Positions 1 through 64,000 of a stretch of 64,000 bases of DNA are shown piece by piece (within the stretch, counting starts at the first letter, position 1; every line of letters starts with the position of its first letter). The position numbers and the translations under genes were made by a program. The DNA is from Parcubacteria group bacterium. GTDB taxonomy: Bacteria > Patescibacteriota > Minisyncoccia > Moranbacterales > UBA2206. The DNA lies in assembly GCA_041659505.1 (NCBI GenBank), contig JBAZYF010000001.1, positions 502,712 to 566,711 of the forward strand, in the 5' to 3' direction. Under the pieces are notes generated by a model that did not search any database, was not told the DNA's origin, and saw nothing but the letters and a program-made list of their open reading frames with translations.

Positions 1-9
1 AATGTCTGT

Positions 10-417
10 ATGGCCGAGGAACTTGCTCCAACTGCGGAAGTTATGGCAGAAAAGAAGGTGGAGGAAGTAAAAAAGGAAGAAAATGTAATTGAAACTAAAA
101 AAGTACCTAATAATAGCAATCTTCCAGAAGGGAAATTCATTATCAATGCTTCAGCGTATACTGCTGCGGCAGATGAGTGTGGCAAAAGCGATGGAATTAC
201 CGCTTCGGGAAAAAAGGTAAAGGAAAATGAGACAATCGCTTGTCCAAAAAACTTTGCTTTTGGAACAAAGGTCAACATCGAAGGCTATGGGACTTACATC
301 TGCCAAGATCGCGGAGGTGCGATTAAGGGGAATAAGATTGATATCTACATGGAAACAAAAGCGCAAGCGTTTGCTTTCGGTAGACGAAACTTAGTCGCCC
401 AGATTGTGACTGAATAG
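10..417 (+). CDS. 3D-domain (MltA/YabE-like) cell-wall-binding protein
   Basis: C-terminal 'DGITASG...IACP...FGTKVNIEGYGTYICQDRGGAIKGNKIDIY' resembles the 3D domain; intrinsic terminator follows. Confidence 0.55.
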   Translation: MAEELAPTAEVMAEKKVEEVKKEENVIETKKVPNNSNLPEGKFIINASAYTAAADECGKSDGITASGKKVKENETIACPKNFAFGTKVNIEGYGTYICQDRGGAIKGNKIDIYMETKAQAFAFGRRNLVAQIVTE

Positions 418-426
418 TTAAAAAGA

Positions 427-455
427 GCACTCCGAGTAATCGGGGTGCTTTTTTT
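427..455 (+). terminator. rho-independent terminator (GCACTCCG...CGGGGTGC + T7)
   Basis: GC hairpin followed by TTTTTTT immediately after stop of 10..417. Confidence 0.5.
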
Positions 456-569
456 ATGCAAATTTTCAAATAAAAAAACCTTTCTGCTATGTTTAGCAAA
501 AAGGTTTGGAGTGGTGGGATTTTCTGGGGATAGGTTAAGAATTTTAGTGAGGCGCGGCGTCTAAATAAA

Positions 570-1259
570 TCAGGCGACTTTTTGGAAAAGTACGGAATGA
601 ATTTTGATTCCATTAACATCATCTTCCGGGCAATTTTCCATGTAGTCAATTACTTTTAAGGCGGGAAATTCAGCGATGAGTTTTTCGATTGTGAAACAGC
701 GCATATAATGCTTTCCCCACAGACAGAAGTCTTTACCTTTTGGAACCTTGAATTTTTCCGGCAATGGATCGGCGAATTGGGAGCTGATTAGATATCCGCC
801 ATATCTGAGACAGCTTAAGATGTTATCTTTGTATGCTGGAAGGTATGCTCTGCGGATATGATCCATTACAGACCAATCAATTACAAGACTAAATGCAAGA
901 TCTAATTTCAAGTGGCTATCAAGAAGGGCTGTGGGTAAAGTAAAGTCTAAATTTTCAAGGTAAAATCTTGGATAGCCACCAATAGTTTCGCAACAATTTC
1001 TCAGTGCGTTTTCGGAGATATCAATCCCCAGTAGTGGAATATTTTTTTCTAGAAAATATTTGGCATTGCGCCCGTCAGCTCCAATGCCGATATCCAGAAC
1101 ATTTCCGTAATAAATTCTTTTTACATGTTTTTCAAAAAGGGCAACCATCGATGGGCTGGGAGTTGTTCCCCAACCATATCCTCGCTCCAGCCGTGTCGCT
1201 GGATCCTGATACGCTTCGTCGTAAAAATCCTTTTCGATTTTAAGGTGCTTTGGTTTCAT
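570..1259 (-). CDS. class I SAM-dependent methyltransferase
   Basis: 'VLDIGIGADGRNAKYF...LLGIDISENAL' Rossmann-type MTase motif I/II. Confidence 0.55.
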   Translation of the reverse strand: MKPKHLKIEKDFYDEAYQDPATRLERGYGWGTTPSPSMVALFEKHVKRIYYGNVLDIGIGADGRNAKYFLEKNIPLLGIDISENALRNCCETIGGYPRFYLENLDFTLPTALLDSHLKLDLAFSLVIDWSVMDHIRRAYLPAYKDNILSCLRYGGYLISSQFADPLPEKFKVPKGKDFCLWGKHYMRCFTIEKLIAEFPALKVIDYMENCPEDDVNGIKIHSVLFQKVA

Positions 1260-1447
1260 TTTGACCTCCTTTGGTTAATTTTCTTTCATCTCAAATTTCA
1301 AAACTTTTTTGAAACCTGGGAAAAGAAGGCGAGCAGGATGCGATGATCTGCGGGCTCGCCTTGAAACCTAAAGAAAGAACAATTTCAGGAGAATTAGAAA
1401 ATATCTTCCCCAAGTAGTATCTCTTTTTAAAAGTTATTTCTACTCGA

Positions 1448-1813
1448 TTACTCAGCCTTTAACGAACAAATCAAACGCGGTATTTCCTTCCTTAAAAAAT
1501 CACTTATGCTGGAAGGATCTGCGGACAAGTTACACCCGGCCGCTTGCTGCAATGCCCGAATGTTGGGATTGCTACTTGAAGCAACCATGATCGCTTCAGG
1601 GAATTTTTCCCTTGCCAATTTAATAAGATCAATGCTGATTCCATCCGGAAGATTAAAGTCCCAAATGATTAGTTGGAATTTATGTTGTATGATTATACAT
1701 GATGCCTGTAGTAGAGTTGTCGCCCAATAGACATCACAACCAAATTCTTCGCAAGTAAATCCAATGTTTTCACCTGTTGCAAGATGATCTTCGACTATTA
1801 ATACTTTTATCAT
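1448..1813 (-). CDS. single-domain response regulator (CheY-like receiver)
   Basis: 'MIKVLIVEDH...IIWDFNLPDGISIDLIKLAREKFPE' receiver domain; start moved to internal ATG preceded by AAAGGA RBS (ORF track start 2020 rejected). Confidence 0.6.
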   Translation of the reverse strand: MIKVLIVEDHLATGENIGFTCEEFGCDVYWATTLLQASCIIIQHKFQLIIWDFNLPDGISIDLIKLAREKFPEAIMVASSSNPNIRALQQAAGCNLSADPSSISDFLRKEIPRLICSLKAE

Positions 1814-1919
1814 TTTATTGTCCTTTTTATAATGTACAATTTTTATCTCCCCAAGAATCCATTTCTTAGTTTGACTCTGGAGCATAGCAGATAAAACAAC
1901 ACGTGTCAACAAAATATTG

Positions 1920-1948
1920 TTGACGACAATAAGAAATTGATGTATAAT
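1920..1948 (+). promoter_or_regulatory. sigma70-like promoter TTGACG-N17-TGTATAAT (extended -10) upstream of TrmB-like gene
   Basis: near-consensus -35/-10 with 17-nt spacer; about 210-nt structured leader (perfect 10-bp hairpin GGTTCAAGTC/GACTTGAACC near 2107-2130) before ATG at 2165. Confidence 0.4.
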
Positions 1949-2164
1949 GGGTCTAGGATAAGCGAAATTGGGCTTGGGGTGTCGCTTTATGGTTGACGGG
2001 GTAAAAAGCTTAAAATTCACTGCATTGTCGGTTCAGTGTCTCCTGACCTGAACTACCTAGTTCTTATTTGGATTTGTGGTGAAAAGTTAGCTGGTTAGAA
2101 ATAAAAGGTTCAAGTCAGAGACTTGAACCAACGCTGGATGTAATTATTAACAAAAATCAATCTT

Positions 2165-2911
2165 ATGGAACAAGAACTATTAGCTTTGGGGCTGACTTGG
2201 AATGAGGTGAAAGTATACAAAAGCCTAATGAAACTGGGCGAGACACAAGTGGGTGGCGTGATTGCTGATCTCAAAATTCATCGTCAGATTGCCTATAACG
2301 CCCTTGACGCGCTCGAAAAGCGCGGGATGGTGGCGAAGACGATGAAAAATAAGTTTCAGCACTATAAAATTGTGGATCCGGAAGTGATTGTGGAAAATGT
2401 GAGAAAGCAGGAAGCCTTAGCAGAAAGGTTAGCGCGGACCATCAAGCACGAGATGAAAAAAAGCCGGCACGAGAACGAGATTAACATCTATTCTGGCCAA
2501 GCCGGTGCGCAAAAATTTTATACATATGTCTATAAAAAAATGCCCAAAGGAGCGGAGACGTATATTATGGGCGTATCTGTGAAAGGACATTTGAACTCTT
2601 TAGGGGAAGATTTTATTCGAGGGACATATAATAAGCTAAAAACTGAAAAGCAAATAGTTGGAAAGCTGGTGATGGGTGAGAGTGAGCGCAATGATAATGA
2701 AGAATTTGGTGAAAAAACCAATCCGAAATTGCGAGAGTCTCGCTATTTGCCATATGAAAATAGCAATCCAGTGTCCACGACAATTTGGCCGGACAGAATC
2801 ACTTTCATGGCGACAGGCAAAGATATCTTTCTCATCGAAATCATCAATCAAGAATTTCGTGATTCCTATAAGGCTCATTTTGATATGCTTTGGAAGATGG
2901 CGAAGAAATAG
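2165..2911 (+). CDS. TrmB-family transcriptional regulator (paralog 1 of 3)
   Basis: N-terminal wHTH 'WNEVKVYKSLMKLGETQVGGVIADLKIHRQIAYNALDALEKRGMV' typical of TrmB; C-terminal sugar-binding-like domain. Confidence 0.55.
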   Translation: MEQELLALGLTWNEVKVYKSLMKLGETQVGGVIADLKIHRQIAYNALDALEKRGMVAKTMKNKFQHYKIVDPEVIVENVRKQEALAERLARTIKHEMKKSRHENEINIYSGQAGAQKFYTYVYKKMPKGAETYIMGVSVKGHLNSLGEDFIRGTYNKLKTEKQIVGKLVMGESERNDNEEFGEKTNPKLRESRYLPYENSNPVSTTIWPDRITFMATGKDIFLIEIINQEFRDSYKAHFDMLWKMAKK

Positions 2912-2969
2912 AGCGTTATAATTGACTTTAGGGCTTGAGCTTGGTAGTATTTACCTGTGGTCAAAAATT

Positions 2970-3040
2970 GGTCCGGTGGCCGAGCAGTTAGGCAAGGGTC
3001 TGCAAAACCCTGTACAGCAGTGCGAATCTGCTCCGGACCT
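2970..3040 (+). tRNA. tRNA-Cys (GCA)
   Basis: cloverleaf: acceptor GGTCCGG/CCGGACC, anticodon stem AGGGT/ACCCT with loop CTGCAAA, T-arm AGCAG-TGCGAAT-CTGCT; CCA not encoded. Confidence 0.7.
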
Positions 3041-3107
3041 CAAATTTCCATAAAATTTACTATTGTGGTATACTTATAAGGTGATATTAATCAACGAGTA
3101 TACCATT

Positions 3108-3578
3108 ATGAGAAAAAGAAGTTGGACAGAAAATGAATTGAAAAAAGCAGTTAAATTATCCACAAGCGTTAGACAGGTTTTGAAAAGATTGAAACTAAAA
3201 GAAGCTGGTGGAAATTATTCCCAAATAAAAAAGTTTTTAGCTGAATATAAAATAAACACGGAGCATTTTACGGGAAAGGGCTGGAACAAGGGGATGCGGG
3301 GAATTGGAAAGCCGCGAAGAAAATTAGAAGAGATTTTAAAGAAAAACACCGACTTTCAAAGTTTTAAGCTAAAGAAAAGATTATTTTTTGCAAAATTAAA
3401 GCCAAAGCGTTGTGAGGAATGCGGCTGGCATAAAGTATCTGATGATGGACGATTACCGCTAGAACTTGATCACATTAATGGTGACAGTAAAGACAATCGA
3501 TTGGAAAACTTGCGCGTGCTATGTCCCAATTGTCATAGCCTAAAACCAACACACAGAGGACGGAATCGAAAAAAATAA
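3108..3578 (+). CDS. HNH endonuclease (free-standing, homing-endonuclease-like)
   Basis: 'LELDHINGDSKDNRLENLRVLCPNCH' HNH motif; located between tRNA-Cys and tRNA-Leu; start set to ATG 3108. Confidence 0.7.
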   Translation: MRKRSWTENELKKAVKLSTSVRQVLKRLKLKEAGGNYSQIKKFLAEYKINTEHFTGKGWNKGMRGIGKPRRKLEEILKKNTDFQSFKLKKRLFFAKLKPKRCEECGWHKVSDDGRLPLELDHINGDSKDNRLENLRVLCPNCHSLKPTHRGRNRKK

Positions 3579-3582
3579 TTTT

Positions 3583-3665
3583 GGGCGAGTGGTGAAATGG
3601 TATACACTCGACACTTAAAATGTCGCGGAGCTTGCTCCATGAGGGTTCGAGTCCCTCCTCGCCCA
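3583..3665 (+). tRNA. tRNA-Leu (TAA), class II with long variable arm
   Basis: acceptor GGGCGAG/CTCGCCC, anticodon stem CGACA/TGTCG loop CTTAAAA, long variable arm CGGAGCTTGCTCCAT, T-loop TTCGAGT. Confidence 0.8.
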
Positions 3666-3684
3666 CAGTAAATTTAGCATCAAA

Positions 3685-3713
3685 AAATCGCCACTGAGGC
3701 GATTTATTTTTTC
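3685..3713. terminator. bidirectional intrinsic terminator (AAATCGCC..GGCGATTT flanked by A/T runs)
   Basis: hairpin with T-runs on both strands between tRNA-Leu (+) and UDG gene (-). Confidence 0.5.
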
Positions 3714-4294
3714 TCTTCTTGTTCAATTTTTGCAATAATTTTCGGAATCCGTTTGAAATCTTTGATGAGCGTTTCGCGCATTCCGCCATTATAGAGCGCC
3801 GCCGCAGGATGATAAAGTGTGTAGAAAATCTGCTTGCCCATACCTTCGATGTCTTTTCTCATCGCTTTGCCGTGAACTTCGGAAATCTTAAAACCAGGCA
3901 AAAATCTTTCCATCGAATGGCGGCCAAGCGTGACGATTAGTTTGGGCTGGATAATTTTTATTTGTTCCAAAAGCCAGGGCCAGCAAGCAGCGACTTCTTC
4001 GGGGAGCGGGTCGCGATTTTCCGGTGGGCGGCATTTGCAGACATTGGCGATGTAGACGTCTTCGCGTTTAAGCTTGATTGTCTCGAGCATTTCATTGAGA
4101 AATTTTCCGGCGGCACCGACAAAAGGCACTCCGGTTTCATCTTCTTTTCTTCCGGGTGCTTCACCGATAAACATAATTTTCGCATCGGCATTTCCTGCGC
4201 CGGGAACGACCTGGGTGCAACCTTTTCTTAGCGCGCACTGGGAACAGGCGAGCATTGCTGCGTTTAGTTTTTCGAGTTTGGATTGGTTTGACAT
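3704..4294 (-). CDS. uracil-DNA glycosylase, family 4 (Fe-S type)
   Basis: 'CSQCALRKGCTQVVPGAGNADAKIMFIGEAPG' and 'GEAPGRKEDETGVPFVGAAG' family-4 UDG motifs; start set to internal ATG (MSNQSK). Confidence 0.75.
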   Translation of the reverse strand: MSNQSKLEKLNAAMLACSQCALRKGCTQVVPGAGNADAKIMFIGEAPGRKEDETGVPFVGAAGKFLNEMLETIKLKREDVYIANVCKCRPPENRDPLPEEVAACWPWLLEQIKIIQPKLIVTLGRHSMERFLPGFKISEVHGKAMRKDIEGMGKQIFYTLYHPAAALYNGGMRETLIKDFKRIPKIIAKIEQEEKK

Positions 4295-4413
4295 GGAAGA
4301 AATGTAAAATGTAAAAATCAAAAATCAAAATGACAAATCAAAATAAAAAATTCGGAATTTAAGCATTTTGAATTTCACATTGTCATTTTGATATTTGCAT
4401 TTTGATTTTTAAT

Positions 4414-4941
4414 TTATTTCAAATCATGAATTCTCAATAGTTTAAAATTATCATTTTCAGTATTCCACACCGCAAACGTCGGTGGATAGATTTCTCCCGC
4501 AACATTGCCAGGATTGAGCACTGTACATTTTATCGATCCTTGGTCCGCCGTAGTTTCAACGGAGGAGACCCAAGGTTTATGCGTGTGACCATGAAAAACA
4601 AAAGCATATTTTCCAGTTTCCGCTAATCTTCTGGCTTCACGGGGAAAATGGACAAAGGCAATTTGCTTATTCTCAATTATAGTTTCGCCGAAATTTTTGA
4701 ATAAAAAAGTCTGGCGATATTTTTCTACTGATTCAAGCTCGCGCAGTTCGGTGTAATCGGCATTACCGAAAGTGTAATAAATAACGCCTGCAAAATTATC
4801 ATTCATGAGATCAAGCACTTCTTTTGAGGCTAAGTCTCCGCAACAAATGAGCGTGGTAATTTTTTGTTCGGCGCAATAACGCAAAACTTTTTCCAAGTTG
4901 ACTTCGTTATTGTGAATGTCGGAGGTGATGGCGATTTGCAT
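4414..4941 (-). CDS. metallophosphoesterase (YfcE/MJ0936-like phosphodiesterase)
   Basis: 'MQIAITSDIHNN...CCGDLAS...FHGHTHKP' calcineurin-like motifs. Confidence 0.7.
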   Translation of the reverse strand: MQIAITSDIHNNEVNLEKVLRYCAEQKITTLICCGDLASKEVLDLMNDNFAGVIYYTFGNADYTELRELESVEKYRQTFLFKNFGETIIENKQIAFVHFPREARRLAETGKYAFVFHGHTHKPWVSSVETTADQGSIKCTVLNPGNVAGEIYPPTFAVWNTENDNFKLLRIHDLK

Positions 4942-4950
4942 ATTATTTTT

Positions 4951-5697
4951 TTATTTTCTATTATCCAACATTCTCCAATTAAGTTCAAAGATGGTTTTTA
5001 GGGTAATGTAGATTTTTTCACTTTCAATGATGAGGCCTAGGTTTTCCTTGAAGGACATAATGCCGATTTTTCTTTTGCCATAGAGGTTTATCTCAACTTC
5101 CAGGCATAGTTCACGGGAATCATAGAGGCGGGTTTCTCGCAGGTGCTTTTTATCCTCCGCCTGAATCTTTTGCACAACTCCCAGATTTTGTCCAATAGCG
5201 CGCATCCAAATTTTTTTCTCAATTCTTTTTTTGAGATAATAATCCCACATATAATTTTCATCAAAATAGGTGAAGACGTCCGTCGTGCCCCACATCAGGA
5301 TTTCTTGTCCGGGATAATTTAGGGTGTCTTGATAGACATTTTTGATTCCTTCACTACCTTCAAAATACTTCACGTCCGGTTTTTTGTCGATGCAGCTGGC
5401 CAGCGAGAGTAGTTGCGGAAGAATTCCCTTGAGCACGGTTTTCTTTTCTTCCAGCTGATTTTCCAAAATTCTCGGATCCTCGGCATAATAGAGCGTGCGT
5501 TTTTTTCTTTTTGTTGTTCCGATGAGACCCTTGGCTTTTAGTGCTTCGATTACATCATAGACGGTTGTGCGTTTGATCTTGGATTTGCGAGAAATTTGCT
5601 CGACAGTCGTTTCGCCCAATTCTAAAAGCTCGACATAAACATCAGCTTCACGCTCCGAGAGGTTGAGTTTTTCCAGTTGCTTTTTGAGAATAGCCAT
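4951..5697 (-). CDS. TrmB-family transcriptional regulator (paralog 2)
   Basis: N-terminal wHTH 'LSEREADVYVELLELGETTVEQISRKSKIKRTTVYDVIEALKAKGLI'. Confidence 0.55.
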   Translation of the reverse strand: MAILKKQLEKLNLSEREADVYVELLELGETTVEQISRKSKIKRTTVYDVIEALKAKGLIGTTKRKKRTLYYAEDPRILENQLEEKKTVLKGILPQLLSLASCIDKKPDVKYFEGSEGIKNVYQDTLNYPGQEILMWGTTDVFTYFDENYMWDYYLKKRIEKKIWMRAIGQNLGVVQKIQAEDKKHLRETRLYDSRELCLEVEINLYGKRKIGIMSFKENLGLIIESEKIYITLKTIFELNWRMLDNRK

Positions 5698-5928
5698 GGT
5701 AAAAGATATTTTGTCGGCGAAAGGGTCGTTTTGGATAGGTTAGCATAGAGACTAGAATTTGTCTATATTTAGGTAAAAAATAGCTTAGATTGTGTCTAGT
5801 ATAGTAATTTTATTAAAAAATGACATAAAATCTTTTAAATAGTATAGGCTGTAATTTCACAGATATCGAAGGTTGTTTGACAATTTAATTCACTTGGATG
5901 CACTTAAAAAGTGTAGAAGGAGGTGTTT

Positions 5929-6048
5929 ATGGAATTAAATGAGTTGCTAATAATAGGTTTGTTTTTTGTAATCGGCGCTGTTTTTTTGGCATATTTCACT
6001 TTCATATTGCAAAAAATAAAAAAATGGATACAAAATAATAAAAAATAA
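5929..6048 (+). CDS. small hydrophobic peptide (39 aa, single TM), not in ORF track
   Basis: GAAGGAGGTG RBS 8 nt upstream of ATG; 'MELNELLIIGLFFVIGAVFLAYFTFILQKIKKWIQNNKK'; stop overlaps start of next ORF (TAAATG). Confidence 0.4.
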   Translation: MELNELLIIGLFFVIGAVFLAYFTFILQKIKKWIQNNKK

Positions 6049-6303
6049 ATGAGCGAAGGTGTGAAAGGAGGTTTTATGTTTAGGAACATCGAGAAGTTCT
6101 TTGAAAAAAAGCTTAGATGCCGAGCATCTAAGGTGGAGGGGGTGAGCTGCCCCAAATGCAGCTCTTTTAACTTGGAGTTAAAAAGAAGAGAATTTTTAGA
6201 GAGAGGTAGTTACGGAGGAGCAGTTTTTCATTTGGAGTATAAGTGCCTTGATTGCGAAACGGAATTGGAGACTACTCGTGAACTGTTGATGACACTTCGT
6301 TAG
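6049..6303 (+). CDS. zinc-ribbon protein (CPKC...CLDC), hypothetical
   Basis: two CxxC pairs; alternative start at 6076 preceded by AAAGGAGG. Confidence 0.5.
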   Translation: MSEGVKGGFMFRNIEKFFEKKLRCRASKVEGVSCPKCSSFNLELKRREFLERGSYGGAVFHLEYKCLDCETELETTRELLMTLR

Positions 6304-6391
6304 AAATAGGTCGAGGCATGAAAGTTTTTAACAAAGCTTTCCTGTTTTTTATTGCGAATAAAAAAACCAGTCAAAGCGGGACTGGCACCGG

Positions 6392-6901
6392 TTATTTTTT
6401 CAGGTGTTTTGCTTGGGGGCAGTTGATGCAAGAGAAATAATAAATCTTGTTTTTGCTTGCGAAAATTGCACAGCTTCCAATGAAAGTGCAACCGCCGCTT
6501 TGATGAAGGGCTACTTCTCTAGGGTGAAGTTCGCGAGACAGTTTGGTCATAATAATCTCATTTCCCGATTCAGTGCGGACGTATTTTTTTAGCCGCCGGA
6601 GCTCACTCATTTCTCGTTTCTTGGCATACGCTTTCAGTATATCTTTATATGTAGGCATAGGGACTGGCTTTCGGCGAACTGCAGGAACTGATTTTTGCCG
6701 TTTTTGGTCAAATATTTTCCAATCCATCCAGGATTCAGCGGGAATACCATAAAGTGATTTTAGCCAATTTCTTACTTTTTTAAAATTACTACTTTCAAAT
6801 AATTCTTTTTCCTCCTTTGATAGCATATCGTAGTAATCTGTGTCCGACAGCTTATCTTTCCGATTGTTTAAATCACTGCCAGTTGCATTGTTCATGCGCA
6901 T
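6392..6901 (-). CDS. hypothetical protein with C-terminal Cys cluster
   Basis: 169-aa ORF; 'GGCTFIGSCAIF...CINCPQAKH'. Confidence 0.4.
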   Translation of the reverse strand: MRMNNATGSDLNNRKDKLSDTDYYDMLSKEEKELFESSNFKKVRNWLKSLYGIPAESWMDWKIFDQKRQKSVPAVRRKPVPMPTYKDILKAYAKKREMSELRRLKKYVRTESGNEIIMTKLSRELHPREVALHQSGGCTFIGSCAIFASKNKIYYFSCINCPQAKHLKK

Positions 6902-6967
6902 CCCTCCTTAAATTAATGTTATTTTTTGGTAAAGAGCCGGTCTTTTGTTGGACTGATCTGAAAAAAT

Positions 6968-7789
6968 TTAGCCTCTGAATTTTTTGAGGAGCTTAATATC
7001 TTCTATTACTCTATCATGATCAGTTTCTAAAATCATATCAGTATTATTTTCTTTGGCGAATGTGACAATATTTTGAAATGCGGCTTCGCCAATTTTGCCT
7101 TCGCCAATATGGGCGTGGCGGTCACGCTTGGAATCGAAATCAGTCAAGCTGTCGTTGGCGTGGAAAAGTTTAATTTTTTTCAAACCCAATTCTTGGTCGA
7201 TCCGCGTAAGGGTTTTCTCAAAATCTCGCCAGTCATAACCGGAAGCAAAAGAGTGTTGAGTGTCGAGGCAAATTCCGGCTATGGCTTTACTTTTTACTCC
7301 ATCAATTATAGTTTTGAGATCAGCGAGCGAACTGCCGATAATTTCTCCCGCGCCGGCGCTGTTTTCCAAAAGAAGTTTAGTTTTTCCGGAATAATTTTCC
7401 AAAGTTTTTTTGAGCATCTCAATTACTTTTTGGATCGACTCGTCGTGAGTCATGCCTTTGGCTGATCCGAGGTGGGTCATGACATATTTCGCACCGATGA
7501 GGCTTCCGCGCTCCAGTTCGTCGCGAACGATTGGGACTGAGCCGTAGCGGATTTTGTTATCCAATGAAGCGAAGTTGATATAGTATGGCGTGTGGATGTA
7601 GGTGGCAAGAATTTTGAATTTTGAATTTTGAATTTTGAACTGCGCGCAGATTTCCGGCGTCAGTTCTGGCGCTTTGCCACCGCGCGGGGAGCGGGTGAAA
7701 ATTTGCATCACTTCACAACCTAAATCAGCGGCTCGTTCGGGAGCATTGATTATTCCGCCAGCGATGGAGACGTGAGCGCCTATGTTCAT
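6968..7789 (-). CDS. nfo: endonuclease IV (AP endonuclease family 2)
   Basis: 'MNIGAHVSIAGG...' TIM-barrel AP endonuclease motifs, 'HANDS' and 'HAHIGEGKIG' metal-binding motifs. Confidence 0.85.
   Translation of the reverse strand: MNIGAHVSIAGGIINAPERAADLGCEVMQIFTRSPRGGKAPELTPEICAQFKIQNSKFKILATYIHTPYYINFASLDNKIRYGSVPIVRDELERGSLIGAKYVMTHLGSAKGMTHDESIQKVIEMLKKTLENYSGKTKLLLENSAGAGEIIGSSLADLKTIIDGVKSKAIAGICLDTQHSFASGYDWRDFEKTLTRIDQELGLKKIKLFHANDSLTDFDSKRDRHAHIGEGKIGEAAFQNIVTFAKENNTDMILETDHDRVIEDIKLLKKFRG
7609..7636. repeat. (GAATTTT)x4 heptanucleotide tandem repeat inside nfo coding sequence
   Basis: perfect 4 copies of a 7-nt unit; encodes FKIQNSKFKI. Confidence 0.8.
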
Positions 7790-7865
7790 AATAGTTAATT
7801 GGACTATTTTTAGTGTAGTTTTATTTTAGCACAAAAATTAATTATGTTCAGATAGTGTTTTCTTT

Positions 7866-8068
7866 GTGTCATTCCCGCGGAGGCGGGAATCCAGGCACCT
7901 CAGGCTTAAAATAAAGATAAAACGAATTATTGAAATTCAAGACTAGCTGAAATTGAGAGCTTGCTGGACTTGTATTTCGATTTTCCAGAGTTGGTAACTA
8001 GTGGAAACTGGATTCCCGCCTTGCTCCACCGCTAAAGCTAAGGCGGCACGCGGTCGCGGGAATGACAC
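7866..8068. mobile_element. MITE-like element family A, copy 1 (203 bp; terminal inverted repeats GTGTCATTCCCGCGGAGGCGGGAATCCAGG)
   Basis: TIRs that each fold into a hairpin themselves; homologous copies at 21479-21670 and 54599-54748. Confidence 0.7.
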
Positions 8069-8073
8069 ACCTA

Positions 8074-17628: not shown

Positions 17629-18774
17629 TTATTTTCTTGTGAGTATCACCTCCTTTGTTCCTGGAGGTGGAGAGAAACATTGTTTTGTTTCTCTTAGCAC
17701 GATCACTGTGCCATTTGTGATGCGTGCCTTATCTTCCCAGATCTCACGTACTGTTGTGCCCAGAGGGAAAACATTCCAGCCCCCTACTTGGATTACCTCA
17801 GAGAAGGGCGGTGTGCCGGTGGCTGGTATTACATACCGGTCAATTTTTCCGGTACCGGTAGCTGGCTGAGTGGGGCTTTTATTTTTTTTCTGCATCTCAA
17901 CTTGGAGATGCATTTCTTCCAGTTTCTGTTTTCTAGCTGCCTCATCAGCATCATGTTTTGTCTTGGCCGCTGCAGCTGCATCGGCCTTGGCCTTCTCGCC
18001 AGTGATAAAATCCAGGGTATTATCCAAAACTTTTTCCCCAGCATCTTTGATTTTCTGAGATACCGGAGGGGGTGTTAATTGCTTTGGATATCTGGTTTGG
18101 ATTCTGTTGATAACATCAGTGCCAAGCCAGGGTATTAATACGATAACACCCAGTGAGCAAAAAACAAATCGGATAATCTTGTTTTTGGCCCCTAATCCAA
18201 AAGCAAATAAAGCAAAGGATAAGCAGCCAATTAATTTATTTATGGGATCAGTAAGTCGATCCCCCAAAAACGTAAGGTCTGGATTGATCATGGCTTGAGT
18301 GAAAAGATAAATTTCCGCCACAATCGCAAATCCCATAGTGAAACCCAAAAAACCTTTTACTCTGCTTCCTGCTGCTGCTCTCTGATATCCCGAGAAACTC
18401 ATTATTGCAAGAATCGGGAGACCGGCAGTAATCCAAGAGAATACGCCGTCTACCTTACCATAAATAACAACAAGCGATCCAATGAAAGCCGCTAAAAAGA
18501 ATAGCGGCAATCTCTTGCTTTGCGAGTTCTCTCTGTAGGTCAAATATGCAATAATCAATTCCAGAATTGCCAGAAATTTCCAGAAGAACCATCCGCCACC
18601 CGGTGTTAAAGATTGTGTTTGTCCGGGTTGTGCCGAGATGGGTTGCGCGGTTGGGGTTGGGTCTGAAATCATGCTGGACCAAATCGACCAGCAAATAAAA
18701 ATAGTGATTCCTATCCCTAGCCAGATGAATAAATTTCTATGAGCTCTTGCCCATGTGGTGATCCTATTAAACAT
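17629..18774 (-). CDS. polytopic membrane protein (hypothetical; possibly VirB6/TrbL-like)
   Basis: >=6 hydrophobic segments, Ala/Lys-rich linker, soluble C-terminal domain; convergent with pilin cluster. Confidence 0.35.
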   Translation of the reverse strand: MFNRITTWARAHRNLFIWLGIGITIFICWSIWSSMISDPTPTAQPISAQPGQTQSLTPGGGWFFWKFLAILELIIAYLTYRENSQSKRLPLFFLAAFIGSLVVIYGKVDGVFSWITAGLPILAIMSFSGYQRAAAGSRVKGFLGFTMGFAIVAEIYLFTQAMINPDLTFLGDRLTDPINKLIGCLSFALFAFGLGAKNKIIRFVFCSLGVIVLIPWLGTDVINRIQTRYPKQLTPPPVSQKIKDAGEKVLDNTLDFITGEKAKADAAAAAKTKHDADEAARKQKLEEMHLQVEMQKKNKSPTQPATGTGKIDRYVIPATGTPPFSEVIQVGGWNVFPLGTTVREIWEDKARITNGTVIVLRETKQCFSPPPGTKEVILTRK

Positions 18775-18785
18775 TTGAGCCTCCT

Positions 18786-19526
18786 TTATTTAAGAACTTC
18801 ATACACAATTTTTGATAAGGCAGTAATAATTGCGATCAGTCCGGTGAAAAAAAGACAAATGGACAAAAACTTATTTCCATGCATCCATTTGACAGTCTTT
18901 TTTATTCCGCCTGTTTTCACCAGCAGATCCCTACCAATCGCGATCGCCTTTTGACGCTGATAAATTTGATCAGCCGTCCCAGGAAGATAAGCTTCTTCGA
19001 TCAATTGAAGAAAAAAATCGTCACAGGGATTGCGAAGGGTCGTTTGCGCAAAAACGAATCGCGCGTTGGTCTCATTTTTTGAAGTAAGTTTTCCACTTTG
19101 CTCCAAAAATTCCTTCGTCATCTCCATCAGTCTGACCCGATACTTTCCAGCATCAAATCCGTCAGCAATAAATCTTTTCCGGAATTCCTCTTCCACAATC
19201 AGAATAATTCGATTGCTACATGAGGATAACCCAAGATTTCTCCATGTCTCATCCTCGCCGGTTAGTTCCTCCGGGATGAGTGATAAAACCCAGTCCGGAA
19301 CTCGTCCTTCATTTGGACTTCCCGGTTCTGGTTTCTTGCTTATGCCCATCAACATAGCCATGATAATGGCGAAGTTCTGAACCTTTTCCCAAGTCAGCCA
19401 CGCGCTTTTTACTTTCTCGGTGGCAGTGGGAACTGCGGCTTCTGTTGCTTTGGGCCTTTCTTCGGGCTTGGGCGCTTCCTCTGTCTTGGGTGTTGTTTTT
19501 GGGGTATTTTTCTGATTTCTTGCCAT
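18786..19526 (-). CDS. hypothetical protein (Pro/Lys-rich N-terminus, C-terminal TM)
   Basis: ORF only. Confidence 0.35.
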   Translation of the reverse strand: MARNQKNTPKTTPKTEEAPKPEERPKATEAAVPTATEKVKSAWLTWEKVQNFAIIMAMLMGISKKPEPGSPNEGRVPDWVLSLIPEELTGEDETWRNLGLSSCSNRIILIVEEEFRKRFIADGFDAGKYRVRLMEMTKEFLEQSGKLTSKNETNARFVFAQTTLRNPCDDFFLQLIEEAYLPGTADQIYQRQKAIAIGRDLLVKTGGIKKTVKWMHGNKFLSICLFFTGLIAIITALSKIVYEVLK

Positions 19527-19896
19527 TGTAATCCTCCGTTTCCGTCTTGTCGGCGTAAAAAATTGATATATAAAATTGTCAAGGAGCCGACCATTCGGCT
19601 CTTGGTTTTGACCTTGAGTCGAGTCGACGCTCTGTTGCGTTGACCTTATATACTAGCACAAAATGAGAAAAAAGTCAATTTGGGTTTGAACGTATAATTG
19701 GATAAGGCTTTATATAAGCCATAAAATTTTGGGGGATTTGGGATGAAGAGTTGATTTGAGGCTATTTTAGGCTAAATATTTGGAAAAATGTGCCAAAAAG
19801 GTGAAAAATGTAATAAATGGCTTAAAATAGCCAAAATGTAGTTAACCCGCCTATTTGCAGCGTAGTTCATTCAATTGGTCAGTTAAAAAACTTAAT

Positions 19897-19926
19897 TTGA
19901 CAAAATGTAAGCTTCTAGTCTATAAT
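19897..19926 (+). promoter_or_regulatory. consensus sigma70 promoter TTGACA-N18-TATAAT, about 215 nt upstream of nusA
   Basis: perfect -35 and -10 hexamers; leader contains short hairpin+T-run and a nested double hairpin (GCCGGACTTGATCCGGC; GATCCTGAATCAAGTTCAGGATG). Confidence 0.5.
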
Positions 19927-20144
19927 ATGAGTGTTGATAGGGAAGGAAGATTCAGGTTCGCGAAAGCGGGCTTTTTATTTAAGCTTCAAGCTGCAAATCA
20001 ATAAAAAACTGGTGTCATGCCGGACTTGATCCGGCATCTATGATGATACGAATCGGAGATCCTGAATCAAGTTCAGGATGACATGAAAAATTTGTAATTT
20101 GTAGAAATTAAACTAGCTTTAATTAATCATTAAATAATAAATGT

Positions 20145-21467
20145 ATGCGAAAACTGGGACAAATTCGAAAACCGAGAAAGGCAGCCGAAGAGGAAGAAGC
20201 ACCGCGAGGCGCGGGTGATTTTGGTAGTGCGATTTCAGCTCTTTGCGAAGAGAAGGGAATCTCAAAAGAGAAAGTGATTGAGACAATTGCGGCGGCCTTA
20301 GCGGCAGCTTACAAAAAAGACTATGGCAAAAAAGGCCAGAACATCCGGGCGGAATTTGATGAGGTGAGTGGCGGAGCGAAATTTTATCTCGTGAAAGAGG
20401 TGGTTGATGAAACGACACGGGAGTTTGTGGAGGAGAAAGAAGAAGGTGAAGTTGAAGAGAAACGAAGCTATGAGACGAGACCCTCCTTCGCTGAAGCTAC
20501 GGCGGACGAAGAAAAATTACCGCGTTTTAATCCGGAGCGCGATCTGACTTTGGAGCAGGCAAAGAAAATCAAGAAAAAAGCGGTGGTGGGGGATATTATT
20601 GAAACAGTTTTGCCGGAAGAAAAGGATTACGGTCGAGTGGCGGCGCAAACAGCCAAGCAAGTGATCATTCAAAGAATTCGCGAAGCGGAAAGAGATTCGA
20701 TGTTTGAGGAATATAAGAATAAGGAAGGCGAAGTGATTTCCGGCGTTGTGCAACGGGTGGAAGGCCGGAATGTTTTCATTGATATCGGAAAATCAGTCGG
20801 CGTGCTTTTTCCTGGCGAACAGATCGAGCGGGAAAATTATCGCATCGGACAGCGCGTGAAAGTTTATCTGGCGAAAGTAGATGCAGGCACAAAAGGTCCT
20901 GGCATCACGCTTAGTCGGGTGCATCCGGAAATGGTGCGGAGACTTTTTGAATTGGAAGTGCCGGAAATTTTTGCCGGAACGGTGGAAATCAAAGCAATCG
21001 CGAGGGAAGCAGGTGAGCGCACGAAAGTGGCTGTTGCTTCGACAGAAGAAGGAATTGATCCGATCGGTTCTTGTGTGGGACAAAAAGGGACGAGAGTGCA
21101 AGCGATCATTGAAGAATTGGGCGGAGAAAAAATTGACATCATCCTTTGGAACGAAGACCAGGCGAAATTTATTTCCGCCGCGCTTAGCCCAGCCAAAGTT
21201 TTGCGCGTTGATCTCAATGATGTAGAGAAAAAAGCGACCGTTGTCGTACCAGAAGAGCAACTATCACTGGCGATCGGCAAGCGCGGACAAAATGTCCGTC
21301 TGGCCGCCAAGCTGACCGGTTGGAAGATTGATATTGCGGGAGTAAGCGCTGATGAAGATGGAAAAGAAATCAATAATCAAGAAACAGTGAACAGTGAACA
21401 GCAGGGGGAAGAGAAAAAAGAAGAATTTGTTGCGCCAGAAGTGGCGGAAGATAAGACAGAAGAGTAG
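20145..21467 (+). CDS. nusA: transcription termination/antitermination factor NusA (with about 40-aa charged N-terminal extension and acidic tail)
   Basis: NusA N-domain, S1 and two KH domains ('GPGITLSRVHPEMVRRLFELEVPE', 'IGSCVGQKGTRVQAIIEELGGEKIDII'). Confidence 0.9.
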   Translation: MRKLGQIRKPRKAAEEEEAPRGAGDFGSAISALCEEKGISKEKVIETIAAALAAAYKKDYGKKGQNIRAEFDEVSGGAKFYLVKEVVDETTREFVEEKEEGEVEEKRSYETRPSFAEATADEEKLPRFNPERDLTLEQAKKIKKKAVVGDIIETVLPEEKDYGRVAAQTAKQVIIQRIREAERDSMFEEYKNKEGEVISGVVQRVEGRNVFIDIGKSVGVLFPGEQIERENYRIGQRVKVYLAKVDAGTKGPGITLSRVHPEMVRRLFELEVPEIFAGTVEIKAIAREAGERTKVAVASTEEGIDPIGSCVGQKGTRVQAIIEELGGEKIDIILWNEDQAKFISAALSPAKVLRVDLNDVEKKATVVVPEEQLSLAIGKRGQNVRLAAKLTGWKIDIAGVSADEDGKEINNQETVNSEQQGEEKKEEFVAPEVAEDKTEE

Positions 21468-21478
21468 ATTCTTAAATT

Positions 21479-21670
21479 GTGTCATCCCCGCACCCGTTTC
21501 ACGAGCATAAACTCCGGCGGGGATCCAGGCGCCTCAGGTGAAAAATAAAGAGAAAACGAATTATTAAAATTCAAGACTTAATGAAGCAGAACTCTTGCCA
21601 GACTTGCAATTCGGTTTTCCAGGGTTCATAAATTGTGGAACCTGGATTCCCGCCTGCGCGGGAATGACAA
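21479..21670. mobile_element. MITE-like element family A, copy 2
   Basis: same TIRs as 7866-8068 with about 25-bp insertion inside left hairpin; sits between nusA and ppaC. Confidence 0.7.
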
Positions 21671-21738
21671 GGAGAGTAGTGTATTTTTCTGAAGCTCTCC
21701 GTCAAAGCAGAAATAATAAAATAATTATTAATAAAACG

Positions 21739-22668
21739 ATGAAAAAATTAATTATTATTGGCCATAAGAATCCAGATACTGACACAGTTGTTTCTAGTTT
21801 GATTGCGGAACATTATTACAAGAATGTTTTAAAAATCGAAGCCAAGGCATATCGTGCGGGAGAGCTTAACAACGAGACGAAATTTGTTTTGGCGGAGTTT
21901 ATGCTACAGGCGCCAGCGCTACTTAAGAAAGCCGGAGAGAAAGATGTTTTTGTCTTGGTTGATCATAATGAACTTAGCCAGACTGTGGATGGTTTGAACA
22001 TCGGGCAAATTGAGCGGATCGTTGATCACCATAAGCTCAACCTGCAAACTGAAGCCCCGATTTTTTTGCGTACTGATCCGATCGGGAGTACTGCTTCGGT
22101 GCTGGCAAGAATGTACGGCGAAGCGGGAAAAAAAATTCCGACCAACATCGCAAAACTGATGCTGGCGGGAATCTTGTCTGATACTTTGAATTTAAATTCA
22201 CCAACAACGACGGAGGTGGATAGAAAATTAGTGAAAGATTTGAACAAAATTGCCAAGCTGAATCTGAAGCAATTTGTGGCTGATTTATTTTCTGCCAAAT
22301 CAAGTCTCAGGGGAATTTCTTTGGATATTTTGATCACACAAGATTATAAGGTATTTGAAATGGGTGCTAGTAAGGTCGGGATTGCTGCTTGGGAAACGAC
22401 TAAACCGGAAAGTGTTTTGGTGGAGAAGGAAAAAATATTAGAACTGCTTGCGAAAAAGAAGCAACAGGAAAAACTAGATTACATCGTGTTTATGCTGGTG
22501 GATATCATTGCGCAAAACAGTACGCTGTTTATTGTCAGTGAAAAAGAACAGGTGCTTTTGGAAAAAGTTTTTGCTGGAAAAATTTCTGGCAACGAGATGT
22601 TTTTACCGGGAGTGGTTTCACGAAAAAAACAGATCGTGCCGCCATTGACTGAGAGCCTAAATAAATAA
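21739..22668 (+). CDS. ppaC: manganese-dependent inorganic pyrophosphatase (family II, DHH)
   Basis: 'HKNPDTDTV', 'VDHHK', family II PPase; ORF-track N-terminal extension (21595) rejected because it reads through the MITE. Confidence 0.85.
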   Translation: MKKLIIIGHKNPDTDTVVSSLIAEHYYKNVLKIEAKAYRAGELNNETKFVLAEFMLQAPALLKKAGEKDVFVLVDHNELSQTVDGLNIGQIERIVDHHKLNLQTEAPIFLRTDPIGSTASVLARMYGEAGKKIPTNIAKLMLAGILSDTLNLNSPTTTEVDRKLVKDLNKIAKLNLKQFVADLFSAKSSLRGISLDILITQDYKVFEMGASKVGIAAWETTKPESVLVEKEKILELLAKKKQQEKLDYIVFMLVDIIAQNSTLFIVSEKEQVLLEKVFAGKISGNEMFLPGVVSRKKQIVPPLTESLNK

Positions 22669-22684
22669 TAATTTTAAAGTTTCT

Positions 22685-23968
22685 ATGATAAAGCAACTAC
22701 CTAAATCAAGAATCGAAGTGGAGCTGACTGTGGAGTGGTCGGAGTGGGAAAAGTATATCGCACCAGCTGTTTCTGAAATTTCCGCGGAGTTTAAGTTTCC
22801 CGGATTTCGTCCAGGGAAAGCGCCAAGAAATCTTGTCGAGCAAAAAGTGGGCAAAGAAATGATCCTTTCTCACGCGGCGGAAAAAGCGATCAGCAAGAGT
22901 TATTCTGATTTTGTTATCAAAGAGAAATTGGCAGTGCTTGGCAGTCCGCAAGTGGAGATTGATAAGATCGTCGAAAATGAGCCGCTTGTTTTCAAAGCAA
23001 CTGTGGCGGTGATGCCAAAAGTGACTGTCAAAGATGACTACAAAGTGGAGATTAAGAAGATTAATGCTGATTTTCAGAAAAAAACGGCCAAGGTTGGCGA
23101 AGAAGAAATTACCCTCGAACTGGAAAAGATTGCTAATAGTCGCGTAAAATTAGTTACGGTGCGGAGGCCGGCAGCGAAAAATGACAGTGTGGAGGTGGAT
23201 TTCGCGGTGAGTATTGACGGGAAAGTGATCGAAGGTGGAGAGAGTAAGAATCACGCGCTGGTCATTGGCAAAGAAGTGTTTATTCCTGGCTTTGAGGATA
23301 ATTTAATTGGAATGAACGAAAACGAAGAAAAAGAATTTGAACTTAGTTTTCCTGATAGTTATCACAAAAAAGAGCTAGCGGGAAAAGCGGCAAAATTCAA
23401 TGTGAAGATGGATCTAGTACAAGAGAGACAGATCCCAGAAATTAATGATGAATTTGCCCTATCTTTAGGAAAATTCAAGAATCTTTCGGAACTGAAGAAA
23501 AATATCCAGGAAGGCTTGGAACACGAAAATGAACACAAATTGAAAGAAGAAAAGCACGGAAAATATTTGGATGCAATCGTGAAGAGTCTAGAAGGTGAAT
23601 TGCCCGAGGCACTCGTCGCTGATGAACTCAATCGGATGGCGCAAGAGTTTGAGGGTCAGATCCAATCGACCGGTATGACACTAGACCACTACTTGGAACA
23701 TCTGAAAAAAGATAAGGCAGAACTTCTGAAGGATTGGGAACCGCAGGCGGAAAAAAGGATTAAATCGGCCATGGCGCTGAAAGAAATTGCCAAAAATGAA
23801 GAGGTGAAAGTAGAATCAGCGGAAGTGGAAGCGGAAATGAACAAAACCGTGCAATACTACAAGAATGTCAAAGATTTTGAAAAGAATGTCGATATGCAGA
23901 GATTGTATAGTTATGTGAAGGGAACGTTGGAGAATGATAAGGTGTTTGAGATGCTGGAGAAACTATAA
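22685..23968 (+). CDS. tig: trigger factor
   Basis: N-terminal ribosome-binding 'GFRPGKAPR' motif, FKBP-like PPIase middle domain. Confidence 0.9.
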   Translation: MIKQLPKSRIEVELTVEWSEWEKYIAPAVSEISAEFKFPGFRPGKAPRNLVEQKVGKEMILSHAAEKAISKSYSDFVIKEKLAVLGSPQVEIDKIVENEPLVFKATVAVMPKVTVKDDYKVEIKKINADFQKKTAKVGEEEITLELEKIANSRVKLVTVRRPAAKNDSVEVDFAVSIDGKVIEGGESKNHALVIGKEVFIPGFEDNLIGMNENEEKEFELSFPDSYHKKELAGKAAKFNVKMDLVQERQIPEINDEFALSLGKFKNLSELKKNIQEGLEHENEHKLKEEKHGKYLDAIVKSLEGELPEALVADELNRMAQEFEGQIQSTGMTLDHYLEHLKKDKAELLKDWEPQAEKRIKSAMALKEIAKNEEVKVESAEVEAEMNKTVQYYKNVKDFEKNVDMQRLYSYVKGTLENDKVFEMLEKL

Positions 23969-24086
23969 TATTTTTTATAATTTACAATTTTCAATTACCA
24001 ATTTTCAATAAATTTTCAAGTTCCAATTTGAAAATTGATCCATTGACAATTGAATGTAAATTGAAAATTGATTATTGAAAATTAAT

Positions 24087-24680
24087 ATGAACAACTTAAC
24101 GAATCAGTATCTTATTCCAACCGTAATCGAAAAGACCAGCCAAGGTGAGAGGGCATATGATATTTATTCACGCCTGCTAAAAGATCGGATAATTTTTTTG
24201 GGTAGTTCGATCGATGACGTGTCGGCTAATATTATCATTGCACAACTTTTGTTTTTGGATTCGCAAAATTCCAAAGAAGATATCAAGCTCTATATCAATT
24301 CTCCCGGCGGATCAGTCACGGCGGCGCTCGCAATTTATGACACGATGCAATTTGTCAAAATTGACGTCTCAACGATCTGTGTGGGAATCGCGGCTAGTGC
24401 GGCGGCGCTGCTGCTCGCTAGTGGTGCGAAAGGAAAAAGGATTGCATTGCCAAACAGCGAAGTGATGATTCATCAAGTGATGGGTGGCGCGCAAGGCCAG
24501 GCGACAGACATCGACATCCACGCGAAACATATTTTGAAAACGAAAGATAAGTTGAATGAAATTTTGGCGACGCATACTGGTCAACCAATTGCCAAAGTGA
24601 CGATTGACGCGGAACGAGATTTTTTCATGAGCGCAACTGAGGCGAAGAAGTATGGAATTGTGGATAAAATCATAAAATAA
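24087..24680 (+). CDS. clpP: ATP-dependent Clp protease proteolytic subunit
   Basis: catalytic '[11 protein letters not shown]' Ser and 'MIHQ' His motifs; ORF track uses TTG at 24075, ATG at 24087 preferred. Confidence 0.9.
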
Positions 24681-24686
24681 AGGAAC

Positions 24687-24849
24687 CCTCCTCGCCCTCC
24701 GGGAGAGGATGTCACGAGCACGTGACAGGTGAGGGTAAGGGTTATACATTAGGAATAATCCAAGCTAGTTTAGTTTTTTCCTAACATTACACCCTTTCCC
24801 TCATCCGGCCTCCGGCCACCTTCTCCCGAAGGGCGAAGGAGATATAAAG
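24687..24849. mobile_element. MITE-like repeat family B, copy 2
   Basis: conserved ends shared with 9047-9208. Confidence 0.65.
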
Positions 24850-24851
24850 AA

Positions 24852-24886
24852 AAACCCTCGAAACTTTAAAAGTTTCGAGGGTTTTT
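24852..24886. terminator. bidirectional intrinsic terminator (CCCTCGAAACTTT..AAGTTTCGAGGG)
   Basis: 12-bp stem flanked by A-run and T-run between clpP-side repeat and gpmI 3' end. Confidence 0.6.
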
Positions 24887-24903
24887 TGAGATAAAACTAA
24901 AAA

Positions 24904-26490
24904 CTATTTTTTGTTTTCCAGAAACGGCAACAAACTTTCTCCGGTCATTTCTTTGGATTTTTTGATTCCGAAAAGATCAAGAATTGTTGGGGCAATATCG
25001 CTGAGGAGTCCGGATACTTCAAAATTTACGTCAATAGCCTCACTTTTTTTGCTAGAATGGTTTTGTGCGGTAACAAACCAGAGTGGAACTGGATTGGCGG
25101 AGTGTTCGGTATTTTTTTCTCCAGTTTTGAGGTTGATCATTTCTTCTACATTACCATGATCGGCCGTGATGAGTAGGCAGCCGTTTTTTTGGGTAATTTC
25201 TCGAATTAACTTGTCTAGGCATCTATCCACTGTCTCAATGGCGATGATAGCCGCCCGTTCATTCCCAGTGTGGCCGATCATATCGGGATTGGCATAATTA
25301 AGAACTATGAAATCATACTTTTGGGCCTGCACATATTCACAAACCTTGTCTGTCAATTCCTGCGCGCGCATTTCAGGTGCCTCGTCAAAGCGCGCGACAT
25401 CTTTTGATGGAATAATGACGCGGTCTTCTAGCGGGAAGGGCTCTTCATTTCCACCATTGAAAAAATAGGTGACGTGGGCGAACTTTTCTGTTTCGGCGAT
25501 TCTCAGTTGGGTTAATTTTTCTGCGGAGAGAATTTTTCCAAGACAGGATTCAACTTCGACAATAGGGAAAGCGATGTCATTTACTGGTAATCCAGTTTCG
25601 TATTGTACCATACTGACAAAATGAAGATTAGCTATCTTTCTTCTATTAAATTTATCAAAATCAGGAAGGGTAAAAGCTTTTGTGATTTGACGGGCGCGAT
25701 CCTCGCGAAAATTAAAAAAAATCAAGGCATCGTTATCGGAAACCGTCGCAATCGGTTTTCCATCTTCAGTCACGACAGCTGGAACGATGTATTCATCAAA
25801 AACCTCTTGTTTGTAGGATTTTTTAAGATAGTCTAGGGGGTCAGTAATCTGTTCGCCCAGACCATCTGTCATGGCCGCATAGGCTAATTGGATGCGATCC
25901 CAGTTGTTATTGCGATCCATGCCATAATATCTACCTCCAATCGTGGCAATTTTTCCCACGCCGTAAATATTAATTCTCTTTTGCAGATCCGTAATACATT
26001 CTACTCCTGAAGTAGGGGCACAGTCTCTTCCGTCGGTAAAAATATGCAAATAGACGCGATCAAATTTTTGCTCATGCATCAGTTCTAAAAGTCCATAGAG
26101 ATGGTCGACATTAGAATGGATGCCGCCTTTACCAAGGAGGCCCATAATGTGAACAGACGACTTATTTTTCTTGGCATGATCAATCGCACCCAGAAATGCC
26201 TTATTTTTGAAAAACTCGCCATTCTGTATGGACATCGTGATACGTGGCAAATTTTGATAGAGGGTTTGTCCTGTGCCAAGAGTGAGATGGCCCACTTCTG
26301 AATTGCCAGGTTCACCCCAGGGAATTCCGACTGAAATGCCAGAGGCCTGAAGAGCGATATGGGGATAGAGTTGATTTAGTCTTTCAATTGTGGGCAATTT
26401 TGCGGAAGCGATCGCGTTGCCTTTTGTTTGCTTACTAAGTCCCCATCCGTCCAGGATAACAAGTGTGATTGGTTTGAAGATATTCTGCAT
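24904..26490 (-). CDS. gpmI: 2,3-bisphosphoglycerate-independent phosphoglycerate mutase
   Basis: 'LVILDGWG' N-terminus and iPGM metal-binding motifs. Confidence 0.9.
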   Translation of the reverse strand: MQNIFKPITLVILDGWGLSKQTKGNAIASAKLPTIERLNQLYPHIALQASGISVGIPWGEPGNSEVGHLTLGTGQTLYQNLPRITMSIQNGEFFKNKAFLGAIDHAKKNKSSVHIMGLLGKGGIHSNVDHLYGLLELMHEQKFDRVYLHIFTDGRDCAPTSGVECITDLQKRINIYGVGKIATIGGRYYGMDRNNNWDRIQLAYAAMTDGLGEQITDPLDYLKKSYKQEVFDEYIVPAVVTEDGKPIATVSDNDALIFFNFREDRARQITKAFTLPDFDKFNRRKIANLHFVSMVQYETGLPVNDIAFPIVEVESCLGKILSAEKLTQLRIAETEKFAHVTYFFNGGNEEPFPLEDRVIIPSKDVARFDEAPEMRAQELTDKVCEYVQAQKYDFIVLNYANPDMIGHTGNERAAIIAIETVDRCLDKLIREITQKNGCLLITADHGNVEEMINLKTGEKNTEHSANPVPLWFVTAQNHSSKKSEAIDVNFEVSGLLSDIAPTILDLFGIKKSKEMTGESLLPFLENKK

Positions 26491-26713
26491 ATTTTGTTTG
26501 TTAGCTTTAGATGATTACTAGTATATGTTAGCACTCTTGGCGTGTTTTGACAAAAATTGGCGGTTGTAATACCATTAGAGGGGTAGATAATTGTTTAAAC
26601 AACTCTAGTTTATATTGATAAAGGGGAATATTCAGGGGTGGCGCCCTGGCTTTTCAAAAAGTATCTGTGGCAAATTACATTTATGATTTATCAATTGAAT
26701 AGAAAAAAATATT

Positions 26714-28246
26714 ATGGAAATGGGTTTAACGGTGCTAATCACCGGTATTTTATCTTTGGGAATCGGGTCAGTCCTGGGCTATTATGCCAGGCAGACAATT
26801 GCTAAGAAGCAACTTTCCACAGCGGAAGGCAAGGCCTTGAAGGTGGAGGAAATGGCAGAAAAAAAGGCACAGGAAATTGTGCTAGAGGCGAAAAATAAGG
26901 CGGTGAATATCCTAGAAGAAGCCAAGAAGAAAGAATTTGACAAAGAAGAGCAACTCCTCCGGACAGAGGCACGTTTGGATAAAAAAGAAGAAAGCTTGGA
27001 GGGAAAAATTCAGGATGTAGAAAAAGAGAAAGAATTGTTAGGTAAAAAGGCGGATGAGGTCAGGGAGATTCGAAAAGAAGCGGAAGAAGCTAGAAAACAA
27101 GAATTAAAAAGGCTGGAAAAGATCGCAGGGCTTTCAAAGGAAGCGGCTAAGAAAATTCTTTTGCAACTGACTGAAGAAGAAAGTCGAGAGCTTTTGGCCA
27201 AAAGGATCAAATCATTGGAAATTGAAGGACGTGATACTTTAGAAAAGAAAGCGCGTGATATTATGACTGGCGCAATCCAAAAATATGCTGGTTCGCATGC
27301 AGCTGATGTGACCACAAGCATTGTTGCAATTCCATCTGACGAAGTGAAGGGTCGGATTATCGGAAGAGAGGGACGAAATATCAAGGCCTTGGAGCGGCTT
27401 ACGGGGATTGAAATTATTGTCGATGATACGCCGGAAGCGATTGTTATTTCTGGTTTTGATCCGATTCGCAGAGAAATTGCGCGAATTGCGATTGAACGGC
27501 TTATCTCTGACGGACGGATCCATCCAACCAAGATCGAGGAGGCAGTGGAATTTGCTAAGTTGGAAATTAATAATAAGATCCGTGAAGCCGGTGACGCTGC
27601 TGCTTATGACGTAGGAGTGGCTGGGCTTGATCCGAAACTGATCCATATCTTAGGACGTCTCAGATATCGGACTAGTTATGGCCAAAACGCACTGTTACAT
27701 TCATTGGAAGTGGCCCATCTCTCTGGAGCATTGGCGGCGGAATTAGGCGCGGATGTGAGTTTGGCGAAAAAAGCGGGACTCTTGCATGACATCGGCAAAG
27801 CGATTGATCATGAGGTGCAAGGCACGCACGTAGAAATTGGCATCAAGATTTTGGAAAAATTCAAAATTGGCAAAGACATTATTGATGCGATGAAATCTCA
27901 CCATGAAGATTATCCATTTGAAACACCAGAATCGATGATTATCTCAGCGGCCGATGCCATTTCCGCTTCACGTCCCGGAGCGAGAAAAGACACGCTGGAA
28001 AATTACCTCAAGCGCTTGGAAGAACTGGAAGCAGTGGCGACATCTTTCCCGGAAGTGGAAAAGACCTATGCCATCCAAGCCGGAAGAGAAATTCGCGTAT
28101 TCGTGCGACCGGACAAAATTGATGATCTGGGTTCAATTAAATTGAGCCGAGCGATTGCCGATAAGATTGAAAAAGAGTTGAAGTATCCAGGTGAAATCAA
28201 AGTGAATGTGATTCGCGAAACACGCGTGGTGGAATATGCTCGTTAG
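26714..28246 (+). CDS. rny: ribonuclease Y
   Basis: N-terminal TM, coiled coil, KH domain ('IIGREGRNIKALE'), HD domain ('HSLEVAHL...LLHDIGK'). Confidence 0.9.
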   Translation: MEMGLTVLITGILSLGIGSVLGYYARQTIAKKQLSTAEGKALKVEEMAEKKAQEIVLEAKNKAVNILEEAKKKEFDKEEQLLRTEARLDKKEESLEGKIQDVEKEKELLGKKADEVREIRKEAEEARKQELKRLEKIAGLSKEAAKKILLQLTEEESRELLAKRIKSLEIEGRDTLEKKARDIMTGAIQKYAGSHAADVTTSIVAIPSDEVKGRIIGREGRNIKALERLTGIEIIVDDTPEAIVISGFDPIRREIARIAIERLISDGRIHPTKIEEAVEFAKLEINNKIREAGDAAAYDVGVAGLDPKLIHILGRLRYRTSYGQNALLHSLEVAHLSGALAAELGADVSLAKKAGLLHDIGKAIDHEVQGTHVEIGIKILEKFKIGKDIIDAMKSHHEDYPFETPESMIISAADAISASRPGARKDTLENYLKRLEELEAVATSFPEVEKTYAIQAGREIRVFVRPDKIDDLGSIKLSRAIADKIEKELKYPGEIKVNVIRETRVVEYAR

Positions 28247-28392
28247 TGTGTGGATAAATGCATTTGCTTTATTTAAAGCAATTGTAGTAAAATAGAAAGA
28301 CAAGCAGATTCGATAAGAATTAAGGTACGCGCCAAAGTTTAATTTCCGAAAAATTAAAGGGCTTGGCGAAACTATTGAAAGGAGGTGATAAT

Positions 28393-28677
28393 ATGGCAGG
28401 CAATATCAATAAAGATGCTTTGGTAAGCGCAATCAGCGAAAAGACTGATTTGTCCAAGAAAGACATCGAAATGGTTTTGGAGACAATGATTGAAGTTATC
28501 ACTAAATCTCTAAAAAGCGGAGATAAGGTAACAATGACCGGTTTTGGAACTTTCAAGGTTTCTAACCGTGCAGCGAGAGAAGGAATCAATCCTCAAACTA
28601 AAGCTAAGATCAAAATCCCAGCAATGACCGTTCCTAAATTTACAGCTGGAAAAGCTTTGAAAGAAGCTGTGAAATAA
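28393..28677 (+). CDS. HU family DNA-binding protein
   Basis: AAGGAGGTG RBS; 'FGTFKVSNRAAREGINPQT' HU arm; start set to internal ATG. Confidence 0.85.
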   Translation: MAGNINKDALVSAISEKTDLSKKDIEMVLETMIEVITKSLKSGDKVTMTGFGTFKVSNRAAREGINPQTKAKIKIPAMTVPKFTAGKALKEAVK

Positions 28678-28724
28678 ATTTAGTTTGAATATATTTTCTA
28701 GAAAATAAATTAGAAGATAGCAAT

Positions 28725-28753
28725 AAAATCCCGCGCAAGCGGGATTTTATTAT
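28725..28753 (+). terminator. intrinsic terminator (AAAATCCCGC gcaa GCGGGATTTT + T-run)
   Basis: perfect 10-bp stem then TTTTATT. Confidence 0.65.
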
Positions 28754-28921
28754 GCTTATTGACTAAAGGGCGGTTTACGGATATGATTTATAAGTCAGTA
28801 AAAACGGTATGTAGCTATATTATGGCCAAGCGGGCTTGCCCGCCGGAGCTTTAGCGTAGTCCTCCTTCGCGTGATACTAGCGGGCCTTGCCCGTCGTAGT
28901 CACGCTTCGGCGGGACGGAGA

Positions 28922-28992
28922 CGGGGCGTTGTGTAATGGTAGCGCGCTTGGTTTGGGACCAAGTAGTCCGAGTTCGAGTCTCGGCGCCCCGA
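28922..28992 (+). tRNA. tRNA-Pro (TGG)
   Basis: acceptor CGGGGCG/CGCCCCG, anticodon stem CTTGG/CCAAG loop TTTGGGA, T-loop TTCGAGT. Confidence 0.8.
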
Positions 28993-29026
28993 CAGAGAAA
29001 CAGAATGTTTTAGAGTTAAAAATAGT

Positions 29027-29287
29027 ATGTTGTGCTATGTTTATGTCCTAGAGAGTAAGAAAAATAGAGATTTCTATAAAGGGTTTACCCAAGATATAAA
29101 CAAAAGACTAAAGGAGCATAATTCTGGCTTAACCGAGTCAACGAAAAATCACAGACCATGGAAGCTAGTCTATTGTGAAATATTCCTAAATAAGCAGGAT
29201 GCGATTAATCGAGAAAAGTATTTAAAGGGCAATTGGGGTAGGAAATTTCTCAAAGAAGTATTGAAAAATTATATAGAAAATAGATAA
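29027..29287 (+). CDS. GIY-YIG nuclease family protein (free-standing)
   Basis: 'YVYVLESKKNRDFYKGFTQDINKRLKEHN' GIY-YIG motif; between tRNA-Pro and tRNA-Gly. Confidence 0.7.
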   Translation: MLCYVYVLESKKNRDFYKGFTQDINKRLKEHNSGLTESTKNHRPWKLVYCEIFLNKQDAINREKYLKGNWGRKFLKEVLKNYIENR

Positions 29288-29402
29288 ATTGTTTCCGGCG
29301 TGCCTGCGGCATTTGCTTGCGATATGGATAGTAAGTGCTCTCCGATGATAGCTAAGCTTAAGAAGATGTATCACTTATTAAGTTCGGTGGCAAATGCAGC
29401 AG

Positions 29403-29474
29403 GCGGGTATCGTATAGTGGCTAATATACGTCCTTGCCAAGGACGAGCGACGGGTTCGATTCCCGTTACCCGCT
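29403..29474 (+). tRNA. tRNA-Gly (GCC)
   Basis: acceptor GCGGGTA/TACCCGC, anticodon loop TTGCCAA, T-loop TTCGATT; 3' 9 nt overlap the stop region of the serine recombinase gene. Confidence 0.8.
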
Positions 29475-31085
29475 CAAAGATTCAAAAACGGCCTCCTTAT
29501 GGGCTGTTTTTGTTTTATCTAAAGCAAAATCAGTCAGTTCTAACCTTGGGTTTTGAGCCTTTATGGTTTCTATGCCTTTTTCAATGATTTGGTACTGTTT
29601 TCTCAAAGTAATATCAAGGATTCCGTCTTTAAGGATAAAGCTTGAACCTAGCGATCGCAGTATTGTAGTCTTGGTTTTATAGTCTCCAGCGTTAAAATTC
29701 TCTTTTGCATACACTGCGAATTTGAAAGTTTTTTCCGTCAGTTCTAACCATTCGTCGGCTCGTTGACTTAAATTGTCCAAAGTCTGTTCAATTTCAGACT
29801 TTTCTTTTAAAAGGGATAGTTTTTGCGTCTTAAACTCTTCTTCGCTTAGGAGTTCTTTATCTCCGTTGGAAGGCGAGATGAAGACTTGCAATAGGTTATC
29901 AATTCTATTCTGGCAACTCTTAAGCGTCTTCTGCTGATTTTCAATCATAATATTTCTGTTGTTGACTTCAAATTCATTATCTCGACTTAGTACCTTTAAC
30001 GCAAAACCTAAAAAGCTTTCTGGCAAAGCCACACTTTCCAATTTTTTGATGATCTGGTCATTGATTTTGTCAAAAGAGATGGGCTTTTGGTTGCAATGCG
30101 TGTCTAATTTCTTCCGAGTGCAACGGTGATAAAGAAAACTTTTTATGTTACCCGTGGATTTTATTCTTTTAGTCTTGATCTCTGTGGTGATGTGACAGCC
30201 ACATTCACCACAGCGGATAGTGCCACGATAGGGCAGATCCTTATGCCTATTTTGTGGTTTCGTTTTAATCCCCAGTAGTCTTTGGACATGGTCAAATTCA
30301 TCAGATCGTACCATGGGAGTATGTTTTCCTTGGTACGTTTTTCCCAAAAAATCATATTGACCGCAGTAGAAAGGATTGATGAAAATTTTGTATCCATGCG
30401 TTTCATGGAGTTTAAAATCTCCCTTTTTGGTCGTTCTTCTAAGCCCCCATTCATTGTTGGCAATGTCAACTATTTTAGAAACCGAATATTCTCCCGTTAA
30501 CATCAAATCCCACATTTTGCGAACGATAGGAAATTTCTGATCATCAACATGTATAACTTTACTCCCTTGATCTCCACCTCTATCATTCAAATATCCAATC
30601 GGTGCTCGCCCAGGTCGCCATCCCTTCTCTGCCTTGGAAAGCATGCCTCGTTTAACATCTCGTCCAAGATCGATAATATATTGACTTGCCATTCCGAGTT
30701 CGACGGCCATCATCATCACATTATCAGCACTCCGATATTCTCGCCCAGGAGTTTGGATTGATTGGATTATTCCTTGTTGAAGCAACCATTGAATTTCGCC
30801 TCCGTCAACCGGATTTCTTGCAAGACGATTTATTTTCCAACAAAGTATTCCACTTGCTTTGCCCTTTTTTATTTCAGTCATCAATTTATTGAACTCTGGG
30901 CGACCTGGTTTTTTAGCGGATTGATTTTCTTGAAAAACGCCTTTAATTTCAAGATTAAGTTGCTTGGCAATTCTGCCAAGTTCCTTTTTTTGATCTTCGA
31001 TTGATTGGATCTGGCGATCTTCTGAGTCAGTCGACTTTCGGAGATACATCAGATATTTTGGCTTGCTTTCCATGGTGTAATACAA
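29466..31085 (-). CDS. large serine recombinase
   Basis: N-terminal resolvase catalytic domain ('YLRKSTDSEDRQ...'), recombinase domain, zinc ribbon 'CGECGC', C-terminal coiled coil. Confidence 0.85.
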   Translation of the reverse strand: MYYTMESKPKYLMYLRKSTDSEDRQIQSIEDQKKELGRIAKQLNLEIKGVFQENQSAKKPGRPEFNKLMTEIKKGKASGILCWKINRLARNPVDGGEIQWLLQQGIIQSIQTPGREYRSADNVMMMAVELGMASQYIIDLGRDVKRGMLSKAEKGWRPGRAPIGYLNDRGGDQGSKVIHVDDQKFPIVRKMWDLMLTGEYSVSKIVDIANNEWGLRRTTKKGDFKLHETHGYKIFINPFYCGQYDFLGKTYQGKHTPMVRSDEFDHVQRLLGIKTKPQNRHKDLPYRGTIRCGECGCHITTEIKTKRIKSTGNIKSFLYHRCTRKKLDTHCNQKPISFDKINDQIIKKLESVALPESFLGFALKVLSRDNEFEVNNRNIMIENQQKTLKSCQNRIDNLLQVFISPSNGDKELLSEEEFKTQKLSLLKEKSEIEQTLDNLSQRADEWLELTEKTFKFAVYAKENFNAGDYKTKTTILRSLGSSFILKDGILDITLRKQYQIIEKGIETIKAQNPRLELTDFALDKTKTAHKEAVFESLSG

Positions 31086-31109
31086 AATTTAACACGCACC
31101 TAAAATCGA

Positions 31110-31289
31110 TTATATAGCGCTCTTATTCTTTGTACACATATCAGAACGCTTTTTTATCGGCTTGTACACCGACCGAACCAGCTCGACTAAGTTTTCTGAA
31201 ATTTCAAAAGCCTCTTTAAGTGAAATTTTTTCGCCCGTTTCTTTCTCGTAGAGTATTTGAAATTTTTTAGCGTCTGATTCGGTTATCAT
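31110..31289 (-). CDS. small hypothetical protein (59 aa) between recombinase and NTPase genes
   Basis: ORF just below track cutoff; no motif. Confidence 0.2.
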   Translation of the reverse strand: MITESDAKKFQILYEKETGEKISLKEAFEISENLVELVRSVYKPIKKRSDMCTKNKSAI

Positions 31290-31446
31290 TTTGATTGTTA
31301 TAATTTAGATTTTTTCTTACACCCATTACACCGATAGCGATTTTGCCTTTAGACAAAACATTCTATGGGTGTATGACTTTCTATTGAGATACATCGGGTG
31401 AATGATCGCTTTTACACCAAACAACATCATGTTTAGTGTCTTACAC

Positions 31447-33018
31447 CTAAAAAAGAGTGCCTTCTGAAACACTTTGTTGCTCCGGTGTAGGAGGTGTAAT
31501 ACTTTTGCTAAAATAGCTGGCGTATATGGTCTCTACCTTGCTTTTTTCAAACAAGTAGCGGTTTCCGTTTTTTGTATGTCTCTTTTCAGATGAGAGATTG
31601 AAGTTTTTGATCGCACGTCCGACCATATTTGCCTTGTGTTTGTCGTTTTTTGCGTCACTGAAAATTTTTACATCACTTGTGTAATCGATGTATTGAGCAA
31701 TTTCTTTCGGACTAAGTTCGATCATGTCTTTTCCTTCGAATTGTTCAATAACGGCAATGGCGACAGCTTCTTCAATTTCAGATGGTTCATATTCGGCGAA
31801 TCCGTACCACGCAAGAAAGCGTTCTTTTGCTCCTTCAATTTCATCTGCCCAGCCAAATAGTTTAAAAATTGTTTCTATTGGAAGCCAAAGCTCCAGTTTG
31901 CGCCCGACGATGTCATTATTCTCACGGCTTTCTGATTTGCCAACAGTATAAAGTGAGCCAACTTCGCCGTAATTATTAACCAAGAATTTATAAATCATCC
32001 CTCGTATTTCTCGCCAGTTCTCGTTGTCGTCATCGGGATCGTGAAAATTCTTCTGACTTCTGATAAGTGGAATAACTAAACATCTATCTCTTAAGTCTTC
32101 TGGGAGTTCTTTTATGGATGCAAAAACTTTTGGTGAATAGGTTTCAAATTCTAAGATTTCTCTGCGACCTTTATTGACATTCATGATCCTTCTTTTGCCA
32201 CCACCTTTTTTGTACGAATCAGCCAGTAAATCTAAAAGTCCGCTGTTATCCTTGGGGTTTATGGAATCTGCTTGATCGATTAGATATGTACCTCTTAAAG
32301 CATCAACTGTATCACCTAAGGCCGCCATCGTTGGGCGTGATTTTAAGGCGTTGAAGCAAACTTGTCTTAAGAAGTTAAGACATTGGCTTTTGCCCGATCC
32401 TTTGGGAGCTTTGATGTTGAGAAAAGGATATGCGTAAAAGATTGGGAAAAAGTAAGTTCCAGCTATCCAAGCCGATAAAAGGTGATAATCAATTTCTTTT
32501 TCCAGCTCAATGTATTTTTTGGCCAATCCCGTAATTTTATTCGCCATCTCTTTCGGATTGGGAATGGTGTTATTGGCGATTGTAAAATTCTCAACAAATT
32601 TTTGTAAAGCGTCCATACTCCAGCGATCTTCAATCCACATCAATTTTCGCTTTTGTAGTTCCAGAAAGTATGTCTCCGTTGTGTCGTTCTCATCCTCATC
32701 ATTTTTAATCACGATTATGTCTTTGTCGGTAAGCATGATAGCCCTGTCTCTCATTATCAAGAAGACATTTTTTTCTTCCTCTACCGAAGCTCGGTAGCGA
32801 AATCCTAAGACCAAAAAATTATCTCTTATATCTAGTGATGGATGGAGAATTTTTTCTCCCATGCTTTCGATTTTATTTTCTTGTAGTTTCTCTGGCGGCT
32901 GTACAGTAACCATTTCTCCGTTTGGAAGAGTAATTTCGATGGTAGAATGTTCGTTGTTTTTTTCTTCCTCGATTTCTTTTTTAAGTTCTTCGAGCTTTTT
33001 CTCTGATTGTGTTTCCAT
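31447..33018 (-). CDS. P-loop NTPase (phage/plasmid primase-associated, D5/SF3-helicase-like)
   Basis: Walker A 'APKGSGKSQ', Walker B-like 'TYLIDQAD'; start abuts stop of upstream zinc-finger gene. Confidence 0.5.
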   Translation of the reverse strand: METQSEKKLEELKKEIEEEKNNEHSTIEITLPNGEMVTVQPPEKLQENKIESMGEKILHPSLDIRDNFLVLGFRYRASVEEEKNVFLIMRDRAIMLTDKDIIVIKNDEDENDTTETYFLELQKRKLMWIEDRWSMDALQKFVENFTIANNTIPNPKEMANKITGLAKKYIELEKEIDYHLLSAWIAGTYFFPIFYAYPFLNIKAPKGSGKSQCLNFLRQVCFNALKSRPTMAALGDTVDALRGTYLIDQADSINPKDNSGLLDLLADSYKKGGGKRRIMNVNKGRREILEFETYSPKVFASIKELPEDLRDRCLVIPLIRSQKNFHDPDDDNENWREIRGMIYKFLVNNYGEVGSLYTVGKSESRENNDIVGRKLELWLPIETIFKLFGWADEIEGAKERFLAWYGFAEYEPSEIEEAVAIAVIEQFEGKDMIELSPKEIAQYIDYTSDVKIFSDAKNDKHKANMVGRAIKNFNLSSEKRHTKNGNRYLFEKSKVETIYASYFSKSITPPTPEQQSVSEGTLF

Positions 33019-33019
33019 A

Positions 33020-33658
33020 TTATTGGAGCGACTTTATGGCGTTTTTGAAATCAACTCCATGAAGAAGCATATAAAATTTAATTACATCGCCCTTTTCGTG
33101 ACATCCGAAGCAATAAAAAGTATTGGTTTCGGCGTAGAAATAAAGTGAGGGTGTTTTTTCGTTGTGAAACGGACATAGTGCGACGAAATTTTTACCCGAT
33201 GATTTAAGTTCCAGCTTATCTCTGGCGAGTTCAATGACTGATCTCGACTTAGCGATTGCGATCATCTCTTGAAAATTTTCATATCGAGTGAATAATTTTT
33301 TTGTCGGACCTTCTACGATCGCAAGTTGTCTTTTGAGTTGAAAAATACGGTTTTCTATTTTGAGCAACTCTGGGATTCTAAGTTTTTCAAATAGAACATC
33401 GTAAAGCCACTGATCTTTTTCTGGAATGCCGACTAAATCTTTTTTAATTTCTGTTTTTAACCTTTCATATTCCTTTTTCCATTTCGAAATGTTTTCAGAA
33501 AGCATTTCTTTGCTTGGGCAAAAAGCCTCGACCAGCTCCTTGTCATTAAGCTTTGGTAGCGATCTTTTCCAGTGATTTTCTAGCTCGAGTGAGTGATAAA
33601 AAAATTCATCACTGTCAATGTAGTCTTGATTAGATTGGCTCTTAGACATTGTTTTCAT
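33020..33658 (-). CDS. CHC2 zinc-finger protein (primase-type zinc-binding domain at C-terminus)
   Basis: 'CPFHNEKTPSLYFYAETNTFYCFGCHEKGD' = C-x2-H-x17-C-x2-C. Confidence 0.55.
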   Translation of the reverse strand: MKTMSKSQSNQDYIDSDEFFYHSLELENHWKRSLPKLNDKELVEAFCPSKEMLSENISKWKKEYERLKTEIKKDLVGIPEKDQWLYDVLFEKLRIPELLKIENRIFQLKRQLAIVEGPTKKLFTRYENFQEMIAIAKSRSVIELARDKLELKSSGKNFVALCPFHNEKTPSLYFYAETNTFYCFGCHEKGDVIKFYMLLHGVDFKNAIKSLQ

Positions 33659-33783
33659 GCTTTTAAAAATTAAAAAATCCTTACCGTATTATGGTAAGGA
33701 TTGTAAATCAAAATTAAATTTAACGGCGTGACATTATGGGTCAATCCTAAATGTCACACTTCGTTGGGTTGCATAGTATATTA

Positions 33784-34632
33784 CTAATCGTTTGGCCTAT
33801 CTAGCTTTTTCATTGCAGAAAGAACCTCATCCTTGGTCATTGCTCTCGGTTGCGATACTTCTTTCTTTCGGCTAATAACTTTTCGAACGTATGCGAAACT
33901 TCCTTCTTGGCTTAGTCCTAATTCATCAGCTACCCTATAAGAGGTCAGTCCTTTTTTATGCAATTCAATTATTTTATCTTGCTTGTCACGAAAAATTTTA
34001 GAATGGATGGCTGGTAAGGGTAAATTATTTTTTCTGGCTGTTTCAAGTTGAGAGCGTTTTATATCTGTCCAATTGTCGTCAATCATTTTTTTCAGATCAG
34101 CCTTGGTTGCTTCTGGATAGACAAAAATCAAGGCCGAGAGATCTTTTTTGTTATAAAGAAAACCTTCAATATCGTATTCAAATCCAGGCCAAAAGAAAGC
34201 AGTATTCACCTGACAGCCATACCCTGTTGCCAATGAATCTGCCAATTCATATAGCGGTTTGTTTTTACCGAATAAGATAAATGAATGAAGATGGGTCGAT
34301 GCTCTCCGTGGAATTTGAAATTTGTCTAAAAGTTTTTCGGAAAAGTCATTGCTGTATAGGTTGTTCCAAGAAAGAATCATGGCTAGTAAATCTGGATTGT
34401 TCTTGTGTAACTTTTTTAATCTTTCTATCTCAGATTTACTTTTTGGGTCTATGTGTGACTGTAAATTATTTTTTACTAAAAAACCTCTCTCGTTTTTTTG
34501 TGTTTTAAATCCATTTTTAGGAATGCCCAGTTTCTTTCTGAACAAGTGGATTTCGTCCATAAAATCAACTCTATCCGCCAGGTTTAGTATTTGTTCAATG
34601 TATTTATTTTCTGGGTTGTCTTTCGTTTTCAT
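33784..34632 (-). CDS. hypothetical protein with C-terminal HTH
   Basis: 'GLTSYRVADELGLSQEGSFAYVRKVISRK' helix-turn-helix-like. Confidence 0.4.
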   Translation of the reverse strand: MKTKDNPENKYIEQILNLADRVDFMDEIHLFRKKLGIPKNGFKTQKNERGFLVKNNLQSHIDPKSKSEIERLKKLHKNNPDLLAMILSWNNLYSNDFSEKLLDKFQIPRRASTHLHSFILFGKNKPLYELADSLATGYGCQVNTAFFWPGFEYDIEGFLYNKKDLSALIFVYPEATKADLKKMIDDNWTDIKRSQLETARKNNLPLPAIHSKIFRDKQDKIIELHKKGLTSYRVADELGLSQEGSFAYVRKVISRKKEVSQPRAMTKDEVLSAMKKLDRPND

Positions 34633-34706
34633 AATAAGTATATTTTCCCATTAGATGAGACAAAAATCAAGTTGCATTTTGCCTTATTTTGTTGTATTTT
34701 ATATGT

Positions 34707-34825
34707 GATACCACAAGTTAATAAATACTGAGGCAAACCTCTGAGGTTTTTGTCCTATCACGCCCTTTAGCGGGCGGCTCGATGCACATGATAGGACACC
34801 TCGGTGTTTCTTGACTTGTGGTATC
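34707..34825. repeat. nested inverted repeats (outer GATACCACAAGT/ACTTGTGGTATC; inner TGTCCTATCA/TGATAGGACA; core GCCCTTTAGCGGGC)
   Basis: seen directly; about 120-bp potential cruciform/long hairpin at right edge of recombinase element. Confidence 0.75.
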
Positions 34826-34884
34826 CGTCGGGTCGTCCACTCAAGCGGAACTTCTCGGCGATCTAATTGATTTAGGTCGCTTTT

Positions 34885-35295
34885 ATGTTTAGCGAAAAAG
34901 TTGAATATCCAAAACTAAACGCAAGACAGAAAGAAATATACAACTTTCAAAAAGCTTCGGCCGTTTTTGCTGATTACGGGTATACAACTATCAAACTTTC
35001 AGACGACTGGATGGGCGCTGATTTTCTCGCGATCAGTTTCAATGGATCAAAGTATTTGAAAATCCAACTGAAAAGTCGACTGACTTTTGAAAAAAAATAT
35101 CTAGGCAAAGATATTTTTGTTTGTTTTTATGATAAAAAAAGTGGCACATGGTATGTCTATGCTCATGACGAAATGCTAAATAGCTTCATCAGCGGAATTG
35201 AAAATAGCGACTCGTGGAAAATAAGCGGAGGATACAGCTTCCCGTATTTAAACGACAAGGCGCAAAAATGTCTTAGTCAATGTGCCCTAGGGTAG
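34885..35295 (+). CDS. hypothetical protein
   Basis: ORF only. Confidence 0.35.
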   Translation: MFSEKVEYPKLNARQKEIYNFQKASAVFADYGYTTIKLSDDWMGADFLAISFNGSKYLKIQLKSRLTFEKKYLGKDIFVCFYDKKSGTWYVYAHDEMLNSFISGIENSDSWKISGGYSFPYLNDKAQKCLSQCALG

Positions 35296-35357
35296 GATTG
35301 TACCTTTTTGTATTTACGGCTTACTTTATAAACTACTATTAAACAGCCTCAACCAAA

Positions 35358-36443
35358 ATGAAAATCAAAAACACAATTAAAGAATTCTCAAATAAAATCG
35401 GAATCATTTTTCTAGTCATCTTTTTAGTCGCAATTGCGATAACGAGCATAACTAATATCAGTAAGGACAAACCGTCAGTTTTGCCCACTGTTATTCAAAA
35501 AAACAATCCCGAACGTCTGAAACAAAGGTTTCAAAAAATGACTGAACTTGAAACTAAAAAAGAATATGAAAAAATATACGACAGCTACTTATCGGCGGAA
35601 TCAAAAAAGAAAGTCAAGAGAGGCATGTTCATAGAGCCGCCAAAAAATACTATTGTTGGAAATAAAGAAGTGCTTTATAAGAAATGGGAAATCAATGATG
35701 TGGTAATTAAGGGCAATACTGGATACGTAGACAATACAATCGCTTACTGTTTCAATGAGAGCTGCGACGATCGAAGCGAATCCAAGGTATATTCAGACTT
35801 TGTCTATGAAAACGATAATTGGTTTGATAATGGTTGGAGCCATATTTTAAAGCCAGTGATGTGTCTTAGGGACAGTGGATATGATATTCCAGAAGAATTT
35901 AAACGGTCAATCAGCTTGATAGTTCAACGACTTGAACAATCGGGCAGTGCTTCGGCAAAAAATAACGCCGAAGATATAAAGAAAATTTCAAACTGTCTTA
36001 ACATTCAGTATGCCGATTCTGTCCAAGAAATGAACGAAGCCGAGGGATATTTCATATTTCTACCTTCGCAATCTTTAGGTGATTACACCATAAAGATATC
36101 GCCGAAGTATAGTACGAAAGATGATCTGTTGACTGCAATTTTATTATCCCACGAAATACAGCATGCCGTTGATTTTGTTTATGGGAATTACTCGGGAGCT
36201 GGACGAGACTGCTTCGATCTCGAAGCTCGAGCGTTTACTATGCAAAATAATATAATTTCTGCCATGAATAAGGAGGAAATAAATTCGTTAGTTACGAGAG
36301 CAGCGGTTGGAAATTCTACCGAAGCTACTCAAATTGTGGATTTATACATTATCATTCCAAAACTCAAAGGAAAGGATTATCACGAAAAAGCGTTGAATTT
36401 TGTAAAATCAGAGCCATTTTATCATGAACAATGCAAAAAATGA
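35358..36443 (+). CDS. membrane-anchored/secreted HExxH-motif protein (putative zinc metallopeptidase)
   Basis: N-terminal TM/signal 'IGIIFLVIFLVAIAITSI'; 'LLSHEIQHAVDF' HExxH. Confidence 0.4.
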   Translation: MKIKNTIKEFSNKIGIIFLVIFLVAIAITSITNISKDKPSVLPTVIQKNNPERLKQRFQKMTELETKKEYEKIYDSYLSAESKKKVKRGMFIEPPKNTIVGNKEVLYKKWEINDVVIKGNTGYVDNTIAYCFNESCDDRSESKVYSDFVYENDNWFDNGWSHILKPVMCLRDSGYDIPEEFKRSISLIVQRLEQSGSASAKNNAEDIKKISNCLNIQYADSVQEMNEAEGYFIFLPSQSLGDYTIKISPKYSTKDDLLTAILLSHEIQHAVDFVYGNYSGAGRDCFDLEARAFTMQNNIISAMNKEEINSLVTRAAVGNSTEATQIVDLYIIIPKLKGKDYHEKALNFVKSEPFYHEQCKK

Positions 36444-36694
36444 ATTAGTTAGAAAGGCTGGACCCGACAAAGGGTCTTTTTCTATTCCTCGAACCCCTAG
36501 AACATCCCTAGGAGCACAAAAGGTCAAAAAGAGTGCAGATATATGGCCGAGAGTCAAAATATTCGCTTAGGATGAAATCGTGGCTTGAAAGACGAAAGGT
36601 TTCAAATGAAACCTTTATTTGTGTTTGCTTAAATATTTTAGGCGTGTACGAAATTATAAAAGCACTTTACAATAAGACTATGTAAATCGAACTT

Positions 36695-37006
36695 ATGCCT
36701 GGAATACAAGGTCAAAATTTAGGAAATCAAAACGCATTCGGGAATTTGGGTGGAAAATCACTGAACGATCGAAAACTCGCAGCTGAAGTGAGGACTTTGG
36801 TATTAAAGAAAATCAAACAATTATTAGAAATTCCAGACTGCGAAAGGTCGGTAGAAGAATTTGAATTGTATCGAGCCGTTCTGATTAAGTTGGCGGGCTC
36901 AATTCTTCCTCGTTTAAATGAAGTCACTGGTGAGGATGGTGAAGGGCTGACGATCACTATTGCACCGGAGATTGCAGAAAAGAACGGGATTGTGGCAATG
37001 TCCTAA
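36695..37006 (+). CDS. hypothetical protein
   Basis: ORF flanked by intrinsic terminators (36589-36622 upstream, 37085-37118 downstream). Confidence 0.35.
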   Translation: MPGIQGQNLGNQNAFGNLGGKSLNDRKLAAEVRTLVLKKIKQLLEIPDCERSVEEFELYRAVLIKLAGSILPRLNEVTGEDGEGLTITIAPEIAEKNGIVAMS

Positions 37007-37336
37007 AACAAAAAAGGTTTAAAACAAAACATTCATTCGTGTTTGCTCAAATAAATTGAAAAGGTGTCCTTAACGGTATATTTGACCCTCTTGACTTCAA
37101 GGAGGGTCTTTTTGTTGTCCCTCGGAGTGCCATAATACTCCTGGTCGCTCAAATTAGCCAAAACAGTAGAAATGTATGATAAATAAGCCAAAATATCTCC
37201 TGGGGATGGTAATGGACTTCGAAGCACAAGCAAAAATGTCTTAGGCGAAACATTCCTTCTGTTTTTTATAAGACTCGACAACTAAGACTTTTTTGAATAG
37301 ACTCAATATATAGTTTATTTTTTAAGGTCTAAATTT

Positions 37337-38422
37337 ATGTCTGATGTAAACAAAAGAAATGCCGTTATTTACAAAATATTGACGGATTTTCTTGAGCGAA
37401 CTGGAAAATACAATTTTTTGCCACCATTCAGCATTGAAGAAGTGGAAATTTTGTTCAATACTTCAATATGGGGGCACAGGGAAATCGTACTGACAATAAT
37501 ACTCGCAAGACTTTTTGATCCAAAATTTAAAGCATCAAAAAATTTCTATTCTTGTAATCCAAGATCGATTTTTGAAAAACCAATCAGGAAAGCATTAAGA
37601 GAGTATGGAGTACCTCATAGAAAATCAGGACCATTGAATGTTGCAAAGAACACAGAGAAAATTAATAAGGACTGGGCAGCAAACAAGCATGAAGAAAAAA
37701 TTGCGATGACTGTTGTCGGGTTGGTTAAAAAAATTGAAGCCGTGCCATACGCAGAATTGGGAAAGTTTGCTTTAGCATATGTTGCGCGATACAAACAAGA
37801 GGCAAAAAGAATTAAGGAAATGGAAATAAAATTGGAACCAAAAGAAAACCCAATTTTTATTTCTAAATTGTGCATTGATCTCGTTAATTCTGTTCCTGAT
37901 GGTGGCGCAATCCCGCAGATGATTTCAGGCTTACTTATGGAAGTAAAAAATCAAGACAGAAAATGTGCCGTTGAAGTTATCGGACACTTAGATAGTGTAT
38001 CAGCCACAAATACTACTAGCAAAAAGCCTGGCGATATAGTTGAAAAAATAACTGGCGATTCTGAACTTATTTATGAAGTGACGACTAAGGGTTTCACAGA
38101 TGACAGATTAATAGAATCCCATGAATCCGTAATGGTATATGATAAAAATATAAAGGATGTTTTTGTTATATGTAGACCGAAAGATATTCCAGAAACATTA
38201 ACCACTGCAAGCAATTCGTACATTATGGCGACTACTCAATATAAAGAATTAGCTTACTATTTCATAAATATCTATGACTTCATCCAATCTTCGCTATTAT
38301 TTTTAACTCCAAAAAGTAGGAGATTATTTTATAGCAAATTAGTTGATTATGTAAATGAAACAAATACTTCAGAAAAAGTAAAGAAGTTTTTCAAACAATG
38401 GCACACTGAAAATTTGTTATAG
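37337..38422 (+). CDS. hypothetical protein; candidate restriction endonuclease partner of adjacent C5-MTase
   Basis: convergent with and overlapping (6 nt) the MTase gene; no recognisable motif. Confidence 0.3.
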   Translation: MSDVNKRNAVIYKILTDFLERTGKYNFLPPFSIEEVEILFNTSIWGHREIVLTIILARLFDPKFKASKNFYSCNPRSIFEKPIRKALREYGVPHRKSGPLNVAKNTEKINKDWAANKHEEKIAMTVVGLVKKIEAVPYAELGKFALAYVARYKQEAKRIKEMEIKLEPKENPIFISKLCIDLVNSVPDGGAIPQMISGLLMEVKNQDRKCAVEVIGHLDSVSATNTTSKKPGDIVEKITGDSELIYEVTTKGFTDDRLIESHESVMVYDKNIKDVFVICRPKDIPETLTTASNSYIMATTQYKELAYYFINIYDFIQSSLLFLTPKSRRLFYSKLVDYVNETNTSEKVKKFFKQWHTENLL

Positions 38423-39481
38423 GTTAAAATCTTCCATTGAATCACTTAAGGCCGATGCAACAGCATGAGCTAAATCACATGGAACAGCATTTCCTATTTG
38501 ATGGTATATTGAATTATCCTTTCCGAAAAATTTATAATCGTTGGGGAATGTTTGAATCAATGCCGCTTCTTTTGTTGTAATTCTTCTCAAGTGATTCGGA
38601 ACACAAATGTCGTTTGTCTTTTTTCCGCTAGATAATAATTTATGGTACTTTTCAATCCAATTCTTCCCATCATTAAAAGCGTGATCTTCATCAATTATAG
38701 GTGTCCTGTTTCCTCCCATTGAAGCAGGAAGGGTGTTTGAGTGTCCCATTATATCAATAGGTCTCCCAGCTCCGTTAAAAAGCATCCCGGCATATGGCGA
38801 CCTTCTCATTATGGGGTCACGAGCAAGAGTTATTTTCGCATTACATGTTTTTGGATTAACAGATGTCCCCATTGGCCCTAGTCCCTTTAATATGTCTATT
38901 ACCCTAGGCGCGCTCCGTTTATATTTTTCGAGATATTCAACAAACCTTTTGGATTCTTTTTTTGAATTTTCTTTTTTAATGCCAACAAAAAACATCCTTT
39001 CTCTTTTTTGTGGTACTCCGAAATGTGTCGCATTGAGTAATACTAACTCGGCATCATAACCTAAATCCCATGCTCTCTTAAATAACATGTTTCGAACTGG
39101 TTGCCATTTATCTAGGACTGCGAGTGCTTTAACATTTTCTAGGACAAATGCTTTTGGATTAACTTTTTCAATAACATCCATAAAACTGAAAATTAGCTTG
39201 CTCCTTTCATCATTTGGATCCATTTTGCCTGCGACAGAAAACCCCTGACATGGAGGGCCACCAAATACAAGATCAATGTTTTTAAAATCTGAAAGTTGAT
39301 CTATGTAATTTCTAATATCCCCGCATTCTATAATGCCGGTATGATTTGCAGAGTATGTGTTACAAGCATCTGAATCTATCTCATTTGCCCATACAACATT
39401 AAAACCAGCACGCGAAAAGCCAACATCCATTCCGCCAGCTCCAGTAAATAGTGATATTGATTTTCTTTTATTTTTTTTCAT
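38417..39481 (-). CDS. DNA (cytosine-5)-methyltransferase
   Basis: motif I 'FTGAGGMDVGF', motif IV 'GGPPCQGFSVAGK', 'ENV' motif VI. Confidence 0.85.
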   Translation of the reverse strand: MKKNKRKSISLFTGAGGMDVGFSRAGFNVVWANEIDSDACNTYSANHTGIIECGDIRNYIDQLSDFKNIDLVFGGPPCQGFSVAGKMDPNDERSKLIFSFMDVIEKVNPKAFVLENVKALAVLDKWQPVRNMLFKRAWDLGYDAELVLLNATHFGVPQKRERMFFVGIKKENSKKESKRFVEYLEKYKRSAPRVIDILKGLGPMGTSVNPKTCNAKITLARDPIMRRSPYAGMLFNGAGRPIDIMGHSNTLPASMGGNRTPIIDEDHAFNDGKNWIEKYHKLLSSGKKTNDICVPNHLRRITTKEAALIQTFPNDYKFFGKDNSIYHQIGNAVPCDLAHAVASALSDSMEDFNL

Positions 39482-39495
39482 ATTTAAATTCTTGA

Positions 39496-40095
39496 TTATT
39501 CTAGATTATAGGAAATCACTCCTTTTACTAAACCTTCAACCTTAAAATCTTCTGTTGCTAAGAATGGTTCAAACTTTTCATTTATTGAAAATAGCCAAAT
39601 GTGATCTTTTTCTTTTCTGATTTTTTTAATTAATGCTCCACCATTGTTTACGCAAACAACAATGTCGCCATTATCAAAATTATTGGTCTTTTTTGTAATA
39701 ACTAGATCACCGTTATTTATTTTTGGATACATTGAATCTCCCTTTGCTTTTACTAAAAATGAATCTGCGGAAGAAACTAATTTTCTTGAGAGAGGTATTC
39801 TATCAACAGGGCTTCCATCAAGTATGCTTTCTCCTGGACCACAGTGGGCGAGTCCGTAAAGGTTTAAGAAGATAATTTTTTTATCGGGTGAATCAGCAAT
39901 TATTTCATAATCTTGTGGATTATTAGGATTTCTTTTTAGAAATCCATTTTTTTCGAGTTGTAATATGTGGTGATGGACTAAGCTTGTAGAGGATACATCG
40001 AGTTTTTCTTGTAGCTCTCTAATTGTTAGGGGGTCATCGAAGTGCTCTTTAAGTAGTTCGAGTAGCTTTTTTTGTGTAGAATGTAGTGTTTTCAT
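39496..40095 (-). CDS. LexA-like repressor (wHTH + S24 peptidase), paralog 1
   Basis: N-terminal wHTH 'LTIRELQEKLDVSSTSLVHHHILQLEKNGFL', Ala-Gly-like cleavage region 'LAHCGPG', 'KGDSMYP' Ser and downstream Lys. Confidence 0.7.
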   Translation of the reverse strand: MKTLHSTQKKLLELLKEHFDDPLTIRELQEKLDVSSTSLVHHHILQLEKNGFLKRNPNNPQDYEIIADSPDKKIIFLNLYGLAHCGPGESILDGSPVDRIPLSRKLVSSADSFLVKAKGDSMYPKINNGDLVITKKTNNFDNGDIVVCVNNGGALIKKIRKEKDHIWLFSINEKFEPFLATEDFKVEGLVKGVISYNLE

Positions 40096-40137
40096 ATTTT
40101 TATTATATCATGTGAATAAGATGTGCACAAGAACATC

Positions 40138-40166
40138 TTGACCTGTTCGGGTATTTGTTCTATACT
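40138..40166 (+). promoter_or_regulatory. sigma70-like promoter TTGACC-N17-TATACT driving the CBASS-like operon; overlapped by dyad symmetries (AGATGT-N8-ACATCT, GAACA-N8-TGTTC at 40119-40148)
   Basis: hexamers and spacing seen directly; palindromes overlap the -35. Confidence 0.45.
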
Positions 40167-40200
40167 CCCAATATAACACATTTTTAAGTTCTGTGTAAAT

Positions 40201-41376
40201 ATGACAAAAAAACTAGGAGATAAAAATAAAATCAACGCTATTACAGAGACAACGCGTTCAATAAACAATGAAACTAAACTGCTTCTTGCTGTCAAATCAG
40301 GCGGACGCTGTGAGTTTTTCGGCTGTAATGACTATCTTTTTTCAGATAAAATAACGAAAAAAAATATCAAATGGGGCGAGTTTGCTCACATTTATGCGTT
40401 TAAGGAAGATGGCCCAAGAGGAAACAAAAAATTACGACCAGATAATATCAACGACGTTGATAATTTGATGTTATTATGCCCATCATGTCATACAAAAATT
40501 GATAAAATGAAAAATTTACCCTTTTATACTGTAGAGATTTTGCGAAAACAAAAGAAAGAGCACGAAGACCGCATAAAATTAGTATCTGGATTTAAAAACA
40601 CTAACAAGACTAAAGCTCTGGGTATGAGCGTAAGCATTGAAAATGAAGCAATCTGTGTGTCTGAAGATGAAATCACGGAAGCTTTAATGGCTGAAAGCCG
40701 ATATCAATATCAAGAAAAGCCCAACATGATTGATTTTTCCAATGTTCCTTCTGAAAACACTCAGCTTTATTGGAAATCAAAATGTAAGGATATTAATATA
40801 ATGACTGAGAAATTTTATGAGCAATTAAAAAGAGATGGCTTGGAGCATGTTTCAGTTTTTGCAATTGGTCCAATCCCATTGCTGGTATATTTGGGGTCAA
40901 AATTGGAAAACAAAATAAAGACTCAGCTTTTTCAGCGTCATCGAGACAGTGAAAGCTGGAAATGGAATGATGGCGTTGGCAAGGTCGGTTATAAGTTGAA
41001 TATTATCAATGGAAAGGACAAAAGCAAAGTAGCTTTAGTGCTTTCTTTAAGCGGTAAAATACATCAAGCTCATCTGCCAAAAAAGATTGACGGGGGTTTT
41101 TATGTTTATGAAATTACACTTGATAACCAAGAACCAAATTTTTATTTTTTGAAATCAAAAGATGATCTAGACAGATTTGGCCACATATATTCCAAAACAT
41201 TAAGTGAAATTAGAAATGGGCATCCAAAACTCAAAGAAATTCATTTATTTTCTGCCATACCAGCGCCAATCGCGGTTGTTTGTGGCAGAGCGTTGAATCG
41301 AAAGGCAGATACTTCATTCAAGATTTATAACCCAACAAATGGTGCCCAATTTAAATATGCTTTAAAAATTAATTAA
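40201..41376 (+). CDS. HNH endonuclease fused to C-terminal sensor-like domain (Cap5-like HNH-SAVED CBASS effector candidate)
   Basis: N-terminal 'CEFFGCND...HIYAF...NLMLLCPSCHTKID' HNH motif; about 250-aa C-terminal domain unassigned by eye; immediately upstream of CD-NTase. Confidence 0.45.
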   Translation: MTKKLGDKNKINAITETTRSINNETKLLLAVKSGGRCEFFGCNDYLFSDKITKKNIKWGEFAHIYAFKEDGPRGNKKLRPDNINDVDNLMLLCPSCHTKIDKMKNLPFYTVEILRKQKKEHEDRIKLVSGFKNTNKTKALGMSVSIENEAICVSEDEITEALMAESRYQYQEKPNMIDFSNVPSENTQLYWKSKCKDINIMTEKFYEQLKRDGLEHVSVFAIGPIPLLVYLGSKLENKIKTQLFQRHRDSESWKWNDGVGKVGYKLNIINGKDKSKVALVLSLSGKIHQAHLPKKIDGGFYVYEITLDNQEPNFYFLKSKDDLDRFGHIYSKTLSEIRNGHPKLKEIHLFSAIPAPIAVVCGRALNRKADTSFKIYNPTNGAQFKYALKIN

Positions 41377-41382
41377 AATAAC

Positions 41383-42285
41383 ATGAAAACACAAGAATAC
41401 CTAGAAAAAGTTTTAAAACTTCAAACATTAGATGAAAAAAGCGAGGAAATTAAGGCTCTTCGTTCAGAGCGGGATAAGGTTGAGAATCTTCTAAGAACCC
41501 ATTTTGAGGATGTTCCAATATCAATTCAATATGCTGGCTCTTACAAGAAAGGCACAATGATAAGGGAAAGTTATGATCTTGATATGACTTGTTATTTTAA
41601 TAATGGGGATGATTCTGGCGGTGCGACACTAGAAGAAATATTTTCAAATGTTCAGCAGGCCCTTGCGTCCGAATATCATGTTTACCCAAAAAGATCAGCT
41701 TTAAGACTGCAAAGTAAGGATTCTGAAAATAGGGTTGATTTTCATATTGATGTTATTCCTGGGAGATTTGTTGATGGCGATAAGGGTGATGTCTATATTT
41801 TTCAAGCGGAAGGTGAAAAAGATAGATTGAAAACCAATCTTGAAAAGCATGTAAATCATATTACTGGGAGCAAATTAATTGACACAATTCGCCTTGTAAA
41901 GCTTTGGAAGGAATTGAATCAACTAGACGCCAAAACGTTTATTATAGAATTGTTGGTGATAAAGCTTCTGGAGGATACGACAGATAGCAATGGTTTAGAT
42001 GTATGCTTTGAAAGTTTTTTAACTGAAGTTATAGAAAAAATCGACAATATAGCACTTGAAGATCCCGCAAACCCATCTGGCAATGATCTCTCTGGGATAC
42101 TAAGTGAAGGTGTTAAGGCTGGCTTGAAATCTTTAGCAGAAAAGATTTTGATTTCAATTGAGAATGAAAGGTGGAAGGATATTTTTGGAGAAGTTGAGGA
42201 GGCTGATGATGAGGAAAAAAAACGAGCAATCAACGAGGCGAGACAATCTAATTCTGTTCCAATTAATCCTTGGTGTGTCCTATGA
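41383..42285 (+). CDS. cGAS/DncV-like nucleotidyltransferase (CD-NTase / SMODS)
   Basis: 'GSYKKGTMIRESYDLDM' (GS-x10-DhD), third Asp in 'VDFHIDVIPG', 'IRLVKLWKELNQL' matching DncV 'CRFMKAWRD' helix. Confidence 0.65.
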   Translation: MKTQEYLEKVLKLQTLDEKSEEIKALRSERDKVENLLRTHFEDVPISIQYAGSYKKGTMIRESYDLDMTCYFNNGDDSGGATLEEIFSNVQQALASEYHVYPKRSALRLQSKDSENRVDFHIDVIPGRFVDGDKGDVYIFQAEGEKDRLKTNLEKHVNHITGSKLIDTIRLVKLWKELNQLDAKTFIIELLVIKLLEDTTDSNGLDVCFESFLTEVIEKIDNIALEDPANPSGNDLSGILSEGVKAGLKSLAEKILISIENERWKDIFGEVEEADDEEKKRAINEARQSNSVPINPWCVL

Positions 42286-43019
42286 AACCTTGGTTTTTAG
42301 AAAATCCGACGCTACTTGATGAACTTAAAATTCTTATTGATTTAAAATATGCTACCCTAAACACTAGCATAGAGAACGCAGTTGTTTATATTCGAGGCAC
42401 TTTATTTATTAAGAGTCTGGAGGGTAAAGAGCTGGGACGCTATAAAATAGAAATCATAATCCCAGACGATTATCCAAATTCAGCTCCGATCTTAAGAGAA
42501 ACTGGGGATAAGTTTAATAAAGTTGCAGATAGGCACTTCAATGCGATAGATAACACCGCATGTCTGTTTTTCAGAGATGCTAAATACAAGTATTTCCCAA
42601 AAGGATCAAGCATAGTTGATTTTATAGAAGGGCCAATTAAGAACTTTTTTCTTTGGCAAATAGATTATGATTTAAATGGAGGCAAATCAAGCCTGGGAGG
42701 ATTGGATCATGGTACTTTTGGATTAATTCAATTTTATAAAGAAGAACTGGGTGTAAACGATGAAGAATCGGTGTTTAGATTTCTAGTCCTTTTTGATAGC
42801 AAGGTTGTCCCGAGAGCTAAAAAATGCTTTTGCGGTAGTGGTAGCCTATTAAAAGATTGCCATATACAGAAGTTCAGAGCTTTAAAACAAAGCATACCCA
42901 GAAAAGACGCAAAAAAATCCCTAAATGAATTGAGGGATTATATGGATAGAATGCAGAGCCTAAAACAAAAATATGGAAAAGAGGCAGTAGACGGTGCAGT
43001 TAAGCAGATTAGAGGTTAA
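42282..43019 (+). CDS. E2 (UBC-fold)-like protein, candidate Cap2-type partner (type II-short CBASS)
   Basis: 'IPDDYPNSAPIL' (YPxxPP-like) then 'RHFNAIDNTACLFF' (HxN...C) resembling the E2 active-site region; ATGA start/stop overlap with CD-NTase. Confidence 0.35.
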   Translation: MKPWFLENPTLLDELKILIDLKYATLNTSIENAVVYIRGTLFIKSLEGKELGRYKIEIIIPDDYPNSAPILRETGDKFNKVADRHFNAIDNTACLFFRDAKYKYFPKGSSIVDFIEGPIKNFFLWQIDYDLNGGKSSLGGLDHGTFGLIQFYKEELGVNDEESVFRFLVLFDSKVVPRAKKCFCGSGSLLKDCHIQKFRALKQSIPRKDAKKSLNELRDYMDRMQSLKQKYGKEAVDGAVKQIRG

Positions 43020-43176
43020 AACCAGCACTTCTCTCCATAAATCCAGTTCTAACCGCATTAACTAAGTAGCTCAGATAAAAATAGTCCCTATTTAGGGGGC
43101 TATTTTTTATACCCATAAAGACAGCTCAGATTTTTTGTGGTAATATTGAAATGTAATTTAATCATAATAAAAAAAT

Positions 43177-43884
43177 ATGGAGTTTTGGCAAACAAGTATA
43201 GTATATATATTAATTTTTGCAGTTGTACTTTCAAGTGCAATATGGGCTTATATTGATGCAAATAGAATTAATTCCGAAAAATATGAGGCTTGTGGCATAG
43301 GGACTAATAAACCCTTTTGGATAGCACTAATTATTTGTTTTTTATGGATACTTGCCTTTCCAATGTATCTTATTTGGAGACAAAAAATTATTGAAGGAAA
43401 ATGTCCGCAAAAAAAAGAACTAGAAGTAAAATCAGAGAGCGAAATGCAGAATGAAAAAAAGGAAATAATTTTAAAGCCAACTGCCCTAGCTTTTATTTTA
43501 GGGATATCTATTCCGATAATTACCATGATAATGTTAGGCGAAATGAATTCTAGAGTTGTAATTGGTTTGGGAGGGTTCACCTTAACTCTCCCCTTGGCTG
43601 TTTTTTTATTTTGCTATTCAGTTTATAAATATCAAATAAAAAATGAGTTCACAATTATTAAGGGCATGATTCTGCTAATGTTTTTCATAATGATAATTAA
43701 TCTTGAGTTCCCTCGTCTTATTAGTGACGGTTCTACTGGCGATATGTCTGGGATGATGTATTTTTTATGTTCTCCTTTTGCGTTTGTGTTCGGATTGATA
43801 ATGGGGGTTTATATCATTAAAAGATTAAGATATTTAGAAAAAATTAAATATACTGCTGTTACATTTCATTCAGCAAAACAGTAG
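43177..43884 (+). CDS. polytopic membrane protein, hypothetical
   Basis: multiple TM segments; flanked by about 33-bp imperfect direct repeats (43025-43057, 43984-44016). Confidence 0.4.
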   Translation: MEFWQTSIVYILIFAVVLSSAIWAYIDANRINSEKYEACGIGTNKPFWIALIICFLWILAFPMYLIWRQKIIEGKCPQKKELEVKSESEMQNEKKEIILKPTALAFILGISIPIITMIMLGEMNSRVVIGLGGFTLTLPLAVFLFCYSVYKYQIKNEFTIIKGMILLMFFIMIINLEFPRLISDGSTGDMSGMMYFLCSPFAFVFGLIMGVYIIKRLRYLEKIKYTAVTFHSAKQ

Positions 43885-44035
43885 GGAAGAAATATTTTAA
43901 AATACCGCCAATCCTAAATTAATTTTTGATTCTACTCCAATTCAAATTTCTAAACAAATTCACTAGTAGAGATTCTAATCAATGCACTTCTCTTTAAATC
44001 CAGTCCAAATCGCTTGCACTTCCCCGCTCAATAAA

Positions 44036-44066
44036 CAAAAAACTCTCCGTTGTGGAGAGTTTTTTG
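44036..44066. terminator. bidirectional intrinsic terminator (AACTCTCC gttgt GGAGAGTT)
   Basis: stem flanked by A6 and T6. Confidence 0.6.
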
Positions 44067-44067
44067 T

Positions 44068-45384
44068 TTATGTTACGGCTCCGATAAACATCGGGATGCC
44101 TATACGTTGTCTTTTATTTTCTCCTTTGATCTGGAGTGTTTTTCGCAGAGGCGCATCGCCCCGTTCTTTCTCGTGTTGCAATGCAGAGTTGGCTAGAGAG
44201 CTTACCCCGAGGTGGACCGTGTGTTTTCCAAATTTATCATTGATCTCGTCGATGCTATGGTAGAGCTTTTTCAAGCCCTTAGCACGCAGGACTTCGCAGA
44301 ACAGATCGAGCTGTTTTGTGACATCTTCCTCGAGTTTGAAAAAGGCGATGCCGGTCGCGCGATATGAAAGGCTTTGATCAAATATCTGATCAAAATATTT
44401 TTCCACAACGTTGATGATTTCGCTGGGAATGGCCGTCGGGCGGGAAAATTGAATTTCCATTCCGGCATAGCGGAAGGATTGGAGCTTCAAGAAAAAAGTC
44501 GCATTGCGAGCGCGAAGATTATAGCGGCGTAATTTGATGCAAGCATTTTCAATATTTTTCGCTAACTGGGAAAAAATAAAATCGCGATCATTGGAAGGCG
44601 GAGTAAAAGTTCTCACTTTTTGGACTGAAGTATAGGTTGTTCGGCCAGTCACATCCAGAGGCAGAATAAATTTGCCATTAAGTTCTTGCCAGGTTTCAAT
44701 CGTCGGTTTGGTGAATTTGCGCCTGACCCACTCTTCGTCTTTATGAGCAAATTCCAAAGCGGTATTTATTCTCTCATTTTTCAGGTAAGCACCGGTCTGT
44801 GGTCCGATGCCCCAAACATCTTCTGTTTCTTTTTGAGCGAGAAATTCGTGGATTTGATAGCCAGGAATGACGGTCAGTCCTGAGGGTTTTTTCCATTTGG
44901 AACCGATTTTGGCGATGGTTTTGTTCGGTCCTAGTCCGACTGAAAAAGTAAAGCCTAATTCTCGGTCCAGATCCTGCTTGATTTTTTCGGCAATTTTCGG
45001 GTAAGACATGCGCAAGGGTCGACGCAATCCAGTGATGTCGGCAAAACATTCGTCGATACTATATTCCTCAACTTCACTCGTGTAGCGCCGGACAATCTCA
45101 AAAAAACGCTTAGAAAGCAGGCTGTAGGTTTCATAATCAGACGGAAGGATAATCGCTTCGGGACAGATTTTTTTGATCTCAAAAATTCGCATCCCTCGTC
45201 TGACGCCACGCGCTTTGGCTTCATAGCTTAAGGATGCGGCAATTCCGCGTTCTCGGCCTGTTATCACTGGTTTGCCTTTTAGTGCGGGATCGCGCGATTG
45301 CTCACAGGAGGCAAAAAAAGCATCTCCGTCGATATGGATGATAGCTCGGTTGAAAGAATTGATGCTCAAGGTTTCGTTTGGCAT
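44068..45384 (-). CDS. Y-family (UmuC/DinB-like) error-prone DNA polymerase
   Basis: 'IIHIDGDAFFASCEQ' and 'SIDECFADITG' catalytic motifs. Confidence 0.85.
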   Translation of the reverse strand: MPNETLSINSFNRAIIHIDGDAFFASCEQSRDPALKGKPVITGRERGIAASLSYEAKARGVRRGMRIFEIKKICPEAIILPSDYETYSLLSKRFFEIVRRYTSEVEEYSIDECFADITGLRRPLRMSYPKIAEKIKQDLDRELGFTFSVGLGPNKTIAKIGSKWKKPSGLTVIPGYQIHEFLAQKETEDVWGIGPQTGAYLKNERINTALEFAHKDEEWVRRKFTKPTIETWQELNGKFILPLDVTGRTTYTSVQKVRTFTPPSNDRDFIFSQLAKNIENACIKLRRYNLRARNATFFLKLQSFRYAGMEIQFSRPTAIPSEIINVVEKYFDQIFDQSLSYRATGIAFFKLEEDVTKQLDLFCEVLRAKGLKKLYHSIDEINDKFGKHTVHLGVSSLANSALQHEKERGDAPLRKTLQIKGENKRQRIGIPMFIGAVT

Positions 45385-45388
45385 CAGT

Positions 45389-45955
45389 TTAGTGGTATTT
45401 TCTGATGACGGAAATTACTACCGCAGAAATGATCAGTTCTTCTTTTGGAATGATCGGTTTGTATTTCTTGTTTGCTGGCATCAGAATTGTTTTGCCATTG
45501 AGCTTTTCCAAAAATTTCATCGTCCATTTTCCGTCTACTTCCGCGATGACAATGTCGCCATCTTTGGATGCTTTGCCCCTTTCGACTAAGACAATATCAC
45601 CCGAGCGGATGCCCGCATCAATCATCGAGTCACCGCTGACGTTTAACATATAGGTGGCTTCTTTGTTGGAAATCAGAAATTCATCGATCGTTATCGTATC
45701 AACCAGTTCTTCTTCCGCCGGAGAAGGAAAGCCAGCGGTGATTGAACCCAAAATTTTGGTTTCGCCGAACAGTTTTTTGGGCAGTAATCTGCCTTTCTCA
45801 TCTTTTGAAATCAGCTCAGCTTCGATCATTTTTTTCACCAGGCGGGTAACCGAGTTGATTGATTTGAACTTGCAAAGTCCCATTATTTCTCGATAGCTTG
45901 GCATCCGGCGATATTTTTTGTAGAATGAGAGTAGCTTTTGTTGGTAGTTTTTCAT
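45389..45955 (-). CDS. lexA: LexA repressor (paralog 2), in operon with Y-family polymerase
   Basis: wHTH N-terminus, 'ITAGFPSPAEE' cleavage region, 'VSGDSMIDAGI' Ser and 'KASKDGDIVIAEVDGKWTMK' Lys. Confidence 0.8.
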   Translation of the reverse strand: MKNYQQKLLSFYKKYRRMPSYREIMGLCKFKSINSVTRLVKKMIEAELISKDEKGRLLPKKLFGETKILGSITAGFPSPAEEELVDTITIDEFLISNKEATYMLNVSGDSMIDAGIRSGDIVLVERGKASKDGDIVIAEVDGKWTMKFLEKLNGKTILMPANKKYKPIIPKEELIISAVVISVIRKYH

Positions 45956-45990
45956 AGGGCTGTATTATTTGATGTCTAGCTTTATTATAC

Positions 45991-46006
45991 GTGTACAAAT
46001 GTACAC
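45991..46006. promoter_or_regulatory. candidate LexA operator GTGTAC-AAAT-GTACAC (GTAC-N4-GTAC palindrome)
   Basis: perfect dyad in the 95-bp region between divergent lexA and SRAP genes. Confidence 0.45.
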
Positions 46007-46050
46007 TCGTCAAGTAGGGTGTCCCTAATCATCTAACAGAGCCTAAATAT

Positions 46051-46713
46051 ATGTGTGGAAGATTTTCAATCAGCACTCCTTGGAAAGATTTGGAGGAAAG
46101 ATTTGCGCTAACCATTCCGGAGGGAATTTATAATCCACGCTATAATGCCGCTCCTAGTCAAAAGATGTTAGTTGTTTCGCAGGAAAAACCACACGAAGCG
46201 GAACTTTTTCAATGGGGTTTGATTCCGCACTGGGCCAAAGATACTAAGATTGGGCAAAAGCTGATCAACGCTCGAGCAGAAACAATCACGGAAAAGCCTT
46301 CATTCAAGGAGTCTTTCAAACTTAGGCGCTGTTTTGTGTTGGCAGATGGATTTTATGAGTGGGATAAAAAATCCAACAGTCATATCCCATATCTCATAAT
46401 GCTAAAAGAGGGAGAGCCTTTTGCTTTTGCTGGTATCTATGACTATTGGCGCGATCCATCAGATCGAATGATCCGGTCCTTCTCAATCATAACGACCGAA
46501 GCGAATAGCCTAGTTTCTCGGATCCACGACCGGATGCCCGTGATTCTCACTAGGCAAGAAGAACGAGCGTGGCTTAATCCTGAATTAAAGCTGGATGATG
46601 CTAAACAAATGCTCATTCCTTATCCAGTAGAAGATATGCAAATGTATCAAATATCTACACTAATTAATAGCCCCAGAAATGATAGCGCCGCGGTAGTTGT
46701 TCCGGTCGGTTAA
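46051..46713 (+). CDS. SOS response-associated peptidase (SRAP/YedK, abasic-site processing protein)
   Basis: N-terminal 'MCGRF' catalytic Cys2, 'YNAAPSQ', 'FYEW' motifs. Confidence 0.85.
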   Translation: MCGRFSISTPWKDLEERFALTIPEGIYNPRYNAAPSQKMLVVSQEKPHEAELFQWGLIPHWAKDTKIGQKLINARAETITEKPSFKESFKLRRCFVLADGFYEWDKKSNSHIPYLIMLKEGEPFAFAGIYDYWRDPSDRMIRSFSIITTEANSLVSRIHDRMPVILTRQEERAWLNPELKLDDAKQMLIPYPVEDMQMYQISTLINSPRNDSAAVVVPVG

Positions 46714-46767
46714 TATGCCTAAGTTCTCATTGTGGTATAATTTAGATGTAAATAAAGAATAAAACTT

Positions 46768-48105
46768 ATGTCATTTGAATTTAATTCAGCAATATCCGTT
46801 GAAAAAAAAGAAACACTGGATGATAAATGGTATGAAAGATTTAGCGCTTGCGGTTCTTTCGCTGATTATGAATATCTTGGCGGAGAAAAGTCAGTCAGGG
46901 AAAAGTCGAAAAACGATTTTATTCAAGGAAAGTGCGAAAATCCCACACTTGATTATCCCGATTTGGAAAAATTGGATATATCTCGAAGAGGACAAGACTT
47001 GCTTCAACTTAAAAGAGATATTTTAGAACAAGAAACAAATGAAACGATCAAACAAATATACCGTTGGAAAATAAACGAAAAAATTGCAGAGTTGAGAATG
47101 CTCGGGGAAACAAAAAGCGGAAACGATAGGAGATTTTTTCGTTATTCTAAATTTATCTACGGAAAGCCCGAGCAAGAAATATTTGCATATACGATTAGTC
47201 AGATAAAAAAGGTTATTGATGGTAAAATAAATGATACAAGGGAAGGTGTCCGTGAAGCGGCAAAAAGATTGTCCAATGAATTATCAGATCCACTTTCAAT
47301 AGAAAAACCCAAAATAACTGATTTAAAGGATTTTATAAAAGAAAGCTCGGAATCCAAAGAATTCACTAATACTGAATATAATGCTGAAGAAATAAAATAC
47401 GCTTTTGAACAAGCTTTGGAAAAATATAAATTGACTGGTTGGAATGTGGTAGTCACGGAAAAAGGCACTGCCGTAAGTGTGAGTCAGGAAAATAAAAATG
47501 TTAATATTCCATCAAGCCGAAAAATGAAAGAAAATAAATTAAGGGCACTAATTGAGCATGAAATTGGAACGCATGTTTTGCGGAGAGAAAAAGGAGAAAA
47601 AACTAAACTAAAGCTTTTAGGACTAGGGCTAGATAGGTATTTGAAAGGTGAAGAGGGTATTGCTACCTATGAAGAGCAAAAAATTTTAGGAGCAAACGAG
47701 TTCGCTGGTTTTGATGGGCATTTGGCTATTGCTCTGGCTATGGGAATGGATGGTAAAAAACGAGATTTTAGAAAAGTTTATGAAATATTGAAAGATTATT
47801 ATTTTATCAATTCTAAGAAAGAGGAATCAGAAGCAATAATACAAGCTGAAAACTCTGCCTGGAATCGTTGTGTTAGAACTTTCCGGGGAACTAGCTGTGG
47901 CTCTTGTGGGGCTTGTCTGACAAGGGATATCGTTTATAGGGAAGGAAATATAGGGACTTGGAATGTGGTGAAAAACAAGCCAGAGGAAGTTAAAAGATTT
48001 ATGGTTGGAAAATATGATCCTGGAAATCAGAGACATATCTGGATTTTGGAACAATTGGGCATAACAGATAGCGATTTGGATGATTTAGAAAAAGAATTAT
48101 CGTAG
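46768..48105 (+). CDS. HExxH protein, DUF1704-like ('QEGLA'-motif family)
   Basis: 'IEHEIGTHVLRR' and 'GEEGIATYEEQ'; family assignment from memory. Confidence 0.35.
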   Translation: MSFEFNSAISVEKKETLDDKWYERFSACGSFADYEYLGGEKSVREKSKNDFIQGKCENPTLDYPDLEKLDISRRGQDLLQLKRDILEQETNETIKQIYRWKINEKIAELRMLGETKSGNDRRFFRYSKFIYGKPEQEIFAYTISQIKKVIDGKINDTREGVREAAKRLSNELSDPLSIEKPKITDLKDFIKESSESKEFTNTEYNAEEIKYAFEQALEKYKLTGWNVVVTEKGTAVSVSQENKNVNIPSSRKMKENKLRALIEHEIGTHVLRREKGEKTKLKLLGLGLDRYLKGEEGIATYEEQKILGANEFAGFDGHLAIALAMGMDGKKRDFRKVYEILKDYYFINSKKEESEAIIQAENSAWNRCVRTFRGTSCGSCGACLTRDIVYREGNIGTWNVVKNKPEEVKRFMVGKYDPGNQRHIWILEQLGITDSDLDDLEKELS

Positions 48106-48206
48106 TTGTTCATTAAATTGAAAGAATTTTATTTATAAAGCAGTTTTTACTGCATTAATTAAAATGCTCAAAAATTAAAATGCAAAATGTTGTAGGGCAC
48201 TAGCGC

Positions 48207-48235
48207 TTGCTTTTTCCCTTAGAATGGTGTATAAT
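48207..48235 (+). promoter_or_regulatory. sigma70-like promoter TTGCTT-N17-(TG)TATAAT
   Basis: extended -10; followed 27 nt later by hairpin AAGCGGG tgag CCCGCTT + T-run (48262-48287) and then ATG 48303. Confidence 0.4.
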
Positions 48236-48302
48236 GAATGAGTAGTATAATAGCAGTTGGAAAGCGGGTGAGCCCGCTTTTTGCTTTATATTAAACAAAA
48301 AT

Positions 48303-49007
48303 ATGCCAAAACCGACACAAAAACAAAACAAATCAATTAAACAAGCTAAATCGGAAAAAACCGCTTGTTTTAGAGATGTTTTGTCAAAAATCACTGATTT
48401 TTTTGAAAATGCCAAAAAAAGCTTCAATCCAGGATTATTGACCAGATATCAATTAGAAACCCTAACCCTGATTTGTCTAATTGCCTTTACGGGTTATGTG
48501 GTCTTATTTAAGCAACATTATTCTGAAATGTTTTTGACCCAAGAAGTTCAAGTTCCCAAAAAAAGTCCTCAAGAAATTGAAAGGGAGCGGTTAAAAAAGG
48601 ACCTGCGAGTGGTTGTCAAAGGTCATCCGATCGAAATGATGATTCCCTATATCGCCCAAAAAGATCGTAAAGTTGCCGCATATCTTATCGGTATCGCCAA
48701 AAAAGAAAGTAATTGGGGCGAAAGAAAGCCGGTGTTAGCGGGAGTGGATTGTTTTAATTATTGGGGTTTTCGGGCAGAGCGGGAAAGAATGGGCAGTGGC
48801 GGGCATACTTGTTTTGACAGTCCAAAAGATGCAGTGGATGCTGTTTCCATAAGAATCGCGCAGATTATCGAGCGTAATGATGCTGAATCAGCTAAAGATA
48901 TGTTAGTTTGGAAATGCGGTTCGGATTGTTCGGCGACGGGCGGTCAAGCTGCGGCCAACAAGTGGGCACGGGACGTGGATTTTTATGCAGAAAAAGTTTT
49001 GAATTAA
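48303..49007 (+). CDS. membrane-anchored hypothetical protein (possible lytic-transglycosylase-like 'ES..W..G' motif)
   Basis: TM 'LTLICLIAFTGYVVLF'; 'IGIAKKESNWGERKP'. Confidence 0.3.
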   Translation: MPKPTQKQNKSIKQAKSEKTACFRDVLSKITDFFENAKKSFNPGLLTRYQLETLTLICLIAFTGYVVLFKQHYSEMFLTQEVQVPKKSPQEIERERLKKDLRVVVKGHPIEMMIPYIAQKDRKVAAYLIGIAKKESNWGERKPVLAGVDCFNYWGFRAERERMGSGGHTCFDSPKDAVDAVSIRIAQIIERNDAESAKDMLVWKCGSDCSATGGQAAANKWARDVDFYAEKVLN

Positions 49008-49270
49008 AAGCAGTAATTGAGAAGCGCCCGATGTGGGCGCTTTTTTGTCTCCCAAAAAAAGAACCTTATCCGCTCGAAAATCGTATAATTTATATAATAA
49101 GTAAAAATAAATTGTGACTTACGCATTTGCCAAAAACAATCTTTAAGTCGCGTGGTTTCCTTGAGTTTGTTTTTGACTGTCTTAGCCACCGAGAGTTAGT
49201 GTGATTTTCTCAGGTAAGCCCTGGCTATAGAAAAGCTTGCTTTTGGCAAACGCGTAAGTCCCGAAAAGAT

Positions 49271-49660
49271 ATGAACAGAGTAATTCATTTTGAGGTTCAG
49301 GCTGATGATGTGGCGCGAGCGAAAAAGTTCTATGAAAAAGCCTTTGGTTGGAAAATCACGCAAGCGATGACCAAGGAAAAAGGTGGAATGGACTATTGGA
49401 TGCTCGACACGGGAACGGGGCCTGGTATCGGCGGTGGCCTATACGCACGACCCAAAAAAGAGGAGGAGCGGTTTTTCACCTTTGACGACACAATCTTAGT
49501 CGAAGATATCGACAAAGCCGTGGAGGCGGTCAAAGACAATGGTGGTATGATCACAAGGGAAAAATCAGAGCTGGCCGGCGTGGGTTGGTTTGCTAGCGCC
49601 AAAGATACCGAAGGCAATCGTTTTAGCCTGATGCAAGCGACAGATTGGAAGCCGATGTGA
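49271..49660 (+). CDS. VOC (glyoxalase/bleomycin-resistance) family protein
   Basis: 'HFEVQADDVARAKKFYEKAFGW' and 'GNRFSLMQ' VOC-fold hallmarks. Confidence 0.65.
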   Translation: MNRVIHFEVQADDVARAKKFYEKAFGWKITQAMTKEKGGMDYWMLDTGTGPGIGGGLYARPKKEEERFFTFDDTILVEDIDKAVEAVKDNGGMITREKSELAGVGWFASAKDTEGNRFSLMQATDWKPM

Positions 49661-49743
49661 TAAATTGCACGTCTTTCCGATAAGTCTGAAAAAATCAAAA
49701 GATCTCTTTTGGAGATTTTTTGATTTTTGAGGTATAATAGGGG

Positions 49744-50991
49744 GTGCTTAATGAAAATCAAATGGACTTTAATTTATACAAACCACGAGAAGAAATATCT
49801 GTCTGGAAGCGTCCGATTTCTTTTGGGTTTGTTGTGCTTGTGATGCTGATATTATCGTCTGGTGTGCTTTGGCTGGTGCATAAGAATAATAAAATTGTTT
49901 TTGATGAGAATGATTATCACGTAACTTTTCACAAAAGGCATAAGGTCGCGGTCGTGCTGGAAGCTCCGGAAAAAGAAGTCTGGCATTTTGTGCCCGGGGT
50001 GTTCTCGATGGAACAGATCAAGAAAAATGGTTGCGTGGTAGATGGATTTCTTTCCGGTTATGGCGACAAGACGGGAGATATTGCGGATATGCTTGATCGT
50101 TCGAAGTGCGTCTATCTGCATCGGGCGCTGGAAACGTGGCTACGACCGCCGAATTTTGAGAAGGCGAATGAAATTATGCATACTGTGACCAAGCGGCCGG
50201 TGGTTTATGGAATGTTTTTGGCTGAAGCGATTTCCACGCGCAGAGACTATGAGGATCCCGAGTGGGATCATAAATTTGAGTTCAAAAAAATGTGTCGCAA
50301 TGGAAATTATAACCAATGGGAAAAAAATAGTTGCATCCCGTCTCTTGATGAGCCGGAATATCGCCGGTATCTGAAATCAATTACACACCGGGCGATGGAT
50401 CTCGGGATTCAAAGTTTTATGTTCGGCCAGATGGAACTGCAAGACGAGCATCCTAATTTTGACGAAACGCAAGTGAAAATTGTGCTCGATGATATGCGGA
50501 GCTATGCCAAAGAGAAAAATCTGCAAATTGTCATTGGCGCGCAGACCAACGATATCACCGATGAAAGATATCTGCGTCTGTTTGATTATATCGAAGGCGG
50601 AGTGGGAATCGACAGCAATGGGATTGTGGAAAATCAACCCTGTTCGAGTAAGTTCTCTAGTTGTTGGGCGCTTTTGTGGGACAAGCAATATAGTGCAAAA
50701 GCTAATAATGTCCTGCTGCACCTTGATTGGAGCGGGCTGACCTGGGATGATATGGGCGTGTTTGCGCGGATGAATCAGGATTTACGTGTGAGCACGCTGG
50801 ACGGGCTGTATCACAAATTTACCAAACAAAACATGGGCTTTCTGATGCCATTCCTCGCGGTGCTTAATCATGAAAACGAAGGCTGTTATGGCCCGAACAA
50901 GCATTTTTACACCCCGAGTAAGAAATATCGCTGTGATGACGAGGACAAGATCAATAAGATGATGCCAAATGTGTCTTTGGCGGGGAATTAA
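49744..50991 (+). CDS. hypothetical membrane-anchored protein
   Basis: N-terminal TM; no recognised motif. Confidence 0.35.
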   Translation: MLNENQMDFNLYKPREEISVWKRPISFGFVVLVMLILSSGVLWLVHKNNKIVFDENDYHVTFHKRHKVAVVLEAPEKEVWHFVPGVFSMEQIKKNGCVVDGFLSGYGDKTGDIADMLDRSKCVYLHRALETWLRPPNFEKANEIMHTVTKRPVVYGMFLAEAISTRRDYEDPEWDHKFEFKKMCRNGNYNQWEKNSCIPSLDEPEYRRYLKSITHRAMDLGIQSFMFGQMELQDEHPNFDETQVKIVLDDMRSYAKEKNLQIVIGAQTNDITDERYLRLFDYIEGGVGIDSNGIVENQPCSSKFSSCWALLWDKQYSAKANNVLLHLDWSGLTWDDMGVFARMNQDLRVSTLDGLYHKFTKQNMGFLMPFLAVLNHENEGCYGPNKHFYTPSKKYRCDDEDKINKMMPNVSLAGN

Positions 50992-51086
50992 ACTTGTTAG
51001 TTTTGGGCGCGAAGAAAGCTCGTTGAGCTTTCTTTTTTTATTTGCTAAGATGAAAGCAGAGTTGAGATAATATAAAACAAAACTAT

Positions 51087-53810
51087 ATGTTCGGAGATCC
51101 AAGCATGTCGGCAATTCCTAGCCCGGAGAAAAAAAGAATCAAATCGGAAAAAGAAATTTTAAGACCAGGTTTTTTAGAAGAACTGGATGGTCTTTCATCT
51201 TCCCAATTAGAGTTGCTGGCTAAAATTGCGATGGAAAGGCGAGATGAGAAAGTGCTGGACGAAGCAAGGGCGGAAGCTTTTCAATCTCTGGAAAAGCAAG
51301 GGATGGTTTCAAATTCACCAGAAGGGATTATGCTGGTTGATTTGGAAAAAATAAAAAGTATTACAAAATTACCAGCGAAGGAAAAAGAAACTTTTAAAAG
51401 ATCATTGGGTCCGATTCAACTCGACAAAAAGTTTGGGGGGAAGAATTTTTTTAAGGCGCTCACACTGCTTTTTAATGATCAGAAAGTGCTTGCAAAAGAA
51501 GATTATGCTGTGGGAGAGCGAGAGCCAAAAGACCTATTCTATTCCCCTAAAAACAAAGAGGAGGCATTAGATGTGGAGAAAATAAAACAGAGTCAGTTCT
51601 ATATGCTTTTGCCAGGCTTAGTGAAGGTCAATGATTGGGAAAATGTTGAAATTGGCAAAATTCCTTCAAACAAAAAAGATCCTAAAAATGGCTTGGATTA
51701 TCGCGAAGCGTTACTTGCGGTACTTATTTATCATCCAAAATATAGCAATGGTCAGCGCAATGAAAAAGACGGTAAGCTATATGTCAAAAGAAGCGATCGA
51801 GAAGGGAAATATGGAAAAATATCAGCCGAATATCTGATGAAAGAGTATGGCACAATGGGTGGATATTCTGGAATTGAAGGTGGATCGTTACAGAATGGTC
51901 GGCTATTTGTGACGAAGAATCTGCCCAATTTAGTGGCGCGTAAAATGCTTTTGTCGGATGACTTTGAGGCGCACTGGGAAACTGCGACAACAGAAAAAGA
52001 AATTGGTAGCAAGAATTTTCGCCGAAAAGGAATGACGATGTTTAATGGCGTTGCGCATACTGTCAGTAGTAGATTTTCCACTAAAGATAATAGGTTCAAG
52101 GCCTATCATTTGGCGCCAGATGTTGGTGGCGTGGTTGAAGATAGAGACGGACAGAAAAAAATGGTGGCAACTTTTAATATTTTTCAAAAAGGAACCGCGA
52201 AGAAATCAGAGAAAGGATTTTATTTGGCGGGGACGTCAATGACAAAAGCGGTGGATTTGGATAAATTTTCCGAGAGGCAAAAAAATGAAAGCGAAGAGGA
52301 GTTTCAGGCGCGAATGGAAAAAGGCAATCCGGCTAAGTTTATGATGGGAGAGGAGAATTTTGAAGAATATCTGCGTGTGAGAGAAAAACTTTCTCAGGAG
52401 GCGGGCTTTAATTTGAATAAATTACCGATAGAAAAACAAAAGGCACTCTTTGAACTTATGGAAGAAGCAGAAGGTAATGGAAGCGAAGCGCGCTTGCTCA
52501 GTTTACTTGGAGAATACAAAGACGATTGTCTGCAGACGCTTTTAGTCTTCGGGGATGATTCATCTGGGCGGGAAAATATATTCAAAATTGGCGAAATTGA
52601 TCCTAAATTGGCTTGGCCGATCTTTCGCAAGTTCAATCGGATTGCTGATTTGCTGGAGAACGCGAAAGAGAAAATCGCGCATTTTTGGCAAGATAATAAT
52701 CAATCTGGAAAAGAACAGACGGAAGAAGTTCTTCAGGGGTATCGGAAAACGGCTGATGAATATCTACAAGAATTTTCCCAGTTGGCGGAGTTAAAAAGCC
52801 AGGAATTGTGGAAAGTGCGGGAGAGCGAACTAATGCCAAAAATTGACAATTTCTCGGAAAACGTTGTACTTTGGGCAAATTCTTTTCATGTAGCACAAAA
52901 AAGAAAAGAAAGTATTCCGGGGTCAAGTTTCAAGGGAGCGCTGAAGGAATATGAAAAGGCTGAAGGGAATTTTTGGGAACAGTATGGTGCAAAGCAAAGT
53001 GTTCTATCCGGAGCGGAAGTTAATTCGAACCATCATTTGAGAGATCAAATTATTTCTGGCTATCAAAAAGAGTATGAAGAAAGAATAGAGCTAGCTGGCG
53101 GATTGGTTAGTAGTTATCTGAAAAAAATAGAAACACCGGAAAGTAATCAAGCAATGAAAGTTTTCATCCTTCAGGTTGCTGGAAAGTTGGTGGCGCATTG
53201 CCGTTTTGACGAGGAAAAAGACGGGCAAGTTTATTTTGGATCGGCCTTTGTTACAAACTATGAGCAAAGAAACTCTATCGGGCGCTATTTCCTAAATGAA
53301 GCGCTGACCTCAATGGGTGAGAAATATCGCTTGCACGCCGATTGCATTCCGAGCGAAGCCATTTGCGGTCACTATATGTCTAAACAAAATTTTGTGGTAG
53401 ACAGAATAACCGAAGATTATGCCAAATTTGGCGAGCCGTTTATTTTTCACATCACGCGTGAAAAAACTGCAGACATCAAAAAAACGTATTATCAATCAAT
53501 TGCACGCGAGCAAATAATGGAAGAATATCACGCGGGAAATTTTTCCGAAAAAGATGGGCGAATAATTTTGCGTTTTCCAATTCAGAAAAAAGTTTCTCCG
53601 GGAATGTATCCCGAAGAGATGAAAAAGCAACTCACAGAACTGATTAATGAAAAAGGCTTTGTGATGACTGGGTACTTTTTTATTGCTAGTGATGAATCAG
53701 AGAAAGAAAGAATGGTTTATTGTGCACTGGAACGATTGGATGAATCCGGAAATGACTCTGTCGGCGGAACTGGCGTGATTGGTGAGAGTTCCGAAAAAGC
53801 CTTGGAATGA
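51087..53810 (+). CDS. large hypothetical protein (907 aa)
   Basis: long ORF; possible acyltransferase-like region near C-terminus (weak); 3' end overlaps convergent TrmB-like gene by about 90 nt. Confidence 0.4.
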   Translation: MFGDPSMSAIPSPEKKRIKSEKEILRPGFLEELDGLSSSQLELLAKIAMERRDEKVLDEARAEAFQSLEKQGMVSNSPEGIMLVDLEKIKSITKLPAKEKETFKRSLGPIQLDKKFGGKNFFKALTLLFNDQKVLAKEDYAVGEREPKDLFYSPKNKEEALDVEKIKQSQFYMLLPGLVKVNDWENVEIGKIPSNKKDPKNGLDYREALLAVLIYHPKYSNGQRNEKDGKLYVKRSDREGKYGKISAEYLMKEYGTMGGYSGIEGGSLQNGRLFVTKNLPNLVARKMLLSDDFEAHWETATTEKEIGSKNFRRKGMTMFNGVAHTVSSRFSTKDNRFKAYHLAPDVGGVVEDRDGQKKMVATFNIFQKGTAKKSEKGFYLAGTSMTKAVDLDKFSERQKNESEEEFQARMEKGNPAKFMMGEENFEEYLRVREKLSQEAGFNLNKLPIEKQKALFELMEEAEGNGSEARLLSLLGEYKDDCLQTLLVFGDDSSGRENIFKIGEIDPKLAWPIFRKFNRIADLLENAKEKIAHFWQDNNQSGKEQTEEVLQGYRKTADEYLQEFSQLAELKSQELWKVRESELMPKIDNFSENVVLWANSFHVAQKRKESIPGSSFKGALKEYEKAEGNFWEQYGAKQSVLSGAEVNSNHHLRDQIISGYQKEYEERIELAGGLVSSYLKKIETPESNQAMKVFILQVAGKLVAHCRFDEEKDGQVYFGSAFVTNYEQRNSIGRYFLNEALTSMGEKYRLHADCIPSEAICGHYMSKQNFVVDRITEDYAKFGEPFIFHITREKTADIKKTYYQSIAREQIMEEYHAGNFSEKDGRIILRFPIQKKVSPGMYPEEMKKQLTELINEKGFVMTGYFFIASDESEKERMVYCALERLDESGNDSVGGTGVIGESSEKALE

Positions 53811-54550
53811 GACCAGATGAAATTGAAAAGCACTTTATTCATTTGATAGATATTTTTATCAGTAATGATCATTGAAGTGATGGCGTCGGCGGAAAGGGAG
53901 ATGTAGGCGATTTTATTGTCATAGATTTGCATAATCGAGCTAAAGGGATAGAGAGTATAGTCAACAAAGCGCGTGTCAGTTACATCGACATGATATTTTT
54001 CCAAATACTTCCGGGCAAAAGGTGAGTCAACGCAGACCATCTTTTTTTGTTTGTGCAGACGTTCTCTTTGTTTGACGTATTCCTGATTGATTTTGTCCAT
54101 ATATTTCACTACCGCCTCTACGTCGACCAGCGTGCAAATCGTTTCTTGGGCGGTCAGTGTGTCAGCCAATACCTTCCGGAGTCCCTCCTCGCCTTCATAG
54201 AAGCGTACGCCGGGCTTATTGAAGGCTAGATTGTAGTTGGTGACCAATTGAGGCATCAGTTCACCCATCGTTCTTTTGTAGTAATTGACCTTTTGGGCTT
54301 GTTCTTCCAGTCTTTCATTGATCTTATTGGGGTGTTCTACCCGAAAAATGGCTACTTTGCGGGGTTTTTCGATTTTAATGATGAGGCCTTTTTCCGACAG
54401 TTGCTCAAGCAATTTATAGACCAATCCGCGCTTATAGGCGGTTTTTTTATATATCTCACTGGCTGGCGCTTGCCCGATGCCAAGGATAAGCTCATATATT
54501 TCGGCTTCTTTGGCGGTCAAACCTGCCGCAGAGAGGATTTTTTCGTACAT
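53717..54550 (-). CDS. TrmB-family transcriptional regulator (paralog 3)
   Basis: 'LTAKEAEIYELILGIGQAPASEIYKKTAYKRGLVYKLLEQLSEKGLI' wHTH. Confidence 0.55.
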   Translation of the reverse strand: MYEKILSAAGLTAKEAEIYELILGIGQAPASEIYKKTAYKRGLVYKLLEQLSEKGLIIKIEKPRKVAIFRVEHPNKINERLEEQAQKVNYYKRTMGELMPQLVTNYNLAFNKPGVRFYEGEEGLRKVLADTLTAQETICTLVDVEAVVKYMDKINQEYVKQRERLHKQKKMVCVDSPFARKYLEKYHVDVTDTRFVDYTLYPFSSIMQIYDNKIAYISLSADAITSMIITDKNIYQMNKVLFNFIWSHSKAFSELSPITPVPPTESFPDSSNRSSAQ

Positions 54551-54598
54551 AATGGTTGTTTTGGCTTAAATTAGGTAAAAATAACTTTGTGTCATTCC

Positions 54599-54748
54599 CG
54601 CGAAGGCGGGAATCCAGGTACCCAAGGCTTTAAAAAGGGAAAAACGGGGGATAGATGGATAAAAAATAGAAGTTAGGGGATTTATAATTCGTTTTTTTGT
54701 AATTTATAACTAGTGGTGCCTGGATCCCCGCCTTCGCGGGGATGACAC
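54599..54748. mobile_element. MITE-like element family A, copy 3 (150 bp, shorter core)
   Basis: TIRs GTGTCATTCCCGCGAAGGCGGGAATCCAGG / CCTGGATCCCCGCCTTCGCGGGGATGACAC. Confidence 0.7.
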
Positions 54749-54891
54749 GTAAAAATCAATTTCCTACCCCCATTATACACCCCAAATAGTAAATTGTCAA
54801 ATATACGTGACAATAGTATAGCCTAAATACGCCAATATAGTTCCTATAATATCAGATATATTGACATTTCCAAAATATCTTTCACAATATA

Positions 54892-54920
54892 TTGACAAAA
54901 CAGTTCAGAGATGCTATACT
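54892..54920 (+). promoter_or_regulatory. strong sigma70-like promoter TTGACA-N17-TATACT at head of cassette-like array
   Basis: consensus -35, near-consensus -10; followed by about 430 nt with no ORF >=60 aa. Confidence 0.5.
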
Positions 54921-55348
54921 ACGCAGTCAAGATAAATCGACAAAGTTTCGAAGACATCTGACAGTAATTTTAAATCTAGAATTGTTATTAGCACTAAGGT
55001 GATTGGCGAGCCCCGCTCAACCCTGGCATGGTAGTCAGATTCAATTGAGAAAGGCAAAGCTAATCGAACCAACCTTGGCGCGATACGTCATCTAGTAACC
55101 CTACAATATCAAACCTTATCCATCGTGATGAGTGGCACAGGCTTAATCCTAAAAGATAGTAAGCTTGTCCAGTCCTTATGATCAGTCCAACTTACTAAAA
55201 TTTTAGGTAAACCGGACTTAACGAGAATTAGAGACTAGGGAAATTATGTTATTTGCCTTGCAAACCGGCACTACGAACGCCGGACATGCGAATAAAAATT
55301 TCCCCTTAATTCAAATCATTATAAAAGATAGTGGTTTGATAGAGTGAA

Positions 55349-55452
55349 GTTCTTTGAAAGAAAAGTAGTATAGTTATCACATTTTTCTCCAGTTAGTTGT
55401 TTCCATTGCGGTTGTCTTTTTTTGAAGGCAATTGCAGTGGGAATAATTAACT
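55349..55452. repeat. cassette boundary module C, copy 1 (core TTTTCTCCAGTTAGTTGTTTCCATTGCGGTTGTCT...GGCAATTGCAGTGG)
   Basis: second copy at 56872-56982, each immediately upstream of a small TM-protein gene. Confidence 0.7.
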
Positions 55453-55502
55453 GAAAACAATCAAAAAATAGCTCTGCGAAAGCGGGGAAGGAGGATGCTA
55501 TA

Positions 55503-55829
55503 ATGAAAAAAATAGTATGTACTGGTCTAAGTTTGTTTTTTCTTTTTTTGTTTGTATATGTCTTCTATACGGTGACAAAAAACACCGTCGAAGACGATGA
55601 AAGCAAAAAAAGTACCCGCTCTTTTTTGTTGGAGCGGGGATACACGAAAGATCTGTTTGAAATGTACGGCCCCCCTAACCGTATATTTCAGATCGATAGC
55701 GACCCAGAGGGTCGCTACGTATATATCTATCAGAAACAAGACGGCACGGGGAGGGCTGCCGTCATAACGGAGGTGAAATTTCTGATAAGGAAGGATGGAA
55801 AGGTTTTGTCAATAACCAATCCATTCTAG
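55503..55829 (+). CDS. small membrane-anchored hypothetical protein (108 aa)
   Basis: GGAAGGAGGA RBS; N-terminal TM. Confidence 0.5.
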   Translation: MKKIVCTGLSLFFLFLFVYVFYTVTKNTVEDDESKKSTRSFLLERGYTKDLFEMYGPPNRIFQIDSDPEGRYVYIYQKQDGTGRAAVITEVKFLIRKDGKVLSITNPF

Positions 55830-55853
55830 AAGAGCAAACAGGAAAATCCAAAC

Positions 55854-56190
55854 AATTGGTTGCCTGAAAATCCACAGGCGGAAAAGCATGGGTAAATCTC
55901 AAATTTCTTTTGTCTAGTTCTTTTTGAAAGAAACTAGATGCCAGTCCAAGTAAGGCCGAACCTTGGAAAATTGTTCTTTTAAGAAAAAACCCGCCCGACG
56001 AAAAGTCTGGCGGAAAAGTTGTAGGGGAAGTTTGTGGAAATCCTAAACGATTTCCACCTCCTCTTTCAGATCTAAACTTAGTTTAGGTTTGAAATGAGGT
56101 GGATGTTCTTTGAAAAAGTTATCAATAATATTTCTGGTTGTCATTTTAGTTTTTGAGAAAATTCAAAGATTGGAGTGGCAATCGGAAAAA
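55854..56190. repeat. module D/E, copy 1 (about 260-bp near-identical structured noncoding repeat + about 45-bp E motif)
   Basis: copy 2 at 57400-57738 near-identical; multiple perfect hairpins (GTGGAAATC..GATTTCCAC; CCGCC..GGCGG; TCTAGTT..AACTAGA). Confidence 0.75.
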
Positions 56191-56330
56191 ACCAGTCTGT
56201 CGAAATTGTAAGTGTGCGATTTTCGAAAAACAGATCGGAAAAGTTTTTTTGGATTTTCGTTGATGTGCCTAGTCAGCGCGGAGAAAGTCCCGGCCACATG
56301 GCGGTCGTAATTCTTCGAAAGGAGAAAGTT

Positions 56331-56723
56331 ATGATAATTATAGTATTTGAGTATGGCAAGAATGGTCAGTATTCCGTAAAACGCACTACTGATGTTTGCG
56401 GTGTACCGGTCCTTGCGGTGTATTGCAGGGGCAATACCCCGCCCGATATGGGAGGGCTGTACCGGTCCGCTTCTGCCGCCATCGATGTCGCCCTTTATAA
56501 TCTTTGCGAGGGCGAAAAACTCGTTCTCGTGGATGGAGCGGATCGGGTTGGATTTGATGTTAAATTCGATCAGGCGGATGTTGCTGTTAACTTTCAGAGA
56601 TTGCGGATTTTCCGTAGCACTGTCACGGGGATGGCGGAGGCCATTGCTGGTCTCTTTCATCTCAGGCGGGAACTCGGCTGGGAATCCGGTCGACCCTGTC
56701 GCGGGGGTAGTTGGGATACGTAG
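56331..56723 (+). CDS. hypothetical protein (130 aa) in GC-rich patch
   Basis: AAAGGAG RBS 7 nt upstream; chosen over overlapping minus-strand ORF 56163..56810. Confidence 0.4.
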   Translation: MIIIVFEYGKNGQYSVKRTTDVCGVPVLAVYCRGNTPPDMGGLYRSASAAIDVALYNLCEGEKLVLVDGADRVGFDVKFDQADVAVNFQRLRIFRSTVTGMAEAIAGLFHLRRELGWESGRPCRGGSWDT

Positions 56724-56750
56724 TGCGACGGTTCCCAATCGCATTAAAAA

Positions 56751-56890
56751 AACCTTGTGCTGGCAAGAATAAAAACCAGCAGATTGTGGGGATTTGGGCA
56801 GCCGCTTCATTGCCGCTACCCAATCTTTCCAAGTTCAGTATTTTTTCAAAAATAGTGAGCTTAGATGAGATTTTTGTTCTTTGGAAGAAA
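56751..56890. repeat. cassette boundary module F, copy 1 (covarying hairpin + conserved tail ...AATCTTTCCAAGTTCAGTATTTTTTCAAAAATAGTGAGCTTAGATGAGATTTTTGTTCTTTG)
   Basis: further copies 58344-58449, 61036-61145, diverged copy 62149-62295. Confidence 0.75.
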
Positions 56891-56982
56891 ATTTATTAAA
56901 GTTAGAGTATTTTTTCTCCCAGTTAGTTGTTTCCATTGCGGTTGTCTATATTTTTAGGCAATTGCAGTGGAAATAATTAACC
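56872..56982. repeat. cassette boundary module C, copy 2
   Basis: see copy 1. Confidence 0.7.
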
Positions 56983-57012
56983 AAAGAACAATTAAATAAA
57001 AAGGATAAAAAA

Positions 57013-57399
57013 ATGAGCTCACTACTAGGCTTAGCGGTGGGGGCATTTCTGGGAGTGGTTGCATCTCTGTGGTATAACCGCACCAGAAAAATGGATATCG
57101 ATCTTCCTTCTGGGAAGATCGAGGTATATTTTAAAAACTATAAAAATGTAGACGGGGAGCGGATGTGGCAAGCATCTGCTTCTCGTGGTGATAAACGGTT
57201 GGGAAGGTCGGTCGTCTTTCCTTCCCTGAAAGAGCTTAGCAAGTTCGTGGCGAAAGCCATTGAGCTCGCAAGGAAAGGCGAGGAAAAGGGATTCAAAGTG
57301 GAAACCCTTTTTCGATGGAATTATGTGGATTTTAGCCGTGAGGGTGAAAAATATCATGGCTATATCCCGACCGGAGAAATCCAAGAACACATCTCATAA
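57013..57399 (+). CDS. small membrane-anchored hypothetical protein (128 aa)
   Basis: N-terminal TM; follows module C2. Confidence 0.45.
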   Translation: MSSLLGLAVGAFLGVVASLWYNRTRKMDIDLPSGKIEVYFKNYKNVDGERMWQASASRGDKRLGRSVVFPSLKELSKFVAKAIELARKGEEKGFKVETLFRWNYVDFSREGEKYHGYIPTGEIQEHIS

Positions 57400-57738
57400 A
57401 TTGAGTTGCCTGAAAATCCACAGGCGGAAAAGCATGGGTAAATCTCAAATTTCTTTTGTCTAGTTCTTTTTGAAAGAAACTAGATGCCAGTCCAAGTAAG
57501 GCCGAACCTTGGAAAATTGTTCTTTTAAGAAAAAACCCGCCCGACGAAAAGTCTGGCGGAAAAGTTGTAGGGGAAGTTTGTGGAAATCCTAAACGATTTC
57601 CACCTCCTCTTTCAGATCTAAACTTAGTTTAGGTTTGAAATGAGGTGGATGTTCTTTGAAAGAAAATTAATATATTATTTTCTGATTGTTATCTTAGTTT
57701 TTGAGAAAATTCAAAGATTGGGATGGCAATCAGAAAAA
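57400..57738. repeat. module D/E, copy 2
   Basis: see copy 1. Confidence 0.75.
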
Positions 57739-57778
57739 CAATACAGGAACGTTGAAAAAATAAAAGGGAGAAAATGAA

Positions 57779-57952
57779 ATGCCGAATAAGAATGAGCATT
57801 TTGATCCGGAGGTAGAAAAACTCTACCAGATGTTTAAAAAGCGTCTGATGGAGGAATTATTTGTACTGTCTCCACATTTGCCAACTCTGGCAAATCTTGT
57901 GGACAAATCGGATTATCTTAAACCTATGCCCGGCGGGAAAGACCGGGGATAA
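57779..57952 (+). CDS. small hypothetical protein (57 aa), not in ORF track
   Basis: AAGGGAG RBS; follows module E2; stop 8 nt before next gene's ATG. Confidence 0.4.
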   Translation: MPNKNEHFDPEVEKLYQMFKKRLMEELFVLSPHLPTLANLVDKSDYLKPMPGGKDRG

Positions 57953-57960
57953 AGGAGGAC

Positions 57961-58197
57961 ATGATGGACGAGTTTTACAAATTGGTTAGCCTGTCTGGAT
58001 CAACCGACGTTTCCTTTCAGGAAATGTCGGATGATGGGCCAGGGGCTCCGACCAGGTATGGTCGGAAAGTGTTTGGTCGGTTCGTAAGGGTGTCAGCAAT
58101 GACACCAGGGAGATGTTGTATTACATCTCCCGTAGTCCTCCTCGCGGATGACGTTTACAACCGGCTTCACGAGTCCGGTTGCAAAACAAACGACTAA
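57961..58197 (+). CDS. small hypothetical protein (78 aa), GC-rich
   Basis: AAAGGAGGA RBS. Confidence 0.45.
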   Translation: MMDEFYKLVSLSGSTDVSFQEMSDDGPGAPTRYGRKVFGRFVRVSAMTPGRCCITSPVVLLADDVYNRLHESGCKTND

Positions 58198-58343
58198 TCC
58201 CGGTTGGCTACACAAAAAATCTCCCTCCGGAGTTTTGACCACCTCAGCAAGTCAAGTAAAAGAAAACTGAGGAGAGTAGTCACCTGACTCTAAAAATATA
58301 TCGTGGTGAGCCCAGCGGAAGCAGAGCCGCAAGTTTGTTCTTT

Positions 58344-58449
58344 ATGTGGGGTTTGGGCAGAATACTAAAAAATCTGCCCAATCTTTCCAAGTTCAGTATT
58401 TTTTCAAAAATAGTGAGCTTAGATGAGATTTTTGTTCTTTGAAAAAAAA
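58344..58449. repeat. cassette boundary module F, copy 2
   Basis: hairpin TGGGCAGA..TCTGCCCA + conserved tail. Confidence 0.75.
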
Positions 58450-58571
58450 GTAAATAAGTTTTCTATTAATTCTTGGTCAATATTTTGTGTGGCAAGTTTT
58501 TTGCTAGATGAAATATTGGCCAGGAGACGTAAAAATAAACTTGAATTCAAGGTTAGCATTAGGAGGTTTCT

Positions 58572-59513
58572 ATGAATAGTTTCAGAGAAGTCCTCTTTGG
58601 TAAAGTTGACCTTGATTCAATGGCGACGGCTTTGGTTTTGGGGATTTCTCCTGAAGATCAAAACCTACGCTCAGTTTCGGGGTCGGCTTCAGCCGAAGAG
58701 TTGAAGGACAGTGATGTCCTTTGTCTCGAGGTCGGAGGCACTGGTCGGACGACGGAAAATTGTTTTGATCATCATCCTTGTGGTGGTGAGAGAAAGATTG
58801 ATCTGTCGGCTGCCGCGCAGGCCTTGGAGCGGATGGCACGCCTTATCCACTATGTGGACGAGGTGGACCGAGGCATTCGGCATGACTGCGAGTGCCGATT
58901 TCCCTCTCTTGTTTCTCTCGTTTCTGGAATGAAATTAATTGTGAAAGAACCGGAAGAGCAAATGAGAAAGGGATTGCAGTTGATGCGGACGGTGCTGCAG
59001 TCGGGATTGGATCCATATGATTGTATGGAAAAAATTACGATTTGGATGCCGGAAGCATCCGAGTGGATTGAAGCAAAACGCCAACACGAACGGCATTTTG
59101 CAGAAGCTACTCAAAACGCCATGTGGTTTCAGACGATTACCGGGATTAAAGTAGTTGCCGTGGAAACGACATGGATTGGTGCGCCCGGGGCATTGTATGG
59201 CCTGGGGGCACATGTAGTAATCGTACTCAACCCCACGTTCGAGCAGGGCGGAAAAGTGTATCGCAAATACACAATCGCTGTGCATCGCGATTTGGGGATT
59301 AATCTGTCTTCGGCTATTTCCGAACTTAGATTGCTCGAGGATGGTTGGGGCGGACCAGCGCACGCCACGATATGCGGCTCTCCACAGGGTGTGGATAGTC
59401 AGCTATCAATGCAAACGGTGGCCGATGTGGTCACGAAAAGTTTGCAGGGCGTGAAACTAGTCAACAAAAAAGAAAGAAAGGAGGAAGAAGAATTGCTCAG
59501 GAAAGCAGCGTAG
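58572..59513 (+). CDS. divergent DHH-like protein, paralog 1 (GWGG..GSPQG family)
   Basis: AGGAGG RBS; 'CFDHHPCGGE'; C-terminal 'LLEDGWGGPAHATICGSPQGV'; about 52% GC. Confidence 0.5.
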   Translation: MNSFREVLFGKVDLDSMATALVLGISPEDQNLRSVSGSASAEELKDSDVLCLEVGGTGRTTENCFDHHPCGGERKIDLSAAAQALERMARLIHYVDEVDRGIRHDCECRFPSLVSLVSGMKLIVKEPEEQMRKGLQLMRTVLQSGLDPYDCMEKITIWMPEASEWIEAKRQHERHFAEATQNAMWFQTITGIKVVAVETTWIGAPGALYGLGAHVVIVLNPTFEQGGKVYRKYTIAVHRDLGINLSSAISELRLLEDGWGGPAHATICGSPQGVDSQLSMQTVADVVTKSLQGVKLVNKKERKEEEELLRKAA

Positions 59514-59745
59514 AAAATTTTCTCCAGCTTGAAATCGAGTAGCTAAAAATGGCGAAAGAAATTGAGTTTTGCGTCCCGGGTTAAAACTCCGCCTGGGTAA
59601 TTGAAACACGCCAATGTTGGTGGCCCAAAGGGGCAGTTGATTTCAAATCAATTTGTTTTTGATTATTTTTCACCGCAAAGTGCGGTCAAAAAACGCAACA
59701 CCTCCCATTTTCCAGGCGGAGCGCCTGGGGGGTGGGGAGAAAACC

Positions 59746-60957
59746 ATGAAATATCAGTTTGCAATTTTAGACCCCCGTCCGATTGAGGCCGCGCAAATGG
59801 CCAATAATGCAGTTTTTTCTTCGGGACGTGGGGCATTGGGAGTTGAGGTCACCGTTCCGGCTTTAGCAGCTCGGTGCAAACTGGGGAATATCGATCCCCA
59901 GCATACCGGACAGGATGATAGTTTGGCGGCCATCGAGGTCGCACTGCAGCATGTCGTCGATGTCCGTGGCGAATGCTGCGGGCATGAGCAGGAAGTTTTC
60001 TCGGATTGTGTGGAGTGTTCGCAGCCGGTGTATGAGCCGGTTGTGACGCTGGCCACTATTCGCGCCGACCTGGATTCGGTCGGGGCGATGGCTGTTCTGC
60101 TCATTCGGGCGGAATGTGAGCAGAATGATTGGGACACGTGTAATAGCGTGCCTGGGTATGGCGAGATAATACAGGAGGCGAAGGATCGGATCCGGCTTGT
60201 GGCCGAGTCTGACAAATTTGCCAGAGGCGGCTGGCCCGGTCCACGGCCGTTGCCGACGGAAGAGTCACTTTTTGACGACTCGTCCGCCTCGACCGAGTCG
60301 GACTCACGGTTGGCTCCGATGGCCGCCGCGGTTTCCGACTTCAAAATCCCGCTGGCTCAGCGGGTTGAGTGGATGAAGCGATGGCTCCTTTGGGGCGAGG
60401 AGCCGGCCGGCTACCGTGAAAAGTGGCTGGTTGAAAGAAAGGCGATCGCGCAAGCGGTTGCCAGCGGTTTCATCAAGGCTTCGGTCGCGAAGCTTTGTGG
60501 GTACTGCGGATATTACGCTGGCGTAAGTCACGTCGGCGAACTGTGCTCGCACTGCTACTGCGACGGAGGACTTGAAGTCCAGTCGATCGCGGCAGTGGTT
60601 TCCACGCACCGCGCGGCAACCAGCATCGGCTACTCATTAGCGCCGATTGTGGTGGCGCTCAATCCGGAGTTTCGGTTTGGCGGGGGTGAACCTTGTCGAA
60701 AGTTCACGGTCTGCCAGTTTACGGCAGAGTACATGGATTTACGGGCGGTGCTCGCTGAGCTTGCCGGGCTCGAGTCGGGCTGGGGAGGATCGCCAACAAT
60801 TGGCGGATCGCCCCAGGGTGTGAGCTCCATCTTGACGATTGATCAAGTCGTCGAGGTGGTGGCAAAACACCTCATCAAAAAATGTTTTTTCTGCGGAAGC
60901 TTTTTGGAAAAGCCGTACAAGGTTTGCTTTTCCTGCGGTGGAGCGCAGCCGGAATAA
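59746..60957 (+). CDS. divergent DHH-like protein, paralog 2, with C-terminal CxxC..CxxC zinc ribbon
   Basis: GGGGAGA RBS; C-terminal 'LESGWGGSPTIGGSPQGV'; about 55% GC; start set to ATG 59746 (track uses TTG 59653). Confidence 0.5.
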   Translation: MKYQFAILDPRPIEAAQMANNAVFSSGRGALGVEVTVPALAARCKLGNIDPQHTGQDDSLAAIEVALQHVVDVRGECCGHEQEVFSDCVECSQPVYEPVVTLATIRADLDSVGAMAVLLIRAECEQNDWDTCNSVPGYGEIIQEAKDRIRLVAESDKFARGGWPGPRPLPTEESLFDDSSASTESDSRLAPMAAAVSDFKIPLAQRVEWMKRWLLWGEEPAGYREKWLVERKAIAQAVASGFIKASVAKLCGYCGYYAGVSHVGELCSHCYCDGGLEVQSIAAVVSTHRAATSIGYSLAPIVVALNPEFRFGGGEPCRKFTVCQFTAEYMDLRAVLAELAGLESGWGGSPTIGGSPQGVSSILTIDQVVEVVAKHLIKKCFFCGSFLEKPYKVCFSCGGAQPE

Positions 60958-61035
60958 ATTTCTTTCGGAAAAATAGTTCTTTAACCTCTCCCAAGTCAAG
61001 GTGCGCTTGGGCATAAGAGGAAAATAGCACCAAAG

Positions 61036-61145
61036 TTGTAGGATTTTCGGGCAGTCACTTTGTTGCCGCTGCCCGATCTTTCCAAGTTCAGTATTTTTTC
61101 AAAAATAGTGGGCTTAGATGAGATTTTTGTTCTTTGAAAAAAAAT
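61036..61145. repeat. cassette boundary module F, copy 3
   Basis: hairpin CGGGCAG..CTGCCCG + conserved tail. Confidence 0.75.
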
Positions 61146-61279
61146 GAAAACCAACTATTTTTCATTGTCTTATTTGAGATAATAATTTTTTTGTTGTTTC
61201 TGATGAGGCAATGGAATAGTTGTTTTTTAATCTGCCGAACCGAAAAACGGGGAGGCAAAAATAAAAAAGGAGTACGAAA

Positions 61280-62113
61280 ATGAAAAAACAGTTATTTGTT
61301 TTGGGTGGCAATGACGGTGAGATGCAGGCAATAAAAGGTTTGTTAACTGCATTCGGGCATGCCTGGGCGCAGCCCCAGATTGGCTGGGGCGAACATTTTT
61401 ATGTGCCTGCCGAATTGGGACTGGAGATTATTGATGTCCAGATTCCTGTCGGCGATAATGGTCACGGCACAGTGTATCGTGCTGGAAAGACTTGCCAGGG
61501 AATCGATGAAGTGATATTTGTCGAATGCTCCCCAAAGGATTTTCCGGCTGATCAGGCTGTGATGGTTATCGATCATCATAATGATCGGTCGGGCGAGCCG
61601 GCTGCCATCCGGCAGATGGTTGAAAAACTGAACATTTGGTCCAGGCTTAGTTCGCTGACCCAGCGATGGGTCGAGCTGGTGGCCGCCAATGACTCCGGGT
61701 ATATCCCGGCGATGCTGGCGCTTGGTGCTACGAGTAAGGAGATTGCCCGAGTACGCTTGTCCGACCGCAACGCTCAGGGCATTACGTCTGAGCAAGAAGT
61801 GGAAGCCGAGAGAGCAGTCGTGGGGGCCGAGGTTGTTGGAAAGTTGACCATCGTAAGGATGGCACATTCCAAGACAGCAACGGTCGCCGACAGACTTTTC
61901 GGCAAAGCCGACCAGCTCCTCATCCTCTCTGGCGACGGAGAGGTGAATTTCTTTGGGAACGGGGCGATCTGCTCCGAGCTTAAGGCAAAATTTGAGGGCT
62001 GGGGCGGCGGTTCCGGCTTTGGCAAGTCGGATGGCATTGGCTACTGGGGTGGTTGCCCGAACTTTGACGAAGTGTTGAGCTTCGTCAAGAGCAAGGTTAA
62101 TCCCTCTGAGTAA
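61280..62113 (+). CDS. divergent DHH-like protein, paralog 3
   Basis: AAAAGGAG RBS; 'FVLGGNDGEMQAIKGL' (motif I-like), 'VMVIDHHNDRSGE', C-terminal 'FEGWGGGSGFG'. Confidence 0.5.
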   Translation: MKKQLFVLGGNDGEMQAIKGLLTAFGHAWAQPQIGWGEHFYVPAELGLEIIDVQIPVGDNGHGTVYRAGKTCQGIDEVIFVECSPKDFPADQAVMVIDHHNDRSGEPAAIRQMVEKLNIWSRLSSLTQRWVELVAANDSGYIPAMLALGATSKEIARVRLSDRNAQGITSEQEVEAERAVVGAEVVGKLTIVRMAHSKTATVADRLFGKADQLLILSGDGEVNFFGNGAICSELKAKFEGWGGGSGFGKSDGIGYWGGCPNFDEVLSFVKSKVNPSE

Positions 62114-62148
62114 GGACGGCTACCCAATGCCCAAGCATGAAACACTAA

Positions 62149-62295
62149 CCTTGTGCTGGCAAGAATAAAAACCAGCAGATTGTAGGGGATTCGGGATTTG
62201 AGTATTGCCGTAGGGGCAAGAAAAAAATCCCGATTCTCTCCGGTACTATTTTTCTTTTGAAAAAGTAGTTCTGGATGAGGATGAGGTTCTTTGAC
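62149..62295. repeat. cassette boundary module F, diverged copy 4
   Basis: TGCTGG..CCAGCA hairpin + TCGGGATTT..AAATCCCGA hairpin + degenerate tail ending GTTCTTTGAC. Confidence 0.6.
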
Positions 62296-62420
62296 ATCAG
62301 AATTATTATAATCCGGGCAATCCTTGCCCATTTTGCTCTGGCTTAACCGTCAGAGAAGTGCCAACGAGGCGCCTGCAAGCGAAAGGAAAGGAAGTTAGAG
62401 TTTGCAGATGAGGAGTGATA

Positions 62421-64000
62421 ATGCCAAATTTTATATGGACCGACCATGCGGACAGGGAATCTCTTCCGATTGACGCGCATCTCGCTGAGATTTTGCGTCT
62501 CACGGAAGAAAATCAGGTAATCATTGTGGAAGCGGAAACGGGCGCAGGAAAAACGACTCGGATCCCGCAGATGCTTCTGCAGGAAACGAGTCTGCCAATT
62601 CAAATGACTCAACCTCGCCGTCCGGTTGTTCGCTGGATGGCGAAAAGAATCGCCTATGAACTGAAAGATGTTCCGGGCGGTGTTGTCGGCTGGAAACTGT
62701 TTGGAGATGATCCGGTTGTGTCAAAACGGACTCGGTGTCTTTTGAAAATCGAGCAATCTTTGGCAAACTGGATCCGGCGGAAAAATCGTCTGCCGGAGGG
62801 GATTATTATTGTGGACGAGGCGCACGAGCGTCACGTTACAACCGATACCCTTTTGATTCTTCTTAAAAAACTTTTACTGGGATCGCCAAAAACGAAGGTG
62901 ATTATTACATCCGCCACGATTGATACAGAGAGATTTTCAAAGTATTTTTGGAATGCTCCGATATTAAAAATCAGCGGTCGTTGTTATCCAGTAGAAGTTC
63001 GTCCCTATCATATGGGGAGAGGGGAGCACCACAGCCAAGGCGCAATTTGCGCCGCTGAAAAAGTAGTGGACAATTTTTTGAGGCAATGTCTCCATATTCA
63101 GGACACGCACAATGAATTTTCAAGTGTGCTTGTCGAGCGTGGAACGGTTCTGGCGTTTTTTCCTGGCGAGGAGGATATCAATTCCGCTATTTCTTCTCTC
63201 GAGCGTCATTTGCATTGGCGCAAAGAAAGGGATGAGAATCTTTCTGTTGAGGTCATCACTCTTGCGAGTGAAGCCAAAAACAAAAAAGAGGGCGGAAAAG
63301 ATGCGGAAAATATTGATGCAAAATATCGCATCGAAATTTTTCCTTGTCACGGAAAACTGACACCGGCAGAACAGGATCGCAGTCAGGGACCGGACGTTGC
63401 GCCAAATACCTTGCGCGTTATCTGCACAACAGATATCGCGCGAACAAGCGCGACATTTCCCCGAGTGGTCGGGGTTATTGATTCTTTGCAAATCAAACGG
63501 CCCTTCTCTGATTACAAAGGCGTGGCTCATTTGGACAAAATCCAGGTGAGCATGGCTGAAGCGAATCAGGCCAAAGGTCGAGCAGGTCGGACGCAACCAG
63601 GATTCTACATTCCCATTTCTTTTGAAGGGGAATATGGAAGGCTGGCAATGTGGCCAGTGCCGGCGATTTTACGGGAGCCGTTGAGCTCAATCGTGTTGCA
63701 GTTTAGCGCGGCAGGAATTAGTCCGCGCGATTGTGACTATATCGATGCACCGGATCAGCAAAAGATTGATGCGACCATCAAACGGTTGCAAAAATTGGGT
63801 GCGCTGGATTCCTATGAGCAAATCACCGAAGTTGGTGAATTGCTCGTCCAGTTTCCGATTGATCCAGAAAGGGCGAAAGCTTTGATCACTGGATCGAAAT
63901 TGGGCATTTTGCCTGAGACAATAATTGCGTCGGCGTGCATTGAGCATGAGGGATTATTTTGGATCCCCAAAACTGACGCGAAAATTGAAGTCGAGCGGTG
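62421..64000 (+). CDS. ATP-dependent DEAH-box helicase (HrpA/HrpB-like), 5' partial within window (runs off end); absent from ORF track
   Basis: GAGGAG RBS; 'ETGAGKTT' (Walker A), 'VDEAHER' (motif II), 'SATID', 'QAKGRAGR' motifs; no stop through position 64000. Confidence 0.85.
   Translation, partial: MPNFIWTDHADRESLPIDAHLAEILRLTEENQVIIVEAETGAGKTTRIPQMLLQETSLPIQMTQPRRPVVRWMAKRIAYELKDVPGGVVGWKLFGDDPVVSKRTRCLLKIEQSLANWIRRKNRLPEGIIIVDEAHERHVTTDTLLILLKKLLLGSPKTKVIITSATIDTERFSKYFWNAPILKISGRCYPVEVRPYHMGRGEHHSQGAICAAEKVVDNFLRQCLHIQDTHNEFSSVLVERGTVLAFFPGEEDINSAISSLERHLHWRKERDENLSVEVITLASEAKNKKEGGKDAENIDAKYRIEIFPCHGKLTPAEQDRSQGPDVAPNTLRVICTTDIARTSATFPRVVGVIDSLQIKRPFSDYKGVAHLDKIQVSMAEANQAKGRAGRTQPGFYIPISFEGEYGRLAMWPVPAILREPLSSIVLQFSAAGISPRDCDYIDAPDQQKIDATIKRLQKLGALDSYEQITEVGELLVQFPIDPERAKALITGSKLGILPETIIASACIEHEGLFWIPKTDAKIEVER

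Follow-up and report, generated by a model that had tools for sequence, protein, structure and literature searches.

Is the CBASS immune operon of a CPR bacterium controlled by the LexA-type repressor encoded beside it? We examined this question in a stretch of 64,000 nucleotides (the window) from an organism named Parcubacteria group bacterium, a source that agrees with the CPR-like genome expected from the letters alone. That sequence-only reading had placed an operon for an HNH effector, a CD-NTase and an E2-like protein opposite a LexA-like S24 repressor, and all of its coordinates and spacings hold (Table 1). The LexA-like and Cap5 ORFs diverge from a 105-bp intergenic region, 6 nt separate the Cap5 and CD-NTase genes, an ATGA start/stop overlap (42282–42285) yields the 245-aa third protein, and the methyltransferase gene begins 14 nt past the LexA-like stop. 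The longest ORF of the third gene begins at TTG 42270, but relatives share the 4-nt overlap (L001).

Table 1. Features of the lexA1–CBASS locus, in window coordinates.
Feature	Position	Strand	Remarks
Putative restriction endonuclease partner of the C5 methyltransferase	37337–38422	+	361 aa; by position only
C5 cytosine DNA methyltransferase	38417–39481	−	DNA_methylase 9.6e-74; PADLOC MTase_II 1.2e-78
LexA1, LexA-family winged-HTH + S24 autoprotease repressor	39496–40095	−	199 aa; Peptidase_S24, LexA_DNA_bind
Bidirectional promoter/operator region	40096–40200		105 bp; alignment A3, 10 loci
lexA1 promoter	40102–40130	−	TTGTGC-N17-TATAAT; conserved in most aligned loci
Putative LexA1 operator, three GAAC/GTTC hexamers	40130–40161		AGAACA 40130–40135, TGTTCG 40144–40149, TGTTCT 40156–40161
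CBASS (cargo) promoter	40138–40166	+	TTGACC-N17-TATACT; embedded in putative operator
Cap5-type effector, HNH endonuclease + SAVED sensor	40201–41376	+	391 aa; SAVED and HNH domains
Short CD-NTase	41383–42285	+	300 aa; SMODS, PADLOC cyclase
E2-like (Cap2-short) protein, C-terminal SEC-C-like Cys/His knuckle	42282–43019	+	245 aa; PADLOC E2
Terminator-like hairpin and T-run closing the three-gene operon	43085–43108	+

The genes at 40201–43019 were confirmed as a type II-short (E2-only) CBASS, consisting of Cap5 (HNH-SAVED), a short CD-NTase and an E2-like protein. The operon is of an already known kind: a scan of 84 loci found this gene order in about 75, from many phyla. HMM searches of the first protein returned SAVED (7.7e-36), HNH_2 (1.6e-7) and the PADLOC effector endonuclease (6.1e-143), and solved Cap5 chains matched it over their full length (8ysq, 9e-46; 7rwk, 2e-40), in agreement with the proposed Cap5 architecture. 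The central protein matched SMODS (28.0 bits, cut-off 26.5) and PADLOC cyclase PDLC00803 (1.2e-67). Its residues G52, S53, D65, D67, D123 (FHIDV) and W175 (KLWKE) were invariant in 32 homologues (alignment A1). The predicted CD-NTase signature was thus borne out, except in its spacing, which is GS-x11-DLD (G52 S53 ... D65 L66 D67) and not GS-x10-DLD. The only PDB sequence match, and the closest solved chain, was the clade C enzyme E. coli CdnC (6p80, 3e-5), and the protein scored below the NCBIfam CBASS cyclase equivalog cut-offs (64 bits vs 200). Its neighbours carry SAVED and E2 folds, unlike those of a generic minimal nucleotidyltransferase. The third protein matched PADLOC E2 (1.5e-45), and the best PDB folds for its AF2 model (pLDDT 78.8) were all UBC/UEV (Cdc34, Tsg101 UEV, UBE2A; E ~5e-3, probability 0.9–1.0). 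R84, H85, C94, C182, C184, C193 and H194 are invariant (alignment A4).

Like the Serratia marcescens CdnG-E2 (PMC12948482) and CdnG-Cap5 (PMC8568899) systems, the operon pairs a CD-NTase with a cyclic-nucleotide-activated effector, here Cap5. It also has the stand-alone E2-like protein with a catalytic Cys, and no E1 or JAB, of type II-short CBASS (PMC12948482). Unlike SmCdnG (~400 aa), the cyclase has 300 aa and lacks the C-terminal Gly that SmCdnG uses for E2 conjugation (PMC12948482); it ends in an invariant Pro-Trp followed by 2–4 variable residues, none of them Gly (A1), so the E2 step may differ from that of the SmCdnG system. The E2-like protein differs from SmE2 (18 kDa) in its 245 aa and invariant CxCG...CH knuckle, and the effector gene comes first. 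By homology, infection would lead the CD-NTase to make a cyclic oligonucleotide, the SAVED domain of Cap5 would bind it, and the HNH domain would degrade DNA in abortive infection, with the E2-like protein tuning the cyclase.

The divergent gene encodes, judged by its 199-aa product, a complete autoprotease of the LexA family. Its predicted wHTH-S24 identity stood, with matches to Peptidase_S24 (6.2e-23) and LexA_DNA_bind (3.4e-9), and homologues at ~60% identity are annotated 'repressor LexA' in several phyla. An alignment with E. coli LexA placed the C-G cleavage site, the Ser in GDSM and the Lys in IKKI; UmuD, too, is cleaved at a C-G site. All CBASS-associated LexA-like proteins retain (A/C)-G, Ser and Lys. 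LexA1 thus carries what self-cleavage requires, a cleavage site and a Ser/Lys dyad. In the model we favour and consider rather probable, damage-triggered, presumably RecA-dependent, self-cleavage of LexA1 would derepress CBASS. Two observations count against this model: LexA1 scored 106.2 bits against TIGR00498 lexA, slightly under the 110.95 cut-off, and RecA was not seen within the 64-kb window.

We wondered where LexA1 might bind. We aligned the intergenic region in 10 loci whose LexA proteins share 64–84% identity with LexA1 (A3). The lexA-proximal ~65 bp upstream of the lexA1 start were almost invariant and the cargo-proximal DNA was unalignable. The conserved operator block, TAGAACAaannnTAGAACAAGTCAAGnTGTTCTTG, shows little or no variation across the 10 loci, and the same holds for the three operator hexamers, which in the window read AGAACA-N6-CGAACA-N8-TGTTCT lexA-ward. 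This composite site was confined to lexA1 loci in the 1.2 Mb of sequence scanned, and the pattern was not found in IMG/VR. Conservation and position suggest that LexA1 binds the GAAC hexamers. The CBASS promoter, of the sigma-70 type, was found where it had been predicted, overlapped by real dyads. Its −35 TTGAC occupies the gap between hexamers two and three (lexA-ward numbering), and the −35 and spacer fall within the set of three hexamers. The −35 is kept in 9/10 loci (L095 has TTGCG), and the −10 TAnnnT was retained in the first six loci aligned. Promoter-like sites in 37–46 kb numbered 28, versus 31.6 expected; the CBASS promoter match alone is not above chance and is significant only through its conservation in 10 related loci. 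The lexA1 promoter was missed by the consensus scan because its −35 matches at 3/6 positions only. Its −10 ends 6 nt before the ATG, and the lexA1 mRNA is therefore probably leaderless. Autoregulation of lexA would by itself lead one to expect the conserved block, whether or not the outward promoter mattered, and this is a point against the favoured model.

Canonical SOS LexA also has a divergent SOS-induced neighbour, as at B. subtilis lexA/yneA. The lexA1 locus appears to share its autoregulated lexA, its operators in a shared divergent intergenic region and its opposite promoter overlapped by LexA boxes. Unlike at lexA/yneA, the lexA1 operator combines direct and inverted repeats (AGAACA-N6-AGAACA-N8-TGTTCT, with CGAACA as the second hexamer in the window), the opposite slot is filled by exchangeable abortive-infection systems, and a second LexA paralogue is encoded in the genome, with another palindrome at the dinB operon.

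The cargo opposite lexA1 differs among the aligned loci: CBASS II-short (window, L003), a CBASS I cyclase with a 2TM/SLATT effector (L089, L092) or a 1TM effector (L098), ThsB-TIR with PDC-M50A (L091), a trypsin-like protease with a 308-aa protein (L087), unknown proteins (L095), or small ORFs only (L090, L096). Within this Parcubacteria clade, the operator-promoter cassette of lexA1 stays in place as an anchor while the cargo on either side of it is exchanged, and the lexA locus is a defence hotspot. Could it be a hotspot only, with lexA1 a housekeeping LexA of no regulatory role, CBASS driven by its own constitutive promoter, and defence genes gathering at a tRNA-Pro/tRNA-Gly and serine-recombinase site? 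L096 would fit, with the same lexA and operator block in a housekeeping context, opposite only a 49-aa ORF and without defence genes. So would the flanks common to L087 and the window (RNase Y, iPGM, tRNA-Pro/Gly, cluster c7), the serine recombinases at 29466–31085 and in L098, and the low GC of the region (0.33–0.37). LexA1 is not a private CBASS regulator but an orthologue of a LexA whose operator is unchanged even in defence-free L096, and adjacency could partly reflect integration near the tRNA genes and large serine recombinase. However, cargo starts ~100–250 nt from lexA across the 8 loci with defence or unknown cargo, of at least 5 kinds (~100 nt in six), and the sole conserved promoter-like element there is embedded in the GAAC repeats.

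The distribution of the pairing also bears on a pure hotspot. In a reverse survey of 84 loci of the window's CD-NTase family, a LexA-like gene lay directly upstream in 7/7 Patescibacteria-titled loci versus 4/73 others (Fisher p=1e-7), far exceeding chance. Among metagenomic loci, the closest relatives of the window (L001/L002 and L003) have one as well, and so does one IMG/VR contig, the predicted viral L099, along with Cap5 and CD-NTase genes. The pairing is divergent or tandem and spans at least 3 LexA lineages; other CPR lineages instead have the same CBASS family in tandem behind a different LexA-like gene. The tandem loci are operonic: their gaps of −4 to +10 nt (six loci) force co-transcription. 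Between the window and L001, Cap5 and CD-NTase are 73% identical, whereas the LexA-like proteins are only 35% identical and differently arranged, a re-association of CBASS with LexA. On the other side, most loci of this CBASS family, ~70 of them non-CPR, have no LexA-like gene within 7 kb, and a LexA regulator is therefore not needed for CBASS function. We regard the hotspot-only account as unlikely.

LexA1 might instead be a CI-/SetR-like immunity repressor of an integrated mobile element at ~29.4–44 kb (serine integrase, primase/helicase-like protein, R-M, CBASS), whose cleavage would mainly induce excision or replication of the element, with CBASS and R-M as passengers. A large serine recombinase abuts tRNA-Gly (PHROG integrase, 3e-63), a DnaG-type zinc-ribbon protein and small ORFs lie at 29.4–37 kb, and the same primase-like and small-ORF clusters recur on the R-M side in L089, L090 and L091. 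PHROG repressor families match LexA1 (4e-25), and L099 is consistent with such an element. Lambda offers a parallel, where rexAB shares a transcript with cI and is expressed as long as the repressor stays intact. Both loci have an S24 autocleaving repressor beside an abortive-infection module and a repressor mRNA that is (here probably) leaderless. Unlike rexAB, the window CBASS diverges from the repressor gene and would be repressed by LexA1, and lexA1 occurs without a prophage backbone in L087 and L096. L087/L088 retain cargo, lexA1, M and R by tRNA-Gly/Pro without the integrase/primase block, lexA stands alone amid cell-division and housekeeping genes in L096, the DNA-binding domain is LexA-type and not XRE/CI-type, and structural and packaging genes are missing. 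The operator's absence from IMG/VR and the single viral contig from the CD-NTase family also argue against this reading, which we find distinctly improbable; the CBASS promoter would remain LexA1-controlled under it too.

On the other side of lexA1, the C5 methyltransferase identity was upheld by its HMM match, and the gene is probably co-transcribed with lexA1. The suggested R-M link recurs: a methyltransferase lies 2–36 nt behind the lexA1 orthologue in 8 distinct loci including the window, from varying families (C5, N6/N4, Eco57I-like). The putative endonuclease ORF is convergent with the methyltransferase gene, overlaps its 3' end by 6 nt, and had no match in Pfam, NCBIfam, PADLOC or PHROG. 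Orthologous loci usually carry a convergent ORF in this slot, recognisable as an endonuclease in three (RE_NgoBV, weak NotI-like, RE_Alw26IDE). LexA1 might thus be mainly an R-M controller that times methyltransferase versus endonuclease like C-proteins, with the divergent CBASS incidental. However, L096 has the operator and no R-M, L098 has a separate HTH_3 C-protein-like gene beside its endonuclease, and a search with the window's C5 methyltransferase as its sole query revealed no homologue near the tandem LexA-CBASS genes. As the main role of LexA1 this is very doubtful, and it is compatible with, not exclusive of, CBASS control.

Taken together, operator conservation and recurrent LexA adjacency support LexA control of CBASS as a prediction from comparison. 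In the unstressed cell, LexA1 on the hexamers would keep two promoters low, that of CBASS and its own, which serves lexA1 and the methyltransferase gene. Phage replication or DNA damage would produce single-stranded DNA and activated RecA, leading to LexA1 autocleavage. CBASS proteins would then rise, priming the suicide system, and more methyltransferase would shield host DNA from the linked restriction enzyme.

Transcription of CBASS is known to respond to DNA damage through other regulators, namely CapW (PMC9122588, PMC11662680), CapH/CapP (10.1101/2022.04.27.489752) and CapK/CapS (PMC13373217). As in these systems, a repressor gene lies directly upstream of CBASS, divergent or tandem, and DNA damage or ssDNA is presumed to lift the repression of a toxic immune operon. 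LexA1 differs from CapH/CapP, an HTH repressor with a separate metallopeptidase, in being a single-protein wHTH-S24 autoprotease, presumably RecA-stimulated. It also differs from CapW (a WYL ssDNA sensor) and CapK/CapS (a kinase-repressor pair), whose domains HMM searches did not find in the window. No CapH/CapP or CapW domains are present, and the earlier description of the control as analogous to but distinct from CapH/CapP is therefore correct. Unlike all three, the LexA1 type has a methyltransferase gene under its control or, at the least, linked to it. If the model is true, LexA would be a new class of CBASS regulator beside CapW, CapH/CapP and CapK/CapS, and its pairing with CBASS in every related CPR bacterium examined points to a previously undescribed CBASS switch.

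We ran profile searches on the three genes that the sequence-only reading had taken for a CBASS operon. Its ORFs, gaps and overlaps proved exact, and the SMODS, SAVED, HNH and E2 profiles that it had named as a check were all matched. The proteins come from a 656-kb contig of a "Parcubacteria group bacterium" MAG. The 391-aa protein matched Pfam SAVED (7.7e-36), HNH_2 (1.6e-7) and the PADLOC effector endonuclease (6e-143), and is similar over its full length to solved Cap5 structures (8ysq, 9e-46; 7rwk, 2e-40). By these matches it is a Cap5-type effector, composed of HNH and SAVED, a cyclic-oligonucleotide sensor domain. We scanned 84 loci, drawn mostly from 80 species genomes across many phyla: such an effector is conserved upstream of the cyclase in ∼75 loci, and ∼75 of the 84 share the gene order Cap5, CD-NTase, E2. 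The operon lacks both E1 and JAB genes, and the next ORF after the terminator encodes an unrelated membrane protein. Judged from sequence matches, and from a structural model for the E2 fold, the operon is a type II-short (E2-only) CBASS, a kind already described (PMC12948482, PMC8568899).

Features of the lexA1-CBASS region and its left flank, in window positions
Feature	Position	Strand	Remarks
tRNA-Gly	29403-29475		overlapped by the 3' end of the serine recombinase
Large serine recombinase	29466-31085		PHROG integrase 3e-63
361-aa ORF	37337-38422	+	convergent with the C5 methyltransferase; no family match in profile searches
C5 methyltransferase	38417-39481	-	starts 14 nt past the LexA-like stop; profile match 1e-73
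LexA-like ORF (lexA1)	39496-40095	-	199 aa
Intergenic region			105 bp, between the LexA-like ORF and the 391-aa ORF
Cap5-type effector ORF	40201-41376	+	391 aa
CD-NTase ORF	41383-42285	+	300 aa; 6-nt gap after the 391-aa ORF
E2-like ORF	42282-43019	+	245 aa; ATGA overlap with the 300-aa ORF
Terminator-like hairpin and T-run	43085-43108		ends the operon

The GS...DxD...D core of the CD-NTase (G52, S53, D65, D67 and D123) is invariant in 32 homologues. The protein matched the PADLOC cyclase model at 1.2e-67 and Pfam SMODS at 28.0 bits, just over the cut-off of 26.5, and stayed under the NCBIfam CBASS cyclase equivalog cut-off of 200 (NF041116, 64.4 bits; NF041117, 53.3 bits). Its sole solved relative by sequence is the clade-C CdnC (3e-5). 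These scores place it in a divergent, short subfamily outside the NF041116 and NF041117 equivalogs. A generic minimal nucleotidyltransferase or antitoxin, with neither SAVED nor E2 neighbours, is ruled out for the 300-aa protein by its neighbour genes and PADLOC scores.

The window cyclase ends in ...NPWCVL. The family end (window 42270-42285; columns 314-320 of alignment A1, of the CD-NTase homologues) is an invariant [K/R/N]-P-W (P296, W297) followed by 2-4 variable residues, often with Cys first, and a conserved C-terminal Gly is absent across the aligned family. By contrast, SmCdnG, the cyclase of the studied Serratia marcescens type II-short CBASS, has a C-terminal Gly for E2 conjugation. 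Because the window cyclase family lacks this Gly, E2 may act on it differently than in the Serratia system.

The UBC/E2 fold proposed for the 245-aa protein was borne out. The protein matched five PADLOC E2 models (1e-35 to 1e-45, best 1.5e-45), and R84-H85 and C94 are invariant among homologues, in keeping with a stand-alone E2-like protein that has a predicted catalytic Cys. Since a PDB sequence search gave nothing usable (E=0.96), we judged the fold from the AlphaFold model (pLDDT 78.8); UBC/UEV folds alone top its PDB list, with modest matches (E about 5e-3). The C-terminal extension carries an invariant CxCGSG-x6-CH (residues 182-194, window 42825-42866; weak SEC-C Pfam match), possibly a zinc knuckle. 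The Serratia E2 (18 kDa) is too short for this motif, making the putative knuckle an extra invariant element of the window protein.

LexA1 scored 36.8 bits with LexA_DNA_bind (cut-off 23.7) and 81.2 bits with Peptidase_S24 (cut-off 23.3), and is thereby assigned an N-terminal LexA-type winged HTH and a C-terminal S24 domain. An alignment with E. coli LexA places HC-GP opposite A84-G85 and shows the Ser in GDSM and the Lys in IKKI. The Ala/Cys-Gly site and the Ser/Lys dyad are also kept in an alignment of 10 CBASS-associated LexA-likes. UmuD likewise has a Cys-Gly cleavage site. With NCBIfam lexA (TIGR00498) LexA1 reached 106.2 bits against a cut-off of 110.95, whereas the tandem LexA-like of the related CBASS locus L001 lies above it at 144.8 bits. 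Homologues ∼60% identical to LexA1 are named LexA in several phyla.

We aligned the DNA upstream of lexA for 10 loci with lexA1 orthologues, including the window. A ∼65-bp block, TAGAACAaannnTAGAACAAGTCAAGnTGTTCTTG(t/a)(g/a)CACAT...TATAAT-N6-ATG, is almost invariant, and the cargo-proximal DNA is unalignable. The block holds two direct AGAACA hexamers and one inverted TGTTCT. The second and third hexamers flank the outward -35 TTGAC (window 40138-40143), and the first adjoins the outward -10, so that phylogenetic footprinting in 10 loci backs the TTGACC-N17-TATACT promoter read earlier from the sequence. The own promoter of lexA1, TTGTGC-N17-TATAAT, follows along the block. In all 10 loci the three hexamers overlap or abut both promoters, forming a putative autoregulatory operator. 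Elsewhere in the window, the GAAC operator had nothing above chance-level 2-mismatch matches, and in 1.2 Mb of locus sequence the strong composite operator occurred only at lexA1 loci, with no wider LexA1 regulon evident. A paper on the Patescibacteria SOS response (Sanchez-Osuna 2017) is listed in PMC7739468 among those reporting direct-repeat LexA motifs. The lexA1 -10 TATAAT ends 6-7 nt before the ATG (window 40093-40107; same position in L003, L087, L089-L092 and L095, all lexA1 loci), which suggests a leaderless lexA1-methyltransferase mRNA.

To survey the linkage from the CBASS side, we searched six-frame fragments of the 84 CD-NTase loci with a LexA-like HMM. The gene directly preceding the operon is LexA-like in 7/7 loci titled Patescibacteria (L013, L017, L022, L023, L061, L082 and L083) versus 4/73 other loci (L006, L007, L042 and L057; Fisher p=1e-7), and such a gene is also found upstream in L001/L002, L003 and the IMG/VR contig L099. 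Most of the pairs are in tandem, and a spacing of -4 to +10 nt, measured for six loci, implies that CBASS is co-transcribed with lexA. Several LexA-like lineages are involved, with 27-47% identity from one to another. Between the window and L001, which differ in arrangement, Cap5 and cyclase are 73% identical but the LexA-likes only 35%; the same CBASS lineage has thus been joined to different LexA genes. The LexA-CBASS link is therefore real, found in two independent surveys, from LexA1 and from the CD-NTase. We regard the sequence-only observation as confirmed and its interpretation as supported. On reading the divergent lexA-CBASS region of L007, a gammaproteobacterial MAG, we found no CTGT-N8-ACAG SOS box, so that L007 provides no independent confirmation. 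The L099 contig (predicted viral, GC 0.58, from a high-GC organism) carries a tandem LexA-like, Cap5, CD-NTase cassette at 6132-8237, possibly on a prophage; LexA-CBASS cassettes thus also occur outside CPR.

We also looked up LexA1 orthologues of 64-84% identity, gathering their contexts one orthologue at a time; a metagenome scan for LexA1 on its own gave 2 loci only. A methyltransferase of varying family (C5, N6/N4, Eco57I-like) begins 2-36 nt after lexA in 8 distinct loci, the window among them. A convergent ORF comes after the methyltransferase, and is a recognisable restriction enzyme in three loci (L090, L091 and L095: NgoBV, weak NotI-like, Alw26I-type). The recurrent lexA-methyltransferase operon suggests that damage-induced extra methylation may guard against self-restriction. 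The divergent slot holds the type II-short CBASS in the window and L003, a type I CBASS with a 2TM/SLATT effector in L089 and L092 or a 1TM effector in L098, and ThsB-TIR with PDC-M50A in L091. In L087 (4051-5902) it is filled by a trypsin-like protease and a 308-aa protein, in L095 (3724-4751) by unknown proteins of 116 and 207 aa, and in L090 and L096 by small ORFs only. Neither the L087 nor the L095 pair had a confident defence-family match; by guilt of position in the LexA-linked slot, both are candidate new defence systems.

The window is low in GC from 29.4 to 44 kb. This stretch begins with the tRNA-Gly and the serine recombinase, followed by a 523-aa ORF, a DnaG-type zinc-ribbon (primase-like) protein (33020-33658) and small ORFs. 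Such content would fit a mobile element repressed by LexA1, or else a plain integration hotspot and nothing more. Positions 29403-37006 are probably an ∼8-kb integrative element that has inserted itself between the tRNA and R-M genes. The syntenic locus L087 lacks the recombinase/primase block; there, cargo, lexA, methyltransferase and restriction genes directly adjoin tRNA-Gly/Pro, HU, RNase Y and iPGM, a flank that L087 shares with the window. In L096, lexA with the same operator lies among housekeeping genes. The synteny of both loci argues that lexA1 is separable from the block, against the mobile-element explanation, and leads us to read lexA1 as a conserved anchor with a defence hotspot on either flank. 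A hotspot alone is unlikely, and it leaves the tandem LexA-CBASS operons of other lineages unexplained. A phage origin is unsupported, the exact operator pattern being absent from IMG/VR and the CD-NTase family present there in a single viral contig.

A second LexA paralogue (45389-45955, 188 aa) scored 109.3 bits with TIGR00498 and lies over the UmuD-like subfamily cut-off. Its gene heads an operon that includes a Y-family polymerase (44068-45384), and an SRAP/YedK gene (46051-46713) lies divergent to it. The TTGACG-18-TATAAT promoter of the paralogue is overlapped by a near-perfect palindrome, GTGTACAAATGTACAC (45991-46006), which differs from the LexA1 operator. The region resembles an independent TLS-type SOS module. 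The lexA1 -35 region TTGT(G/A)CACAT (window 40120-40130) resembles the TGTACAC half-site of this palindrome, and cross-regulation between the two paralogues is possible. Beyond this module, a 445-aa protein (46768-48105) matched the MATCAP family (microtubule-associated tyrosine carboxypeptidase, 1e-30), unexpected for CPR; presumably it is a metallopeptidase of other function.

Gene content, residues competent for cleavage, a promoter within conserved repeats and recurrent linkage are what we observed; from these we propose that LexA1 would bind the hexamers and repress both promoters. Single-stranded DNA and RecA, from phage replication or damage, would induce LexA1 autocleavage, upon which CBASS components and methyltransferase levels would rise. 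The three regulator classes so far tied to CBASS all sense DNA damage, a logic demonstrated for CapW (PMC9122588, PMC11662680), CapH/CapP (10.1101/2022.04.27.489752) and CapK/CapS (PMC13373217). The logic is parallel, but LexA1 differs in being a single-protein sensor. The ORFs flanking the operon include no XRE-HTH with ImmA/IrrE metallopeptidase, no wHTH-WYL-WCX and no kinase and repressor pair; with an S24-type regulator, the system is distinct from CapH/CapP, as first proposed, and equally from CapW and CapK/CapS. In the literature searched, including these four papers, we found no report of a LexA or S24 regulator of CBASS. The CBASS type is known; what appears new is the socket architecture described below and the predicted control by a LexA-type repressor, which nearly all CPR genome loci of this CBASS family would share.

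An active question is how cells silence toxic abortive-infection systems until these are required. If true, control by a self-cleaving repressor of the LexA type would couple CBASS straight to the classical RecA/SOS pathway. Few regulators are encoded in the tiny genomes of CPR bacteria, and we know of none of these organisms yet studied for immune regulation; in them the LexA-CBASS link appears to be the rule (seven of seven genome loci, with the window and its nearest relatives in addition). With its swappable cargo, the conserved 65-bp operator-promoter block is a readily testable system, and the slot could guide discovery, its unknown genes being candidate defence systems. Taken together, these results raise a broader reading, to which we give somewhat less than an even chance: the Patescibacteria LexA-family repressor and its bidirectional operator-promoter cassette would be a general immunity "socket", with three CBASS types, a TIR/Thoeris-like pair and a protease pair behind a LexA-repressed outward promoter and varied methyltransferases behind lexA. 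That would make LexA-type autoproteases a fourth class of CBASS DNA-damage regulators, so far unrecognised, and the RecA/ssDNA damage signal the main cue that licenses immunity in these ultra-small bacteria.

Follow-up and report, generated by a model that had tools for sequence, protein, structure and literature searches.

The stretch from 55.3 to 62.3 kb of the analysed window (the whole 64-kb piece of DNA) is part of a long, co-directional gene cluster on the plus strand of the chromosome of a tiny-genome bacterium (Parcubacteria, CPR), with recurring, conserved RNA hairpins and the invariant heptamer GUUCUUU in its spacers. It is best read as a "cassette" array that is made of RNA regulatory modules, lacks a recombinase and is not an integron. 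All spacers except one carry a four-part module in fixed order: hp1, a GC-rich hairpin of variable sequence; hp2, a hairpin of greater length whose base is conserved; the motif G-TTC-TTT-(GAAA); and hp3, an uninterrupted helix of 24-30 bp that is clear in five spacers out of seven. Selection acts on the modules as sense-strand RNA structures, which are specific to this locus and kept in related genomes. Sequence comparison of strains further shows that the small ORFs between them vary and that the junctions coincide with modules.

Repeat families and module architecture

Repeat alignment recovered the three noncoding repeats described in an earlier note on this DNA as C, D/E and F, including a diverged fourth copy of F. 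All copies of C, D, E and F reside within the array and none elsewhere in the 64-kb window. The two D copies (55859-56115 and 57405-57661) agree at every one of their 257 nt (100% identity), while identity is 90% for E (56131-56190 and 57679-57738), 89% for C (55382-55451 and 56912-56981) and 78-90% among the F tails (56793-56892, 58351-58450 and 61046-61145). The diverged F copy (62147-62194) matches 56751-56798 with 92% identity. A covariance model of the module, R1, finds seven copies in the window, which without exception lie on the plus strand in the interval 55.3-62.3 kb; no copies were detected elsewhere in the 64 kb or in unrelated CPR loci. Copies of the D type and the IG0 type were left out of the R1 seed and were recovered at E values of about 0.01-0.064.

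All features described here lie on the plus strand. Module 1 (55297-55359), a copy outside the seed (R1 match 55298-55361, E = 0.064), consists of a type 1 hp2 and, after it, the motif GTTCTTTGAAA (55349-55359), with hp1 folding at 55265-55283. Its hp3, type C (55390-55451), lies in the 5'UTR of the ORF A108; this uninterrupted 30-bp helix includes eight G·U pairs and is retained in C' and in the related strain L139. Module D (55854-56115), defined by repeat, folds and an R1 match (56058-56117, E = 0.024), comprises 5' hairpins, two degenerate GTTCTTT sites (55917 and 55973), hp1 (56034-56057), hp2 (56058-56102) and the motif (56105-56115); its 5' part and the motif are kept in L137, L140 and L149. 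The hp3 of type E that follows (56131-56188) is a 26-bp helix, again with eight G·U pairs. Module F1 (56751-56886, R1 73 bits) has an auxiliary hairpin in addition to hp1 (56795-56822), hp2 (56823-56871) and the motif (56876-56886), and precedes an hp3 of type C' recognized by folding (56922-56978). Modules D' and E' (57400-57738) repeat the arrangement with the motif at 57651-57661 and hp3 at 57678-57737. Modules F2 (58351-58444, motif 58434-58444, R1 73.3 bits) and F3 (61046-61139, motif 61129-61139, R1 73.9 bits) both contain hp1 and hp2, and downstream of F2 lies an hp3 of a third sequence type (58471-58525, repeat I2) with 24 bp and five G·U pairs. The diverged module F4 (62147-62296, R1 46.5 bits) ends in the motif GTTCTTTGACA at 62286-62296.

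The spacer IG5 (59514-59745) has no hp1/hp2/motif module and represents a separate conserved structured RNA. Of the 74 pairs that it forms across four genomes, 12 show compensatory changes. In its closing helix, the sequence immediately after the stop codon of the 313-aa gene pairs with the Shine-Dalgarno (SD) sequence of the next gene (GGGGAG).

The modules act as RNA

Hairpins in the array fold with z-scores of -3 to -6. The hp3 helices contain five to eight G·U pairs each and reach -30 to -42 kcal/mol in the sense and -5 to -16.5 kcal/mol in the antisense orientation (-41.9 vs -15.7 for type C, -30.1 vs -5.1 for type E, -30.7 vs -12.7 for the third type). The antisense folds are thus weaker by 15-26 kcal/mol, because up to eight G·U pairs occur per helix. 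As the helices are both rich in G·U and specific for the sense strand, we conclude that they function as RNA.

Comparison of copies points in the same direction. Where E and E' differ at paired positions (five in total), pairing is always maintained (four one-sided changes and one double change). In L139, a C·A opposition is replaced by U·G. Compensatory change in hairpin arms had been proposed in the earlier note; hp1 copies indeed differ and still pair (TTGGG/CCCAA vs TCGGG/CCCGA), but one of the arm pairs cited, TGGGCAG/CTACCCA, contains a mismatch. The covariation check that had been suggested gave a clear result for hp2 in nine copies from four genomes: seven of the nine pairs of its inner helix show double changes, 87.7% of the cells are paired (at most 56% in slid controls), and the covariation score of 0.448 (0.307 in shuffles) was reached in none of 500 shuffles.

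Integron- or shufflon-like recombination sites had been offered as one explanation of the repeats. This mechanism is not supported: RYYYAAC...GTTRRRY core pairs are absent from both strands, the array motif GTTCTTT does not fit the GTTRRRY core of integron attC sites, and the helices are sense-strand RNA. The absence of an adjacent integrase or invertase gene holds for any recombinase within about 10 kb on each side. The evidence favours the other explanation given at the time, namely conserved RNA processing or terminator structures around mobile cargo.

A single strong promoter and a structured leader

The consensus promoter noticed earlier at 54892-54920 was verified. It is of the sigma-70 type (TTGACA-N17-TGcTATACT), matches the consensus at 11 of 12 positions, has a TG extension and ranks first among the plus strand sites of the region. 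It is the only strong promoter of the array and the only one with at least 10 of 12 matches; the best match in each internal spacer (8-9 of 12) is at background level. Equivalent promoters precede the array in L137 (about 4878) and L149 (about 907). A search for canonical terminators inside the array found none. From the promoter to the first module, about 375 nt (54921-55296) form a structured, non-coding leader RNA (fold z = -6.05) that is 84% conserved in strain L149, has no plus strand ORF of at least 40 aa and matches nothing in Rfam.

Some copies of the motif may themselves serve as promoters, in a terminator-promoter arrangement, since the motif holds a good -35 hexamer (TTGAAA or TTGACA), and in L141 and L137 a credible -10 sits 17-18 nt after it. 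In several copies hp3 starts 8-26 nt past the motif, so that any transcript containing hp3 must begin upstream of the motif.

The GTTCTTT motif

Allowing one mismatch, GTTCTTTGAAA occurs ten times in the window (4.9 +/- 1.9 expected), and seven of these occurrences are in the array region, all on the plus strand and all intergenic. Likewise, 13 of the window's 22 plus strand matches to GTTCTTT fall within the 7.5 kb of the array. In most modules the motif opens a putative mini-ORF reading M-F-F. A start codon (ATG, TTG or GTG) is found one to four codons upstream and in frame with TTC TTT in 10 of 11 module types, compared with a background of 19.7% in the window. Note that this statistic is weaker than it appears, because, with the conserved G given, an estimate from base composition already predicts a start codon immediately upstream in about 24% of cases. 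Before the 313-aa gene, here and in L137, the mini-ORFs overlap its start codon in an ATGA. TTC TTT shows no synonymous variation and the preceding G is kept even outside start codons, which suggests that it is the nucleotides and not the peptide that are constrained. In L137, a D-type module has, in place of hp1-hp2 and immediately before GTTCTTTACA, a Hammerhead_3 match with a perfect core (7310-7357, 27.5 bits, E = 5.6e-4 in a local search); it scores under the Rfam gathering score and occurs in this one genome.

Genes between the modules

The small ORFs of the array encode A108 (55503-55829), with a hydrophobic N-terminus and no family match in Pfam, NCBIfam, PHROGs or PADLOC; B130 (56331-56723, 52% GC), almost an orphan with five matches among 1.84 billion representatives; C128 (57013-57399), with three matching proteins in 5.8 billion including the query's own sequence; and proteins of 57 aa (57779-57952) and 78 aa (57961-58197). 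An SD-proximal hairpin, CCCGGCGGGAAAGACCGGGG (57930-57949), recurs in L137 and L138. A108 and C128 are unrelated to each other.

The core genes encode a 313-aa protein of the DHH/DHHA1 fold (58572-59513), a 403-aa protein (59746-60957), a 277-aa NrN-type DHH protein (61280-62113) and an HrpA-like DEAH/HA2 helicase of 1464 aa assigned by family matches (62421-64000, continuing beyond the window end). The 313-aa protein has homologs of 76-80% identity in L136, L137 and L141, and its predicted structure (pLDDT 87) retrieves DHH-family proteins as top Foldseek matches. The "DHH-like paralogs" of the earlier note hold for the 313-aa and 403-aa proteins, which share a C-terminal domain (41% identity over 99 aa), but not for the 277-aa protein, a separate protein according to structure and profile matches (PDB 9lq9 'NrN', E = 1.4e-21; PADLOC DHH_CorA, E = 1.3e-31) with more than 325 homologs across CPR. 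GC-rich ORFs do exist (50-57% GC, the maximum in the 403-aa gene with a GC3 of 0.63, compared with 0.23-0.54 elsewhere), but the window averages 40.8% GC and not 37%. The label "foreign cargo" goes too far for the large genes: the families of the 277-aa and 313-aa proteins are spread across CPR phyla, and synteny of the 313/403/277/helicase core extends to L136.

Cassette differences among related strains

Units of hp1-hp2-GTTC(T/A)TT-hp3 were found in L136, L137/L138, L139/L140, L141 and L149. Cross-genome comparison, which had been recommended for detecting cassette gain or loss, uncovered real differences with junctions at the modules and bears out conserved boundaries around variable cargo. 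In L149/L150, the place of A108, between matching 5'UTR and D/E modules, is taken by a C128 homolog, whereas in L139/L140 a homolog of the 78-aa gene is followed by an F module, a C module and a C128 homolog; the C128 homologs of L139 and L149 thus take positions different from that seen here. The more distant relatives L136 and L137 have unrelated small ORFs, although parts of the UTRs are retained; for example, the B130 5'UTR (56272-56337) is 79% identical to L137 6793-6858, where it precedes an unrelated 86-aa ORF. Similarly, the coding sequences flanking the two identical D copies are unrelated.

The segment that differs from L149 lies between the direct repeats C and C'. In the A108/C128 swap the IG0-type 5'UTR is preserved right up to the SD, and a crossover within the C module alone therefore cannot account for it. 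The compared strains may have undergone more events than a simple recombination scheme implies.

A model for the array

We see an even chance that the array is one operon transcribed from the 54892 promoter, in which the spacer modules would serve intercistronic RNA processing, stability and translation and would also provide homology for gene shuffling. Hp1 and hp2 would lie on the 3' flank of the cistron before them, and hp3, followed by the SD of the real gene, on the 5' flank of the cistron after it. The linker between hp2 and hp3, predicted to be single-stranded and U/A-rich, would present the invariant G-UUC-UUU. In this linker the primary transcript would be cut, by an endoribonuclease of the host or through cleavage that depends on ribosomes at the mini-ORF. 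The hammerhead-like match of L137 sits at the corresponding place and is in keeping with such processing. Upstream fragments would keep hp1/hp2 as a 3' cap and downstream fragments would start with hp3 at the 5' end, so that stability and translation would be set individually for each cistron. At the DNA level, the modules, as repeats of 60-340 nt with 80-100% identity, would offer portable stretches of homology to RecA-type recombination, gene conversion included. Homologous recombination at the modules could then insert, delete or swap the enclosed ORFs without the need for a dedicated recombinase, a form of gene shuffling that we liken to that of the T4 PeSLs.

Architecture of the intergenic modules

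The repeat families that the earlier note had described in the array (54750-62420, + strand) were all confirmed at the positions it had assigned. The D copies are 100% identical over 257 nt, identity amounts to 90% for E, 89% for C and 78-90% for the F tail, and the diverged fourth F copy has a 48-nt piece in common with the others at 92% identity. Further copies of the D, E, C and F families were not found elsewhere in the 64 kb. When the seven spacers were aligned on their common motif and then folded, one architecture emerged. It starts with a GC-rich hairpin of variable sequence (hp1), followed by a longer hairpin (hp2) with a base rich in pyrimidines on its 5' strand and in purines on its 3' strand (UCC...AGA-GAG). 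The motif G-TTC-TTT-(GAAA) comes after hp2. Five of the seven spacers then have a helix of 24-30 bp without interruptions (hp3), which begins some 8-35 nt behind the motif. After hp3 there is an A-rich stretch, a good Shine-Dalgarno sequence and the ORF, such that 117-215 nt, including the 24-30-bp helix, separate the motif from the ATG. With at most one mismatch, the sequence GTTCTTTGAAA occurs ten times, compared with 4.9 ± 1.9 occurrences expected in the window, and seven of the ten reside in the array on the + strand. The core GTTCTTT is present 13 times in the 7.5 kb of the array, exclusively in intergenic regions and exclusively on the + strand.

The modules originally designated C and E turned out to be hp3 helices, and a third type of hp3 is present at 58471-58525. 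Module D contains two extra, degenerate units consisting of a hairpin and GTTCTTT. Upstream halves (type 1, D and F) and downstream halves (C, E and others) appear in several combinations, invariably with the changeover at the motif. Four different downstream halves can follow an F-type upstream half, and a C-type downstream half is preceded by either of two upstream halves. The spacer between the genes for the 313-aa and 403-aa proteins (IG5, 59514-59745) is the only one lacking a module. A short hairpin, CCCGGCGGG(A/T)(A/C)AGACCGGG, lies directly before a Shine-Dalgarno sequence at 57930-57949 and recurs before unrelated ORFs in the related contigs L137 (~6268-6290) and L138 (~5947-5970 and 8727-8750). 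In the window it falls within the 3' end of the annotated 57-aa ORF, which casts some doubt on whether this ORF is real.

The modules are structured RNAs of the sense strand

Each of the five hp3 helices includes 5-8 G·U pairs, and their folding energies are -30 to -42 kcal/mol in the sense orientation versus -5 to -16.5 kcal/mol in the antisense orientation. All five paired positions that differ between E and E' stay paired, four by a change from G·U to A-U or G-C and one by a double change. The C helix is almost invariant in three copies, one of which stems from a strain in which the adjacent coding sequence is only 76% identical. For hp2, pairs were counted in an alignment of nine copies from four genomes. 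In the inner helix, seven of the nine pairs showed changes on both sides, and 87.7% of the alignment cells were paired, compared with at most 56% in slid registers. The covariation score of 0.448 exceeded that of shuffled alignments (0.307) and was reached by none of 500 shuffles. A C·A opposition six pairs from the base of hp2 is replaced by U·G, an isosteric wobble, in strain L139. The combination of G·U asymmetry and covariation rules out DNA cruciforms, MITE ends or antisense transcripts as the selected entity. We thus state with confidence that the structures in the array are formed by RNA of the sense strand and that selection acts on RNA structure.

A covariance model of hp2 plus motif (R1) detected seven copies in the window. 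They are confined to the + strand of the array and include the D-type and IG0-type copies, which were absent from the seed of the model and were recovered at E = 0.01-0.06. Neither the other 56 kb of the window nor unrelated CPR loci yielded a match. At gathering score, Rfam models matched only tRNAs in the window and the related loci, and a permissive E-value search of the array and of loci L136-L138 added only miRNA-precursor models, i.e., generic long hairpins. GUUCAA recurs in the hp1 loops of several modules of related contigs (L136 9755-9780, 12163-12190 and 14285-14313; L137 6692-6720 and 7987-8020). It resembles the linker motif GUUC(U/A)UU, and one factor might recognize two single-stranded GUUC sites per module. 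The window copies give no clear sign of GUUCAA in the loop.

Repeats of this kind could also be selfish or neutral intergenic elements (MITE- or REP-like) or functionless leftovers of tandem duplication, and two tandem units of ~1.53-1.56 kb indeed have all their non-coding parts in common, with a true MITE family next door at 54575-54745. We consider such an origin very improbable. Within genomes as well as between them, conservation is higher in non-coding than in coding parts, and the compensatory changes together with the G·U asymmetry indicate selection on RNA structure. Furthermore, the copies are uniform in their orientation and in their order with respect to the genes, and they are devoid of terminal inverted repeats and target-site duplications. 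Contrary to what characterizes MITEs and REPs, the helices are strand-asymmetric, and copies are found on the + strand only and are confined to a single locus. The array repeats are real and not a chance pattern. The neighboring MITE, situated between a gene for a TrmB regulator and the array promoter, has terminal inverted repeats (GTGTCATTCCCGCGAAGGCGGGAATCCAGG...) and further copies in the window at 7862-7921 and 21496-21555. At the same position, contig L149 carries a member of a different repeat family of the window (L149 593-765; window 9031-9212 and 24671-24852), which marks this site as a hotspot for small mobile elements.

Cargo differs between strains at conserved module boundaries

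Four related loci were reached via close homologs of the 313-aa protein (76-80% identity). Two of these, L137 and L138, are syntenic with the window: genes for a large protein and for TrmB are followed by the TTGACA-N17-TATACT promoter known from the window, by a long leader and small ORFs and finally by the 313-aa homolog. Both contigs also have hp1-hp2 units, the motif in the form GTTCTTT(G)ACA and long hp3 helices with many G·U pairs. L136 has three module copies with the motif ATGTTCATTA(C/A)AA, and one of its hp2 hairpins bears a 60-nt apical insertion. In L141, the motif GTTCTTTACA is found 50 nt before the 313-aa homolog. All contigs of the window strain itself, which stem from five independent assemblies, are 100% identical to the window; they confirm the junctions and break only inside the D repeat. 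Look-ups of the exact A108, C128 and 277-aa proteins revealed no alternative junctions among these same-strain contigs.

The earlier description of variable cargo between conserved boundaries was borne out when related genomes were compared, as the cargo differs in the co-occurring relatives L149/L150, L139/L140, L136 and L137. L149 and L150 match window positions 54755-55495 with 84% identity, from the promoter through leader, module 1, hp3-C and the 5'UTR. The match ends 8 nt before the start of A108 and is followed by a C128 homolog, D/E and a different gene of 157+ aa. Relative to L149, the window contains an extra block, A108-D-E-B130-F1, between the direct repeats C and C', which is the expected outcome of integration or deletion by homologous recombination at a C module. 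In L139/L140, the order is 78-aa homolog, F module (with hp1 of F2), motif, hp3-C and IG0-like spacer, C128 homolog (65% identity) and D, and the best match switches at the motif. The small ORFs upstream of the 313-aa ortholog in L136 and L137 show no similarity to those of the window, apart from a distant C128 homolog that L136 encodes elsewhere in its array. Like B130, C128 is nearly an orphan. Over 66 nt, the B130 5'UTR shares 79% identity with the UTR of an 86-aa ORF of L137 that is itself unrelated to B130. In contrast to the cargo, the large genes have kept their order in L136, where the 313-aa gene plus IG5, the gene for the 277-aa protein and that for the helicase are arranged as in the window, and these families are widespread in CPR. 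The L136 gene at the position of the 403-aa gene encodes 310 aa without detectable similarity to the 403-aa protein. A scan of metagenome contigs with the F tail returned the same organism only. A 20-nt F pattern gave seven single chance matches from unrelated phyla in species-representative genomes, a set that does not include the window's metagenome-assembled genome, and in viral contigs a relaxed pattern gave nothing but single chance matches.

The integron- or shufflon-like mechanism raised in the earlier note implies that GTTCTTTGAAA is a crossover site and that the hairpins are folded recombination sites. The mosaic junctions do coincide with the motif, F halves having four and C halves two partners, and the cargo does differ between strains. 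The array also resembles integron attC or CALIN arrays in that small, unrelated, co-directional ORFs are separated by imperfect palindromes of varying sequence and preserved structure. Nevertheless, this reading is largely refuted and its probability is close to negligible. Pairs of the core sites R'' (RYYYAAC) and R' (GTTRRRY), which delimit the imperfect palindromes (57-141 bp) of attC sites, are absent from both strands of 54750-62420, where 1.4 would be expected by chance, and all seven motifs read GTTCTTT, which is not GTTRRRY. As the earlier note had correctly stated, there is no adjacent integrase or invertase gene: IntI is missing, and neither the eight upstream ORFs (~10 kb) nor the array ORFs nor the ~8 kb downstream contain a tyrosine or serine recombinase domain. 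In contrast to attC sites, the conserved sequence is located outside the hairpin stems, each spacer provides a long 5'UTR with its own Shine-Dalgarno sequence, and the helices are G·U-rich and specific for the sense strand. Instead of the very short 5' spacers typical for the mostly promoterless ORFs of integron cassettes, 117 nt or more precede the start codons. Moreover, the swap of A108 for C128 has both UTRs in common and is therefore not an exchange at the motif, and the large genes are conserved CPR genes in conserved order. The array is not an integron.

The linker motif as promoter, mini-ORF or cleavage site

In the modules, GUUCUUU occupies the only single-stranded stretch between stable helices, and we propose that it serves as a cleavage or binding site. 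The main rival to this interpretation treats the motif as a -35 element. Its hexamer is always TTGAAA, TTGACA or TTTACA, and a -35-like hexamer ends the motif in all seven copies. In such a scenario the modules would be terminator/promoter units like the promoter-early stem-loops (PeSLs) of T4-type phages, which are documented as such units: hp1/hp2 and the U-rich GUUCUUU would terminate transcription, TTGAAA or TTGACA would be the -35 element for the next gene, each cargo gene would form its own transcription unit and the repeats would mediate shuffling. Suitable candidates are TTGAAA-16-TATTTT in F3 and, as read from the alignment, TTGGAA-16-TAGAGT in F1 and TTGAAA-19-TATTAA in F2. In the related loci, TTGACA-18-TAGAAT is found at L137 8141 and TTTACA-17-TATTAA ~25 nt before the Shine-Dalgarno sequence in L141. 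In addition, L137 has a plain T-run behind its hp2 homolog, and another GTTCTTTACA of this contig comes immediately after a canonical terminator.

Despite these matches we regard terminator/promoter units as unlikely. When all copies are checked for a strong sigma-70 promoter of the PeSL type, which comprises -35, -10 and an AT-rich upstream element, the -35-like hexamer is always present, but the -10 element is poor or misplaced in most of them and acceptable only at L137 8141 and in L141. The best promoters in the internal spacers match 8-9 of 12 consensus positions, which equals the background, whereas the true operon-leading promoters of the window match 10-12. In F4, TATAAT is placed only 10 nt after TTGACA, and the L136 motif at 12265 is only 45 nt away from the ATG and lacks a usable -10 element. 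The conserved GTTC lies outside the -35 hexamer. In E, E', F2 and L138, hp3 begins 8-26 nt after the motif. Transcription starting ~30 nt downstream of the motif would initiate inside the RNA-conserved helix, and a promoter at the motif is thus unable to yield it. A promoter hidden in hp2 with the motif at +1 was also considered and rejected, because the best candidate, evaluated by eye, had only six of 12 matches.

The motif has a second property. In ten of 11 module types, an ATG, TTG or GTG is present one to four codons upstream and in frame with TTC TTT, compared with a background of 19.7%. The resulting mini-ORFs encode peptides such as MFFE.., MKFFE.., MRFFD.., MQFF-stop and MFI.., and two independent ones, one in the window and one in L137, end in an ATGA overlap with the start codon of the 313-aa gene. 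The mini-ORF is likely a component of the function of the GUUCUUU linker. It could also be the functional core itself, that is, a regulatory leader (M-F-F...) whose translation or stalling remodels hp2 and hp3 and brings about attenuation or coupling, possibly sensing Phe-tRNA or ribosome stalling, with the hairpins being an expression platform rather than processing signals. Besides the association of a start codon with TTC TTT, the purine-rich 3' strand of hp2 (GAGGUGG, AGAGGA, GGGUG) offers Shine-Dalgarno-like sequences 3-5 nt before the start codon, albeit with the short spacing of 3-4 nt. Mini-ORFs run into hp3, and three of them, in D', F2 and L137 8141, stop at the start codon of the main ORF or overlap it. 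The operon also includes a gene for an HrpA-like helicase, and E. coli HrpA acts on collided ribosomes (PMC11419001) and in daa mRNA processing (PMC3868530). Known leader-peptide attenuators and arrest peptides (pheL, ermCL, SecM, DaaP) share with the array a short upstream ORF with tandem Phe codons between alternative hairpins before a regulated gene. In contrast to these, the unit occurs seven times within a single operon, conservation is restricted to M-(x)-F-F, the mini-ORF is not followed by a terminator and nucleotide conservation goes beyond what a peptide would need. Neither length (4-47 aa) nor sequence after FF is conserved. Although E and E' are 90% identical at the nucleotide level, the D-E (17 aa) and D'-E' (42 aa) mini-ORFs diverge right after MFFE, and there is consequently no peptide conserved past this point. 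TTC TTT is free of synonymous variation, the G preceding it is conserved even where it is not part of a start codon, and the hammerhead-type copy described below has no start codon at all. A leader mini-ORF as the basis of the modules is, on this evidence, quite unlikely.

A hammerhead candidate in the position of hp1-hp2

A D-type module of L137 has kept the 5' hairpins and GTTCTTTACA and carries UCGGGAUGCGUGUCCCGA-CUGAUGAG-CUCAAAAGAG-CGAAAC between them in place of hp1-hp2. This intergenic sequence at L137 7310-7357, directly upstream of GTTCTTTACA, is a candidate type III hammerhead, and an identical sequence is present in L138 (~2862-2909 by offset). Type III hammerheads are characterized by the core CUGANGA...GAAA, three stems and an NUH cleavage site. 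In the alignment of the candidate to the Rfam model Hammerhead_3 (RF00008), the core is perfect and stems I and II are good, but the 27.5 bits obtained (E = 5.6e-4 in a local 300-nt search) fall short of the gathering score of 48.5. On visual inspection, a stem III of 4 bp and GUU as cleavage triplet can be added. The likeness to known hammerheads, i.e., CUGAUGAG, stem II, CGAAAC and stems I and III, is thus a feature of the relative and occupies what is the hp1-hp2 slot in the window. The window itself had no match even at E <= 10, and a GAUGAG...GAAA sequence that was inspected as a possible hammerhead core lacks stem II and has the leading CU, the first two bases of the core, wrong or missing. 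The hammerhead-like element is the best indirect support for a processing function of the modules. If active, it would cut the polycistronic RNA exactly at the proposed processing site of the other modules.

A hammerhead-like sequence in this slot raises the possibility that hp1-hp2 is catalytic, too. The unit hp1-hp2-GUUCUUU could then be an undescribed RNA processing element independent of protein, possibly a new class of self-cleaving ribozyme that is functionally interchangeable with the hammerhead of the sister genome and that, together with hp3, bounds a recombinase-independent cassette system in CPR. The replacement at the same position of a homologous module points in this direction, as do conserved nucleotides both in an internal loop (UCC / AGA, where C·A is exchanged for U·G) and in the single-stranded stretch next to it, and the absence of matching Rfam families. 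On the other hand, the apical part of hp2 tolerates the 60-nt insertion, the geometry of the internal loop differs between F and D/IG0 types, hp1 is freely variable and a pseudoknot or junction as in small ribozymes was not identified in the modules. We consider it highly unlikely that hp1-hp2-GUUCUUU is a ribozyme or another processing element independent of protein.

Genomic setting and encoded proteins

The 277-aa, 313-aa and 128-aa proteins are identical to NCBI entries WC848_02605, WC848_02595 and WC848_02585, which are encoded on a 656-kb contig of the same Parcubacteria-group (CPR) metagenome-assembled genome; the analysis covered 72 kb of this genome. Upstream of the array, the genes are ordinary chromosomal ones for a Y-family polymerase, a LexA-like S24 peptidase, an SRAP protein and a divergently transcribed TrmB regulator. 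The first three form a compact SOS-type cluster at 44068-46713, ~8 kb upstream of the array. All genes are on the + strand from 54.9 kb onwards, through the remainder of the window and another 5 kb of contig L001. The promoter at 54892-54920 has 11 of 12 consensus matches and a TG extension. The claim that several ORFs between the modules are GC-rich in a genome of about 37% GC stands in its first part, as GC3 amounts to 0.63 for the 403-aa and 0.60 for the 277-aa gene versus 0.23-0.54 for all other genes of the window; the figure of 37% does not, as the window has a GC content of 40.8%. None of the array ORFs matched PHROGs, and nothing thus suggests a prophage. A diversity-generating retroelement (DGR), type III toxin-antitoxin repeats, CRISPR and tRNA-like punctuation were discarded as well, since their hallmarks are missing: the array shows neither a reverse transcriptase nor A-specific mismatches, short tandem repeats or ARAGORN matches.

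The description as DHH-like was upheld for the 277-aa and 313-aa proteins, the latter having a DHH/DHHA1 fold. The 277-aa protein is an NrN-type DHH phosphoesterase (PDB NrN 9lq9, E = 1.4e-21) and is also matched by PADLOC DHH_CorA. NrN degrades SAM-AMP in type III CRISPR systems (PMC10600005); no CRISPR genes were seen at the locus of the 277-aa gene. For the 313-aa protein, sequence profiles revealed no relatives in the PDB, but its structural model (pLDDT 87) matches PAP phosphatase, PF0399, PPX1 and RecJ with a Foldseek probability of 1.0. The 403-aa protein is probably of the DHH type as well, judging by the C-terminal domain it has in common with the 313-aa protein. The last gene of the array encodes an HrpA-like DEAH helicase, and its E. 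coli counterpart has been implicated in the rescue of collided ribosomes (PMC11419001) and in mRNA processing (PMC3868530). A conserved core of three DHH-type phosphoesterases, one of them NrN-like, and an RNA helicase would handle RNA and nucleotides, and this fits an RNA-regulated operon without proving it.

The NrN-like DHH family (window 61280-62113; L003 4089-5206; L006 4756-5087) occurs across many CPR phyla without conserved genomic context. In L003, the gene adjoins those for a tyrosine recombinase, a tRNA and type IV secretion pilins, and in L006 two tRNA genes; it may travel on integrative elements. In L003 (5330-5468) and L004 (5790-5922), it is preceded by a canonical TTGACA-N17-TATAAT promoter and a conserved, structured leader of ~130 nt (GTTTTCCCGCTATTT...GCGGGAAAACCGTGAGCCACTTCGGTGGTAATTCA.AATCCGAGCTATCCGCACCGTCACGCGGGATAGGCTCAATGGAGGATGTCATG), a candidate riboswitch or leader for which Rfam offers no match.

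Further structured elements of the locus

IG5 has counterparts in L136 (10955-11176), L137 (9203-9456) and L141 (2121-2361) and is more conserved than coding sequence. Its predicted multi-helix fold of ~235 nt comprises 74 pairs, 12 of which show compensatory changes, among four sequences only. In the closing helix, the bases just after the stop codon of the 313-aa gene pair with the Shine-Dalgarno sequence (GGGGAG) of the downstream gene, which suggests translational coupling or riboswitch-like control. No Rfam family matches IG5.

The leader of ~375 nt behind the strong promoter (54921-55296) has a folding z-score of -6.05 compared with shuffled sequences and is 84% conserved in L149. Comparison with the equally long leaders of L136, L137 and L141 did not reveal homology; those three have only a ~50-nt box (GGAAGGAGAGAGCC) in common. 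Two more non-coding blocks are at least as conserved as the neighboring coding sequences. One of them (window 60980-61033, L136 12094-12146) is 91% identical over 54 nt and contains a CCCAAG...CTTGGG hairpin; the other (L136 9607-9798, L137 6550-6739) is 75% identical over 190 nt.

Discussion

The array is a variant of repeated regulatory cassettes that double as recombination substrates, with RNA motifs absent from Rfam. The explanation that we propose, and in which our confidence is about evenly balanced, is a single operon with RNA modules as spacers, cleavage in the linker, protection by hairpins and shuffling of the RecA type. The operon would be transcribed from 54892, and the transcript would be cut in the GUUCUUU linker of each module. 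The hairpins hp1/hp2 would then protect the new 3' ends, hp3 would protect or regulate the new 5' ends, and translation of the mini-ORF may be coupled to linker cleavage. At the DNA level, the homology of the repeated modules would allow small ORFs to be inserted, deleted, swapped or subjected to gene conversion in a RecA-type manner. Such exchanges would account for the 100% identity of the D copies.

The closest documented analogue of the array is found in T4-type phages, namely their PeSL system (Arbiol, Comeau & Krisch 2010, PMC2839356; Comeau et al. 2014, PMC4122927), in which composite motifs of stem-loop and promoter flank orphan ORFs that undergo modular shuffling by homologous recombination. 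Both systems repeat composite regulatory motifs, ~100 nt long in the case of PeSLs, between small, mostly orphan ORFs of a hyperplastic region, and the motifs include a stem-loop and a -35-like element. In both, ORFs have been inserted, deleted or replaced between close genomes, the junctions fall within the motifs, and the recombinase-free homologous recombination of PeSLs is what we propose for the array. Unlike PeSLs, the array resides on a bacterial (CPR) chromosome and its modules are much longer (up to 340 nt), each combining two or three RNA helices that covary with an invariant GUUCUUU at which a mini-ORF starts. PeSLs have demonstrated promoter and terminator activity, and excised mini-circles belong to their hallmarks as well. 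The array modules do not have convincing -10 elements, and a promoter function is doubtful for them.

In the early operon of phage T7, RNase III sites between cistrons give rise to individual mRNAs with protective terminal hairpins, and bacterial elements for selective RNA processing and stabilization act in the same way. As in these cases, related hairpins recur between the cistrons of what would be one polycistronic transcript, and long, near-perfect helices are flanked by single-stranded linkers. The triple-hairpin architecture with its invariant linker and the swappable cargo set the array, as predicted here, apart from them.

The gene regulation of CPR or Patescibacteria, which are uncultivated and possess tiny genomes, is almost entirely unexplored. 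The locus contributes at least three RNA motifs absent from Rfam, i.e., the hp2/GUUCUUU module, the hp3 helices and the IG5 element. Some 3.5 kb of the 7.5 kb examined is conserved structured RNA, meaning that CPR can devote a large share of a gene cluster to it. The operon may be regulated by the same kind of RNA transactions that its products perform. With shared regulatory RNA modules as regions of homology, the locus would represent a chromosomal, recombinase-free exchange of small genes between strains, which has so far been described for T4-type phages.

Follow-up and report, generated by a model that had tools for sequence, protein, structure and literature searches.

A Parcubacteria (CPR) chromosome carries three adjacent genes, designated P1, P2 and P3, that bring together two families of DHH-type proteins. 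Structural modelling indicates that P1 is a DHH/DHHA1-fold member of a previously undescribed family; sequence comparisons indicate that P1 and P2 are true paralogs by virtue of a common C-terminal domain, and that P3 belongs to a separate and already known family, that of NrN. Relatives of both families in other bacteria occur within type III CRISPR loci, and the fusions of P1-like domains to CARF effectors, together with their cas neighbourhoods, are new and constitute the strongest functional lead for the P1 family.

Three conserved genes in a CPR-specific island

The window analysed here is a 64,000-nucleotide stretch of this chromosome, in which P1 (58572..59513; 313 aa), P2 (59746..60957; 403 aa) and P3 (61280..62113; 277 aa) are all encoded on the + strand. 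A check of the open reading frames finds each of them where a sequence-only reading of the window had placed it, and a 656-kb Parcubacteria contig has exact copies in its annotation under the names WC848_02595, WC848_02600 and WC848_02605. All three are real conserved genes, with numerous full-length homologs that evolve under purifying selection (47 clusters for P1, 673 for P2 and 325 for P3, at E<=1e-3). The ATG at 59746 agrees with the N-termini of P2 homologs, and a longer version of P2 starting with TTG at 59653 is unsupported. The GC-richness reported in the earlier reading is genuine, though moderate, with values of 0.50 (P1), 0.57 (P2) and 0.54 (P3); the window as a whole has 0.41, and core genes range over 0.42-0.48.

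The three are orphan genes located next to a DEAH helicase gene in a variable island specific to CPR, and their CPR homologs are likewise distributed sporadically, in variable islands of unannotated genes. The upstream border is formed by a divergent gene for a TrmB-family regulator (53717..54550, - strand; Pfam TrmB 1.2e-9), found at the equivalent position in four other CPR loci (L004, L005, L008 and L009). On the other side lies the DEAH/HA2 (HrpA-like) helicase gene (62421..63998, + strand; Pfam DEAD, Helicase_C and HA2_N), which runs off the window end; a helicase of the same family adjoins P3 homologs in loci L001, L010, L019, L034 and L045. No cas, CARF or CorA gene is seen among roughly 45 scanned window ORFs, nor beside any of the CPR-type loci examined for the three genes, an observation that speaks against a second-messenger role.

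The island contains a 100-nt repeat module, a hairpin followed by the motif GTTCTTTGAAA, belonging to direct-repeat family D2 and located on the + strand upstream of P1 (58351..58450), with a second copy upstream of P3 (61046..61145). A degenerate copy (hairpin and GTTCTTTGA; 62147..62294, + strand), recognised from repeats D10, D3 and D4 and by alignment, precedes the helicase gene. The 34-nt core of D2 is exact in three copies, with none expected. The proposal that each gene occupies its own cassette thus stands for P1 and P3, each with a module upstream, and fails for P1 and P2, which belong to one common unit and have another conserved spacer (59514..59745, + strand) between them. This spacer is a strongly folding non-coding element (RNA fold z-score -4.2) with ~90% identity to the spacer 3' of the P1 ortholog in L001, where the downstream gene is unrelated and is ruled out as a P2 ortholog. 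An Rfam scan of the island finds no known RNA. One copy of the module heads each of three units, P1 with P2, P3, and the helicase gene, and the module may have a regulatory role. Co-occurrence of P1 and P3 is confined to the lineage of the window; P1 or P2 lies within 7 kb in none of 80 other P3 loci, and general co-location is ruled out.

P1 and P2 are paralogs and P3 belongs to another family

P1 and P2 share 41% identity over their C-terminal 99 aa (BLASTP, E 7e-15), and profile-profile comparison of the C-terminal domains gives 99.6% over 118 columns. P3 has no significant BLAST match to either (best E 1.1 and 2.5), reaches a probability of 10% in full-length profile comparison, and its C-terminal domain does not align with those of P1 and P2 at the profile level; only the N-domain around motifs II-III aligns (probability 71.6%, E 3.5e-5, 61 columns). 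A single trio of paralogs, as first proposed, is therefore ruled out, and the relationship holds for the P1/P2 pair. The C-terminal LE.GWGG....GSPQGV block described as common to all three is near-invariant in P1 and P2, and P3 has the GWGG portion alone. The DHH triad fares better, being invariant in the P1 and P3 families and, as had been noticed, lost in P2. The DHH/DHHA1 fold itself is found for P1 by its model (probability 1.0) and for P3 by homology to NrN, so that the absence of this fold, which would have refuted the earlier reading, does not apply to these two; the fold match of P2 is weaker (probability 0.54). Searches with Pfam DHH (PF01368) and DHHA1 (PF02272) give no match to P1, P2 or P3 even at E<=1, and NCBIfam likewise gives none.

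P1 is a 313-residue two-domain protein carrying every catalytic-type motif: KVDLD, LEVGG, FDHH, YVDEVD and GWGGPxH. Residues D13, D15, D66-H67-H68 and D99 are invariant in the family alignment (invariance in the P1 and P3 families being judged on 35-40 members); motif II has E53 where D is usual, as in NrN, and GWGGPxH replaces GGGH. The DxD, E, DHH and D residues would form the metal site. The AF2 model of P1 (pLDDT 91.9) has seven Foldseek matches in the PDB at E<=1e-3, all of them DHH-family proteins, followed by the AlaRS C-terminal DHHA1-like domain (2zvf; E 1.1e-3 and 3e-3, probabilities 0.96-1.0). The matches include PAP phosphatase 8a8k (the best, 1.9e-7), PPX1, RecJ/GAN and AlaRS DHHA1-like domains, at probabilities of ~1.0, and the model also matches 27 viral DHH phosphohydrolases. 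TM-scores are low (~0.3), which is what a protein of two hinged domains would be expected to give. That the best match is a housekeeping enzyme is a further observation against a second-messenger role. P1 has no match in the Pfam, NCBIfam, PADLOC or PHROG libraries, and PDB sequence searches return chance matches only (e.g. interleukin-4), both for P1 by itself and for its family profile. The family profile retrieves 611 representatives at 50% identity.

P3, with motifs GGNDGEM, VEC, IDHH and AANDSGYIP, is by contrast readily placed by sequence as a member of the NrN family of DHH phosphodiesterases, matching NrN (PDB 9lq9) at E 1.4e-21 as a single sequence and 6e-48 with the family profile, and the PADLOC models C3a116 (1.1e-45) and DHH_CorA (1.3e-31). 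The triad D98-H99-H100 is invariant in the family alignment. Relatives are sporadic, with 146 among 185,579 species genomes. Cmr2 and Cmr3 adjoin the NrN homolog in 17-18 Bacteroidota-type loci; in the scanned window ORFs and the CPR-type loci there is no CorA or type III-B cmr gene near P3, and CPR-type homologs neighbour DEAH helicases and PolyA_pol-type nucleotidyltransferases. Among the relatives is also a fusion of an NrN-like domain to a phage-type nucleotidyltransferase domain (P0099); its precomputed Pfam label, 'Gad2', was not reproduced by our own scan, and PHROG nucleotidyltransferase matches support the fold class only.

P2 joins the common C-terminal domain to a remodelled N-terminal half and has no match in Pfam, NCBIfam, PADLOC or PHROGs. 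At the position collinear with the DHH triad the entire family has FDDSS, NPWPEE and similar sequences, and its invariant motifs are instead GxEVT, NxDPQH, RxDLD and DKFA, with NxDPQH located in an N-terminal extension. The zinc ribbon predicted for P2 is borne out in the form of three Cys clusters (CCx9CxxC, CxxCx13CxxCxC and CxxCx10CxxC), which are zinc-ribbon-like, lineage-specific insertions modelled with low confidence. The best fold match is again PAP phosphatase 8a8k (E 6.5e-3, probability 0.54), the match of the N-domain being weak. P2 could accordingly be a pseudoenzyme that hydrolyses nothing and binds a nucleotide ligand, or a regulatory or sponge subunit that partners P1; the family-wide loss of DHH and the weak N-domain match favour this, as does the adjacency of P1-type and P2-type genes in two lineages (the window and locus L002). 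We nevertheless consider it doubtful, given that E34, D50, H53, D108, D110 and D156 are invariant and that the 16-residue spacing from E to D equals that between motifs II and III of P3 and NrN, so that a rebuilt metal site would be possible. A circular permutation of the N-domain is conjecture, with GIEV of P2 aligning to CIEV of P1 at E ~0.1 only. The family is ~50-60% identical across CPR classes, a pattern more in keeping with a core function than with a gene engaged in an arms race.

P1 relatives outside CPR are fused to CARF effectors and lie among cas genes

Two fusion architectures are present in the non-CPR clade of the P1 family. P0315 combines a P1-like domain with CARF7-HD (PADLOC 1.3e-30; Pfam Cas_APE2256 and HD-CE), and its gene adjoins one for a CARF-PDDEXK protein; P0322 combines CARF4-PDDEXK with a P1-like domain, and a complete cmr1-6 operon lies in divergent orientation to its gene. 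P1 of the window aligns to P0315 and P0322 over 293 aa, at E 7e-43 and 1e-38 respectively. The neighbours of P0047, P0307 and P0316 are RAMP/CARF, Cas1-Cas2 or Cas2/Cas6/RT-Cas1 genes, and adjacency or fusion to a cOA effector or cas gene is thus seen in all five non-CPR loci looked up, and not in the window's own P1 locus. Among 42 sampled metagenome loci with a P1-family domain, each 6 kb or longer, a core cas match is present in 20 and some cas- or CARF-type match in 40, as counted with our own jackhmmer probes. One of these, the 'Lon' probe, drifted onto a CARF-like domain, so an apparent association with Lon protease is discarded and conservative counts are also given; strict single-pass searches yield the lower figure of 29/80 loci.

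Possible functions

P1, P2 and P3 may be stand-alone DHH-superfamily phosphodiesterases that depend on metal, likely acting on small nucleotides and not on bulk nucleic acid, a proposal to which we give nearly even chances. Putative substrates are second messengers or their linear products. The characterised member of the P3 family hydrolyses SAM-AMP. In type III loci outside CPR, members of the P1 family could be the signal-degrading 'off switch', on the model of Csx1-Crn2 and NrN-CorA. P2 keeps the C-terminal substrate-side domain on a rebuilt N-domain in which the upstream NxDPQH replaces DHH, possibly in a permuted motif order; its chemistry may differ, or it may have no catalytic activity. 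Of the candidate roles, that of a ring-nuclease-type regulator gains most, from the NrN homology of P3 and from the CARF fusions and cas neighbourhoods of the P1 family. A more specific form of the proposal, possible although we rate it as rather less likely than otherwise, is that the P1/P2 family is an unrecognised metal-dependent DHH-type signal degrader captured and duplicated by CPR bacteria, with P2 remodelled, and forms with the NrN-type P3 a CRISPR-independent trio quenching several immune second messengers. If so, the P1/P2 family would add a fifth type to the 'ring nucleases' or cOA phosphodiesterases, one that in some cases is joined to a CARF effector, and the trio could tame the cell's own CBASS/CRISPR signalling or blunt signals met in an epibiotic lifestyle.

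The genes could alternatively serve housekeeping turnover, as CPR-specific nanoRNases or pAp phosphatases (NrnA-like) recycling short oligoribonucleotides or pAp in salvage-dependent organisms without Orn. PAP phosphatase as the top structural match of both P1 and P2, the strong conservation of P2 across CPR classes and the RNA-metabolism neighbours (the DEAH/HA2 helicase, the nucleotidyltransferases beside P3 homologs, and PNPase, NYN and S15 genes upstream in L001) all agree with this. We think it unlikely, however, in view of the sporadic distribution in variable islands, the embedding of non-CPR P1 relatives in CRISPR/CARF loci, the redundancy that a tandem of three different enzymes would entail, and the finding that characterised NrN leaves pApA uncut (PMC10600005). 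The higher GC content, the gene content swappable between conserved spacers, a few homologs on IMG/VR contigs (one NrN-like gene being ~3 kb from a terminase) and the phage-type nucleotidyltransferase fusion would suit counter-defence cargo, in which the trio is carried by a mobile element or came from one and acts against several immune second messengers together. Viral ring nucleases and a phage SAM-AMP lyase are examples of such anti-CRISPR/anti-CBASS enzymes. This reading is nonetheless improbable: there is no PHROG match, neither an integrase nor any other mobility gene flanks the island, which in several CPR lineages keeps a syntenic chromosomal position adjoining TrmB, and a tblastn search of 50,697 GenBank phage genomes finds no match, on which ground a phage source of the trio is rejected.

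Enzymes that shut off nucleotide immune signals decide between recovery and death of an infected cell, and the same enzymes are employed by viruses as anti-CRISPRs. The analysis uncovers a sizeable unannotated family whose predicted DHH/DHHA1 fold, CARF-effector fusions and place in type III loci make it a testable candidate for a new signal-degrading class. CPR bacteria are usually CRISPR-poor; that they keep adjoining orphan copies of two such families raises the question of which small nucleotides these reduced symbionts must destroy.

Comparison with known systems

To our knowledge, two DHH enzymes degrade type III signals, NrN and MAD. NrN hydrolyses the type III CRISPR signal SAM-AMP and needs its DHH motif to do so (PMC10600005). 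The CorA-associated NrN of the Bacteroides fragilis type III-B system (9lq9) shares GGxDxEM, VE, DHH and AANDxGYIP with P3, and the residue altered in its variant 9lqa (E to A) corresponds to E14 of P3. P3 differs from it in lacking nearby CorA and cmr genes, in its helicase and nucleotidyltransferase neighbours in CPR-type loci, in scoring higher with C3a116 than with DHH_CorA, and in a C-terminal GWGGGSG...WGG region that does not align to NrN. MAD of Sulfolobus islandicus, a DHH-DHHA1 enzyme degrading the second messenger cA4, is the other precedent (PMC8284326, PMC7854544), and a similar role would apply to the P1 family. As described, MAD is membrane-associated and a canonical DHH/DHHA1 protein (PMC8284326, PMC7854544). 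P1 and P2 differ in being soluble, in giving no Pfam DHH/DHHA1 match and in having E instead of D in motif II. With NrnA, PAP phosphatase, PPX1 and RecJ, P1 has in common a two-domain fold, the motifs DxD, DHH and D, and a GGGH-like loop rich in Gly, although the sequence likeness lies below detection by Pfam, NCBIfam and PDB sequence searches; the GWGGPxH...GSPxG block and the rearranged N-domain of P2 set the P1/P2 family apart.

Ring-nuclease families catalogued so far comprise Crn1-4 and Csx15/16/20. A DHH-like degrading module is absent from ring-nuclease surveys (PMC12409355, PMC12830947). Csx1-Crn2 ('fuse to defuse') and NrN-CorA join a signal degrader to an effector, unlike the unfused P1, P2 and P3 of the window; P0315 and P0322 have this same architecture, with a putative degrading module that is DHH-like in place of CARF, DUF1874, Csx3 or Crn4.

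Two families of DHH-like proteins

The window DNA is chromosomal, from a Parcubacteria-group (CPR) bacterium, and also encodes IF-2, NusA, trigger factor and RNase Y. The three rightwards-transcribed open reading frames P1 (58572-59513), P2 (59746-60957) and P3 (61280-62113) are all present as the sequence-only reading described them, and are identical to the deposited proteins WC848_02595, WC848_02600 and WC848_02605 on a 656-kb contig. Each has numerous full-length homologs with strongly conserved columns in the family alignments, and all three are therefore genuine genes.

They were taken to be three paralogs, but belong instead to two families, with P1 and P2 homologous through their C-terminal halves and P3 separate. 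The relationship of P1 and P2 is evident by BLASTP (E 7e-15, in the C-terminal halves), by comparison of the P1 family profile with the P2 sequence (98.8%) and by profile-profile comparison (99.6% over 118 columns); pairwise similarity of P3 to either is not significant. Profiles of the N-terminal domains of P1 and P3 can be aligned across DHH-superfamily motifs II and III (71.6% probability, E 3.5e-5; 'CIEVGG...FDHH' in P1 and 'VFVEC...IDHH' in P3), and their C-terminal domains gave no alignment. The 'L..LE.GWGG....GSPQGV' block, thought to be common to the trio, is thus a P1/P2 signature, and P3 has only the GWGG, at a similar position. At locus L002 of another CPR genome (9087-11488) the genes are, in order, one of P1 type, one of P2 type and a more degenerate third paralog; tandem expansion of the P1/P2 family therefore recurs.

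P1 and its remodelled paralog P2

P1 has no match in the curated libraries Pfam, NCBIfam, PADLOC and PHROG. The invariant residues of its family alignment (K11, D13, D15, E53, D66, H67, H68, D99, W259 and G261) are read as DHH motifs I-IV together with a GGGH-like loop. The AlphaFold model of P1 (pLDDT 91.9, pTM 0.80) matches only DHH-family enzymes in the PDB at E<=1e-3, these being PAP phosphatase 8a8k, exopolyphosphatase and RecJ/GAN, and the next match, just over this cut-off, is the DHHA1-like C-terminal domain of AlaRS; the model also resembles 27 viral DHH phosphohydrolases. The DHH/DHHA1 fold originally proposed is thus borne out by the matches of the P1 model and by the homology of P3 to the phosphodiesterase NrN (see below). 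A search of 1.84 billion representatives with a profile yielded 611 members of the P1/P2 superfamily, and the DHH/DHHA1-like family to which P1 and P2 belong is undescribed.

The P2 family (673 clusters, usually 306-340 aa) has a C-terminal domain nearly unchanged from that of P1 and a different front part, with the collinear 'DHH' site degenerate. Its N-terminal extension carries the invariant residues G32-E34-V-T and N48-x-D50-P-Q52-H53, which are followed by R106-x-D108-L-D110 and then D156-K-F. The 'RADLDS' segment and ensuing helix are plainly the P1 motif I ('KVDLDS' plus helix), and the E-to-D spacing of 16 residues equals the motif II-III spacing of P3 (15 in NrN). This suggests the motif order II-III-I-IV of a permuted DHH domain, although the alignment behind this idea is not significant (E about 0.1). 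The P2 model (pLDDT 85.5) has weak fold matches to PAP phosphatase 8a8k and the AlaRS DHHA1-like domain. Cys-rich insertions occupy three surface loops of the window P2, and in other members of the family these same loops carry independent Cys-rich, zinc-ribbon-like insertions.

P3 is a member of the NrN family

NrN, a phosphodiesterase of the DHH family whose gene lies next to that for CorA in type III-B CRISPR loci, has specific hydrolytic activity on the second messenger SAM-AMP, and immunity depends on its DHH motif (PMC10600005, PMC12255297). P3 matches the solved NrN (PDB 9lq9) with E 1.4e-21 as a single sequence and 6e-48 as a family profile, has PADLOC matches to C3a116 (1.1e-45) and DHH_CorA (1.3e-31), and its family shares the invariant motifs GGxDxEM, VE, DHH and AANDxGYIP. 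Relatives number 146 among 185,579 species genomes. Those of Bacteroidota type adjoin Cmr2/Cas10 and Cmr3 (17-18 loci), whereas neither adjoins the CPR-type relatives, whose recurrent neighbors are a DEAH/HA2 helicase (six loci including the window, from 62421 onwards), PolyA_pol-head nucleotidyltransferases (six loci) and TrmB (five loci). None of the CPR-type loci examined had a cas, CARF-effector or CorA gene as a neighbor. P3 is thus a new member of a known family in an unusual, CRISPR-free context.

In a 3.7-Mb genome, protein P0099 has an NrN-like domain fused to a nucleotidyltransferase-like N-domain, and elsewhere a stand-alone homolog of this N-domain is encoded at a distance of five genes from a P3 homolog of CPR type. 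Links of NrN-like or P3-type genes to nucleotidyltransferases were noted at L010 8001-9344, L009 13022-13603 and L049 5808-6827. A precomputed Pfam label of 'Gad2' on P0099 was not reproduced in our own scan.

Organization of the island

From about 55 kb the window has successive genes on one strand that match nothing in the databases; their upstream border is a divergent TrmB regulator (53717-54550, leftwards). Other CPR genomes have the same layout, with a large unannotated gene, TrmB on the opposite strand and a variable array that includes P1-, P2- or P3-type genes. In locus L001, whose P1 is 78% identical, P1 is followed by an unrelated gene and then by P3 and the helicase. The spacers behind P1 (59514-59745 in the window and 10955-11157 in L001) are about 90% identical and the genes downstream of them unrelated, so that conserved spacers enclose a variable gene content. 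Compared with shuffled sequence the window spacer folds much more strongly (z -4.2), and it has no match in Rfam.

A 100-nt module is found at 56793, before a 128-aa gene (57013-57399), at 58351 before P1, and at 61046 before P3; a shorter core, GTTCTTTGAAA(R)AAAA, lies 110-140 nt upstream of nearly every island gene start (55346-62294). We infer that modules and cores are shared promoter/operator elements, and the repeats may serve the adjacent TrmB-type regulator as operators. The proposal that each gene has a cassette to itself holds only in part, because P1 and P2 share one module unit. The island also contains a 257-nt perfect duplicate (55859-56115 and 57405-57661), and a 34-nt inverted repeat (54589-54622 and 54715-54748; 91% complementary, arms 92 nt apart) separates it from the TrmB gene.

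A complete short CBASS system, composed of a Cap5-like HNH-SAVED effector (40201-41376), a CD-NTase (41383-42285) and an E2-like protein (42270-43019), is in a separate low-GC island next to tRNA-Gly (29403-44000), 16 kb upstream, together with a serine recombinase (29466-31085) and a type II cytosine methyltransferase (38417-39481), both leftwards-transcribed.

P1 relatives in CRISPR contexts

Two of the more distant P1 relatives are multidomain proteins, P0315 and P0322. The window P1 can be aligned with both from end to end, with 34% identity and E 7e-43 to the first and 33% and 1e-38 to the second. In P0315 (1021 aa) CARF and HD domains follow the P1-like domain (PADLOC CARF7--CARF_HD 1.3e-30; Pfam Cas_APE2256, HD-CE), and its gene adjoins a CARF-PD-(D/E)xK gene; in P0322 (975 aa), a CARF4-PD-(D/E)xK protein, the P1-like domain is at the C-terminal end, and its gene is divergent from an adjoining complete cmr1-6 operon. 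Three single-domain relatives are also in CRISPR contexts: P0047 near a RAMP and a Cas_APE2256 protein, P0307 with Cas1-Cas2 at 3.5 kb, and P0316 directly after Cas2, with Cas6 and RT-Cas1 nearby.

A metagenome sample of the non-CPR P1 clade comprises 80 loci, 42 of at least 6 kb. Local probes detect core cas neighbors in 20 of these 42, and any cas- or CARF-type neighbor in 40, one probe having drifted onto a CARF-like domain; strict single-pass searches find CARF-type genes in 29 of the 80. In 7/46 loci a Can2-like gene ends just before the P1-like gene, and in 15/52 a gene for a protein with a CARF-like N-domain begins right behind it; in 10/52 a sigma-54-type AAA+ module was also detected, and there the downstream gene is a sigma-54-type activator. 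A recurrent metagenome operon (L105-L136, e.g. L105 780-5321) runs from Can2-like CARF-nuclease to P1-like DHH protein to sigma-54-type AAA+ activator with a CARF-like N-domain, with gene junctions overlapping or just 4 nt apart. The non-CPR members of the P1/P2 family have the appearance of signal quenchers for type III CRISPR, either built in or encoded in the same operon.

Predicted activity and relation to known systems

Fold, motifs, NrN homology and the CARF/cas linkage lead us to favor P1-P3 as phosphodiesterases of small signaling nucleotides, a predicted activity to which we give slightly less than an even chance. A housekeeping role as nanoRNase or pAp phosphatase is plausible, given that PAP phosphatase is the best structural match of P1, that the P2 family is highly conserved, and that neighboring genes have an RNA-metabolism flavor. 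Support for counter-defense on mobile DNA is thin: IMG/VR gave a few matches, one of them beside a terminase, and 50,697 GenBank phages gave none, which speaks against it. The terminase-linked case is an NrN-like gene (L092 5740-6591) on a 235-kb IMG/VR contig, with the terminase large subunit ~3 kb away and a head-protein-like gene nearby; it is a possible phage-borne SAM-AMP phosphodiesterase, and as such a candidate anti-CRISPR.

A role of the P1/P2 family in quenching type III CRISPR signals is directly testable. The family is not mentioned in the ring-nuclease surveys PMC12409355 and PMC12830947. Crn2 fusions and Crn4 were recognized on the criterion that they are fused to cOA-activated effectors or lie next to them (PMC12830947), and NrN and MAD are precedents for DHH enzymes acting on type III signals (PMC8284326).
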